From: Octopus sinensis
Lineage: Eukaryota
NCBI RefSeq assembly: GCF_006345805.1
Contig: NW_021832598.1
Coordinates: forward strand, 1 to 64,000
Length of the DNA stretch: 64,000 bases
Reading direction: 5' to 3'
Both the position numbers and the translations under genes were made by a program. How positions within the stretch are numbered: the first letter of the stretch is position 1; every line of letters starts with the position of its first letter. Of this stretch, positions 1 to 64,000 are shown piece after piece. The notes under the pieces were generated by a model. It searched no databases. It was not told the DNA's origin and saw only the letters and a list, made by a program, of their open reading frames with translations.

Positions 1-150
1 CACCTCGAGATCTTCTTTCTCCTATGTTTCCGACGAAGAGCTCCGCTCGAACGTCATACCCTCCTTCTTCCTTTTTTCCTGAGCGCCTAATAATACTTTA
101 ATTGTTCCACCTCCTTGCGTTGTTGTCTTTTTTGTTTTCTGTTTGGATTA

Positions 151-198
<48 letters not shown>

Positions 199-550
199 AT
201 ATTATATATGAAAAAGTGACAATGAACGCAACTATGTAGCAGGATGCTGGTGATAATCCACCTCTAGCAAGTGTGCTTCGATGCTGTGTGCTACTGCAAG
301 AACGCCTTCATTATTTGCGCGTTGCAATCACGCTTTCTTCGTGGTATTGGCTGGAATATTTGTCATAGTCAACAGCATTAAAAATACTGAATATATATGT
401 AACGCTTAAGATGCTATGTAAGGTGTTTTTAATATCATATGTTATTTTTCTTAATAAAAGACTGGCTTAAGTTTTAAGTGTCATTAAACATTCAGTAATT
501 TGTATTTTAACACGTGCAATGCCTAATATATAAATTGTGTATAATTCATG

Positions 551-790
551 TGTGGAGGCGCGTGGCTTAGTGGTTAGAGTATTGAACTCATTATCGTAAG
601 GTTGTGGTCTTGATTCCTGGACCGGGCGATGCGTTGTGTTCTTGAGCAAAACACTTCATTTTCACGTTACTCCAGCTGGTAAAAATGAGTAAACCTGCGA
701 CTGACCGGTCCTGTCTAGGTGGGGAATTTCTACGTTACTGAAACCGGGAAACCGGCCCTTATGAGCCTGGTATGACTCAAGAAGGAACAT
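551..790 (+). mobile_element. tRNA-derived SINE (octopus family, 'tgtggaggcgcgtggcttagtggttagag' head)
   Basis: tRNA-like A/B-box head; same head and body recur inverted at about 11420-11730, 18710-18925, 26295-26545 and 55600-56020. Confidence 0.75.
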
Positions 791-795
791 TTTTG

Positions 796-1110
796 GAGGT
801 ACAATGGCCCAGGGGTTAGGGCAGCGGACTCTCTGTGGGAGGATCACGGTTTCGATTCCCAGACCGGGAGTTGTGTGTGTTTATTGAGCGAAAACACCTA
901 AAGCTCCATGAGGCTCCGGCAGGGGGTGGCGGCGAACCCTGTTGTACTCTTTCGCCCCAACTTTCTCTCACCCTTTCTTCCAGTTTCTTGAGTAACGCTG
1001 CGATGGAATGGCGTCCCGTCCAGCTGGGCGGAACATATACGCCACAGAAACCGGGAAACGGGGCCCATGAGCCTAGCTAGGCTTTAAAAGTGTGCATAAA
1101 TAAATAATAA
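796..1110 (+). mobile_element. tRNA-derived SINE (second family, 'tggaggcgcaatggcccagtggttagggcagcggactc' head)
   Basis: tRNA-like head with ggttcgattccc B-box and (TAAA)-type tail; homologous minus-strand copies at 19097-19388, 21900-22226, 45656-45962 and 51760-52127. Confidence 0.75.
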
Positions 1111-1189
1111 TCCATGTAGTGTCATGTAATAACTGATTTAAAATATATACTATTTTATTATATTAACTGTAATTGTTTATAGTATCTTT

Positions 1190-1590
1190 TACCTTCTACT
1201 TGTTTCAGCCATTACACTACGGCCATCCTGGGGCACCACATTGAAGAAGTTTTTAGTTGAATGAATCAACCCCAGCACTTATGATTTTTTAAGTCTGGTA
1301 TTTATTGTATCGGTCTCTTTGGCTGAATTGCTAGGTTACGGGGACGTAAACACACCAAAACCACTTGTGAAGCAGCAGTGGGAGACAAATACAGATACAA
1401 AGACGCGCGCGCGCGCACACGCACACAAATATATCAATATATACGTCGGGCTTCTTTCAGTTTCCGTCTACCAAATCCATTTACAAGCCTTCGTTCACCC
1501 CGAAGTTATAGCAGTAGACCATTGCTGAAGGTACTACGCAGTGTGACTGAACCCGGAACCATGAGGTACGAAACCACGCCTGCATTTACA
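1190..1590 (-). mobile_element. Composite tRNA-headed SINE with CORE-like 'ccttgggcaagt' segment and internal CA/TA repeat
   Basis: Homologous copies at about 20110-20585, 25750-26225, 27820-28100 (+), 42505-42665 and 50900-51275; this copy is degenerate. Confidence 0.65.
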
Positions 1591-2624
1591 TAAATAAATT
1601 GTGACTTTTTTCAACTAACTTTTTCTCAAGTTAATTTTGCGGCTATTTTTCTGTTACTTTTTATCCAATGACACCGGTAGATTTGCTAAAAATCACGATA
1701 GATCTAGTATCTCTATATTTATCATTAATGCTATATCTTCTTGGACATTGCTGGTAGCAAATGAAGTTATTGATTCAGATATTACTGATATGTCTGGAGT
1801 TTGAGACAGCTTGTCTTTTTCAGGACAGATTCAGGCAACTAAAATTCGCAATGCTTTTTGAATAGTGGCTTATCGAGGTGGATTGTTGTTCAATGTAGAG
1901 ACATAATTCAACAGTACATGTATTGGCAAGTACCACAAGAGCTGATGATTGATGGGCTGTTCTTATCCCTTCATGGGCTTTCTGTTGATGCTGTTGTTCT
2001 TCATATGGTTGTTGTTGTGGTTGTTGTTGTTGTTGCTGTTGTTGTTGTTGTTGCTGTTGTTGTTGTCGTGGTAACTTGTTATACCTACTGTAGCCATGTG
2101 AAGCTGCACGTTGATGAAGGATTCTACCAGAAGCGACACTTTCTACTTCAATTACCAGCACATGTATTCACATAAAACAACACTAGTATTTGAGATACAA
2201 TAAGCGGTGTATATTGAAGATTTTATTTCCATATCGAGGAGAAAAAAACTAGCTGACACTCAGTCAAATATGAGGTCCCTATGCGTCCACTCGATTAGCA
2301 AGAAATAACAATCAACTCTCTCTTATATGACTGCCCACCTACAATATATACATATATGTGTGTGTGTGTGTGTGTGTAAATATTATTCATAGGTATTCCA
2401 ACTCAGTCTGTTTTTTTATGTTTTATTTATATTCTTTATAATATTAATGTAGAATAAATAGTATAAATAGTATATATAGTAGTATAATGAAATGAAGTAT
2501 TGTCTTATTGAATATATGAAATTCTGAATATCAAATATTAAGGGACTAGTATACTTTCTTGTATTTAAGCAGTCTTCAAGGTCCCAGGTTTTCACAGGAA
2601 TGTTTCAATATACATATATTACTC

Positions 2625-2655
<31 letters not shown>

Positions 2656-3539
2656 ATATATTACTCAAAGAAATCCCATCTTATAATAATATAACATAAT
2701 AAAATATAATGAGATGATAAAATATTAGATGTCCAGTTTGATTGAACTGGTACTTTCATGCATTAAACTATGGAATCTTCAGGTTTCTGTAGTAGTGGTG
2801 ACAGTTATGTTTTGCAATTTACAACTGTGGTGAGATGACACAACAACAACAACAGCAACAACAACAGACACAATAACAACAATATGAAGAACAACAGCGT
2901 CAACAGAAAGCCCATGAAGGCATAAGAACAGCCTATACATTTGTAGAGGTTCCAGAAATCTAATTTTTGCAAACTCTATACTGACCAATTAGTATGTGGC
3001 TGTACTAAATTACTTAAGTTGATTGGTGTTTGGTTCAGGCGTCACGGTTTGACCCTGGCCAAAGCAGTAAATGATGGGCTAGTTTTAGAAATACTGTAAA
3101 CAACATTTCCCAGGGATTTTTACATTTCAATTATCATCACCATTATTATCTCCCTTATTATTGTTGTCGTCGTTGTTGTTGTTTTTGTTCTTGGTGGTGG
3201 TGGTGGTAGAAGTAGCTCTGATAATAGAACTTTAAACCCCAAAATAAAGATTATTTTTACTGACTTCTCTCTTGACTTAGCTAGTATTTTCCTGCTTCCG
3301 TCATCATGAGCACCTTTAGGATTGCTGTTGTTGTTAGTGGTATGGGTCGTAGCAATAAAAATAGTACCTTTGAGTATTACTATTATTATTTATTTAGCTT
3401 AGGTTGGAATATAGTCATAAAGTTCTTTTCTCTGATTTTTCTCTCAATTTCACTTAGACTGTGTAGTTTGTACACAGGCCGCAGTCAAAAGACTGAAACA
3501 AGCAAAAGAATAAAAGAATATATATGTGTTGAGGGGTGA

Positions 3540-3597
<58 letters not shown>

Positions 3598-4083
3598 TAG
3601 ATTGCCCTTTTCTCTTTTTCTGGCCCAAAAGAAATTTCCCAAGTTATTTAAATTCCCGTGTTATTCAATGTTTTCGACTCAAATCCTAGATATACTCTCA
3701 ATTATTCTAAAGCTGTAATTGACTGGCATTTGTTAAAACTGACTTATGCACAATATTTTGATTATTTAGTATTGCTATGTCAATCATTGAGGACAGTTGT
3801 TATTTTTATCATGGAAACGATATCAGAACTGAAACATATTTCCTATGATGCCTTATACGTAATGGATATATACTGAAATTTGGGCTAACCGGCTTAATAC
3901 AATGCCTCCAAAAATGGTGCCTTAAAAAGAAAAGTGAAGAAATAAAACTCTTCAAAAAAGGAAAATATTATAAACACATTGTCTGTATTTATAACGAACC
4001 AGTACTCAGCATGTTTGTTATTGAGGTTCCATGACAAAAGATATGGATAGATAGAAATAAAAGTAGGTAGGTAGGTAGGTAGG

Positions 4084-4186
<103 letters not shown>

Positions 4187-4189
4187 TAC

Positions 4190-4972
4190 CATAAATAAGC
4201 AGAAGAACCAGTACGTAAAAACACTAAGGCCAGCTGACCTCAATCTAAGACCAATAGTTGCTGGATTTCAAGCACCAACACAACTAAGTCATTCTTAGAT
4301 ATACTCCTGAAACTTTTGTACCCTTTAATACCCAATTATGTACGGGATGGCATAGATTTCATCCAACACATCGCTCACATTGTCGCAGAAGGTACTATAC
4401 TCCCAAGTTGTGATGTCACCTATCTCTATACTAATATACCATCCACTTTAGGCCTAGAAGCAATCAAATACTGGAAAGCGAAACATAGAGGACGGGTAAA
4501 TGAACACTTCAAGACTGACTTCATCACAAAGGCCACACGCCTAGTACTAGAAGAAAATACCTTTAGATTCGACAATAAAATATATCGACAGGAAAGGGGC
4601 ACGGCTATGGGTACGTGTTCACCCTCAAATGCAAACTTAGTTATAGGACACTTGGAAGAAAAACTTTATGGGGAAGGTGAAAAAAACTTTTGGTCAGGAG
4701 TACTAGAAATATATCATTAAAAACTGGAAACGCTCCCTTGATGATTGCTTCATGTTCTGGGACAGATCGAATGAAGTTCTAAGTATATTTAACAGCATAC
4801 TGAAATCACTTCACCCACCCATCAAATTCACGACAGAATCCAGTTGCAATGAACTACCATTCTTAGATATCCACATCAAAATACAGAACTCCACAGCCAC
4901 AACAGATATATTTTACAAAAAGACTGACACACACTAATATTTAAATTTCTACTCTTGCCATCCATCACACAT
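4190..4972 (+). mobile_element. Penelope-like element reverse transcriptase, 5'-truncated and frameshifted
   Basis: Translates to LRPIVAG, CDVTYLYTNIP, GTAMG, WKRSLDDCF, HPPIKFTTE, LPFLDI and TDTH..YLNFYSCHPSH, which are PLE-type RT motifs. Confidence 0.85.
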
Positions 4973-5675
4973 CAATGGAATTTACCATGTTGCGCCAGAC
5001 TTCACGGTCCATCATAGCATTACGGAGGTCCTGTTGCTGGATGCCTGTATCCCTGGAGATTACATCAGGGTAGGAGAGTGTGCGCCCTCTGGCGTTGCGA
5101 GTAGATGGCTTCCAGAGGAGAAGAGTAGAAATTACTTCTTTTTCAGCTCTACAACAATGTCCAGCAAACTGGACTCTCCTACCCTTCACAAGAGATGACA
5201 CAGGTGGTAATTTCCCATATATTTGCATTTTAGTTGGATGGCGCCTCCACGAGAGATTTTGAGCTCTCATAAGGAGGCGAGTGTAGGTTCAATCCAACCG
5301 CCTCTCAAGCTTCTTTGATAACGTCCAGGTTTCTGAGCCATATAGTAGGATTGGTTCGACTGTGGCTTTGAATATTTCAAGTTTGAAGTCTCTACTTAGA
5401 TTTGATGACCAGATCTTATGCATGTCATTACAGGCTGACCAGGTCATACCCTTTCTAGTTAGAAAGTCTTTTCCAGATGATGATATGTATGACCCAAGAT
5501 ATTTATAATCAGAAACCATATTTAAAGGTGCACTGTTGAGAGTGTGGATGATGCAATCACTGTTGGACAGGCACTTGTTTATGTATTCAGTTTTGGTCTC
5601 ATTAAGGTAAAGACCTACACAATTTGAGGCTTGTTCAAGAGATTGTAAAAGAGACTGGGCATTGGAGAGAGAATC
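4973..5675 (-). mobile_element. RTE-clade LINE, 3' part of ORF (post-FADD RT and C-terminal region), inverted relative to its 5' part
   Basis: SLSNAQSLLQSLEQASNCVGLYLNETKTEY, YKYLGS, PILLYGSETWTL, FAGHC and RNAMMDREVWR; ORFs 5289..5759 and 4965..5270. Confidence 0.85.
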
Positions 5676-8517
5676 TCTACTATGGACAGCCTTCAGCAGA
5701 GGCTGACGTGTTTTCGCTCGCTGCTCCGACCTGTCAGCGGCCAAAGACACAAAAGACACAGAAACACAAATACAACCCAGCAGGACTACTAATAAACAAC
5801 TGTAACTACTGGAAGATCTACTATTTTCTGTGAGTAATTTGAATTTCCCTCAAATAAGTTAAAGACTTACAAACCTACAGTTTGGGACAAAATTTTAGAA
5901 ACATAAATATTTCCATCTTTTGTGTGAACATTTTGTAAAAATGCCTTTATTGTAACAACACAATTAAATGCACGCTAAAATTATGGACGTAAATACCTGC
6001 TAACCTTTATTTTCTTCTTGACTACCCGAAATATGCGAACATACCTTTTATTGTAATCGCAGAAATAAAACATGTGGAGAATGTGTGTAGTAGTGGCGCG
6101 CGCACACATTATTAGCCATTTGAAAAGACTATGGAATTTACAATTAACTGCACCAGGGTTCCTCTTCCCCAGGGAACCAGACCTAATGGTATACCTGCGG
6201 ATGTAGGTCCAGCCCCTGCTTTGCCGGGTCCTGTCTCTGATCATGTTGCACCTCCAAGGGCATCCATTGACGGTGATGCCCTCAATCTTAACAGACGGGT
6301 ATCACCTGATGGAGAAGAGTCAGCCCCCAACCAAACAACACCAAAAAAACACTCATCAGCTGTAAAAATCATACGATACTCAGCACTCTCAATGCCCGCA
6401 CCCTCGGCTCTCTTGGCCGTCTAGAAGAACTTGGTGCAAATGCAGAATCACATGGCATTGATATAATAGCTGTCCAAGAACACCGATTTTACCACCCTGA
6501 CAACATCCTCAATACCATCAAGTCGGTTCTTATCAACTTGTAACCTCCTCAGCATCAAAGAATACTGTTAATTCAACAGTTGGAGGTATCGGATTTCTAC
6601 TTTCATCAAAGGCTAGTGATACTCTCTTGAGTATAGAGTCAATCTCACCTAGAATTATGGTGCTTGAGATAGATGGAAACCCCAAACACATTGGTATGTG
6701 TTATAGCCCACACAATTCGTCTGTGGCAGACGAAATTGAAAATTTCTATACAACCCTTCGTTCAACCATTGAGCAAGTACCTCTCCATAATTTTCTGGTT
6801 ATAGCTGGTGATCTGAATGCTAGACTAGGACCCGATGAGACCAAGTTTACTTTCAACTCTAAAACCATCGGAACGGAGAAATGCTCAAAGACTTCTTGGA
6901 GGAATTTAATCTCTACACCTCCAACAATTCTTTTATGAAACCAAAAGGTCAACTTTGGACATTTGAGTCCCCACTTGGTGATAGGGCACAAATTGACTAC
7001 CTCATCTTTCGAAAGAAATGGCGCAATAGTGTTAAGGACTCGAGATCCTACTCTTCCTTTAGTTCTGTCGGCTCTGACCACAGAATTGTATCAGCTACCG
7101 TTAAGCTTAGTCTTCGCTCATCCAAAAAAACTAAGCCTCACCCGATCAAAATGATCGACTGGGAGGAGTCTTATCTAACCCCGATATGTCCAAACAATTT
7201 ACTATTGAGGTCTATAACAATTTCAATCTCTGTCTACTTCTGAAATAGATGCTGAGAACATTGAGGAAGTATACAGCAGCCTCATCAAATCAACAGAGGA
7301 AGTTGCACTGGCTACTCTTCCCAAAAGGAAGAGTAGGGGCCAGAGCAAACCTTCTAATTCCCCAAATGTCATCGAAGCCAGAAACCATCTAAAGTCTATA
7401 TCACTAGCTTACCACCGTTCTCCATCCCAGTCACTGAAGATCCAACTCATAGCTGCCAGGAAGAATCTTGATGAGGCTTACTTGAACGCCGAGGTCGAAT
7501 TTATCAATGGCAAAATTAGTAAACTATCGAAAGAGCACATTAGTAAAAAACACCATCTCGCCTGGAAATCCATCAAAGACCTATCAGGCAAAAATTCTGG
7601 GTCATCAATTAGAATTAAAGGGGGATCAGCTAAGAAACGTTTAGAAAATTGGTCAACCCATTTTAAAAACCTCCTTGGGAAGAATGCCAAAATCCCTGAT
7701 AACCCCACTCTCCCAAGTGTGCCTATATCAGACACGCTGGACATCAACACCTCCCCTTTTACCATATTTGAACTAACAGCAGCCACCAAGCAACTAAAAG
7801 CCTCGAAAGCATTTGGTCCCGACAACATTCCGGCTGTGATTTGGAAGGATGATAGATTTCACACACTTTGCTTAACCTCTGCAACCACACACTTTCCACT
7901 TTGTCGCTCCAAAGATTTGGCACCAGTCTCAAATCATTCCAATACCCAAAAAAGGCGATTTGTCCCTCGTCACCAACTACAGGGGCATATCTCTAATGTC
8001 AATTGCTGCAAAACTGTACAACAAACTGATCCTAAATCGTCTTGTCCTTTTTGTTGAAACTTTGCTCCGAAAGAACCAAAATGGATTCAGACATGGGCGC
8101 TCAACGCTGAGCCAGATACTATGCCTGCGCAGACTTATTGAGGAATCAAAAGCATTTAATCGCGATCTTGCAATGGTATTTGTAGACTTTTCTAAAGCGT
8201 TCGATTCTGTAGATAGGTGCAAGATGTTTGAAATCCTTAAGCTCTATGGGATACCAGACAAAATTATTTCTGCCATCAAGGTCCTCTACACAGATACGTC
8301 TTCAACCATCTTAACCCCTGATGGAGAAACATCATCTTTCTCGATCGAGGCCGGAATACTGCAGGGAGACACACTCGCCCCATTTCTTTTCATCATTGTT
8401 GTTGATTATGTGCTACGTATGTCAGTTGATACCATCTCTGGCAAGGGCTTTGAAATAAAACCAAGAAGAAGTTCCAGACACCCAGCTGAGTACTTGACAG
8501 ACACTGACTTTGCTGAC
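5676..8517 (+). mobile_element. RTE-clade LINE, 5' UTR + APE endonuclease + N-terminal RT, broken by frameshifts and ending at FAD(D)
   Basis: STLNARTL, IIAVQEHR, GDLNARLG, QIDYLI and SDHRIV (APE); NYRGISL, QNGFR, FVDFSKAFDSV, GILQGDTLAP and DFAD (RT). Confidence 0.9.
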
Positions 8518-8778
8518 AGCCTCATATACTGCATTACCTACACAAACCGCAAAGAAAATTACATTGGCGAAATAAGTAATTCCCCCTGCCACCGTGCAAG
8601 TGTCCACAGGCAACATATCCGACAAGAGGAATTACTCATGATTCCATTAAGTAAGCATTTGGAAATACGCAGCGATGAAAAATTCAAAATTTTCCCTTTT
8701 ACAAATGTGCACGGGACGATCCGCAATACCGAAAAGCAATGGAGTTACATTTCATCAAAATATTCTCTCCAAAATTGA
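8518..8778 (+). mobile_element. Penelope-like element GIY-YIG endonuclease
   Basis: LIYCIT...NYIGE, HRQHIR, PLSKHL and FKIFPF; ends at TGA 8776-8778; read in frame with the upstream LINE RT. Confidence 0.75.
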
Positions 8779-9375
8779 ATGTTTGAAAGCAAAAAGCGGA
8801 GACAGTAATTTTCCATTCTAAATATAGCACAAAGGGGAGAAAAAAGAAAGAAAGAGGGGAAAAAGAAGGAAAGGGGAAGAGAGAAAGAAAGCAAAGATAT
8901 TCAGTGATGACTATACCGCGCCTGTTTTTTTCTCTTGAAGAGGTCACCATCCTTCAACCCATTCCAATACGAGGGTAAATGGCTAAATAAATAAATAAAT
9001 AAATAAATGGTGAATAGGAAGGGGGATACCTTTTCTCTCTCCCTCTCCCTCTGACTATCTATCTAACTACCTACCTATATTTCTATCTATCCATCTCCAT
9101 TGTCATGGAACCTCACCCAAAAAACAAAAACAATGTTCTCTTGTAAAGAAAACCGCCAAAACAGAGTGAGGTCTGCAAGACTTATCAAGGCGCACAGAAC
9201 AACAGAAATGAACATGCATTAGCGTTTTTGATTTGTGATGTTTTGTTGAACAGCTGTTATTAGGTAGGGGATAGATCTAGCTATCAGCTACAGATAAGAC
9301 CATAATGATGATCGACCTCTTTCTAGAACCGTGAGGACAAGAAATTCTCTTCAAGTAGTGACATGTAGGCACATC

Positions 9376-9468
<93 letters not shown>

Positions 9469-9573
9469 GTCTGTCTGTTTATCTATCTATATCTATATCT
9501 ATATATATGCACACCTCACTCTCTACTTCGGATCTAATCTAAATTAACTATTGCTTAACCATCTTCTCACACC

Positions 9574-9621
9574 GTCTCCGATGAAGGGGTATAATAGATA
9601 TCCTAGAAACAGCTGTAAGAC
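9574..9621 (+). ncRNA. Type I hammerhead ribozyme-like motif in PLE 3' region
   Basis: GTCT-CCGATGA-A[GGGGTAT aatag ATATCCT]A-GAAAC-AGCT-GTA-AGAC; 4-bp stem I, palindromic stem III (ACAGCTGT), U4C core variant. Confidence 0.6.
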
Positions 9622-9689
9622 CTTCTATTTATAAATCTTTTAAATCTACACAGTCTTAGTTTTTTATTTCATTACGGAAAATTTTTTTC

Positions 9690-9747
<58 letters not shown>

Positions 9748-9871
9748 ATATATATATATATATATGTGTGTATATATATATATGTATGTATGTATGTATA
9801 TATATATACATATATATGTATATGTATATACATGTATATATATACATATATATATATACATATATATATAC

Positions 9872-9937
<66 letters not shown>

Positions 9938-10541
9938 TATATGTATATATATATACATACATACGCATAAAAGTGTGCGTACATGCATGTGTGTGCATAC
10001 GTATGGGAGTGTGTGCGTGCATGTATGTGTGTATCAATGATGGACTCACAGGTCGATTTCCATCTTCGATATGCAAAGGGGCCTGACTTTGTGGCAAATT
10101 TGCAACGCCACAGAGAACAATAGTAACAGAAAACTGTAGTCATTTGTGAAACATGTTATAGGATAAGTAGGTTGACATTTGATTTCTATGACGCATATAT
10201 TGGGACGTGATCTCTATGAGGCATATATTGGGACATCCATGCAGCTTTGATGACGTTGATAAGAAGAGCACCTAAACATGAATAACAGAAATCAGTATGC
10301 TGTAATAACTTTAATAACTAGAATGCTTTACAAGTGAATTCACGAACAACGACATAGTTTCAACTGTATTAAAATCTCCCACAAACATTATTTAGCATTG
10401 ATAAAAGAAAGACAAAGTTTCAGAACTCTCCAAGCAAGAATATGATGCTAGGTTTTATCGTTTGAACAGCCAAGATATTACTTCGCACATTCAATACAAT
10501 TTCACTAGATTTCTCCCATAAAATCATAATTAATTCTAATA

Positions 10542-10706
10542 TTAGCAGTCCGTTTCGTTGCGGCTTTTCAAGTATGATAAAACTTTTGGGTTTGCAGCAA
10601 CCTGTTGTCTCAGGTTTCGAAGTTTCGGGAAATCATTTAGTAAAGATGGATTTTCTATTAGCGGATTCTCCAAGGCAGAGTAACACATTAAATCACAGAG
10701 TTTGAT
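10542..10706 (-). CDS. S-crystallin/GST-sigma gene B, coding exon 5 (last): IKLCDLMCYSALENPLIENPSLLNDFPKLRNLRQQVAANPKVLSYLKSRNETDC*
   Basis: Acceptor ctctttag at 10707, phase 0, TAA at 10544-10542; matches the S-crystallin C-terminus (DMMCYCALENPL..YPKL). Confidence 0.93.
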   Translation of the reverse strand: MKLCDLMCYSALENPLIENPSLLNDFPKLRNLRQQVAANPKVLSYLKSRNETDC

Positions 10707-11416
10707 CTAAAGAGAAAAAGAGAAAAAAAGACATCATATGAGAGAAAGAGAGAGAGAGAGACAAAGAGAGAGAAACGTGACTAGTATGATTCTCTCTGCG
10801 ACTCTATGACGTATTATTCTATAAATGTGTGTGAGTGCGTGAGTGACAGAGACAGAGAGAGAGAGGGAGGTAGATATAAATATATATACATATATATAAA
10901 TGACAAGATTAATTCACTCTATAGGATTTTCTCATTATGTTTATAAGTGTTTCTAAAAACCTTCATTTATGACTTCTGTATCCACTAATTATATCCTTAG
11001 TCGCTATGTTAGACCTCTTTTGATCTTTATAGAAGCAATACTTGAAACAAAATATGTTTCATAATAGAGCTAAATATTTCGATATCACTCTTCTACGACG
11101 AACACAACGTCAACCAGAGTAACGTTACGAGGAGACTTCAAAGGTCACACACAAACAAACGTTGCACGAAAAATAGTATATGTAGGATATATATGTATTT
11201 TTTTCTCATAAGCCAAATTGATATCATTTATATATGAATGTTTGTAAAAGAGAAGCAATAATCATAAAAAGAAAACTCGTGAGATATGAAAATCACAATT
11301 TGCGTATCTGTAACGAACGAAATATTTCAAAATATTCCATTTCAAATAAGGATACTGAAAGTCAAGACTTAGGTTGTCGAGAATGAACGACATTGAAAAT
11401 CTTGGCATTATAGGAG

Positions 11417-11730
11417 CACTCCGTCGGTTACGACGACGAGGGTCCCAGCTGATACGATCAACGGAAGAGTCTGCTCGTGAAATTAACGTGCAAGTGACTG
11501 AGCAATCCAACAGTCACGAGTACACCTAACGTTGTACTTAGGGAGATTCAGCGTGACACATAGTGCGGCAAGGCCGGTCCTTTGAAATACAGGTACAACT
11601 CATTTTTACCAGCTGAGTGGACTGGAGTAACGTGAAATATATTGTCTTGCTCACGGACACAACGCGTCACCGGGAATCGAACTCCCGACCTTACAGTCGT
11701 GAACCGAATGCTCTAAGCCACGCGCCTTCA
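11417..11730 (-). mobile_element. tRNA-derived SINE with extended 3' tail
   Basis: Head homologous to 551-790; tail 'gttacgacgacgagggt..tgctcgtgaaattaacgtg' shared with 51760-51930. Confidence 0.65.
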
Positions 11731-12152
11731 TTATGAACAGAATATTAGCTACCTATACAAAGCCTGAATTTTAGTGGAGGTAAATAGTAGACTATATCAA
11801 CCTCAGTACACTGCAGGTGCTTATTTTAACAACTTCGAAAGGATGAAAGCAACGTTAACTTCGAGAGTATTTAAACTTAGAACGTATCAAACCTGAAGAA
11901 ATGTCGCTAAGCATTCTGTCCGGCGGGTTAACGTCTTAATTAACATCAGTAATGACAATATTTGCCGCCTGTATTGATTTTTTGAATTCGGATACGAAAC
12001 CTTGTTCAATAATTAAATCTGATATTAATTATTTATTTACATGCTTTCATACTTATGCAGGTTTTTTTTTAATTCCTAAATAACGAATGAAGAAAGAACT
12101 TTAGAAATCTATGCAAAAATGCCTATCAAAGGACGAAGATAACTTCATCCAG

Positions 12153-12204
<52 letters not shown>

Positions 12205-12786
12205 ATATATATATATATTCACACATGTACATGTTCGTGAGATATATTATATATATATATACATGTACACACACATACATATTCATTTACGTATGATGTA
12301 TTTATGTATGATGTATATATGAATTATATGTGTGTGGGAGTTTCTTTGTGTGTTTTATACACACAAATAAAGATGGGTCGTAGGCAAAGTGTCGATAGCA
12401 TTGTTAAAGATTGAAAACCGTTCGTAACACACTTCTCTCCCAACCCTCTTTCTACTACACAGACACAGATACAGACAGACACCTACACACGTGTGTCTAT
12501 TGTATATTGTTCATATGTGAATTAGTATTCCAAAGATCTAATCACATAAATTTATAATTTAGTATTCAAAGTAATTTTGATATTCAAAGCCTTTGCCTGT
12601 CGCCCCAACCCACACCACCACCACCACCACCACCACCACTACTACTACGAAAGTATGTGGGGCAAAGTCATTATACGTAAATAATACTCGTCCATTAAGA
12701 AAAATTACCGCAGACTTCAAAGATATAAGTAGATAATGAAATAAATAACATACAAAGCGGCATATTACGAAACTTTAGTCTCCTAC

Positions 12787-12894
12787 CTTATCTCCCGTAA
12801 AATATTGACCAGAATTTTCTTTTGATTGCAAACAATTTTCCAAATATGGCAGTACTCTGTTGCATGTTTCTAAATAATTCGTTCGGCTTTCAGA
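12787..12894 (-). CDS. Gene B coding exon 4: SESRTNYLETCNRVLPYLENCLQSKENSGQYFTGDK
   Basis: ttttttcgcag acceptor, gtagga donor, 108 nt, phase 0-0; aligns with gene A exon at 42055-42162. Confidence 0.93.
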
Positions 12895-12955
12895 CTGCGA
12901 AAAAAGACAAATAAGAGCACCTTAAAACAACAATAATTTTACCTTATATATATAT

Positions 12956-12999
<44 letters not shown>

Positions 13000-13029
13000 A
13001 TATATATCTAATATATATATATATATATT

Positions 13030-13316
13030 CAATTGCAGCGTGGAAGGTGTTTGTAAGCCATTTAAGAAACACGCAAAAGCCGTTCGATTCACTTCAAGAT
13101 TTAAGTTTTATTTGTCAAAATATTTTCGTCGCTAAAATCCGCGACCTGTTCACTGACAAAAATCCGAAGAGATGCAGCACGGATTTTTGTCAGTGAACAG
13201 GTCGCGGATTTTAGCGACGAAAATATTTTGACAAATTAAACTTAAATGTTGAAGTGAATCGAACGGCTTTTGTGTGTTTCTTAAATGGCTTACAAACACC
13301 TTCCACGCTGCAATTG
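13030..13316. repeat. Long palindrome, 137-bp arms and 13-bp spacer
   Basis: 13030-13166 is the reverse complement of 13180-13316 with 3 mismatches by eye. Confidence 0.95.
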
Positions 13317-13370
13317 TTTTCGTTTCAGCACACGATCTCAGATCAAATCACTTGCTATGCGAGTACATCT

Positions 13371-13427
<57 letters not shown>

Positions 13428-13460
13428 CATACATACCACACATATATGTTATATGTATAT

Positions 13461-13506
<46 letters not shown>

Positions 13507-13508
<2 letters not shown>

Positions 13509-13875
13509 TAGCAGTATCGCCCGGCGTTGCTCAGGTTTGTAAGGGAAATAACTATAAAGCATTTTTAGAGAGTTATAGCCAAAAATAGCAAAAAAAAGGG
13601 AAAAAATGATGGTAAATTTTTTTGAGAGTTAAAAAGGTGGAGTTGCGTCCCCTAGACGGTCTGTGGTTTGGGTTTCTGATTCTCGACCCCATGTCGAATT
13701 TATCGATTTTTTTCAGAACTGGGGGAACTTTTCAAAATTTTCGCTGCGTTAGTTTTTGAATTATGACATTGGGCTATGTGTGTGTCAAGTTTCATCAGAA
13801 TCGGTTGAAAGCCGTGGTCAGAGTGAGGGTACGAGAAAACAGACACACAGAAAACGCACAGACAAACTGCCGTTT
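13507..13875 (+). mobile_element. Non-autonomous Helitron-like (Lep1/HINE-type) element
   Basis: Starts actagc..cccggcgttgctc within TA repeat; ends aagtttcatcagaatcgg..acagacaaactgccgtttata; resembles Lep1-type ends from recall. Confidence 0.5.
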
Positions 13876-13884
13876 ATATATATA

Positions 13885-13957
<73 letters not shown>

Positions 13958-13970
13958 GAAGAGAGATTGT

Positions 13971-14027
<57 letters not shown>

Positions 14028-14220
14028 GCATTTATCTGTGTTTGCGTGTCTGTCTATCTGTGTTTGTCTCCCGCCACCGCTTCACAGCCGGTGTTGGTCT
14101 GTTATGTCCCCGTTATTTAGCCCTAGGTAGCATCAACGCTTCCTGTCGGCCTTGACACATTTCCTGTGTCCTTATGTTTACAAAGGGGAGACAAGCACCC
14201 CCATCCTGCTAAGCCTGCAT

Positions 14221-14261
14221 CCAGAGACATGTTTCTGAGTCTTTGCTCCTCATCAGTCTGG
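14221..14261 (-). ncRNA. Type I hammerhead ribozyme, canonical CUGAUGA core
   Basis: Minus strand reads CCAGA-CTGATGA-G[GAG caaaga CTC]A-GAAAC-AT-GTC-TCTGG; stem I is 6 bp including the flanking T:A pair; stem III ACATGT is palindromic; GUC cleavage triplet. Confidence 0.8.
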
Positions 14262-14954
14262 AGTAGCATGGCCTGCTAGCTGAAGATGCCTGTCTAGACT
14301 TTGTAAACATTTATGATTTCAGTGAAGTAAATTCACTGATCACCAAAAATAGAAATATTAAATTTCTAAATATCCCAGAGAGATATAAGTAGTGGTGGAA
14401 CATGTATGTATATGCGTATATGTATGTGTGTTCGTGAGTGTCCGTGTCTGTATGTATGTGTGTTTGTGTGTGTATGTGTGTGTGTGTGTGAGTGTGTATG
14501 TGTATGTGTGTTTATTTATTTACATCTCTATACACCTTACACTCAAACTATTTGTTTGGTTATTCCATGTTATGATTTCAAGAATGTATATATATATATT
14601 AAGCATAAAAGCAAAAAATTGGTTCTCAATGACAAATTTAAAAAATAGAATAACAATAAATTTCCAGCATACTTTTATGTTTAGTCTTTTACTTGTTTCT
14701 GTGTTTGATCAGGAACTTTGAAAAGTTCAGTTGAACATATCGACCCCAGTCGTTACTTTTTTTTTTAGAAGCGTGGTACAGATTGCCAAGCAGCAGTGGT
14801 TGGCAAAGAGAAAGACAAACACACCACACACAATCACACATACACATACATACACAGACACACAGACATATGTATGGTGATGTATGGTGACGTATTGTAC
14901 CCATATATGCATATATATATATATATATACATACATATATATATATATAATATA

Positions 14955-14996
<42 letters not shown>

Positions 14997-16750
14997 ATAT
15001 ATATATACATATATATTATTATATTATTATTTAATTGAATGCCGTGCATCCATTTCCAAGTACGCTTATCTTAACCTTTTTGATGTGACTCTACTCTAAT
15101 TTGTTTTCTTCCCCATCCTCTCTAGTTTCCTTTTTCTCTCTTTCACCGTTTTCTATATGTCTCTCTCTCCCCCTCATTCTCTTTTCTCTTTCTTTCGTTG
15201 CCCACACGTGACTATTCTCCATCTTTCTTTTACTCACGTAACCATCTTTCTTTCCTGCACGGACATTCTAAGGACTGGACGTCTCCTATCTCTCTCTTTC
15301 TTTTCTCTTTTCAAAGAAAATGTTTCTCTCAGCGCTCACTATTTTCCCTTCGTTCAGATCTAATGAACCCTCATGTTTGTTTACGTTCGGTTTCCCTGTA
15401 TGTCTCCTCTGTCCTGTTTTTGTTCCTAACGTTGACCCTCCATAAACCCCAAATTTTATTATGGTATTCATGGGAGCAACTGTCTTCGAAGACTCATATT
15501 GTTGTTGATTGCTCGAAATGGGGAGTAGATAGACAGTCGACATCTGATGAAAGGTCGTTCTTTGTATTACTTGTCTTGCTTTCTATTTTTTCTGTCTCGT
15601 TATTTGCGTATTTAACTCACATTTATTTTCGTATTTCATGTTGATGACGTCCTGTACCCATATATGCATATATATATATATATATACGTGTGTGTAGACA
15701 AACGAAAGAAGAGCACTCAACAAATTTGTTGGGAATTACATGTATAGATCAAAACAGTTTGATTCAGATTCCTTGGTACTCTGAGTTACAAGCGTGTGGC
15801 TAGTCTTCGGCCATTGGGATCTGAATGAGAGTTCGATTGAAGAGAGTCAATTTTTACTACTAGACGTTAGGCTAATGTCTATTAGTAAACCAAGGAGTCT
15901 CAATTGATCTGTTTTGATCTCTCTCTCTTTCTCTCTTTCTCTCTGTATGTATGTATATGTCTGTATACATACATACATACATACATACATACATACATAC
16001 ATACATACATACATACAACATACATACATACATATGTGTGTGTGCGTGCGATGACCTTCTCACAGTTTCTTTTTACCAAATCGAATTACAAGGCTCTGGT
16101 CACTTTGGGATTATAGTGGAAAACACTATACATGTTTGGTCTTGGTCTCATTTATCTTACACCACATCCTGGTCTGCGCCTATAAATAAACCACTGGATT
16201 AAAAACCCAACCAGCATTGACATTTTTTTTAAAGGATTATATATTTTGTGTCGTTAAATTACAACTGCTTTGTTTTCTTTTTGTTGGAATTTTAATAATG
16301 GTAAAGTTAAGAAATAAAACACCAGCAGATTTTGAAGTATATGATCTTCATTTCAAAAGAAGTAAAAAGAAAGAAAAAAAACCTATCTGATACTGCCAGA
16401 TTTTCTAAAAGGAATTTGTCATGTTATTTCTCTTTAAAAATATTATGGCTCTGATCTCTTGTTACAATTTCAATAAAGGCAACGTTTTGAATATTTCAAA
16501 TAATTTCTCTTTATTCTCTTCTTTTAAACCTTTTATATTTTTCATTATCTTTACAGATATTTTTTAAAGCGTTGCATTATTTGCATTTGCCGTTTCGATA
16601 TTCGCAGCAATAAATTCTGCTCATTTCTCTGAAGATATCTCTGGTTAGAACTAAAATATTAAAGCATAGCTCACTTGTTTTTATTTGGCTTTCTTTTGCC
16701 TGCATCGAAAAAACATATACATACATACACGCATACATACACCCACACAT

Positions 16751-16794
<44 letters not shown>

Positions 16795-16795
16795 A

Positions 16796-16867
<72 letters not shown>

Positions 16868-16926
16868 TAATATATACATATATATATATTATATATATAT
16901 ATATATATTATATATATAGAAGATAG

Positions 16927-17019
<93 letters not shown>

Positions 17020-17629
17020 CAGACAGATAGATAGATGTATAAATATGTGTGTGTGTTTATTGTTCCTTTTGTGAGAAGGAAACAATTGTCACAAAGGTCG
17101 AATATATTCTTTAAGGAAATATGAAGATACTGTCAACTATTAATGCTTTCTGATTGGCTGAATGCCAATTCACATGTGATGGAAGTTAAAACAGATGATA
17201 CACATGCATATAAAAATTAGTGTGTCACAAATACATCCAGGGTATCATTACGAGAATTGCATAAAGTCTTCATTCAGATATTGTTATCGAAAATGCTGCA
17301 CACCAAAATTATCAAAATAAGCATCTTGCACTACTTACTCAACCACCTGCAAAGAATATTTGTTTATAATGATCAGATATTTGTGCTTTAGATTGGGTCA
17401 CTACCTTCATGAAATGGACATTGCCTGTATAGGTGCACGGTATGCCTCCCGTCATGTTCGATGTGAGATGGTAGAGCAATGCGCACTGAAGTTGTGCACT
17501 GAAGTATTTCGCTCAGGAACAAAACGCCTCTCGTCCGGCCCGGGAATCGAAACCACCATTTTGCCATTGTGAGAGCAACACCCTTGCCACTAGGTCCTCA
17601 TACTATATACATAGGTCCTAACACTATAT

Positions 17630-17694
<65 letters not shown>

Positions 17695-17949
17695 CCGTGA
17701 AATGAAGATTCTCTCTCAATGATACAACGTACAATCTGTTCCAGGAATCGAATCCTCATCATTCTGATCGTGAACGAAACACCTTTTACTTATAAACCAC
17801 ATCTCTCATTTTCCTCTTTCTTTCTCTCTCCATCACTCATGCGCGCGGGCACATGCATACACATACACACACACACACACAAATACACACACACACATAC
17901 GTATATATGGGTACAGGAGTCGAACGCCACGTATCCATTTCCAAGTATG

Positions 17950-17990
<41 letters not shown>

Positions 17991-18264
17991 TATAAATATA
18001 TATACATACATATAAGTGCATGCTTGTTATGAATATATATACATTCTATACATACATGCAGGCAGCGACCGGGATGTTTACGGCAGCGGCCAGCATGTAT
18101 CAATACGATTTATATGCGTTAACAGGAGCAACAGAGCCCTGCAGCTCCAATCTCTAGCAGTGTAGACGTTGTAACACCCTCAGTCCTATTTAATGGCAAT
18201 TATTGTTTTCCCTCTTGGTGAAACTGTGCTGAATAGCTGCCTCATGCAATTATGTGTGTGTGTG

Positions 18265-18322
<58 letters not shown>

Positions 18323-19096
18323 AGATTGAGAGACAAACAGCCAGACAAAACAGACAGTTGCAGAGGCGGTGTGGTTTCATACAATTATAGTCAAACTTGT
18401 TATATTTTAGTTACTTCATTTGCACCCAAATGTGTTTAGTTGTACCAGATGTATTTTTGCTACAAAATATTTACAAAGTTCTTGCCAAGACATTTTGTCT
18501 AAATGCCAGAATTGTCTCGCTTTTATTACAGTAGTCTCTCTTGAAATGTCTTTTTGTTATTACCCTATTCTTTAATTTTTTGTTTTGTTTCATTCACTTT
18601 TTACAAGCGTTTAAACCTGGATCAGTTCCATGGGCTGTCGTTTTGTTTTTAACGAAACTTCAATATTTCTTAATGGTATTATTTTGTATAAGAATTCTTC
18701 TTTCTTTGCGCCCTTTTAAAGCCTTACCAGGCTCATGGACCCGGTTTCTATGGCTTATGTGTTCCCCAGCTGGACGGCTCGCCAGTCCATCGCAGCGTTA
18801 CTCATTTTTGCCAGCTGAGTGTACTGGACCAACGTGAAATGATGTGTTTTGCCCAAGAACGCAAAGCGCCGCTCGGTCCAGGATCATGATGCTGACACCC
18901 TAACCACTAATCCACGCGCCTCCACTTGTATAACAATGCATAGTACAAAATATAAACAAACATCTTGACTTTTAAACAAAACGCTTTAACATGCTAGAAA
19001 ACAGTTACATTCTATCTTTTATCTCTTACTTGTTTCAGTCATCAGAATACGGCCACGTTGGAGTACCACCTTCAAGGGTTTAGTGGAACAAATCAA

Positions 19097-19388
19097 TTAT
19101 TTTATTTATACGCCCTTTTCAAGCGTAGCCAGGCTCATGGGCCCGGTTTTCATGGTTTCTATGGCGTATGTATTTCCCCCAGCTGGATGGAACGCCAGTC
19201 CATCGCAGCGTTACTCAAGAAACAGGAAGAAAGAGTGAGAGAAAGTCGCCACCATCCCCTGCCGGAGCCTCGTGGGGCTTTAGGTGTTTTCGCCCAATAA
19301 ACACACACAACGCCCGGTTTGGGAATCGAAATCGCGATCCTTCGACCGCGAATCCGCTGCCCTAACCACTGGGCCATTGCGCCTCCAC
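19097..19388 (-). mobile_element. tRNA-derived SINE nested in another SINE, with 11-bp TSD
   Basis: gaacaaatcaa at 19086-19096 and 19389-19399. Confidence 0.8.
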
Positions 19389-19897
19389 GAACAAATCAAA
19401 CCCAGTGCTTATTTCATTTCAGCCTGGTACTTATTATATTGGACCCTTTTGCCGATCCGCTAAGTCACAAGCAATGTAGGTAAGAAACACTCGAGTGCCA
19501 CGCGCACGCTCACACACACGCATGCACGTGCATACTGCCTGGGATCTTGGACTACTGTATTTTACTATATCCACTGACTTACCACAACCTTGTGAGTGGG
19601 TTTGGTAGACGGAAAATTATATAAAATGTGTGTGTGTGCGTGTCTGTCTGTCTGACTTTGTCTATCTGTGTGAGTGTGTTTGTTCCACACCACCGCTTGA
19701 CAACGGGTTTTGGTGTCTTTACGACCCCGTAAGATGCGGTTCGGCAAAAATTACCGATAGAATGAGTATCAGGCTTAGAAATAATTGTACTGGGATCAAT
19801 TCATTCGACTAAAATTCTTCAAAGCGATGTTCAGGCATGGTTACAGTATTATGATTTGAAAAATTAAAACATATAATTGTGTGTTTATGTGTGTGTA

Positions 19898-19951
<54 letters not shown>

Positions 19952-20031
19952 TGTATGTGTGGCGTATGTGTATGGCGTGTTAAGCTCAGAAGCGATGCAT
20001 TCTACCATATTTCTACTCAAGTCGAATAGAT

Positions 20032-20680
20032 CAGTGTTCTGCAGCCGGTATGCTGTGGCACACTGGTGTGCCGCGGCACAATGATAGGTGTAACCTGAAT
20101 AAAAATTTCCCCTCTTTACTCTTTGACTTGTTTCAGTCATTTGACTGCGGCAATGCTGGAGCACCACCTTTTTTAATCGAACATATTGACCCCAGGACTT
20201 ATTCTTTGTGAGCCTAGTAATTGTTCTGTCGGTCTCTTTTGCCGAACCACGAAGTTACGGGGACGTAAACACACCAGCATCGGTTGTCAAGCGATGTTGG
20301 GGAGACAAACACAGACACACAAACGTATACACATACACACACACACACATATACATATATACGACGCGGGGAGGGGCAAACACAGACACAGATACACAAA
20401 CATATACACACACATACATATATACGACGGGCTTCTTTCAGTTTCCGTCTATCAAATCCACTCACAAGGCTTTGCTCGGCCCGACGCTATAGTAGAAGAC
20501 ACTTGCCCAAGGTGCCACATAGTGGGACTGAACCCGGAACCATGTCGTTCGTAAGCAAGCTACTACCACACAGCCACTCCTACACCTTTACTTTTAGTTA
20601 TATTTTTAGTTCAGGTGTGCCACCGAATTTTGAAACGAATTTTAGCGTACCGCAAGTGAAAAAAGGGTTGCAGGGCGCTC
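20032..20680. mobile_element. Degenerate hAT-like MITE interrupted by a SINE (about 20110-20585)
   Basis: cagtgttctgcagccggt..gtggcacactggtgtgccgcg left end; gtgtgccaccgaa..aaaaagggttgcagggcgctc right end. Confidence 0.45.
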
Positions 20681-21146
20681 GAATGAAGCCACTCCAAATC
20701 TTTGTTATAATATTCATGTCGATGGAGTCAGAACTAGCTAGCTTCTAATGGCATTGAGTAGTATATTACTCTTTACTCTTTTACTCTTTTACTTGTTTAA
20801 GTCATTTGACGGCGGTCATGCTGGAGCACCACGTTTAGTCGAGCAAATCGAACCCATCACTTATTCTTTGTAAGTCTAGTACTTATTCTATCGGTCTCTT
20901 TTGCTGAACCGCTAGGTTACGGGGGAAAGAATATTTATACAAATGGGAAAGAATATTTATACAGAGAAACATGGGAGAGAAGAGAGAGGAGGAGAGAGAA
21001 GAGTGGACAAAGTTTTGGCAGTGTAGGAATGAGGGCAGAGGAAAATGGAGAGCTATACAAACAATGTGAAGGGAATAGATTTTTTTTTTTCAGAAAAATT
21101 GTCAAAATTTTGTTCGCTCAGAGAACAGATCACATGTTGGTACACC

Positions 21147-21199
<53 letters not shown>

Positions 21200-22547
21200 T
21201 GTGTGCGCGCGCGCGCGTGTGTGTGTGTGTGCGTGTGTGTGCGTGTGTGTGTGTGTGTGTATGTGCCTGTGTATTATAATGGTCACTTGCGTCGATTTCC
21301 AAGCAGCTGTATTTGAAGGGTAGGATATAAAAAAAAAAAGTTTTATATATAAAATATAAAAAGTGCATGAATATAAATAATAATATATATATATATATAG
21401 ATATATATATATATAATATTATATATATATATATAACACACACTCACACACAGACACACACGCACATATATATAAGTAATATTGTGACTTCATGCAACAA
21501 AGTCTGTATATATAGAGTATATATATACTCTCTCTCTCTCTCTATATATATATATGCTCTATATTGATGAATTTTTAATGAGTTGGAAACATTGTTTTGC
21601 GAGGATTGTAACAGCTTTCATTGCTCCAGCTTGCAATTCCAAAAAGACCAATTTTGACCTTCATGTGGATGAGGTTGATAAATATAGCACCGATTTTCTT
21701 CTGGGCCCATTTCTTCTCTTCCTCTCTTTTCTTGTTTCTTTCTCTTCCCAGAAGTACCTAATTGAGTTAGGTCTAAAGAGGAAGGTCTCCTCTAAATCTA
21801 AAATTGTCCAAACGCACTGTATAGGACGACGGCGGCTCTACCATTCAATCATCGTGTGGAGGACTCGAGGCAAGACATATACAGTACAGGGCAATATTAA
21901 TGATCATAATATCACCGTGATCACCGTGACCGACCAGGCTATCAGATTTTGTTACACATCGCTGATCACAATGCGATTCAAATGATTGTTTAAGCCTTCA
22001 AATGACGTCACCCCGCTGGCTAAGCGAGCAGGCCAACAGAAGAAAGTATTAGAGAAAGTGGTGGCGAAAGAGTACTGCAGGGTTCGCCACCACTGCCTGC
22101 CGGAGCCTCGTGGAGCTTTAGGTGTTTTCGCACAATAAACACTCACAACGTCCGGTCGTGAATCGAAACTGCGATCCTACGACCACGTGTCCGCTGCCCT
22201 AACCACTGGGCCATAGCGCCTCCACATTAATGATCACAATATATGTACAATTATTTAGTACAGTTGTATTGCTCTGTAATTCGTATTTACAGCCTGATTG
22301 TTAAACCAAATGACAGTTAAACTCCTTGACTACAGTAACAATATACACGACCAAGTGATTGTGTAGATAGCGCTCCCCAAAAGAAGTAATATGAAAAAAG
22401 ATATATTAATCTATTAACGTGGAGAAGGATACAAATAAGACAACTAGAAAGGTAAGTAGAATCAGAAAAACAAACCTGATTTTCGGTGTATTTGCCTCTC
22501 ATGTCAGACGAAAAACGTTTCTGAAAATAATAATAATAATAATAATA

Positions 22548-22599
<52 letters not shown>

Positions 22600-22601
<2 letters not shown>

Positions 22602-23129
22602 GGCTCTCATGGATTTTCATCTTAACTGATTGGAAGTGTTATCAAGTAAATTTTTTTTTCTTCGTATAAAAGATGGGTTACAGCAAATATTCTGCTCAAT
22701 ACCAGAGATTTGCTTGTCAGTTGTTTGACCGTAATCAGTTGAGCATGTCCCTTAGTGGCTGGCGATATGTGCATCTGTGATCTAGAGCAGAAGTAGTGGG
22801 GGAGCATCATCGCCATGTGTTGGGAGGGATTTTTGTGGTTAGATTAATTCACCTCTGGAAACATAGGTGTTTCGTTCAACATCCTTAAACAACCTTTATT
22901 CAGGGATCTTTTGAGCGTGATGGGTTACTCGACCAGAAGAAAATTCCAACTGGGCCCCACCTACAAGGTCATGTGCTGTTTATCTTGATATGAGATCACC
23001 ATGTTGCACACGTATGGTTGTGATGAATGTGCCTAGTGTACCCTTATCAGACGGATAGTCATGAGGGGTTTACTGGGCTTCGTATATTTTATCCCAGTGT
23101 AACTTTGATGGCATGCACTGCTCTCTCAC

Positions 23130-23130
<1 letters not shown>
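22600..23130. mobile_element. About 530-bp interspersed element embedded in (TAA)n
   Basis: Flanked by (TAA)n on both sides; close homologues at 63040-63575 and 63689-64000. Confidence 0.8.
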
Positions 23131-23204
<74 letters not shown>

Positions 23205-23640
23205 GGTCGGAATAAACTTGAAGCTATCAACACCTGGGCAGTTTCACTCTTAAGATATGGAGCAAGGGTAATCGCATGGACAGTAGAAGTAAACAACTTG
23301 GACACAAAGGCAAGGAACTAGATATGGGACACTCTCCCTAAAAAGTGACACATGCAGACTGTATTTACCAAGAAAAAGAGGGCTAAGAGGACTTATTGGA
23401 TGCGAATATAGCATTAGAACAAAAGAAAACAACATAGTATGGTATGTAAAAAATGCCACAGAACCGCTATTATTAGAAGAAGGTCAGGTTTATGTAGGAT
23501 GAAAGATTGCAAAGATAAAGCACTGTACAAGTAATTGAAAACAAATGAAACCGAAAATAGGTGGGTAAAGAAAAGAACGCATGGTCAATTTCATAGGGAT
23601 GTTAAAGATAAGGCAGACAGAGAAAATAAGTTGGCTGGTG
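23205..23640 (+). mobile_element. Dong/R4-clade LINE RT fragment, degenerate
   Basis: KAINTWAVSLLRYGA, KSDTCRLYLPRKRG..GLIGCE and HGQFHRD motifs, with stops. Confidence 0.65.
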
Positions 23641-24210
23641 GTAGATAGGAAGTTCTCTGTTAGCCTCTTGTCAGCTCTAAACTTGCAGACCTATTATAAT
23701 CCATGACCAACTGAACTCTCAGTAATCACTGTGCTTAGTGCACCCCTAAATACATAATTCAATATACCTGTCTTTTGTACGAGTATACGCTTCAAATAGA
23801 GAGTTGGCTTTTGTTGGATTGTGGAGTTAAGGTTTTTAGGGGGAGCTAATTAGGGTAGCCTTTGTTTTGGTACTGATAGTGATGATGTTGATATATGCAA
23901 TTGTAGTTATGTTAATGGGTGTGGTTGTAGTAAGGAGGGTTGAAAAATGCAGATGGTATCGTTAGCTACAATAAAAGGGGAGTGATAGTTAAAATAGTAC
24001 TGTGACAATAATATTGTTCTACTCTACAGCATATATAAAATGTTAACCAACAGTAATTTGCTTAGAATTAAAAAAAAAGCATATAATCAAACATTGCTTT
24101 TTGGTCCAGCAAAGTCTACGAACAGGAAACTAACCTGAAGTTGCTTCCAGTTAGTAAAATGTTTATTGCACATAATAAATTAATGAGAAAAGTTCTATTT
24201 CTTTACTAAC

Positions 24211-24326
24211 CACTTTTCGCCCATTTCTGTCGTAAAACATCCTCATATAATTATCAAACACATCATATAAACAATCTGTGATGCTTTCAATTTTCGCCTT
24301 TTCGATATTATTGCTGCCGTGGAACC
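24211..24326 (-). CDS. Gene B coding exon 3: (G)FHGSNNIEKAKIESITDCLYDVFDNYMRMFYDRNGRKV
   Basis: ttttatag acceptor, gttagt donor, 116 nt, phase 1-0, same length as gene A exon 3. Confidence 0.92.
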
Positions 24327-24379
24327 CTATAAAAGCCACAAAAATAAAAACAGATAGAAGTTTATTCCACTGGAACGAA

Positions 24380-24700
24380 ATTACCAATGTCTACTTCTAC
24401 ATTGGCGCATCCTCTTCCCCGTTATCTAAGAGAATTTCCAATCATTATTCTTCATTTAGGGATAGCAGTAAACGTCATAGCACAGGGCTAAGTAAATTGG
24501 TTTGGTATCTTAAAGACAACAATAAGAATTTTAAGTTAGACTGGTTCATCCTTTTTTTTTTATTATGATAAGAGCAAAGGATTTTGTAACATTTGCAACT
24601 CTGAACTCTTCCATATTCTCTTCTCTAAGAATCACCTTGTTAACACACTTATAGAGCGATCTTATAAATGTAAGCACTGGCAGAACATACCTTTAGCTCA
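24380..24700 (+). mobile_element. PLE GIY-YIG endonuclease fragment in gene B intron 2
   Basis: YFYIGASS..LSKRISNHYSSFR..KRHSTGLSKLVWYLKD, then CNICNSE. Confidence 0.7.
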
Positions 24701-25288
24701 TATAAGTAATTTTACCAGACTCTATAGTTTGGACAGTTAGTTTAACTTGCACTTTACTTCAATAGAGAAATCTACTTCAAGGCCTTTGAACATTTTTTCA
24801 ACTATCATATCCCTCTTTATTTGTTCTCTACTTATTATTTCTTTACCCCTTCTCTTTCTAGTATCTGCCTTTGACGTCAAATCTACTAACGGCTTTTTCA
24901 AAATACTTGATAACGTTCTGTTTATCATTTATGCAGTCATCAAAATTGTTATAATGTCATGTTGTTGAGATAGGTTCTCTTTCTCTCCTGATGAAAAGAT
25001 TGCATATTACACCGTTTATTCCTTTGGAATAAAACCATTGTTGTCTCCGAAACATAAGTCGAAAGTAAATGAATTTGAATGTCATCTACGTTCAACTCCA
25101 TTTATTTACTTATACTACACAAATTACTGCACATTAACCCGGAGATTCTACCTTTGAATAGGTCGCTACATCCTTGTTACTTGCGTGAATTTTGCTACCC
25201 TGGTAACTGTTTATTGAATTTTCCATGTAAACGGTAAACAAAGGATAATTCATTCATCATATATATATATATATATATAATATATATA

Positions 25289-25334
<46 letters not shown>

Positions 25335-25348
25335 CAATTGATACTTAC

Positions 25349-25444
25349 CGAATTCGTTTGCTAAATATCTCGAAATTGTCATACTTTGTGGAACCTGAAT
25401 TTTACGATCAATCTCCAGAATCGGCAGCATACAACATGGCATTT
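25349..25444 (-). CDS. Gene B coding exon 2: (K)[31 protein letters not shown](G)
   Basis: atttcag acceptor, gtaagt donor, 96 nt, phase 1-1; GST cis-Pro and QS motifs. Confidence 0.95.
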
Positions 25445-25986
25445 CTGAAATATAGAAATATCGATTCCTTCTTATATATCCGCAAAACCACAATTTCTGT
25501 GTGGGCGATCATTTAGCCGATTATATCGGCTCTAATGCTTGACTTGTTCGATGATTTATCAATCGGGAGGAATAAATATTAGCAGTAGCTTATTCCATGT
25601 ATTTTCTTTTTTTTTGATTTTATGTTTTATTGTTTTACAGCGATGGAAATGCGGCCGTGTTGAACATTGGCTGGAAGAGGTTTGTCGAGCAATGCTACTG
25701 CTATTATGATTTGTTTCGGGGTCCTTTACTGGGCCGCTAGTTTACAGGGTAACTCTTTTACTTGTTTCAGTCATTTGACTGTGACCGAACTGGAGCACCG
25801 CCTTTAGTCGAGCAAATCGACCCCGGGACTTATTCTTTGTAAGCCTAGTAATTATTCTATCGGTGTCTTTTGCTGAACCGCTAAGTTAAGGGGACGTGAC
25901 ACACCAGCATCGGTTGGGGGGACAAACACAGATACACAAGAGTATACACACATACATACATACATACATACATACATACATACATG

Positions 25987-26066
<80 letters not shown>

Positions 26067-27045
26067 TACGGCGGATTTCTTTCAGTTTCCGTCTATCAAA
26101 TCCGCTCACAAGGATTTAGTCGGCCCGAGGCTATAGTAGAAAACACTTGCCCAAGTTGCCACGCAGTGGGACTGAACCCGGAAATATGTGGTTGGTAAGC
26201 AAACTACTTAATACACAGCCACTCCAGTTTGCAACGAGGCTGATTCGTGAACGATAAATACTACAACCAAACACTTAAAAATAGCATAATAAATAAATGC
26301 GCCCTTTTAAAGCCTAGCCAGGCTCATGGGCCCGGTTTCCTGGTTTCGATGGCGTATGAGTTCCCCAGCCGAACGGACGCCAGGTCCATTGCAGCGTTAC
26401 TCATTTTTGCCAGCTGAGTGGACTGGAGCAACATGAAATGACGTGTTTTGCTCAAGAACACAACGCGTCGCTCGGTCCAGGAATCGAAACCACAATCTTA
26501 CGATCATGATGCTGACGCCCTAACCACTAAGCCACGCGCCTCCTCTAAAAAAGCATAGAGCACATTTTATAAGGAAGAGCCTGAACAAGAATCTTAATAT
26601 GATTGATACCTACAGAGAAAATATACGACACCACACGTGTTTTACTACTAATCACACAATGTGCAACTGGTAGCATACTCCAAGGTATTCTGGATTTTAT
26701 ATTTTATTATTTTTCAGCTTTGAAAATGCGGCCATGTTGGAACATTAGCTGGAAGGGATTTGTCGAGCAAAGCTACTCCTGTTATGATCTCAATCGGGAT
26801 CCTTTGCAGAATTGCTAGTTTACGGGGTTGTAAGCAAATGAACACCAGTTGCCAACAAGTAAGTGGTAGATAGAATTCATTACACGAACACTCAGAGACT
26901 TATATATGTGTGTGTGTTATGTGTCTGTGTTTGCATGTGTGTTTATATATATATATTATATATATATGTATACATATATATATATATATATAATTCGGTG
27001 TGTATATATGTATATATATATATATATGTATATATATTATATATG

Positions 27046-27099
<54 letters not shown>

Positions 27100-27109
27100 T
27101 AATATATAT

Positions 27110-27155
<46 letters not shown>

Positions 27156-27156
27156 G

Positions 27157-27242
<86 letters not shown>

Positions 27243-27363
27243 TATATATATACTATAATATATTATTAATTAATAAGGGTGAGAGAATTAGATACTAATT
27301 TAATAGTATACCTATTCAACACCAAGTGGCCCAGTACCCCGAGAAACCTGGATTATTATAATA

Positions 27364-27459
27364 TTTTATAACATATTATAATATTTTATACAAAATAAAT
27401 AAATAGTGACCACTCTCTTATATTTATTTTTGTATAAAATATTATAATATGTTATAAAA
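27364..27459. repeat. AT-rich inverted repeat (about 39-bp arms)
   Basis: ttttataacatattataatattttatacaaaa pairs with ttttgtataaaatattataatatgttataaaa. Confidence 0.8.
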
Positions 27460-28319
27460 AATATATATTATATATATATATATATATATCGGTAAGTACA
27501 TATGGGCGTGTATGCAAGTATGTGTGTGAGTGTCGTTTTACAGCGAAGTATGACCGCAAAATCATAAATCTAATTGCTATGTTTTACATTAACCGTGGCT
27601 TTGTATTTATGATCTGGAAACGAAGTCCCAATCCAAGGGTCAAAACTGGTTGGTCCCATGCAAAAACAGTTTGTCCGAAAAAACGATTTGATAAAACAGG
27701 AGATATGATGTGTGTTTGTGTGTATGTGCGTGTGTGAGTTTGTGTTTGTGTGTGCGTGTGTACGTTTGTGTACGCGTGTATACTTGTGTATATATATATA
27801 TATATATATAGCCTTGTGATTGGATTTGGTAGACAGAGAATGAAAAAAAGGCAGTCGTATATATATCTATGTATACATCTATGTTTGCACGTGTCTTTGT
27901 GCCTTTGTTTGTCCCCACCCTTGTTTGACAAGCAGCCTTGGAATACTTATGTCCCCGGTTCGGCAAAAAACAAAAAAACAAAAACGATTGAATAAGCAAT
28001 TGACTTAAAAATGAAGTCCTGGTGTCGATTTGTTCGACTAAAACCTTTCAAGGCGGGGCCACAACATAGCCGCAGTCAAATGACTGAAACAAATAATTAA
28101 AAAAATAAAATAAAATAAAAGGTAAGAGGTGTGTATGTATGTATGTATGTATGTATGTACGTATGTATGTATGTATGCATGTATTCATACACATACATAC
28201 ATACATACTTGAAAAAGAAAATTTATTAGGTGGTATATGAAAAAAAGCATGAAAACAAGGAAATATTCCAGGAAGAAAAAGCATATTGTATGAAGATTGT
28301 AAGAATATTATCTACTTAC

Positions 28320-28452
28320 TGTTTTTCATGCTATCCCATTTGGAAAAGTCGATACGTTTATCGGTGTAAGGAATATCAGCCAGTGCAAAAAGCAGACGAC
28401 ATATTTCAGCTCGGCCGCGCCTATTGAAATAATGTAATGTATATTCCTGCAT
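28320..28452 (-). CDS. Gene B coding exon 1: [44 protein letters not shown]
   Basis: ATG at 28452, gtaagt donor, 133 nt, phase 1; Tyr8 and GRAE motif of sigma GST/S-crystallin; missed by the ORF track. Confidence 0.95.
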
Positions 28453-28492
28453 CGTAATTGTATTCCGTTTGTCTCTTAGAACCTCTAGAAAT

Positions 28493-28493
<1 letters not shown>

Positions 28494-28569
<76 letters not shown>

Positions 28570-28570
28570 A

Positions 28571-28643
<73 letters not shown>
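28494..28643. repeat. (CTAT)n / (GATA)n microsatellite
   Basis: Direct tetranucleotide array about 42 bp upstream of the gene B ATG. Confidence 0.95.
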
Positions 28644-28644
<1 letters not shown>

Positions 28645-29272
28645 TCGCCTATATGGTTCTGTGTCTCTCTGCCTATCTATTTATCTATCAATCTATCTAT
28701 GTACCAACCAAACTGTTTGTCTTTCTTACCACCTCTTCTTTCTCTCTATGTCTACTAGTTCAGTCTCTCTACTCTTTCTCTCTACTATTTCGCTAGCTTC
28801 TTTTTTTTAATTTTCTACACCCTATTTGCTCTCCTTTTCACTGTGACCGCGGTACAACATGCAAGTGTTTGCTTTCTCAAATGACCATTCAAATCTTTAC
28901 ACCTACGTTCCAATATACATGAATGAATGCAACAGTGCTGATTCTTTTAGTAAACAGGGGGGAAAGCGAATGGGAAGGAGGTATGTGGTATTTTGTTTTA
29001 GTTTTTACTGTTGTTGCTGGAACTGCATTTAGTTTTAATGTTGGCATTGTTATTGAATTAAGAGTTTTGGTCTTTTGTTTTTCGCTTTTGCTTTTTATGG
29101 TATTTTTACTTTTAGACATTACAGTCATTCACACTTCCCGTTTTGCTTTATGTTTTTCTTTTTTCTTTTTTCGTTTTAGAATCTTATTAAGTTTCTTTTC
29201 CTTTCGCGACAAAAGCGTTGTCATCCCCTCCTCACCCCAACATACTGACACATGTTTACAAATATATGTATT

Positions 29273-29342
<70 letters not shown>

Positions 29343-29689
29343 TGCGTGCGTGCGTGCGTGCGTGCGTGTGTTTATATATATATATATGTATATATATATA
29401 TACATATGTATGTAAGTATGTATAGTGATATACAGAGACCCGCACACACACATCACATATATACGCATATGTGTGTGTGTGTGTGTATTTTGTATAAATA
29501 AAGAATATACATGTGCATATATCTACATATTTATACATAAATAATTATGTAAAACACACACACACACACACACACATCACCTACATGTATTCACAACCAC
29601 ATTCTAATTATCCCACTGAGTCTTGTAAATTATCACACTGAGTCTTGTAACATTCACATATTCTTTTCTACTCTATGTAAAAGCCCCGA

Positions 29690-30430
29690 AAATTTTAGGG
29701 TAGTGGGGAGCAATCAATTAGATCGATCTTAGCACGCAACTGGTACTTAATTTATCGACCCCGAAAGGAAGAAAGGCGAAGTCGACCTCGATGGAATTTG
29801 AACTCAGAGCGCAAAGGCAGACGAAATCCGCTAAGCGTTTATTTGTTTATTACCCGCAGGGGGGCTAAATATTGAGGGGACAAACAAGGACAGACAAGGG
29901 GATTAAGTCGATTACATCGACCCCAGTGATTAACTGGTACTTATTTAATCGACCCCGAAAGGATGAAAAGCAAAGTCATCCTCGGCGGAATTTGAACTCA
30001 GAACGTAACGGCAGACGAAATACCTATTTCTTTACTACCAACAAGGGGCTAAACACAGAAGGGACAAACAAGGACAGACATAGGTATTAAGTCGGTTACA
30101 TCGACCCCAGTGCGTAACTGGTATTTAATTTATCGAACCCGAAAGGATGAAAGGCAAAGTCAACCTCGGCGGAATTTGAACTCAGAACGAAATACCTATT
30201 TCTTTACTACCCACAAGGGGCTACACACAGAGGGGACAAACAAGGACAGACATAGGTATTAAGTCGGTTACATCGACCCCAGTGCGTAACTGGTACTTAA
30301 TTTATCGACCCCGAAAGGATAAAAGGCAATGTCGACCTCGGCGGAATTTGAACTCAGACGTATCGACAGACGAAATACCGCTAACCATTTCGCCCGACAT
30401 GCTAACGTTTCTGGCAGCTCGCCGCCTTCT
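29690..30430 (-). mobile_element. Head-to-tail tandem array of SINE units with a Nin/Deu-like central domain
   Basis: gtcg(a/g)ttacatcgacccc recurs at 29907, 30091 and 30263 (periods 184 and 172); only the last unit has the tRNA-like head; domain identity is from recall. Confidence 0.7.
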
Positions 30431-31187
30431 AACATTCACCTATTGACGTTTCAATGGAAGCAGATTATGTTTAAGAGTTACCTCCCTGGTATTAGCATAA
30501 TCTAATGAAATTGCTCCTGTTTTTGTCATCTCCTGTTCAATCCCCTATTCTTTGCTTATTTTGTGGTTTGTAATGTTTGTAATGATAGCGTTGTCATAAT
30601 AGCATTAAAAAATATCTATAGCCTTCACCAGTGGCATAACGAAAACGAATCTTTATATTCCTTGAATGTTCGATAGCCTAACGTACTTGATAACAAGTTA
30701 GCTAGCAAAAAAAAAAAAAATGAATATAAAATAAAAAAGAATTTTAAAAAACCCCCAAAAAACAATAAACAAACAACATAGGCATAGCTTTGTGGTTAAG
30801 AGACTGGCTTGGTAACGAGAACGATGTAGCCTCAGGAGCAGTCCCTATGCAACGCATCACGGCCGACTAATGGCTTATGAGTGCATTTTGTACACGGAAA
30901 TTGCGAAGATACTGCTTTATTTTGGCGGGATTTGTCAAATGATGTACACCCCTTGGATGAGAACCCAATAAGGTTCGAAAATCGATTAAAGCTGTTCATC
31001 ATCTTTTCAGTCTACGGAGACATAGTTAGATTTACCATGCTTGTATTTCTACCACGTAGGTTTAGATTTTTGAAGCTCCGATGAAGCTACAGTGTGATAC
31101 CCAAGCACGGGATTATGAATGCATTGCATGTTGTAGCAGAAACAACTGTGAGCTACTGAAGTTCATTACATATTTATCATTTATCAT

Positions 31188-31276
<89 letters not shown>

Positions 31277-31378
31277 ATATATACGTTTAAATATTTGTTG
31301 TGCAAGATTTTTTATGTGAAGTCGTGTGTTGAAACAGATATGGCTAAACTGGCAATATGACCATTCCGAAATATAACA

Positions 31379-31448
<70 letters not shown>

Positions 31449-31758
31449 ATATATTACATATATATATTAATAAATGAAATAAAACATATGCATATATATA
31501 AACATATATGTACGTACCTACCTCTACATGTACATATACACGCATATATGAGTACAGGACACCAAAGGGACGTCGAACACAATGAGAAACGAAAACATAG
31601 ACACAAACCAAAGGAACTGGACATTTTTTAAAAACAACAAAAAATGGAGTACAGGACAATTAACACAAAGAAAAAACCCCTTCTTCAGTCGCTATGGTTT
31701 CATCTACTCTACGTTTCGAAGGATAAAAGCGAGACGTATATATATATATTATATATAT

Positions 31759-31790
<32 letters not shown>

Positions 31791-32157
31791 TATATAATAT
31801 TATATATATATAAACACAGACATATACAAACACATGCATGCGTTCACATACAAACACATATATTTAAAGTAGCCGGTGGAAGATTGACATTGGTTCACGC
31901 TTATTATTGAACTTAACGGCATACGCGACTCGATAGACATGCTAGCCGGAAGCACAGATCTTTACAAATGGAGGTAAGAAACTGTCTTGGGTAGCAGGGT
32001 TTAAAAAAAACCTGAAACAAAAGACTTTTAAGTGCCACACCACATATAGGTGAGATGGAGTTATCTCGCTTTAACCAGTTCTAGTTGTGTCTGAAAAGTG
32101 TCACTCGTCACTCGCCAGCAAGCAGGAATTATGTACACACACACACACACTTTCATA

Positions 32158-32380
32158 TACAGGGGTTGGACAAAATAATGGAGCCACCTTACAATTTCAA
32201 ACAAATTTATTTTAATATGGGGTAGGACCAGCTTTGGTAATAATTACAGCTGGAATTCTACGAGGTATGGACAAATTTTGAATGGTTTTTAAACGAATTT
32301 TTGCCCATTGATCATCTAAAACAGTTTCTAGTTCGGGCATCCTCCATCTGATTGCGCTCAAATTTGATATGTAGATACCG
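32158..32380 (-). mobile_element. Tc1-like transposon 3' end (TIR + transposase C-terminus)
   Basis: ta-caggggttggacaaaataatgga terminus; LETVLDDQWAKI..IQNLSIPRRIPAVI..KAGPTPY*. Confidence 0.7.
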
Positions 32381-32946
32381 ACGGTATAAGGGCGTGTATA
32401 AGTCTTGAATAAATTACAGAAATCGATTCCAGGTGAGAATACGATCGATAAAGCTGTGGTAACGTGCATTTGTACGTGCAAGTATATCAGCTGTTGCGAT
32501 GTACTTACTGGTACTTTAAACCCTTCGGTTGCATACTTGTGTGAATAAAATCGTTTCGAATAGAAAAAAGTCTATCTTTATTTCTTCTTTTGCCGGTGTC
32601 TCAAATTTAGGTTAAATCAGTGTTTCTCAAAGGGGAGGCCTACGGGACGGTCGGACAAGTTGTTTTCAGAAAATTTGGTTTAAATGTTTGACAACTCAGC
32701 ACCTTCCATTGGACGAGAGGGGTTTTGCTCGTATGTATGTATATATATACATATAGGGAGAATTCACAAAAAAACGAAAGACGAAGATAGGTGGTGTAGA
32801 CGACAAGCAGATGTACTAGTATAACACTTGGGAAGTGAAAAAGTCTTTAACGTTTCGAGCCTACGTTCTTCCACAGAAAGGAACACAGAAAGAAACAAGG
32901 AGAGAAAATAAAAATGTGTAGTGGCTAGCGATCTATCATGGCGATC

Positions 32947-32986
<40 letters not shown>

Positions 32987-33116
32987 ACACACACACACAC
33001 CACACATATATATATATAAATATATATACATATATTTACATATACATATATTGATAAAACGGTAAGATAACAAAAGAAAGAAAGAGACCTCAATATTATG
33101 TAAATAGAGGAAATTT

Positions 33117-34292
33117 ATCTATACAATATGTTACATTACTCGGTAGTCAAGATAAAACTCTGAGTTTCAGATGCCGAAGTGGAAATCCACAACACCATCT
33201 CTTCGGTTATCTGGCTATTTGAAAACGTTATGAAAAAATACCCTTAAAAATGAAGGAAATTACTCTGTTATAACTCTGCTTTGCCTGTGTACTTATACAC
33301 GCTCGCATTTTTCGTCATAAAAATTATATAAAAATACATAAAATATATAAAAATATATAAAAATATATAAAATCTTCTTGGGACATTACACAGAAAGCAT
33401 GTTCTATCCGTTTTCTTTAGGGGACCAAAAACGTAACAGAAATTTAGTCACATGTGGGCATGATCCGAAAAGCTCTGTCCTTGTATTTAGACATGTGGTA
33501 GGGTCTAAGCTGCTTTTCCAGATAAGCCATCTCTCCATGTCGCATAAACCGCACCTTCCGCTGCCGTTGGTATAGGGCTTACATCTGGCCAAAATCTTCC
33601 ATTGTATGTTATAATCGACACCTTTATCTCTTAAAGACCAAATATGATGGGATAATTGTGTCGCTTTTCTTTTGTTCCAGTGCCTAAAGCTCAAAGTGTG
33701 GTTATTGAACCTGGCCTTGAAATTACCCTCTGTCAGGCCCACGTATTTCTTCGTCGAAACGGTTGTCTTTAGTGGTTATAGAGTTTACGGTAGCTTCATA
33801 TATGATGGTCTTGGACATGCAGCTCCATTTAGCGGGCACAATTCTTTATTCCTGCATGAACAGCTGTTTTCTTCTTGTGTTTTTTGTATGTTATGATTGA
33901 TTATGTTTTTAAAATGGTAGTTGAACTAAAACTAATTTTAAATTGTGTCTATTGAAGAGTTTCCTATAAGCATTGTTAACTGGAAAATGTCTATCTATCA
34001 GTGCTAGGAAATATTTACCTATATTGAAGGCCACCTCGGGTGAGTAAGGGGGCGGTAAACCAGATGACCTTCCTATTTCTATTATTCCTTTTCCTTATTG
34101 TTGGGCTGGTGATAGGTGTATATTTTATTTTTTCGCTAAAACCACTATCTTTTAAAGCTTTATTATAAACTGGGGCAACGCTATTGAAGATGTCCTCATT
34201 AGATGAGAGGCTAGAAATCCTCTTACTAATATTTTTAACTAAATTTTTGAATACTATGGGGGGATGGCATGAACCTACATTAATATAACTTA
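33117..34292 (-). mobile_element. 5'-truncated Penelope-like element (RT thumb/linker + C-terminal GIY-YIG + 3' tail)
   Basis: SCHPPIVFKNLVKNISKRISSLSS, VIWFTAPYS, RHFP..YRKLFNR and YVGLTEGNFKARFNNH..CGLCDMERWLI. Confidence 0.9.
33151..33211 (-). ncRNA. Hammerhead-like motif in PLE tail
   Basis: GATAA-CCGAAGA-GATG..CATC-T-GAAACTCAGAGT-T-TTATC; 5-bp stem I. Confidence 0.6.
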
Positions 34293-35044
34293 ATGTTCAT
34301 GCAGGAATAAAGAATTGTGCCCGCTAAATGGAGCTTGCATGTCCAAGACCATCATATATGAAGCTACCGTAAACTCTATAACCACTAAAGACACCGTTTC
34401 GACGAAGAAATACGTGGGCCTGACAGAGGGTAATTTCAAGGCCAGGTTCAATAACCACACTTTGAGCTTTAGGCACTGGAACAAAAGAAAAGCGACACAA
34501 TTATCCAATCATATTTGGTCTTTAAGAGATAAAGGGTCGATTATAACATACAATGGAAGATTTTGGCCAGATGTAAGCCTATACCAACGGCAGCGGAAGG
34601 TGCGGTTTATGCGACATGGAGAGATGGCTATCTGGAAAAGCAGCTTAGACCCTACCACATGTCTAAATACAAGGACAGAGCTTTTCGGATCATGCCCACA
34701 TGTGACTAATTTCTGTTACGTTTTTGGTCCCCTAAAGAAAACGGATAGAACATGCTTTCTGTGTAATGTCCCAAGAAGATTTAGAAGATTTTATATATTT
34801 TTATATATTTTTATATATTTTATGTTTTTTATATAATTTTTATGACGAAAAAATGCGAGCGATGTATAAGTACACAGGCAAAGCAGAGTTATAACAGAGT
34901 AATTCCCTTCATTTTTAAGGGTATTTTTCATAACGTTTTCAAATAGCCAGATAACCGAAGAGATGGTGTTGTGGATTTCCACTTCGGCATCTGAAACTCA
35001 GAGTTTTATCTTGACTACCGAGTAATGTAACATATTGTATAGAT
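34293..35044 (+). mobile_element. Inverted partial copy (about 750 bp) of the same PLE 3' end
   Basis: Near-identical reverse complement of about 33117-33864; CPLNGACMSKTIIYEA..KYVGLTEG. Confidence 0.92.
34950..35010 (+). ncRNA. Hammerhead-like motif, mirror copy
   Basis: Same sequence as 33151-33211 on the opposite strand. Confidence 0.6.
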
Positions 35045-35046
35045 AC

Positions 35047-35089
<43 letters not shown>

Positions 35090-35601
35090 TACTAGACACA
35101 TATATATGTATGTATGTATGTATGTATTCATTAATTTATATTGACAGGAGAATAGTTGTTGACAGGAAGATGGAAAAATGCAAATCGGAATGTCAAATCT
35201 TCGGGGAAATGAAAATACTAATACAAATGAAAAAAAAAATACTAACGACCAGAATTTAAAAAACGTGTGCAAAAATCAAACTGATTGACGAACTTTCGGT
35301 GATGTAGTACTTCCAATATGACTATAAACGAAGAGAATAAAGACAGAACATGCTTAGTCTTCAGTGAAACGTCAGTGATAATAATATGAGCGATGGAAAT
35401 AGAAAGGAATTTAAAAAACAGATTTATAATGTTAGCCGTAGGTGATGGCGTAGCTATCACAATATCACTTTCTTATCTCCAATAATACGCTATTCTAAGT
35501 TCTGTTTTTGTCATGGGATGGAAATGTAAACAATTGACATTAATTAATTTAACACATGCTGTTTGGATTGTAGCTATTGATCGGAATAATGACAACGACT
35601 T

Positions 35602-35636
<35 letters not shown>

Positions 35637-35674
35637 ATACTACCACCACCACCACCACCACCACTACTACTACT

Positions 35675-35712
<38 letters not shown>

Positions 35713-36821
35713 ATAATAATAATAATAATAATATTAATAATCCTTTCTGCTATAGGCACAAAGTCTGAAATTTGGGGTGTGGGGAAAAGTAGGTTACATC
35801 GTCTTTAATGTTTCACCGGTACTTAATCAACCCGTCAAGGATGAAAGCCAAAGTCGACCCCGGCAAAATTAATAATCCTTCCTACTAAAAGCACAAGATC
35901 TTAAATTTTGTGGGAGAGAAACAGTAGATTACATCGACTCCAGTACGTAACTGATACTTATTTTATCGTCCCGAAAGGATGAAATGCAAGGTCGACCTCG
36001 GTGGCATTTGAACTCAGAATGTAAGTGGGACGAAATGATGCTATGCATTTTACCTGGCCTGCTTACGCTTCTGCCAGCTTTCTAATATAGGCACCAGGCC
36101 TGAAATTTTGGAGAAAGGGATTTGTCGATCACATGAACACTAGTACTCAACTGGTACTTATTTTATCGACCCTGAAAGTTTGCTAACGATTTTGTTACCT
36201 CGCCGCCTAAGAGAGTCGACTTCGGTGGAATTTGAACTCAGAACTTAACGATGGGCGAAATGCGGCTGAAGTATTTTACTCGGTGTGCTAACGGCTCTCC
36301 CAGCTTGCCACCTTAACATTGATGCTTCTTTTATTAAGTCTTCCACTTTTTGCACAAAATATTCTCGCTTTCTTCTGTGCTTTTTTTTTTTTCTAGTAGT
36401 TTCTTATGTACCCGAACCCTGATTTCCTAATAGAACAGACCATGTACTCAGAGCATGAAAAACTGCTTAGAGGCATAAGGCATGTTATAAAATCTGCCTA
36501 GACACGTGTCCACAGCAAGAAACTATTAGGAGCTCTCATCTTTATAACTTTGTACTGTTTGTACTGCGTAGATTATATAAATATACTTACATACATAAAT
36601 ACATACATACATACATACATACATACATACATACATACATACATGCATACATACATACGTATATATATATATTGATAAAAATAGCAAGACAACAAATATA
36701 TATATACACACACACATGTATAAAAATGGTAAGACAACAAAAGAATGAAAGAGACCTCGATATTATGTAAATTGAGGAATTTATCTGTAAATGTAATATG
36801 TGACAATTATTCAATAGCCAT

Positions 36822-36882
36822 GATAAAACTCCGAGTTTCGGATGCCGAGGTGGAAATCCACGCCGCCATCTCTTCAGTTATC
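36822..36882 (-). ncRNA. Hammerhead-like motif in a solo PLE-tail element (about 36728-36940)
   Basis: GATAA-CTGAAGA-GATG..CATC-C-GAAACTCGGAGT-T-TTATC; canonical CUGANGA. Confidence 0.65.
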
Positions 36883-37079
36883 TGGCCATCGGAAAAATAC
36901 TATAAAAAATTACCGTTATACAAAGGGAAATTACTGCGTGATTGACCGTTATTAAGACAAAAGAGCGTGAGCAGTGCACGAAACATATGTGAGGACATAT
37001 TTGGTAATTTAATAACAGTAGAGACGGAAAGATCAAATGCATTTTAATTAATAAAAATGTGTACGCATGGTCTCGGTAA

Positions 37080-37900
37080 AATTTCTCATAAGTTTACTTT
37101 ATTAATCTACCTTCGACATCGGTTATTGATTCGGTCCGGGACCAGAATCGTTGCCATACCTGTATGAGATGCTTGTTACTTATTTCAGATATCACTTGGA
37201 AAATGGCAGCCTTCAGAAAAGTTATAGTACTGTGAGGATACGATTGGTCCCCTTTCGGCAATGTTCCAAATGAAGTTGTCCCTAAGTTATAAATATGGAG
37301 TTTTGAAGCTCCGTGTTTGGTGTTAAATCATCACAAATATTATCTGATATGCAGACTTTTCCTACATGAGCTTCGTGGAAGGCTCTGAGTATTTTTCATA
37401 GACTTGTATCCTTCTGCAAAGTGTTTCATCCATCGAGGGATTAATTAGAGTCTCCAGCATCTCAATGTATTCAGCAGCATTAATTCTAACAGATGTCAGA
37501 TGGCATGGCATGACTTTCGTTACTCAACACTTCTAAAACCATTACCATTACTGGAAATGTTGTATGCATCTGTTACTGGAAATGTGGTATGCTTCAGTCT
37601 GGGAACACCAGTACGATCTGTACATAATCATCTCTCTATCATCTGGTTTTAATTTTTGCCTTAGGCAAAGCATGCCATGTTCGTGAAGATATATAATTTT
37701 AAGTAACAACTTGGCACGGATCAAACGGTTTTCTACTGTTTTTGCAGGCAGGAACTGGCCTCTTCTCGCTACGTAACATTTATATCTAACGTCCTCGTAC
37801 ACCACAGTTTTGAAAATGCGTTCTGATACCTGAAGTTCCTTGATAATGGCACTCATTGATTTTTCAGCATCATTATCGATAATGTTTTGAACATGATAGT
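37080..37900 (-). mobile_element. Degenerate Tc1/mariner transposase
   Basis: IIKELQVSE..VVYEDVRYKCY..RGQFL..ENRLIRAKLLL and RINAAEYIEMLET; many stops. Confidence 0.7.
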
Positions 37901-39029
37901 TGTGAACAATTATTATTATTATTAAGGAAAGAAATCATTAACACTGAACAAAAAATAAAGGGAAATCCTTAGTAAGGAAATCGAACATGGCGAGGTAGCA
38001 GTATCGTTCGCACGTCAGACAAATGCTTACCAGCATTAAGTCCATATTTGCGTTCTGAGTTCAAATTAGGCCGATGTTGACGTTGCTTATATATCTTTCG
38101 GGACCAATGAGGACTGGGGTCGATGTAATCAACTTATTCTCTCTCTCTTAAAAATTTCAGAACATGTGACTAAAGTAGAACAGATTAAGGTAATCAAAGG
38201 CACAAAGCTGGAAGAATCGTTAGCACGCCGTACAAAATGTTCAGCGGCATTTCACTATTCAAATTTATCTCTACATCTGCAATTGTTTCATATAACCAAA
38301 AAAGTCAAGAACCTTCAACAATGATATTTATGTTATCACTAATTTCCGTGTGATACCGTCTGATTTCGTTGTGCTTTGACCCAAGATGGAGACTAGCAAC
38401 AACGTCCAGTATAAAAAACTTGATAATTGAGAAATTTCTCCTAATGAAACAAATCGCACCCTTGTTAATCCACATATAAAGTGTATGTATATGTATATAT
38501 ATATATATATGCACAAACAACTTCCCTACTAGATGCAACTTGCCCAAGATGCTGCGCAGTGGGATGGAGCTTGAAACCACGAGATTGTAAAGTTCCGCCA
38601 CTTTCTATATGCACCTAACATAATGTGGTCGCTTAAAAAATAGCGATGGATTGTCTGTACCATTAGAAATGTTGCCTAGAATATGTTCTTGCTCTCTGCG
38701 GTTTGAGTTAAAATCTCGACGAGGTTAATTTGTCGTTGAACCCTTAAACGGTGGACTCATTCGTTTCGTTAGAGAACATTGAACACTGAATTTGTTTCAA
38801 AACTTTTGTACGGATAAGGCCATCACCAAAGGGAAATAAATTTTTTAAGACACTTTTCTATAATGAGACTGTAAATTTCTTTATCAAGGGACTAACAATT
38901 ATTTTAGTTTTTGTACTTATTTAAGTAAAGTTAATTATAAAAATTACCCTTCGGTAAAATAGATTTTCCATTTTTTCCCCATGTTTGACACAGATTCATG
39001 CACCTCTTTCCCACTGTTTAAGGGTTAAA

Positions 39030-39165
39030 CAGCAGTAGATGGGATGTAGGTGGGAAATAGATGGGCAGCAGGACGGAGGGCAGTAGATGGGAAGTAGGCA
39101 GGAAGTAGATGAGCAGTAGGTGGGCAGTAGATGGGCAGTAGTTGGGCAGTAGATGGGCGGGAGAT
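39030..39165. repeat. 11-bp minisatellite (GGGCAGTAGAT-like)
   Basis: gggcagtagat gggcagtagtt gggcagtagat gggcggg plus degenerate upstream units. Confidence 0.7.
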
Positions 39166-39745
39166 GCGCAAGATTTTTCAAGCATCTAGTTAGATACTTT
39201 GCTGTAAATATTCCTGCTTTTGGACTTCTAGCTTCAAGTTTGGTCAAATATCGGCATCCCCGTCTTGGTATGAAGAAGAATATTTTGGCATTCAGTTAAG
39301 GTTGATACGCATCCAACCAAAGACACAGCCTAGTTCTTAGCAACCACTCACACACAAATTTATATATATATATATAGTAATATACAGGTAGCTTTCAATT
39401 CTTTTTTTAATTAATGAAAGACCTAGCACTGCTAATAAACATGTTGATGTTTCACACTCGACACACATGGTTAGTCCTCACCATTATTTCCATCACCATA
39501 ATTATGATCGTCAGTGGCAGCCGCAGCATCATCGCCATCATCATCATCAACACCAACCCATTATCATCAACATCGTCTTCGTCATCGTCACCAACCTCAT
39601 CATAATCGTTAATGCATAGAGCAAACAAAATTAAGGGCAACAACATAAATAAAAACACAAAAAATGTATTTTATTATCTTGCTCAAAGTATTTTATTATT
39701 TTATGCACCCGTGATGTACCTCCATGATATCAATATATCAATACA

Positions 39746-39813
<68 letters not shown>

Positions 39814-40209
39814 TATACATGCCAGTATATACATAGTTATCATTTTTGCTCTTCAGTACTATCGAAAGTAATAGCCATATTTATATCGATCGTACACCAA
39901 AGAGAACTTTAAATATAAATTGACTAATTAATATTTTAATAGTTCCTTCCATCTTTTTTTTTCTTCGTTTCTCATTATTTCTCTCACTTTCTTTCTTTTT
40001 TCGTTTTTTTGCTATCCATTTTACTTGAAGAACTATAAAAAAAACTCTGTACGATACAATAGCCGAGTTTCCAGAAAAAAATCTGCACAGAAGCGCCACC
40101 TATTGGCGTGCTCGCGCAGGATTCAGAATCTTTCATCATCACCCTACATAAGCACTGTATACATATATATATATATATTATATATATATATATATATAAT
40201 ATATATATA

Positions 40210-40276
<67 letters not shown>

Positions 40277-40477
40277 CTTAAATGTAGAGTATTGAAACTG
40301 CGTTAAAATTTGAATTGGTAGCGACAGATTATTGTGTTAATAATCGAGCATACTAGGTGGGGAGCATTGTGTTGGAGATTATAACTCCGGATTATGCGAT
40401 ACAGAGACGGACCTTTTATCAATCTGTCTCCCGTTTTTACAAGATAGGTATTTGCTTGGTAGGGTTCATTTTGCAAT

Positions 40478-40642
40478 CTAGAAATCAGAGAAGTTACGTC
40501 TCTTGAAGTAAGTGGAGATTTTTGCGTGGGCTGCAACACGATCTCTAAGAGACCTCAGTTTTGGATAGTTGCTCAGCAGAGATGGGTTCTCATGCAGTGG
40601 ACTTTCAAGGGCGGCGTAGCACATCATATCACACATAGTCAT
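40478..40642 (-). CDS. S-crystallin gene A, coding exon 7 (last): [54 protein letters not shown]
   Basis: tttccttcag acceptor, phase 0, TAG at 40480-40478; S-crystallin C-terminus; missed by the ORF track. Confidence 0.95.
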
Positions 40643-40891
40643 CTGAAGGAAAGATACAAAGAGAAGCGTAAGATTGTGAGTTTGTATGTATGCATGTTAA
40701 TACACACATATGCATACACAACATGCACACAAACTAACACGCACACACACACATGCTTTATTTGTGGGTAAAAAATGTAACCAAGGGTTTCATATGGGAA
40801 GCGTTACACAATTTTTCAACTGAACAGCTTTTGCATATTGATTAAACCTCTCACGTGTGCATACACACAAACACATATACACACGCACGCA

Positions 40892-40947
<56 letters not shown>

Positions 40948-41629
40948 CTTTGTTTATTGACAAAAAGCAACCAAGGGTTTCATATTGAAAGCATTCCGCA
41001 ATTTTTCAACCGACGCACTTTCCAATGCTGGTAAACATCTCATGTATGCATACGCACACGCACACGCACACAAACACACTCACTCACACACACACGCGCG
41101 CGCACTCATATATACATATGTATATATAAATACCTGATCTGATGCGATCAGGTATACTGTTTGCATGCATAGAAATTATGTCGTTTATGGAATCAGAAAA
41201 ACAGAAACTATTCAAAGAGTGGGGCGTTTTGAGAATGGTAAAAGAAAGATATACGGACAAATACATAACCGTAACCACGGCGCATGCAAACATGTATGAT
41301 ATACGAAAAATAACATTTCTAGGCACCGCACATATATTTGGTAAGTTTGTTTTTTTTCAGTGTAATAAACGTAATAAAACCAAAACAAAATTTGAACACA
41401 CTATATGTAGGAGGAGGTACCAAGACGTTCCAGCGCGCTAACAGATGGCGGCACACGGTTGTGTACGCAGTGTGCAGTAAAGATTGTCTGTGCCCTTCAT
41501 GAGGCAGTGCGCTGATTAACCATGCTCTGGGATATGCCAATACACACAGATAGCGAAATAAGTCTGGATACGTGTCAGAGATCACTTTCTAATCGTTGTA
41601 TCAAATCTAATACATGACAGTGTTTCTCT

Positions 41630-41986
41630 AAAAAAATGGAGAAACTTTCAAAATGCAAAGATCTAGAAATAGAGGCAACTCGAGTGTGGAGCATAAAAAC
41701 AAACAATTCCTATAGTAGTAGGCGCATTAGGTATGTTAAGAAAACATTCAGACAAATACATAACAAATACCCCGGGACTAACAAGTATATATAACATACA
41801 GAAAATAGCACTACTAGGTACTGCACACATAATACGTAAAACACTTTCAATACAGTGAATATAAGAGCACCACAGCAAACCACAGCACATACCCAAGACA
41901 CAAAGAGCTGCGCTCGGTAGTGCAGTGAAAGCATGTGATGAAAATGACATTACTGCATAATAATAATAGTGATGATGATGATGATG

Positions 41987-42034
<48 letters not shown>

Positions 42035-42050
42035 TAATAATAATAATAAC
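41630..42050 (+). mobile_element. Dong/R4-clade LINE 3' end with (TAA)n tail
   Basis: KCKDLEIE..IPIVVGALG..YNIQKIALLGTAHIIRKTL*, short 3' UTR and TAA tail; weaker copy at about 41130-41345. Confidence 0.7.
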
Positions 42051-42054
42051 GTAC

Positions 42055-42162
42055 TTGGTCACCCATGAAGTACTGATTTCCATTGTGGTACATTTCCAAA
42101 GTTCTCTCCATGAAAGGAAGCACCCTGCGACAAGTTTCCATAAACCTTCTTCGCCTTTCGTA
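42055..42162 (-). CDS. Gene A coding exon 6: [36 protein letters not shown]
   Basis: cttgcttttag acceptor, gtacgt donor, 108 nt, phase 0-0. Confidence 0.95.
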
Positions 42163-42463
42163 CTAAAAGCAAGAAAGCATAAATGAATATTAGATTAGAT
42201 GCAGCGGTTTTTCATTATGATAAATATCTTTACTCTCTTAACTGATGGTATGTTGTACTGCTTGTTGAAGTTCATACCGCGAACACACAGATGAAGACAC
42301 AGATACATACACGCTCACACACACGTTCGTTTCTACGTTAGGCTGTAACAAAAATGTTTACACTAAACTGAAATAACGGTCAATAATTTTGTAGTGTCCA
42401 TAGTTATCATTCTTTTCCAAGAGTAGTGTTCACTGCGTCTTCGAAATTTCGATTTCCTTAGCC

Positions 42464-42510
<47 letters not shown>

Positions 42511-42713
42511 GGTGCCTTCTTTCAGTTCCGTCTACCATATCAACGCACAAGGCTTTGGTCGGCCCGAGAATATAATAGAAGACACTTGCCCAAGGTGTCT
42601 CGCAGTGGGATTGAACCCGGAACATGTGGTTGGTAAGCAGCTACTTGCCATACAGCCACTCCTATATATACATATTCATATATACGTATAGGTGTATATA
42701 CATAACCATTGAT

Positions 42714-42763
<50 letters not shown>

Positions 42764-42770
42764 ATATATA

Positions 42771-42803
<33 letters not shown>

Positions 42804-43327
42804 ATAAATAATATAAATTGTTAGGTAGGTAGGTAAGTAGATGTACATATATATATATATATACATACACACAAACACACGCATATATATATATATATAT
42901 ATATATATGCTAGCTAGCTAGCTAGATAGATAGAGCGGTTAATATATGAAACGATGATGTTCATAATTATTTTTTAAAATTCAATTACGATGGATAATTC
43001 TTCTTAGAAATGTATTGTCTTCTGCGGCGATGGAAACTATTCGTGTAAAATATTAACAAACACGACTATTTCGAAGTTCAATCTATTTTATTAACGCCTT
43101 TTCATGTTTCATTGACTGAATATGTTGAACACTAACTGAGATTTCTTCTATGAACTCCGTAGTATTCACTGAACAATATCAATATTAGTTTTAAATAAAT
43201 ATACTATATTTTGCTGTCTCTTGCTGGTATTCAGAAGGTCGTTTAAGGTGAGATTTTTTTTATTTTATTGTAAAAAACAAAATCTACTCTAACTTGTGTA
43301 CGCATACACACACGTGTGTGTGTCTGT

Positions 43328-43382
<55 letters not shown>

Positions 43383-43546
43383 GTGTGTGTGTGTGTGTGG
43401 TGTGTGTGTGTGTGTGGTGTGTGTGTGTATATACTTGCACATACGTAAGCATAAGTTTGCATATATTTGTACGCAGGTGTGTTTTGAATGTGCATGTATA
43501 TCTCTATATATTTGTGCATATATATATATATATATACACCTATGAG

Positions 43547-43579
<33 letters not shown>

Positions 43580-43984
43580 TGTGTGAATGTATATATATAT
43601 ATGTATACGCACATGTTTCCTACAATTTGATTCCATAAAGATAGATTCTTTTCAAACGAAAAAGAAAACGTTATTTTAATTGTAAGTATATCGTTACAAA
43701 ATAAATAACATGAGGGATATAGCAACATAGAATGACACGGTGAAAACTAATTAAAGAGTTGTTAGAAAATTGCTTCAAATCGTTAAAGTTGTGATGTTAA
43801 TCTTTTGAGATAAAAGAATTATAAGTGAAAGCTATCAGTGAAAAGGAACAAGCTCCATTTATATTTAACTAGCGTGCAAGTAAAATAGTTGATTGTATCA
43901 ACACCATTGCTTAATTGATACCAGTTTTATCGATTCAGAAGTGATTATAATTAAGCTTGAGCTCTGGACGGAGATGGAGAGATT

Positions 43985-44371
43985 AACTAGATATCCAATC
44001 CGTCAGAAGAGAATTAATACATTCGAGCTTTGGTGTTGGAGAAGACTTTTACGGATTCCATGGACAGCGAGTCTCACCAATGGAGAAGTTCTTAAGCTAG
44101 ATCAGGCCGAAAATGTCGCTAGAAGCTAGGATCACCAAGCATAGATTGGCATATGTCGGTCATATTATGCGGAGAAAATCCCTGGAGAAGGACATCATGC
44201 TCGGAATGGTCAGTGGCAAGAGAGGAAGAGGCCGACCAAGAACCCGCTGGCTTGACGCCATCAAGTGTGATACCGGAATGGACATAGCCAATCTGAAAGA
44301 AGCGGTCCAGGATAGAACTGACTGGAGGACACTGATCCAACGAGTAACCGAGAGTCGACTTCGACTGAGCG

Positions 44372-44376
<5 letters not shown>
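43985..44376 (+). mobile_element. RTE (BovB-like) LINE 3' fragment ending in a (GATA)n tail
   Basis: FELWCWRRLLRIPWT, GHIMRR, RGRGRPRTRWLD and DRTDWR; stop runs into the GATA array 44372-44537. Confidence 0.8.
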
Positions 44377-44441
<65 letters not shown>

Positions 44442-44442
44442 C

Positions 44443-44536
<94 letters not shown>

Positions 44537-44569
44537 CTGAACAACAAAGAAAAAAGGACAGAATCTTAC

Positions 44570-44800
44570 CATTACGCCTTCGTTGAAACTGTCGGAATAA
44601 GAGCCAGAGTAAGAGCCAGGACCCATGTCGGAACTAAGGCCAGAGGTGAAATCTGATCTCATGCCGGGTTGCATGCCGGATTGCATGCCGGTCTGCATTT
44701 CTGTCCTCATATCTGACCTCATGTCTGATCTCATGTCTGATCTCATGTCTGACCACATGTCAGGTCGCATGTCGGAAGACATGTCACAACCCATGTTCGA
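44570..44800 (-). CDS. Gene A coding exon 5 (loop exon b, 77 aa): [77 protein letters not shown]
   Basis: ttcttttctag acceptor, gtaaga donor, 231 nt, phase 0-0, open frame, at the known S-crystallin loop position. Confidence 0.88.
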
Positions 44801-44960
44801 CTAGAAAAGAACAGATAATAATAATAATAACAACAACAGCAACAACAACAACAACACCAACAACAATAATGATAATAATAATAAAAATAATATTAATAAT
44901 GATAATAGTAATAATAGCGATGATGATGATGACGACGACGACGACGACGACGACGACGGC

Positions 44961-45009
<49 letters not shown>

Positions 45010-45655
45010 TTGATGATGAACCCTTTAATATATTCACTAGTCACCGTTACTAACTCTCTGTAGAATGATGCAATTGCTGAAGTTTCAATGACTGCATTTC
45101 ACGACTAATAGACAGCTGCGATACCTTCACAGCATTCCACACACTCAATTTTCATTTACGCTTGTCCATCGATTGCACATTCGTCAAAGCATTAATGAAC
45201 TATGTGATCATTTGCATGACAAACTATGACTACACCTGATAACCGTTCAGGGTTCTTTGTAGGTTTCTCAGCTTTATCTTGTACCTGGATATCATCAGCT
45301 ATGGCATTCCGAGCATTCCAAGCAGAAGTTGATTGACAGCTAAACCATCTGAAGAGTGGAGTTCGTTTCTTCCTCAAGAAGAGTAAGGCCAAAATATATA
45401 ATCATATCAGAGACAGGATAGCTCATGACATAACTGTTAGGCGATAACATATTAAGCACCTGCGACATCTATTGCATTATTCTGTATGTGACTGACTACC
45501 TGCTCGTAATTTTGTATAATTAGGTATCAAGCATCTGAACAGCATGTTTAGTGCAGAAACAGATGCTGGCCGACTATGAACCTTGCTTGGTACTGAGCTG
45601 TAATAGCTGATGCGTTCTCTTTATTGCATGCTTCTGCTATCACTTCAATGTGTGT

Positions 45656-45962
45656 TCGGTTTGTTCTATCTCGAGCCACGCCGGGCTCATAAGGGCCGGT
45701 TTCCCGGTTTCCTCGGCGTATAGATTCCCCACCTGGACGGGACGCCGGTCTGTCGCAGGTGAGCTGCAAGATGCAGGAGGAAAGAGTGAGAGAAAGTTGT
45801 GGCGAAAGAATCAGCAGGAGTTCGTCATTACTTTCTGCCTGAGCCGCGTGGAGCTTAGGTGTTTCGCTCATAAACACACACATCACCCGGTCTGAGATTC
45901 GAACCCGCGATCCCTCGACCGCGAGTCCGCTGCTCTAACCACTAGGCCATGTGCCTCCACAT
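45656..45962 (-). mobile_element. Full-length tRNA-derived SINE with 14-bp TSD
   Basis: acttcaatgtgtgt at 45642-45655 and 45963-45976; intact tRNA-like head. Confidence 0.85.
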
Positions 45963-46784
45963 ACTTCAATGTGTGTGTGGCTTAGTGGTCATTGTGTTTA
46001 GCTCACAATTATAATACAGAAAGTTTGATTACTAGACAGAGCAATGCGAAGTGTCTCTGAGCATTGAATTTATTTTCAAGTTGCTTTAGTCTACTCAGCT
46101 GAAAGTGTGTAGAAGCCGGGTATTACTGCAGCTGTCTCTCCCACTTCAATTGCCATATCCTGCATCTGACGTTGGGTCAAGAGTGGGATGATCGAGAGAG
46201 TCGAGAGTGTCGGGAGAGTCGGGAGAGTCAAGAGAGTCGAATGAGTGACTATGTCTATTATTGATTACATAGTCAACTAAGACAATTAGCGAAAGCATGA
46301 TAAATCCTACAAGAAAATAATCGTTGACAATTAACGACTTCCTCTTACGTCACAATTTTGCAATCCTTTAATATATATGTCTATGGCCTCGATTACTGAG
46401 CTGTTCCTCAGAATGATGATGTTGTTGTCAACGTATGTTAGCACAATTCTCGATAATAAAATTGGAACTGAGTGCTCCTTACACATCATACTGTTGCAGT
46501 GCAGTTTCAAGGGTCAACATCTATAATAGTGTTTAAATGGGACAAACCTATCTGATGTATAGTGTAATGTAAAACATCTTCCGTATGTAGCCATTTAGCA
46601 GGACCAATGATCGAAGTAAAACCGAACTGAGCTGTACTTAAATTAAAACGATCCAATCCCTGAAAACGAAGCTAAGACTAAAGGTATAACCATGAAGCTA
46701 TTAGGATTCGTTGGCAAACCCTGTCGTATGATCTATATTGATGCAAATGTTTCAGAGCCAGATTTATAACCCACTTTCTTGTAC

Positions 46785-46955
46785 CAGTTTCATCTTAAGG
46801 TATGAGCACACTGGGCAGTTGCCAGGGGGTCTCTCGGGTCTAGAGACCCAGTTCTAATATACGTACGTGTGACGGCTTGCTGTGATTTAATAAATATTCT
46901 AAGGCCTAGTGCAATGAATTGCCTGGGGGCCTATAATACTGCTAAGATGACCCTG
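46785..46955. mobile_element. hAT-like MITE, degenerate
   Basis: cagtttcatcttaag / ctaagatgaccctg ends; flanks tcttgtac and cactgtac resemble an 8-bp TSD. Confidence 0.45.
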
Positions 46956-47517
46956 CACTGTACTATGATCGCACGAGAGGAAGGTTGTCCTAGATAGATC
47001 TGCCATAAATATATAAGTCTGTATGACACCATCGAGAAATACCAATAACATTGGTAGTACATTAGTCAAAGTCTTTAACCTTGCATTTATCAGATTATTT
47101 GAAGTAAATTATCAAATATATTTCTTGTTTACGTTTTTCCTCTCCAGCAAAATCCTTTCCCAGCTCACAAAAGTGGACATGTTCCCACTCTGCTGCCAGT
47201 TGAAGTGAATATATGTCAACAGAGTAGCGAACAAGCCTTGCATACAGAGCAAATACGAAGCTGGTTACGCAGACTCAATAGTGTTGTTAAATGTCTTTAT
47301 ATATTTCATCTGATGTATAATTATCATATGCAATGTGTTTGCATGCGTATTTAAGTGTTACTGTATGTTGTTTGTACCTTAACTTTGACGTATGCGACAG
47401 AAATTATGTGAAGGTGAAATTAATTAATCGAATGTATTAAATAGGAATCAGAGAGATAGATTGATAGATAGATAAATAGATAGCTAGATATATACACAGA
47501 CAGATAGACAGACAGAC

Positions 47518-47621
<104 letters not shown>

Positions 47622-47726
47622 TGGCAGACAGAGAGACAAACAGAGAAATAAACAGATAGATATGTGCATAGAAGTACTCAATATCTTATTAGAGTGTGAA
47701 ACAACAAAATATCTAAAAGTTCTTAC

Positions 47727-47780
47727 CATTCTACCATCAAGATCAGTGTAACGTTGACGCATGTCAGACATTCTGTCCCA
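47727..47780 (-). CDS. Gene A coding exon 4 (loop exon a, 18 aa): WDRMSDMRQRYTDLDGRM
   Basis: tttcctttgcag acceptor, gtaaga donor, 54 nt, phase 0-0; Met/Asp/Arg composition and SDMR motif shared with loop exon b. Confidence 0.8.
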
Positions 47781-49249
47781 CTGCAAAGGAAATTAAAAAC
47801 ATGCATGTATCGATTGTAACATCGTAACAAATGTACAATATGACAGCATTCTTACCACATTAAAAAAATGAGGTCCGAAGTATAAATTAGATATACAATG
47901 CACTAAACCGTTATATTATAAGTGGCTTTAATTTCTTGATAAATAGATGTGTGCGTGTGTGTGTGTGTGAGTGTGTATGTGTGTGAGTACTTGCGTGTAT
48001 GAATATATATATATAGTTATTGTATATTCTGTTAAGAACGTAGAAGTGTACGGTATAAAACTCGTCCACCTTCTGATTTACCCTGTGCTATCTAGTAGTA
48101 ATATAGTATGTACTTCCAGGTTTGCACTTGGGCACCTGTCGTGTGTGAACATATAACAGAAAAAAATGGATTCAACAAGAAGGGGTACGGCTGGACATTT
48201 ATTTTTTAATCACTACAGTTGTTTCCACGCGACGTTGTTCTCTAGGAATGCAGGTACTTGATTATGTAACTCTTTCCTTGCATAATGAGATCTAGTTGTG
48301 TTTTCTAAGGCGATACGCAACTATTGTCTCCGTAAGTTTAAAATCCTTGGTTTCAACAACACCCCTTCTGTCTGTTGTGGCCTAAATTCAGTAGTAGTCA
48401 CTGAGCTTATCAGGGTGTATTGTTGTTGAAGGGCCATTGGCAGACTGCTTTTAATCAGTAGATGTATTGGGATAGTGATTCTTGGTATTGTTAAAGGGGT
48501 TGCTGTTATAAAGGGATTGACATTTTATTTCCTTGTACTGCTGTTTTGTTCTACACGGTTTGCTACACATGCAGATTTCCTTAGCTGACCTTTAAAATTC
48601 AGCGCTCGGACACATACACACATATACACACACATAAAATTGAGATTCAGTTGAATTAGGTACTTAAGTTGAAGCACCAAGTTAGTCCGGTATTATCAGC
48701 ACAGCTCGAATGTGAATAAAATCAAAATAAGCAACACGCTATTAAGTTGTGATGCAGAACGACCGTTTCAAGAGGCTCCACTTAATTGAACAATGTAATC
48801 ATTACATCAATTGAAATACAGTGCCATCTTCAGTTGCACCAATAAATAAATGGAATTTTAACAACTAGGGCACATTAAAATAATTTTTCTCAAATATTTT
48901 AACAGAGGAAGAAGAGGGAAGACATTTATGTTGCCGCTGTTGTAGCTAAGAATAGACTACACAGCTAAGAATCACATGGAGCATAGTGGGGTCATAGGGT
49001 TGTAAGGGATTGTAATTAATTTCTCATTCATTATTCTCTTTATCAACTACTAAATCTCAGAATAGAAGACTGTATCTATTTTGAATAAAGGACAAGAGTG
49101 AGTTGACAGCTCATGGCTAAGTGCGCTCATAGATATTTATCTGTGAGTGTTACAGATGCGGGGGCGCTATGCAGTGATGAGTGAAATAGTTATGCTATCA
49201 TCAGTTCGAATATACTTGAGGCACGTTTGAACCGGTGAACAAAATACAT

Positions 49250-49518
49250 ACTGCATTTTGGCACGGTAAAATATATCCCGTCTTTTGACAAATGGCGTGT
49301 ATATCAGTTCGCATCGCTACCTACCCAGACCGTAAGATGCAAGCATCTTTTCAATCAGCTTGTAGTGCCGACCACCTGGTGTCTGTGACCGAGGAGGAGA
49401 TAGCTACTCCGAATTCTTACATATCACGGTCTTCGTAGCTAACGCTGCGAACTGATATAGATGTATACATACCATTTGTCAACAAACAGGATATATTTTC
49501 CGTGATAAAAGGCAGTGA
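49250..49518. mobile_element. Foldback/MITE-like element with long imperfect TIRs
   Basis: cacggtaaaatatatccc..ttgacaaatgg..tatatcagttcgca mirrored by tgcgaactgatata..ccatttgtcaa..ggatatattttccgtg; inner gaccgt..aag arms also pair. Confidence 0.6.
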
Positions 49519-49613
49519 GTAGCTTTTTCATAGGTCCGAATGTGATTCAAGCGTATTGGTACGGACAACAGCTTTACTATACACACACACAGACACAACA
49601 CACACACACACAC

Positions 49614-49696
<83 letters not shown>

Positions 49697-50856
49697 ATTA
49701 TTTTTATCTCTTATGTTGTTCAGTTCTTATCGTGAACTGTGGCAAAGGTGGGGCAACACTTTGAAAGAAAGGATTCATCAGAACAAATCGACACTTTTTT
49801 TTTGCTTATTTATTCATTTATACATTTATTTAGTCGTAAACTCTGCTTCTTATACGGTCGGTTCCATTACAGAAACGCCGTTACGCTGAACGTAAACAAG
49901 CCAACACCAGTTGTCACGCAGTAGAGGTTACGAACCCAAACTCTAAGATACGCCACACACAGCCGCACGCACACACAGGCACGCACGCGCTTTCACTCAC
50001 ACATATACGATAAGCTTATGCACAGTTTGCGTCAACCAAACTCGATCATACGGCGTTGGTCGGCCCGTGGCTATAATAGAAGATATTTGCCCATGATGCT
50101 GTACACAGGGAAAAGCTAAGACTGTATGTTGATTCACGCCTTATTCTGAGGTGGCCATCAATACGAATCCAAATTGCTTCTTCACACATCAAATGAAGTC
50201 CTACGTGCGCGATTGTTACATAAGATGTGTGTTTATTATTCTAAACCTCGGAGGGCAATCAAAATCCAGACCTAAACAGAAGGAACGTCGTCGTGGGAGA
50301 GATAGAGACAGAGAGGGCGGAAGGAAGGGAGAGAGAGAGATGGAGTGAGAGAAACAAAGACAACAATCCACTGCGAGTACTGGTGTACTGCAGCTATCTC
50401 TCCCACTTCAATTGCCACATCCTGCATCTGCCGTTGGGTCAAGAGCTTTACCAGATTAAAGAAAATTTCAAATACACTTTGCACAGAACTGGGGACGAAT
50501 ACCGTTAGGCATTTGTGCCGAAGTTTTTGCAACTATCAAAGTTCATGCCTCATATTTCATAAAGGTAGATACAGATATATGAATATATCTGTATGTACGT
50601 GTACACATGTGTATGTGTCTGTGAGTGTGTAAAACATGAGTATAACACAGGTTTGTATTAAAGATCTTACGAGCGTTTCAACATTATGGTTGTTTGGAGC
50701 CCTTCGATGCATGCTCCAAATGCATATAGGTGTCCAACCATAAAGGATCCTCAAGCGACAATCTATGGCATCAGGTTTTATATGAGTAGTGTAATATATA
50801 GATTCAGAGAAGCCCCATACTGTGGTAGCTGCAAGATTCTCTGAGTTTATGTCTTA

Positions 50857-50896
<40 letters not shown>

Positions 50897-51306
50897 ATAT
50901 ATACTCTTTACCCTTTTACTTGTTTCAGTTATTCGACTGCGGCCATGCTGGAGCAGCGCCTTTAGTCGGGTAAATCGACCTCAGGACTTATTCTCTGTAA
51001 GCTTGGTACTTATTCTATAGTTCCCAAGCGATGTTGGGAGGGGGTAAAACACAGACACACAAACACAGACACACAAACACACACACACACACGCGCACAC
51101 ACATATATGATATATACGACGGGCTTCTTTCAGTTTCCGTCTACCATATCCACTCACAAGGCTTTGGTCGGCCCGAGGCTATAGTAGAAGGCACTTGTCC
51201 AAGGTGCAACGCAGTGGGACTGAACCCGAAACCATGTGGTTTGTAAGCAAGCTACTTACCACAGAACCACTCCTGCATCCTAACAAAACCTCACCATTTA
51301 CTGACT

Positions 51307-51339
<33 letters not shown>

Positions 51340-51367
51340 TGCATGTGTGTGTGTGAGAGAGAGAGAC

Positions 51368-51442
<75 letters not shown>

Positions 51443-51513
51443 CATACAGCTTCTATGTGGCTGCATGTTTCACTATGGTTACATCAAGAAGGAAACAATA
51501 GCGTTTAACCTAC

Positions 51514-51629
51514 CATCATTCTGCCGTCTCTGTCATGGTACATCCTCATGTAGTCATCCATGATATCAAAGAAACTATCAGAAATGTAATCGATGCGTGC
51601 CATATCGATGTTGTTTTTACCGTGATAAC
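51514..51629 (-). CDS. Gene A coding exon 3: (G)[38 protein letters not shown]
   Basis: tcttctacag acceptor, gtaggt donor, 116 nt, phase 1-0; S-crystallin [10 protein letters not shown]; missed by the ORF track. Confidence 0.95.
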
Positions 51630-51723
51630 CTGTAGAAGACAGACGTTGATGATTACATATACATATACTTACATACATACATATATATATACATATACAT
51701 ACATATAATATATATATATATAA

Positions 51724-51762
<39 letters not shown>

Positions 51763-52308
51763 ATGTTACGACGACGAGGGTTCCGGTGATCCGAATCAAC
51801 GGAACAGCTGCTCGTGAAATTAACGTGTAAGTGGCTGAGCACTCCACAGACACGTGTACCCTTAACGTAGTCTCGGGGATATTCAGCGTGACACAGAGAG
51901 TGACAAGGCCGGCCTTTGAAAACAGGTACAACAGAAACAGGAAGTAAGAGTGAGAGAAAGTTATGGTGAAAGAGTACAGCAGGGATCACCACCATCCCCT
52001 GCCGGAGCATCGTGGAGCTTTAGGTGTTTCCGCTAAATAAACACTCACAACGCCCGGTCTGGGAATCGAAACCGCGATCCTATGACCGCGAGTCCGCTGC
52101 CCTAACCACTGGGCCATTGCGCCTCCATATATATATAGATGGTAAGACAACAAAAGAATGAAAAAGACCTCGATATTGTGTAAATAGAGGAATTTATCTG
52201 TAAAAGTAATATGTGACAATTTTTCGGTAGCCATGGTAAAAGTCCGCCATCTCTTTAGTTATCCGGCAAAAAAAAAATGAAAAAAAGGGAAAAAAAAGCC
52301 GATGGCCG

Positions 52309-52369
52309 GATAACTGAAGATTTGGCGGCGTGGATTTCCACCTCGACATCCGAAACTCGGAGTTTTATC
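52309..52369 (+). ncRNA. Hammerhead-like motif in a solo PLE-tail element
   Basis: GATAA-CTGAAGA-tttg..catc-C-GAAACTCGGAGT-T-TTATC; stem II partly decayed. Confidence 0.5.
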
Positions 52370-52431
52370 ATGGCTACCGAATAATTGTCCCATATTACAT
52401 TTACAGTTATATATACATAACATATATATAT

Positions 52432-52484
<53 letters not shown>

Positions 52485-52825
52485 GAGAGAGAGAGAGAGA
52501 GAGTGAGAGATAGATAACTAAATAGAAAGATAGACAGATAGATAGAGATAGATACATAGAATATATATATATATTTAGATAGACAGGCAGATAGATAAAT
52601 ATATCTTTAATGCATAGTGCCTCTACAAATTAAACTAATAAGTAATACTTCGTATTACATCGACTGGACAAATGATTTCGATAACCTTCAGGAATGGGTC
52701 AGCGTTGATATATCTGAAGAAGTGGTTACAAAATGTGGATACTCCAGAGTGTATATATATATATGTGTGTGTATGTGTTTATCTGTGTACGTGTATACAC
52801 ATACAAACTCACACACATATACGCT

Positions 52826-52856
<31 letters not shown>

Positions 52857-53419
52857 ATATATATATTTATGTATGTATGTATCCACAAAGAAATAGATTA
52901 AACGTTGACAATTGTAGAGGTTTTGAGAAGAAAAATTTCATTCATGTAATAATTGATTCCGCTTCCCCTCTTGTATATCTGTTTTGAATTGTAATATTAT
53001 CAATGATTTATAACGTTACGATAGCTTGTTATATTATCAATACAAGTTTCATTCAACATAGAAACTTAAGAAATCTCAACTTTTCAGTTGTATCTGCATC
53101 ACAGTAAAATATTTATACAAGGGTGAGCACACACGGAAGGCTGGACATCAGATTTGCTATACTCTACGCCATTTACGCTTAATAATCACCTATTTCTACT
53201 AATTAGCCCCTTGTCAATCTCGGGTGCTTTCATTACTATTATTAGATATTTCACCACTTACCTTTAGATAATTAGCAAACGAAGGCTCTCTATGTAAACC
53301 TATGTAAAAGCGTATACATACAAATAGACAATTATCACGAACATGAACACTTCCTTAATTTAGAAAACAGTGACACAAGCACGAAATTCACGGGCTTACA
53401 TACGGGTGCATATACATAT

Positions 53420-53650
53420 ACCTATTTCTTTACTACCCACAAGGGGCTAAACATAGAGTGGTCAAACAAGGACTGACAAAGGGATTAAGTCGATTACATT
53501 GACCCCAGTGCGTAACTGGTACTTAATTTATCGACCCCGAAAGGATGAAAGGCAGAGTCGACCTCGGCGGAATTTGAACTCAGAACGTAACGGCAGACAA
53601 AATACGGCTAGGCACTTCGCCCGGCGCACTAACGTTTCTGCCAGCTCGCG
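53420..53650 (-). mobile_element. Single Nin/Deu-like SINE copy
   Basis: Same unit as the 29690-30430 array, with tRNA-like head. Confidence 0.7.
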
Positions 53651-54122
53651 GCCATATATATATACCGATGCATACATACAAGACTACTTTGAGGTTGTCT
53701 AATTCCAAGAAAATGCAATACTTGTTACTCGGTTGGAAGCCACCTCTTTCGACAAGCCTTGAGTCGAGAAACCTCCCGATATAATTAAGAAAAAATATAT
53801 GTCGAAGACACACTATGTAAAGTTGCTCCTTTCATGCAAGTCTGATGAAGTACATCCCTAATGTCTAAAACTTTAAATATTACATAAATTTACACTTTGA
53901 AATTTAGCACAAACTGACGTTGTAAAAAGAGTTGGTACAGGAACAATTATAACGAATGCTAAAGAATTTTGATGTCTTCTTTTTATTTGGATTATATATA
54001 TATGTATGTGTGTAAAGAAATGTATATATATGTATAAATATATATGTATATATATATATATACATATATTTATACACACACACAGATATATATATATACA
54101 TATGTGTGTGTATGTATGTATA

Positions 54123-54252
54123 TATGAGGGATGCATGTAAAATCTTGAGCCTCAAAAAAATTAAAACATGGTACAAGATTTCTGATGAAGGCTCGAGACA
54201 TCCAGGCTCAAAGGCCTTGAAGGTTCAAAGCCTTTCATAGGAACCCCACGTA
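54123..54252. mobile_element. Mariner-type MITE, degenerate
   Basis: tatgaggg..ttgagcct left end and aggttcaaag..cccacgta right end within a TA tract. Confidence 0.4.
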
Positions 54253-54601
54253 TACATAAAATATATATATATATATATCTATATATATATATATATATAT
54301 TACATATATATTTATATGCATATATATATAATATGCATATATTTGTATATATAAATATCATATACATGCATATGTATACACGCGCGCACAAGAATATACA
54401 TATGTATATTATGTATAAATATATATGTGTATGTTTGTGTGTGTGTATAACAAAATACAAAAATAGATATATATGACAAAATACATTTATACAACAAAAT
54501 TCATCATATATATATCTAAATACGTCATATAGTACAATTTATCCGTGTGGGTGATTATTAAAACTAACTGGGTATATATATACATACATATATATGTATA
54601 T

Positions 54602-54640
<39 letters not shown>

Positions 54641-54650
54641 CATATATATA

Positions 54651-54693
<43 letters not shown>

Positions 54694-55367
54694 ATACATA
54701 CACATATATACATAACATATATATATATATGTATATATATATATGTATACACACATATATGCGTACACAGACATATATATATATTAGACATGCAACATCG
54801 TACAAGTAGGTTTATGTATATATATATACTTGCATATATATGTATATATATATACATATATATATATATATGTATATATATATATTATATATAAGACAAA
54901 TACATGATATCATTCAATTTATTGATGCAATTATCTGTGTTTTTCGCTATACATGTATAGAAATATTATCATAATTGAATGCAAACCTCCCAGAAGCTCT
55001 GGCCTAGAATTCAGGCAATGTTTTATTATTTTGAATTTTCCACTGATTTAGTCTGAAGAAGATGGGCCAAATTGATTCTGGTGAGTTCACATCAATACAG
55101 TAATTTTTTTTTCTAAAGAAAAAGAAACTAGCATAAAATAGATAACTTCATATTCTAAGTGATAGTCTCCAAAATAAAACTAGGATGAGACAAAACATAA
55201 ACAAGCATAAATTCTATGGACAATTATTTGGAAATGTCCATTCTTTATAAGATTCCCATCTAAAACAAAACAAAAGAAAGCAAAACGTAAAAAAATGAAT
55301 AAAACGATAAAAGGAACAAAGACAGAATAAATAGAAGCAACGAAGAATTGATCGTCGTTAGACTTAC

Positions 55368-55463
55368 CAAATTCTCTGGCAAGATATCTTGCAATAGCCA
55401 TACTCTGAGGAATTTGCATACGACCATCGATCTCCAAGACAGGCACCATTGAGCCAGGCATTT
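55368..55463 (-). CDS. Gene A coding exon 2: (K)[31 protein letters not shown](G)
   Basis: tctctaacag acceptor, gtaagt donor, 96 nt, phase 1-1. Confidence 0.96.
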
Positions 55464-56292
55464 CTGTTAGAGAAAAAAAAACATCGATAAGTTTTTTATT
55501 GTTTCTGTTGATTGTGGTTATTTTGTTGATATTTTGGTTTATTATCTATCATAAAAGAAAGGGTAAATGTCCTTCCTGGGTTATACATTTATATATATGA
55601 GGCCAGTTACCAGTTCCCATGGTGTATGAGTGATTACGATCTCTACAAGAACCATGGACGAGACGCCGGTCCGTCGCAGGATTACTCATTTTTGTTAACC
55701 GAGCGACTTGCAGCAACGTGGAAGTCTTTTGTTCAAGAGCACAACACCCAGTCCAGGAATCGAAACTGCAAACTTATGATAATGTGTGCAAAAACCCAAA
55801 ACACTAAGCCACGCGTTTCAGCTTTAAGGATAAGGCTCGTTCCCGAATAGGGATTCTTTGGTGTATATAATTCCCCATTATTTTTACCAGCTGAATGAAC
55901 TGGTGCAATGTGAAATTATGTGTTTTGTTAAAGAACACAACTCATTGCCCGGTCCAAGAACCGAAACAGCAACCTTACGATCATGAGAGTAACACCCTAA
56001 CCCCTAACACACGTGCCTCCACTTTATTCTAATGCACTTAGTATTTCTAGCTTAAAATATCATATAATGTAACATTATAAACTCAAATGGAATTAAGGGC
56101 TAAGATTCTCGTTTCGGTAAAGCCTGATTGTGGGATAAACCTACCGTTTTCTTTTCTTGTTCTTTCATTCTTGTCTACTAAACAGATACACACTACCTTG
56201 TTGATAATGTTATAGTTAATATACATATACCTATATATGTACACATAAACACACACACACACACAACACACACACACACACACACACAGACA

Positions 56293-56325
<33 letters not shown>

Positions 56326-57334
56326 TAATAGTTATCGCCATACTAATATGGTAGTCTATAAATATAAAACTAAAGCTGTCGCTGATTAGCTCCAAGAGGC
56401 CATCGCCTCAAGCTGTCTATATGACACACGAACCTGCGTCCATTACAACCCTATATATACACGCAAACATACTTAAATAGTTGAATTTTGAATTGATGGA
56501 TTACTCAATATTGCTTAGTAGAGTACCATATTTAATTTGGTACTCTAGGTGCTACCGATTCTGCCAGCTTGCCACCTCCGTGTAATATTTCGTAAACGTA
56601 TCATAATAGTTTCAAATTCTGGCAAAAGGCCAGAAAAGTTTGACAGTGACTTCGAATGTGTCGCCTAAGTAGCCGTCATCAGATGTTATATGTATGTAAG
56701 TGTGTGAGTCTGTATGTAATACGATTTGTTCTGCATTCATACATCCTGCTTATTCTTCTTGGTGTTAACTGAGAATTTTTTGCTGTTTTCTGTATGCGAG
56801 TGGCAACTTTAGAAAGTGTTTGTTTTTCGCTGTTATCAATTTTTAAGATCCACGTGTTGGCAGAAGATGCAAAACGTCGGAAAAGGGGTTTCGATGTATT
56901 TATTTACGGTGCTTCTTTTTCATACCGAGTCCAAATTTCGTCCATTCAACGGGATTGGTTTAATGGGCTTCCATCCACCAAGATGTGTAGATTTAGCTAC
57001 ATTCTCATTCTTAGATACTATTGGTAATCGCTCTATTGAGCCAGCAAGGCAGTTTCTACAAGATCGCTCAACCTGCGAAAATAACAGTCATATACCCCCC
57101 AATTAGCATTCAACTACCTTTATAAAAGGAAGTTTGCTATATAAACTTTGTCATAAGATAATTAGAGCTACGGGATTTTTTTACCGTTTTCTATTCTTTT
57201 ACAGATTAACGCATTTCATTCATTGCAGTGCGGCCATCGTAGTCCACCACTTTGAAGGGTTAAGTGGATCATATCCACGCCATATATATATATTATATAT
57301 ATATAATATATATATATATATATAGATATATATA

Positions 57335-57417
<83 letters not shown>

Positions 57418-58202
57418 TAAATACATACATACATATATATATACGGGTACATATATATATATGTGTGTGTGTATATATATATGTATAACAATATTATATT
57501 AAATTATATATTCACGTACATATAAATACATATGTATATAGGCATACATACACAAGTATACACACACACACACACTCATATATATATATGCATACATACA
57601 TGCATACATACACACACATATATATGTATATATGTATGTATTTGCATTTATATATATATGCATATGTATATATAGAAGGATGTCACTGGCTATACACACA
57701 CGTACTCATAAGTGCATATATGCCCATACTGATATTTATTGCTTTTAGCTGTTCGTAACCAAGATATTATAGTAAGACCAAACCTTACTTTTTATCAGAA
57801 TTAATAAATGAATAATAAAAGAAACTATTTTGCGAAATTGCAAATATTTTTGCTACGAATATAATATAGAATCTATGATAACAAGCTAGTATTTCTCTTG
57901 AAGTAAGTGTTAATATATAAGTCGTGGAGGAAAAAAATACTTGTAATTGGCTACAGTCAGAAGAAACAGAAATAATTGTTTGGTTATGTATTAATTTAAC
58001 AGCATCCAGTAAATATGTATTTTCACGGTCTATAGTAATAACTTATTGCTGGTGTCTTCTACAAAACACACATACACAATCAGATACAGTTAGACACACA
58101 CACACATACATTCAAACAGGAAATACAAACATACATAGATACTCATATTTTATACACATTTATGCACACATACGTATGTATATATATATATATGTTTGTG
58201 TG

Positions 58203-58234
<32 letters not shown>

Positions 58235-58307
58235 ATATGTATATATTATATATATATATATAATACACCTTCACACACAAATATATATATACATATATGT
58301 ATATATA

Positions 58308-58350
<43 letters not shown>

Positions 58351-59199
58351 CATAAAGGACATGGTTTTATATTCTTGAGTCCTTTCATTTTAGCTGTCAT
58401 TATTATATTTCATTTTATTATTGCCGGAAACATGAATTCATCGTATACTTAAAGAGTTTTTTACCAAAATACTTTGCACGAAAAAATATTTTCATCATAT
58501 TTATGAGGTACATATTTCAATTATTGATATAATCACACATACAAATACACACACACGCAGAAACACACACAGACACAGCTATGTGGTGTGTATGTGTATA
58601 TGTGCGTGTGTTTGGAATGTGTCTATGCTTATGTGTAAGAACCTTTCTATGTGTGTGTGTTTATGTGAAAAAGAAATTGCGTATGTACATAATGATGCAA
58701 ATAACATCCATAACAGTAACAATAAAGTACAAACAAAATGAGAAGTCGAAAATGAACGTGAAAATATTATGGACAGAATAATAGGAAATATCGCAAAAAG
58801 AAATCGAATGTAGTATTAGAAAAAAACACCGAAGAAAACACGAAATGTAGATATGTAAATGAGAATTGAAAGTTTTATAGAACAAGTATTATATTAAAAG
58901 AAAATAATATATATTTTTGTCCTCTTCTTTTGGCATTTTTAATACAAGTGGAATTCTTTCAAATATCTAAAGATATTCGCGTAACCTTTTGTGAGGAGTG
59001 GGTAAGCTGATTTCATCGACTCCAGTACTCAACTAGAACTCATTTTATCGACCCTCACCCCAAAAGGAGGAAACCTATAGTCACCCTGAGCAGAATTTGA
59101 ACCAGGACGAAATGACGGTATGCATTTGTTCTGACGTGCTACCGATTCTGCCAGCTTGCCACCTTCTTGTAAATATTTCGTAATAGTATCATAATGGTT

Positions 59200-59721
59200 T
59201 CAAATTTTGGCAAAAGGCGAGAAAATTTAAGGAGCAGGGGAAGTCAATTACATGGAAACCAGTACTCGACTGGTGCTTATTTTATCAACCCCGAAAGGAT
59301 GAAAGGCAAAATCCACATCGGTGGATTTCGAACTCAGGATGTAAAGATAGATAACATACCGCTAAGCATTTCGCCCGGTGTGCTAACGATTCTTATTTCT
59401 TTACTGACCACAAGAGGTTACACACAGAGGGAACAAACAAGGACAGACAAACGGATTAAGTCGTATATATCGACCCCAGTGTGTAAGTGGTACTTATTTA
59501 ATCGAGCCTGAAAGGATGAAAGGCAAAGTCAACCTCGGCGGAATTTGAACTCAGAGCGTAGCGGCAGACGAAATACCTACTTCTCTACTACCCACAAGGG
59601 GCTAAACACAGAGAGGGCAAACAAGGACAGACAAACGGATTAAGTCGATTACAGCGACCCCAGTGCATAGCTGGTACTTAATTTATCGACCCCGAAAGGA
59701 TGAAAGGTAAAGTCAAATATA

Positions 59722-59770
<49 letters not shown>

Positions 59771-60600
59771 CCTTTCTATTGACTATCCCCCTCCCTCCAA
59801 ATTTCAAGCAGAAGACCTGAAATTTGGAAGGAGGGAATAGTGGATTATATTGACCCCAAGACGATTCAGCTGGTACTTAAAATATCGACCCCGAAAGGAG
59901 GAAAGGCAAAGTCGACCGCGGCAGAATTTGAAATCAAAACGTAGCGACGGTTGAAATACCTATTTCTTTACTACCCACAAGGGGCTAAACACAGAGAGGA
60001 CAAACGGATTAAGTCGATTACAGCGACCCCAGTGCATAGCTGGTACTTAATTTATCGACCCCGAAAGGATGAAAGATAAAGTCGACCTCGGCGGAAATTG
60101 AACTCAGAACGTAACGGCAGACGAAATGCGACTATGCATTTCGCCCGGCGTGCTAACGTTTCTGCCATCTCGCCGCCTATAGTAATATTAATGACTTCAA
60201 ATTTTGGCGCAAGGCCAGCTATTTTGTGGGTGAGAAAGAGACGAGTAGATCGACTCCAGTGATCAAATGTTACTTAATATATGGACCTCTACAGGATAAA
60301 AAGTAAATTCGACCTGAACGGCATTTGAACTCAGAACGTAAAAACGGGCGTAATGCTACTAAGAAGTGTGACACTGCGCCAGTAGTTTTTGAGGGAAAAG
60401 GATAAGTCGATTACATCACTGATACGTATTTTATCAGTACTTATCTGATACTTATTTTATCGACCTCAGAAAGCATGAAAACAATGTCGACTTCGGTGGT
60501 ATTGGAACTCAGAACATAATGCCGGAAGTGATCTCGCTGAACATTTTGTTTGGCACGCTAACGCTTCTGCAAGCTCACCTTAAAGATATTAATGATTTCG
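59200..60600 (-). mobile_element. Second tandem array of Nin/Deu-like SINE units with degenerate flanking copies
   Basis: Unit anchors at about 59460, 59644 and 60013; same linker as the 29.7-30.4 kb array. Confidence 0.7.
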
Positions 60601-61230
60601 GATTTTGCCACAGTGTCAGAAATATTTGAGGACTTTTATAATCGTATTTTTCTACCCAACTACTTAACTAATTAATTAATCTAACACCTACAGTTTGTAT
60701 TTTGAGAGTAACTGGAAGTGCTGGTTTGATAGATTTCTAAAGAGATCACCATTATGCAAGAATTGAAAGGGCGCTTCGAACTAGAATCGAAACCAATATG
60801 TGATGTGAGTGCTGTGTGTAACATTGTTTGAAATATTGATTTCTAACATTGGTGAAATACTCCAAATCCGAAATTGAATTATCGACGATAAGATAGCCTA
60901 AGCCTTCAGATGAAGTGTAATTATTCGAACGCAGAGACTGGAAAATGAAGTTGACTTGGTCGAGATTTGAAATTCAAACGTAAACATTAGCGTTATCAAC
61001 TGCAACCAAGAGATTCTACCGTTCTTCAGCACTACATCGTTGAAAATATTATACATTACGTGAAATTATATTTCCACACAATAAGATCTAATCTCGTGAC
61101 TAGACAGCTCACTTACATATTTTTATGACACTTGAGACAATTTAATTTCCTTTTCTTCGCACAATGTCAGAGAAAGGCAATGAAGCCTTAGCAAACATAT
61201 AAGTGCGTTTGTTTGTAGGCGTGAACGTAC

Positions 61231-61800
<570 letters not shown>

Positions 61801-61871
61801 CATGTGCGTATGCCTATAGATATGGGGAATTTCACTGCTGGCAAAATTGATAAATATAAATGATTTTATAC

Positions 61872-61939
<68 letters not shown>

Positions 61940-61945
61940 ACTTAC

Positions 61946-62078
61946 TGTTCCGGAAACCATTCCATTCTGAGAAATCGATCCTGCGATCATTGTACTGGAT
62001 GCCAGCGGCTGCGAACAGCATACGACAGACCTCAGCACGGCCGCGGTGGTTGAAGTAGTACAGCGTGTAGGAAGGCAT
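61946..62078 (-). CDS. Gene A coding exon 1: [44 protein letters not shown]
   Basis: ATG at 62078, gtaagt donor, 133 nt, phase 1; closely matches the cephalopod S-crystallin N-terminus ([31 protein letters not shown]). Confidence 0.97.
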
Positions 62079-62255
62079 TATTGTTTGTTTGTGTTGTGCT
62101 GTAGTTAAACAAGTTAACAGATTTCCCTGAAAGGTTTCGTAAATAAATCAAAGTTAGAACAAAAATGACACTAAACAGATAAACACAAGTGTTAGCTGTT
62201 GAAGGTGAGGAAGGTGTTGTTTCAGCTCTGGCTGCTGTGCTAGCACGGACCGAGG

Positions 62256-62263
62256 CTTATATA
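62256..62263 (-). promoter_or_regulatory. TATA box of gene A (TATATAAG)
   Basis: About 180 bp upstream of the ATG in unique sequence. Confidence 0.65.
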
Positions 62264-62272
62264 GTCCACCTG

Positions 62273-62350
62273 TGCTGCTGTTAGTCACAGTCAAAGTATA
62301 GGTTAGGCCTGGCATTGCTGCTATGTCATCAGGTTCAATCACTCACGTCA
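62273..62350 (-). promoter_or_regulatory. AP-1-like (TGACTAA, 62287-62281), ARE consensus (ATGACATAGC, 62329-62320) and CRE-like (TGACGTGA, 62350-62343) motifs
   Basis: Motifs read directly; squid S-crystallin promoters are known to carry TATA plus AP-1/ARE-like elements. Confidence 0.55.
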
Positions 62351-62983
62351 AGGACGATGCAATAGTGTCCTTAGTGAACGTATTGATTATCTTATGTCCT
62401 ACTACTACTACTACTATTACTCCTACGGCTCGAAATGATAATTATCTTTAAGACTGGTACGAGGGAGAGAGAGAGAGAAGGAGAGGAAGAGAGAGGCAGA
62501 AAATGAGATGGACGAAGAGAGAGAGGGGTGAGAGAGAGAGAGAGAGAGTGATCTGTGCATCGCATCACTGCCTGTACTTGACTGTTGTGTATTTTTTCTT
62601 AATCCCCGGAATAGGAAACAGTGACAGCTTTGCCCTCAGCAAGACCCGAACTTGGAACTTAGAGATATGCAACTGAATACGATAGAGCAGTTAACCTGTT
62701 GTTCTACAGACACAAGTATACACACCCCACGAATATCTGGTATTGAACTTGCAATAAAACAACAACTACTACTACTTTTACCACCATGACTACTACTACT
62801 GGCTAAAATGTTTGGCACAAGGGCAGCAGCTGTAAGGGAGGAGACAAACCGATCACATAGACTTCAGTGGTAAACTGGTACTCTAATTCTTCGATTCCGA
62901 AATGATGACAGCCAATGTCGACATTATTTGAACTCAGAATGTAAGTATTATGTCAGATAGTCTAACAGTTTTGATAATCACTC

Positions 62984-64000
<1,017 letters not shown>

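What the first reader, a model, noticed from the sequence alone, without database searches (positions are those of the whole stretch)
44570..44800. Loop exon is a coding minisatellite with Met every fourth residue
Seen: 12 consecutive tetrapeptides start with Met ([48 protein letters not shown]). The 4-residue register continues as [24 protein letters not shown]. The DNA has a 12-nt period (atgagatcagac-type units) and 14 of 77 residues are Met. Established: Met and aromatic residues raise the refractive increment, and Met/Gly/Ser/aromatic low-complexity tracts favour self-association. Inference: repeat slippage tunes loop length and stickiness in 4-aa steps.
Basis: partly seen in the sequence, partly recalled or inferred. 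Interest (0 to 1): 0.7.

Follow-up and report, generated by a model that had tools for sequence, protein, structure and literature searches.

The report
Met-periodic loop exon of octopus lens crystallin
This is a real coding exon of an octopus-type lens protein (S-crystallin): it encodes a floppy, methionine-rich loop built from 18 degenerate copies of a 12-base unit, an unusually regular example of a loop type already known in cephalopod lenses.

Summary
On the minus strand, 44800..44570 is a 231-nt, phase 0-0 exon with canonical splice sites. It encodes 77 residues, with Met at every fourth position for 12 consecutive tetrapeptides. No shuffle out of 200,000 reached this, and DNA autocorrelation at lag 12 is 0.64.

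It is coding exon 5 of 7 in an intact 300-aa S-crystallin gene (sigma-GST fold), spanning 62078..40478 on the minus strand. A short-loop paralogue lies downstream.

Together with an 18-codon mini-exon (47780..47727), the exon forms a ~95-residue insertion between helices alpha4 and alpha5. The same two-exon architecture occurs in the Octopus vulgaris gene for P0003. It also appears in the protein sequences of squid SL18 and squid lens transcripts, where the block DMGP.G.YS.SY...SFNEG.M is shared.

The Met-led array is lineage-specific. It arose by local unit duplications, because adjacent units are more alike than in shuffled order.

'Slippage tunes the loop' is only partly supported. The homologous loop exon has the same length and differs by one residue across three Octopus species. 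No alleles or orthologues of this gene were available.

The computed refractive increment of the loop (0.195) is below that of the core (0.200), so Met compensates for Ser/Gly rather than raising it.

This is a new member of a known kind, of moderate interest.

The parts
44570..44800 (-). Loop exon: coding exon 5 of 7, 231 nt, 77 codons, phase 0-0. Encodes most of the alpha4-alpha5 insertion.
   Evidence: Translation. Splice sites. Only one open frame on this strand. The C-terminal block aligns with squid and O. vulgaris loop sequences.
44651..44794 (-). Twelve consecutive Met-led 12-nt units, M-x-[S/T/P/C]-[D/E/G], consensus ATG AGA TCA GAC. Includes the blocks [20 protein letters not shown] and [12 protein letters not shown].
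   Evidence: ATG shows 0 mismatches to the consensus, against 17, 11 and 6 in codons 2-4. Adjacent units are more alike than in shuffled order.
44570..44650 (-). Older, conserved tail of the exon: [27 protein letters not shown]. Same 4-residue register but mostly without Met.
   Evidence: Aligns with DMGPSGVYSDSY...AFADGRM (P0006), SFNEGRM (SL18, P0030) and SFNEDSM (O. vulgaris P0003).
47727..47780 (-). Mini-exon, coding exon 4: 54 nt, phase 0-0, WDRMSDMRQRYTDLDGRM. First part of the insertion.
   Evidence: Found by an AG...GT open-frame scan. An 18-codon exon sits at the same place in the O. vulgaris gene (L001 24088-24141). 14 of 18 residues match YDRMSDMRSRYIDMDGRM of squid transcripts P0001. 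It resembles the 3' end of exon 3.
61946..62078 (-). Coding exon 1 ([17 protein letters not shown]...).
55368..55463 (-). Coding exon 2 ([33 protein letters not shown]).
51514..51629 (-). Coding exon 3: helix alpha4, ending ...[15 protein letters not shown].
42055..42162 (-). Coding exon 6: start of helix alpha5, [36 protein letters not shown].
40478..40642 (-). Coding exon 7 with the stop codon.
62256..62328 (-). Putative promoter. TATATAAG at 62263-62256, about 185 nt upstream of the ATG. Upstream of it are TGACTAA (62287-62281, AP-1-like) and TGACATAGC (62328-62320, fits the TGACnnnGC ARE core).
   Evidence: Read directly. The link to AP-1/ARE elements of squid crystallin promoters is recalled from Tomarev et al. 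1992/1994 and was not tested.
44372..44536 (.). (GATA)41 microsatellite in the intron, 33 nt beyond the exon's donor site.
44815..45019 (.). (ATA)n and (GAT)n microsatellites starting 13 nt upstream of the acceptor. On the coding strand, the (TTA)n part runs into the polypyrimidine tract.

Best explanation
The feature is coding exon 5 of an intact, seven-exon, 300-residue S-crystallin gene of an octopod. S-crystallins are lens refractive proteins derived from sigma-class glutathione S-transferase.

Together with an upstream 18-codon mini-exon, the exon inserts about 95 residues between helices alpha4 and alpha5 of the GST fold. That is the position of the known 'long loop' of S-crystallins.

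The exon has two parts. The C-terminal third (...DMGPG.YS.SY..SFNEG.M) is old and shared with squids. The N-terminal two-thirds is a lineage-specific array of twelve 12-nt units (ATG-AGR-TCA-GAC = Met-Arg-Ser-Asp and variants). This array grew by local tandem duplication, through slippage or unequal exchange, of an M-S-S-D-type unit that also occurs in squid and Octopus loops.

Inferred function: the loop is an intrinsically disordered, net-negative tether or sticker on an otherwise net-positive dimer. It would take part in the loop-mediated, valence-limited attractions that gel S-crystallins in the lens. Its Met, Arg and Asp content keeps the refractive increment of this extra mass close to that of the folded core.

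Shown here: exon structure, frame, periodicity, homology, position in the fold, predicted disorder in a homologue, and origin by unit duplication. Inferred: lens expression, the gel and sticker role, and selection for Met.
For: Gene model: seven exons, all with AG/GT, 903-nt CDS with no internal stop.

Fold: GST_N and GST_C_3 domains. The best solved match is octopus S-crystallin OctS4, 5b7c, E=1e-93. Its alignment breaks exactly at the alpha4-alpha5 loop: query 1-123 and 212-300 match, and the insertion is unmatched.

H-site positions are M100, D101, M104 and H108, against F, N, V and F in the active GST. This is the crystallin-type pattern described in PMC4976375.

Architecture: the same mini-exon plus loop-exon layout occurs in the O. 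vulgaris gene for P0003.

Expression of homologues: squid homologues with a mini-exon-like segment and a long loop are encoded on intronless ~1.3-kb contigs from sequencing-run assemblies. One variant was seen on 61 contigs and another on 101. A Todarodes lens protein, AAB22101, belongs to the same group.

The conserved C-terminal block is shown in the alignment.

Disorder: AlphaFold2 of P0003 with a 50-sequence alignment gives a core pLDDT above 90. The loop-exon residues are mostly below 50 with no secondary structure, and the mini-exon is helical at about 66. The window's loop folded alone has mean pLDDT 54.7.

Duplication origin: adjacent units have a mean Hamming distance of 4.06 against 5.61 for shuffled order (7 of 100,000). 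Units 5 and 6 are identical, and there are sub-blocks MQxG x3 and SYS[GD] x2.

Met enrichment recurs in other loops with different periods: MSS/MxSG in Octopus, and MMSGN (lag 5, 0.45-0.55) in squids.

Composition: no Lys, D:E = 10:2, and net charge -6 against +5 for the core. This fits the Arg-over-Lys and Asp-over-Glu trend of high-increment S-crystallins (PMC4047532).

Loop polydispersity setting gel cross-linking: Cai et al. 2017 as cited in PMC5703641.
Against: No transcript, protein or orthologue carrying this exact loop exists in the 5.8-billion-protein search or among 1.84 billion representatives. Expression and inclusion of this exon are therefore unproven.

Both inserted exons are phase 0-0, so skipping either would stay in frame. 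An O. bimaculoides model (P0002) has the mini-exon-like segment but no long loop.

The loop's computed refractive increment is lower than the core's.

No AATAAA lies on the coding strand within about 780 nt after the stop.

The species is unidentified.

The evidence that Met is selected rests on non-independent repeat units.
Confidence: 0.78

Rival explanations
1. Neutral filler. The exon is real, but the Met-period-4 array is a mutational by-product. A 12-nt unit that happened to start with ATG was amplified in a disordered loop that tolerates almost any hydrophilic sequence. Repeat number and Met content are not tuned for anything.
For: Loop length and sequence differ enormously between paralogues and lineages, from 16 to 207 residues between the alpha4 and alpha5 motifs. 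Each lineage has its own repeat type, with periods of 3-4, 5, 10 and 12. The loop lowers rather than raises the computed dn/dc. Period-4 'xxxD-M' arrays turn up in many unrelated predicted proteins. The exon is embedded in microsatellite-rich DNA.
Against: Within the 12 Met units, ATG has 0 changes against 34 in the other three codons. Met-rich repeats arose separately in squid (MMSGN) and Octopus (MSS) loops. The homologous Octopus loop is conserved to one residue across three species, which points to purifying selection on loop sequence. The Arg/Asp bias matches high-increment S-crystallins (PMC4047532).
Confidence: 0.25
2. Cassette or silent exon. The gene mostly produces a shorter-loop protein of 205 or 223 aa, and the loop exon is alternatively spliced or no longer used.
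For: The mini-exon (54 nt) and the loop exon (231 nt) are both symmetric, phase 0-0. P0002 of O. bimaculoides has the mini-exon-like segment without a loop exon. No protein with this loop is on record.
Against: There is a strong acceptor (11 of 12 pyrimidines, then AG) and a GTAAGA donor. The frame is open only in the coding register. The conserved ...SFNEG.M end is kept over the octopus-squid split. Homologous long-loop forms are contiguous in squid transcripts and are in the annotated models of three Octopus species.
Confidence: 0.12
3. Not coding at all: an intronic minisatellite that happens to be open in one frame.
For: It is flanked on both sides by microsatellites. The antisense strand is also open over most of it (ORF 44625..44804), because the unit junction GAC|ATG contains the palindrome CATG, so ATG also reads on the opposite strand.
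Against: It has exact phase 0-0 length and canonical splice sites in the right place between exons 4 and 6. Its tail is homologous to known loop sequences of lens S-crystallins.
Confidence: 0.02

Closest known systems
S-crystallin SL18 of the squid Nototodarus sloanii (UniProt P27016; P0030) and the Todarodes lens S-crystallin AAB22101 (P0115/P0088)
   Same: Sigma-GST fold with a very long alpha4-alpha5 insertion. The insertion has a mini-exon-like segment ([FY][DE].MS.MR..Y...) followed by a long low-complexity stretch ending in ..F[NT]EGRM, directly before ..[14 protein letters not shown]. Full-length identity is 52% at 100% coverage.
   Different: The squid loops are 86-173 residues, with only 3-9% Met and no period-4 Met array. 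Todarodes has 10- and 12-residue repeats. SL18 keeps F100/N101, whereas the window gene has M100/D101 (PMC4976375).
Octopus 'S-crystallin 2/3-like' proteins of 272 aa (O. vulgaris CAI9723148 = P0003; O. bimaculoides XP_014783449; O. sinensis XP_036358738)
   Same: Identical exon architecture, checked in the O. vulgaris genome: an 18-codon mini-exon, then a phase 0-0 loop exon ending SFNEDSM. Met-led units MFSG, MQSS, MSSG, MDSS and MSSG, with 20% Met.
   Different: The loop exon is 49 codons, not 77. Units are MSS/MxSG rather than MRSD, with almost no charge. Overall identity is 60%, so it is a paralogue or a distant orthologue. Its length is invariant across three species.
Squid long-loop S-crystallins with (N)MMSG repeats (P0068, P0070, P0073, P0120 and others; metatranscriptome sequences)
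   Same: Met-rich (about 30%) tandem-repeat loop at the same position. Close relatives differ by whole repeat units.
   Different: The period is 5, not 4. The loops are uncharged Asn/Gly/Ser/Met. They lack the mini-exon-like segment and the SFNEG.M tail, so this is probably an independent expansion.
Octopus vulgaris S-crystallin OctS4 (PDB 5b7c; PMC4976375)
   Same: Closest solved structure (E=1e-93). The same fold and the same insertion site between alpha4 and alpha5.
   Different: Its 'long loop' is only 11 residues (112-122). In the window gene the segment between the alpha4 and alpha5 motifs is 85 residues longer (111 vs 26).
Fish gammaM-crystallins (Met-rich, high refractive increment)
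   Same: Enrichment of Met in a lens protein of an aquatic animal, linked to a high dn/dc (PMC4047532).
   Different: An unrelated fold. There the Met is in the folded domain, not in a periodic disordered repeat.
Designed ionic self-complementary peptides (RADA16-I, Ac-RADARADARADARADA-NH2; PMC10113214)
   Same: [16 protein letters not shown] is a 16-mer with the same +,0,-,0 period-4 charge pattern. RADA16 forms beta-sheet hydrogels.
   Different: The neutral positions hold Ser/Met instead of Ala. The segment is embedded in a protein loop. No evidence of beta assembly was obtained here, and AlphaFold2 gave a low-confidence helix. This is an analogy only.

Membership tests
S-crystallin (sigma-class GST-derived cephalopod lens protein) | GST N-terminal thioredoxin-like domain plus an all-helical C-terminal domain | tested here: met
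   Pfam GST_N at 42.9 bits and GST_C_3 at 51.1 bits, both above their cut-offs. 5b7c S-crystallin matches at E=1e-93 and squid GST 1gsq at E=2e-42.
S-crystallin (sigma-class GST-derived cephalopod lens protein) | Closest relatives are cephalopod S-crystallins rather than enzymatic GSTs | tested here: met
   The top 75 hits are cephalopod S-crystallins or unnamed sequences of the same type. Non-cephalopod GSTs and prostaglandin D synthases start at E=7.5e-55 and lower scores.
S-crystallin (sigma-class GST-derived cephalopod lens protein) | Replacement of the GST-sigma electrophile-site residues F98, N99, V102 and F106 (S-crystallin positions 100, 101, 104, 108) | tested here: met
   The window protein has M100, D101, M104 and H108. 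The criterion is taken from PMC4976375.
S-crystallin (sigma-class GST-derived cephalopod lens protein) | Insertion ('long loop') between helices alpha4 and alpha5 | tested here: met
   The alignment to 5b7c breaks at chain residues 142/146. About 88 query residues are unmatched there. The homologue model shows the insertion between H83-105 and H179-205.
S-crystallin (sigma-class GST-derived cephalopod lens protein) | Abundant, lens-preferred expression | not testable with these tools
   No expression data exist for this species. Only a TATA box with AP-1/ARE-like motifs was seen upstream.
SL18-type very-long-loop subgroup | Mini-exon-like segment followed by a long low-complexity segment ending ..F[NT]E[GD].M | tested here: met
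SL18-type very-long-loop subgroup | Retention of Phe100/Asn101 (noted for SL18 in PMC4976375) | tested here: not met
   The window protein has M100/D101. It shares the loop architecture but is not an SL18 orthologue by this criterion.
Minisatellite (tandem array of 10-60-bp units, typically variable in copy number) | Head-to-tail array of 10-60-bp units | tested here: met
   18 units of 12 nt. TRF reports period 12 at 85-95% matches over sub-arrays. Lag-12 autocorrelation is 0.64.
Minisatellite (tandem array of 10-60-bp units, typically variable in copy number) | Copy-number variation between individuals or close species | tested here: inconclusive
   No alleles or orthologues of this gene are available. 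The homologous exon in three Octopus species is invariant in length, as are squid cluster-1 members. Squid MMSGN loops do vary by units.
Ionic self-complementary (RADA16/EAK16-type) peptide | Strictly alternating + and - charges at every second position, separated by uncharged residues, over about 16 residues | tested here: met
   The sequence [18 protein letters not shown], exon residues 18-35, read directly.
Ionic self-complementary (RADA16/EAK16-type) peptide | Beta-sheet self-assembly into a hydrogel | not testable with these tools
   AlphaFold2 single-sequence gives a helix at residues 16-37 with pLDDT about 55. The hydrophobic moment is highest at 180 degrees: 0.95, against 0.40 at 100 degrees. 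Neither result is decisive.

The most novel reading that the evidence does not exclude
The (Met-Arg-Ser-Asp)n block is not just filler. It could be the specific 'patch' of a patchy-colloid lens protein: an ionic self-complementary, RADA16-like segment ([16 protein letters not shown]) with a Met/Ser face, making weak, reversible, valence-limited contacts between dimers. The number of units would set bond strength. The periodic, solvent-exposed Met would make the contact, and hence gel density, sensitive to oxidation, or act as a sacrificial antioxidant in a tissue without protein turnover. If so, unit-wise repeat change would be a direct genetic handle on the refractive-index gradient.
Probability: 0.15. 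Interest if true: 0.65.

Novelty: new member of a known kind. Interest (0 to 1): 0.38.

Why it matters
The graded refractive index of cephalopod lenses is attributed to S-crystallins whose disordered loops differ in length. This gene shows unusually clearly how such loops can be made: a symmetric exon that grows by duplicating a 12-base unit while keeping Met at a fixed position.

The comparison across relatives yields a concrete hypothesis that can be tested. Met-rich short tandem repeats arose repeatedly in these loops with different periods, yet they are conserved once formed.

For a specialist this refines known biology rather than overturning it. The strictly alternating Arg/Asp pattern with interleaved Met/Ser is a specific, cheaply testable candidate for the attractive 'patch'.

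Tried and rejected
1. The bacterial promoter/terminator scan of the 5' region has no meaning for a eukaryotic gene. I read the sequence directly instead.

2. Pfam on the loop peptide alone gave no family. Pfam on the two ORFs of the dispersed repeat next to the exon also gave none, so calling that repeat a retroposon 3' end rests on recollection only.

The loop exon alone, run against 1.84 billion representatives, returned only unrelated period-4 low-complexity proteins such as MGTDMRTD, CADMRADM and LSGIYSD arrays. No S-crystallin and no orthologue appeared.

4. The key primary papers are not held: Sweeney 2007 (PMC2373386), Cai 2017 (PMC5682922) and Madl 2017 (PMC6245563). Their content is cited only through PMC5703641, PMC4976375 and PMC6397165, or marked as recollection.

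5. The O. bimaculoides locus of P0002 is not on record. I could not check whether a skipped loop exon lies in its intron.

6. Species identification failed. No hit exceeds 86% identity on any exon. The only DNA similarity to the O. vulgaris locus listed (first 80 of 157 matches) is dispersed repeats at 68-98%. No paralogue was found within 10 kb downstream of the O. vulgaris gene, so synteny is undetermined.

7. No coding-strand AATAAA lies within about 780 nt after the stop. The 3' end is undefined.

8. Amphipathic alpha-helix idea: Met at i, i+4 drifts 40 degrees per unit, the hydrophobic moment at 100 degrees is only 0.40, and the AlphaFold2 helix has pLDDT about 55. Not supported.

9. My first hand-typed protein carried one extra Gly after AREFG. 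It was corrected by scripted splicing. It affects only trivially.

Full report
**1. Observation**

The plus strand at 44570-44800 reads as a CATGTC-rich stretch. Its reverse complement translates without a stop into [77 protein letters not shown]. The other two frames of that strand are closed.

Fourteen of the 77 residues are Met. Thirteen share one mod-4 register, and twelve are consecutive. In 200,000 shuffles of the peptide none reached either value.

Tandem Repeats Finder reports period 12, 24 and 36. Base autocorrelation is 0.64 at lag 12 against about 0.2 elsewhere.

Cut into 12-nt units, the exon reads: [72 protein letters not shown], then GVM.

**2. What it belongs to**

The stretch is bounded by ...ttcttttctAG and GTaaga. 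Minus-strand ORFs nearby carry GST and S-crystallin motifs.

Scripted splicing of seven exons gives a 903-nt CDS with canonical AG/GT at every junction and a 300-residue protein. The exons are 62078-61946, 55463-55368, 51629-51514, 47780-47727, 44800-44570, 42162-42055 and 40642-40478.

The protein has GST_N and GST_C_3 domains. Its best solved relative is octopus S-crystallin OctS4 (5b7c, E=1e-93), ahead of squid GST.

Database hits are octopus, argonaut and squid S-crystallins. None is identical: full-length identity is 54-60%, and per-exon identity is at most 86%. The source is therefore an octopod whose version of this gene is not in the collections.

Dispersed repeats shared with an O. 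vulgaris locus at 68-98% identity agree with that.

A second, short-loop paralogue lies downstream on the same strand, from 28452 to 10548. It has no loop exon.

**3. Position in the fold**

The alignment to 5b7c covers the query up to the start of the mini-exon and resumes at [11 protein letters not shown]. The mini-exon and loop exon therefore replace the short alpha4-alpha5 loop. This is the 'long loop' site described for S-crystallins in PMC4976375.

The four positions that distinguish active GST-sigma (F, N, V, F) from the inactive major crystallins are M100, D101, M104 and H108 here.

**4. Is the exon real?**

Three lines of evidence say yes.

- (a) The O. vulgaris gene encoding P0003 has the same layout. 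It has an 18-codon exon and then a phase 0-0 loop exon of 49 codons, ending SFNEDSM|gt.
- (b) The last third of the window exon aligns with squid proteins. [20 protein letters not shown] matches DMGPSGVYSDSY...AFADGRM (P0006) and SFNEGRM (SL18, P27016). The mini-exon WDRMSDMRQRYTDLDGRM matches YDRMSDMRSRYIDMDGRM at 14 of 18 positions.
- (c) The squid homologues come from intronless ~1.3-kb contigs assembled from sequencing runs, some seen on 61-101 contigs. One relative is a Todarodes lens protein deposited in the 1990s.

What is missing is any transcript of this particular gene.

**5. Structure of the loop**

AlphaFold2 of the O. vulgaris homologue with 50 aligned sequences gives a confident GST core, with pLDDT above 90. 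The mini-exon is a moderately confident helix (119-132, about 66). The loop exon has no secondary structure, and its pLDDT is mostly below 50.

The window's loop folded alone has mean pLDDT 54.7, with a weak helix over the MRSD block.

The loop is low in complexity (3.38 against 4.09 bits) and hydrophilic. It has no Lys and a D:E ratio of 10:2. Its net charge is -6, against +5 for the rest of the protein.

**6. How the repeat arose**

Adjacent 12-nt units are more alike than units in shuffled order: mean distance 4.06 against 5.61, with 7 of 100,000 permutations as low.

Units 5 and 6 are identical, and units 7 and 12 differ from them only synonymously. [12 protein letters not shown] and SYSG/SYSD form further local sub-families, which explains the 36-nt period. 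This is the signature of repeated local duplication in a 12-nt register.

The unit itself is old. GACATGTCCTCT (D-M-S-S) is tandemly repeated in a squid transcript, and ATGTCATCA(GGA) in O. vulgaris.

The mini-exon resembles the 3' end of exon 3: [19 protein letters not shown] against WDRMSDMRQRYTDLDGRMv. Exon 3, the mini-exon and the loop exon all end ...G-[RV]-M(-M)|gta. This suggests, by inference only, serial duplication of an exon end followed by repeat expansion.

**7. Selection or drift?**

Within the twelve Met units, the ATG codon has no mismatch to the consensus, while codons 2-4 have 17, 11 and 6. The units are not independent, so no p-value is claimed.

Met-rich repeats with other periods occupy the same loop in other lineages. 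Octopus has MSS/MxSG at 20% Met. Squids have MMSGN at about 30% Met, with lag-5 autocorrelation of 0.45-0.55. Todarodes has 10- and 12-residue repeats with little Met.

The literature supports high increments for Met, Cys and aromatics, low ones for Ser, Ala and Pro, and an Arg/Asp over Lys/Glu trend in high-increment S-crystallins (PMC4047532).

I used per-residue increments recalled from Zhao, Brown and Schuck 2011; these were not fetched. The loop computes to 0.195 ml/g, the core to 0.200, and the loop with Met changed to Ser to 0.189. Met thus offsets the cost of a Ser/Gly-rich disordered insertion. The loop does not raise the protein's increment.

**8. Is slippage 'tuning' the loop now?**

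For this gene the question cannot be answered, because no alleles or orthologues are available.

In relatives the evidence is mixed. The 272-aa Octopus proteins from O. vulgaris, O. sinensis and O. bimaculoides have loop exons of equal length that differ at one residue. All seven full-length members of a squid 90% cluster are 311 aa. By contrast, closely related squid MMSGN loops differ by whole or partial units, for example P0068 versus P0124 by one MMSGN.

The best reading is episodic expansion followed by conservation. This is a degenerate coding tandem repeat rather than an active hypervariable minisatellite.

**9. Function**

Cai et al. 2017, as summarised in PMC5703641 and PMC6397165, hold that polydisperse disordered loops determine physical cross-linking and hence gel density across the squid lens. 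By homology and position, the window loop would be one of the longest such loops: 111 residues between the alpha4 and alpha5 motifs, against 26 for typical octopus S-crystallins.

A specific feature noticed here is that [16 protein letters not shown] has the alternating charge pattern of the hydrogel-forming peptide RADA16-I (PMC10113214). The hydrophobic moment is highest at 180 degrees. This is an analogy, not a result.

**10. Verdict**

The object is a new, very regular member of the known long-loop S-crystallin class. Interest is moderate. No step needed to be referred.

Noticed in passing
window 10548-28452 (minus strand): A second S-crystallin/GST-like gene, about 12 kb downstream of the first and in the same orientation. 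It has five coding exons: 28452-28320, 25444-25349, about 24327-24214, about 12900-12787 and 10706-10545. Its alpha4-alpha5 segment is short (16 residues by the same measure), it has F100/D101, and it has no loop exon. Its exon 3 donor is a weak GTTAGT.
   Followed up: partly
window 47727-47780 vs 51514-51570 (minus strand): The mini-exon looks like a partial duplicate of the 3' end of exon 3 (9 of 19 residues identical, tblastn E=0.019). Exon 3, the mini-exon and the loop exon all end ...G-[R/V]-M(-M) before gta. This hints at serial exon-end duplication as the origin of the insertion.
   Followed up: partly
window 43893-44536 (plus strand): A dispersed repeat, 92% identical over 388 bp to L001 33331-33717 of O. 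vulgaris. It carries ORF fragments (...[38 protein letters not shown]) and is followed directly by (GATA)41. It looks like the 3' end of a retroposon whose tail is the microsatellite. Pfam gave no hit. (GATA)n tracts recur near other exons, for example just upstream of the second gene's ATG at about 28490-28700, and at about 47490-47650 and 51290-51400.
   Followed up: partly
window 44625-44804 (plus strand): The antisense strand of the loop exon is also an open frame of 59 aa, with its own period-4 Met ([12 protein letters not shown]). This is because the unit junction GAC|ATG contains the palindrome CATG. There are no GST exons on that strand, so it was treated as a by-product.
   Followed up: no
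window 62256-62350 (minus strand): Upstream of the first gene's ATG are TATATAAG, TGACTAA (AP-1-like), TGACATAGC (fits the ARE core TGACnnnGC) and TGACGT. This is reminiscent of the AP-1/ARE elements reported for squid crystallin promoters (recalled, not checked).
   Followed up: no
window 44815-45019: Long (ATA)n, (AAC)n and (GAT)n/(GAC)n microsatellites lie immediately upstream of the loop exon's acceptor. The polypyrimidine tract of the acceptor is continuous with the (TTA)n run on the coding strand.
   Followed up: no
proteins P0129, P0142, P0175: Unrelated predicted proteins elsewhere carry long period-4 arrays of the type M-x-T-D or C-A-D-M-R-A-D-M. 12-nt repeats containing GAC-ATG may be a recurrent class of translated minisatellite. 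Their origin and reality were not examined.
   Followed up: no
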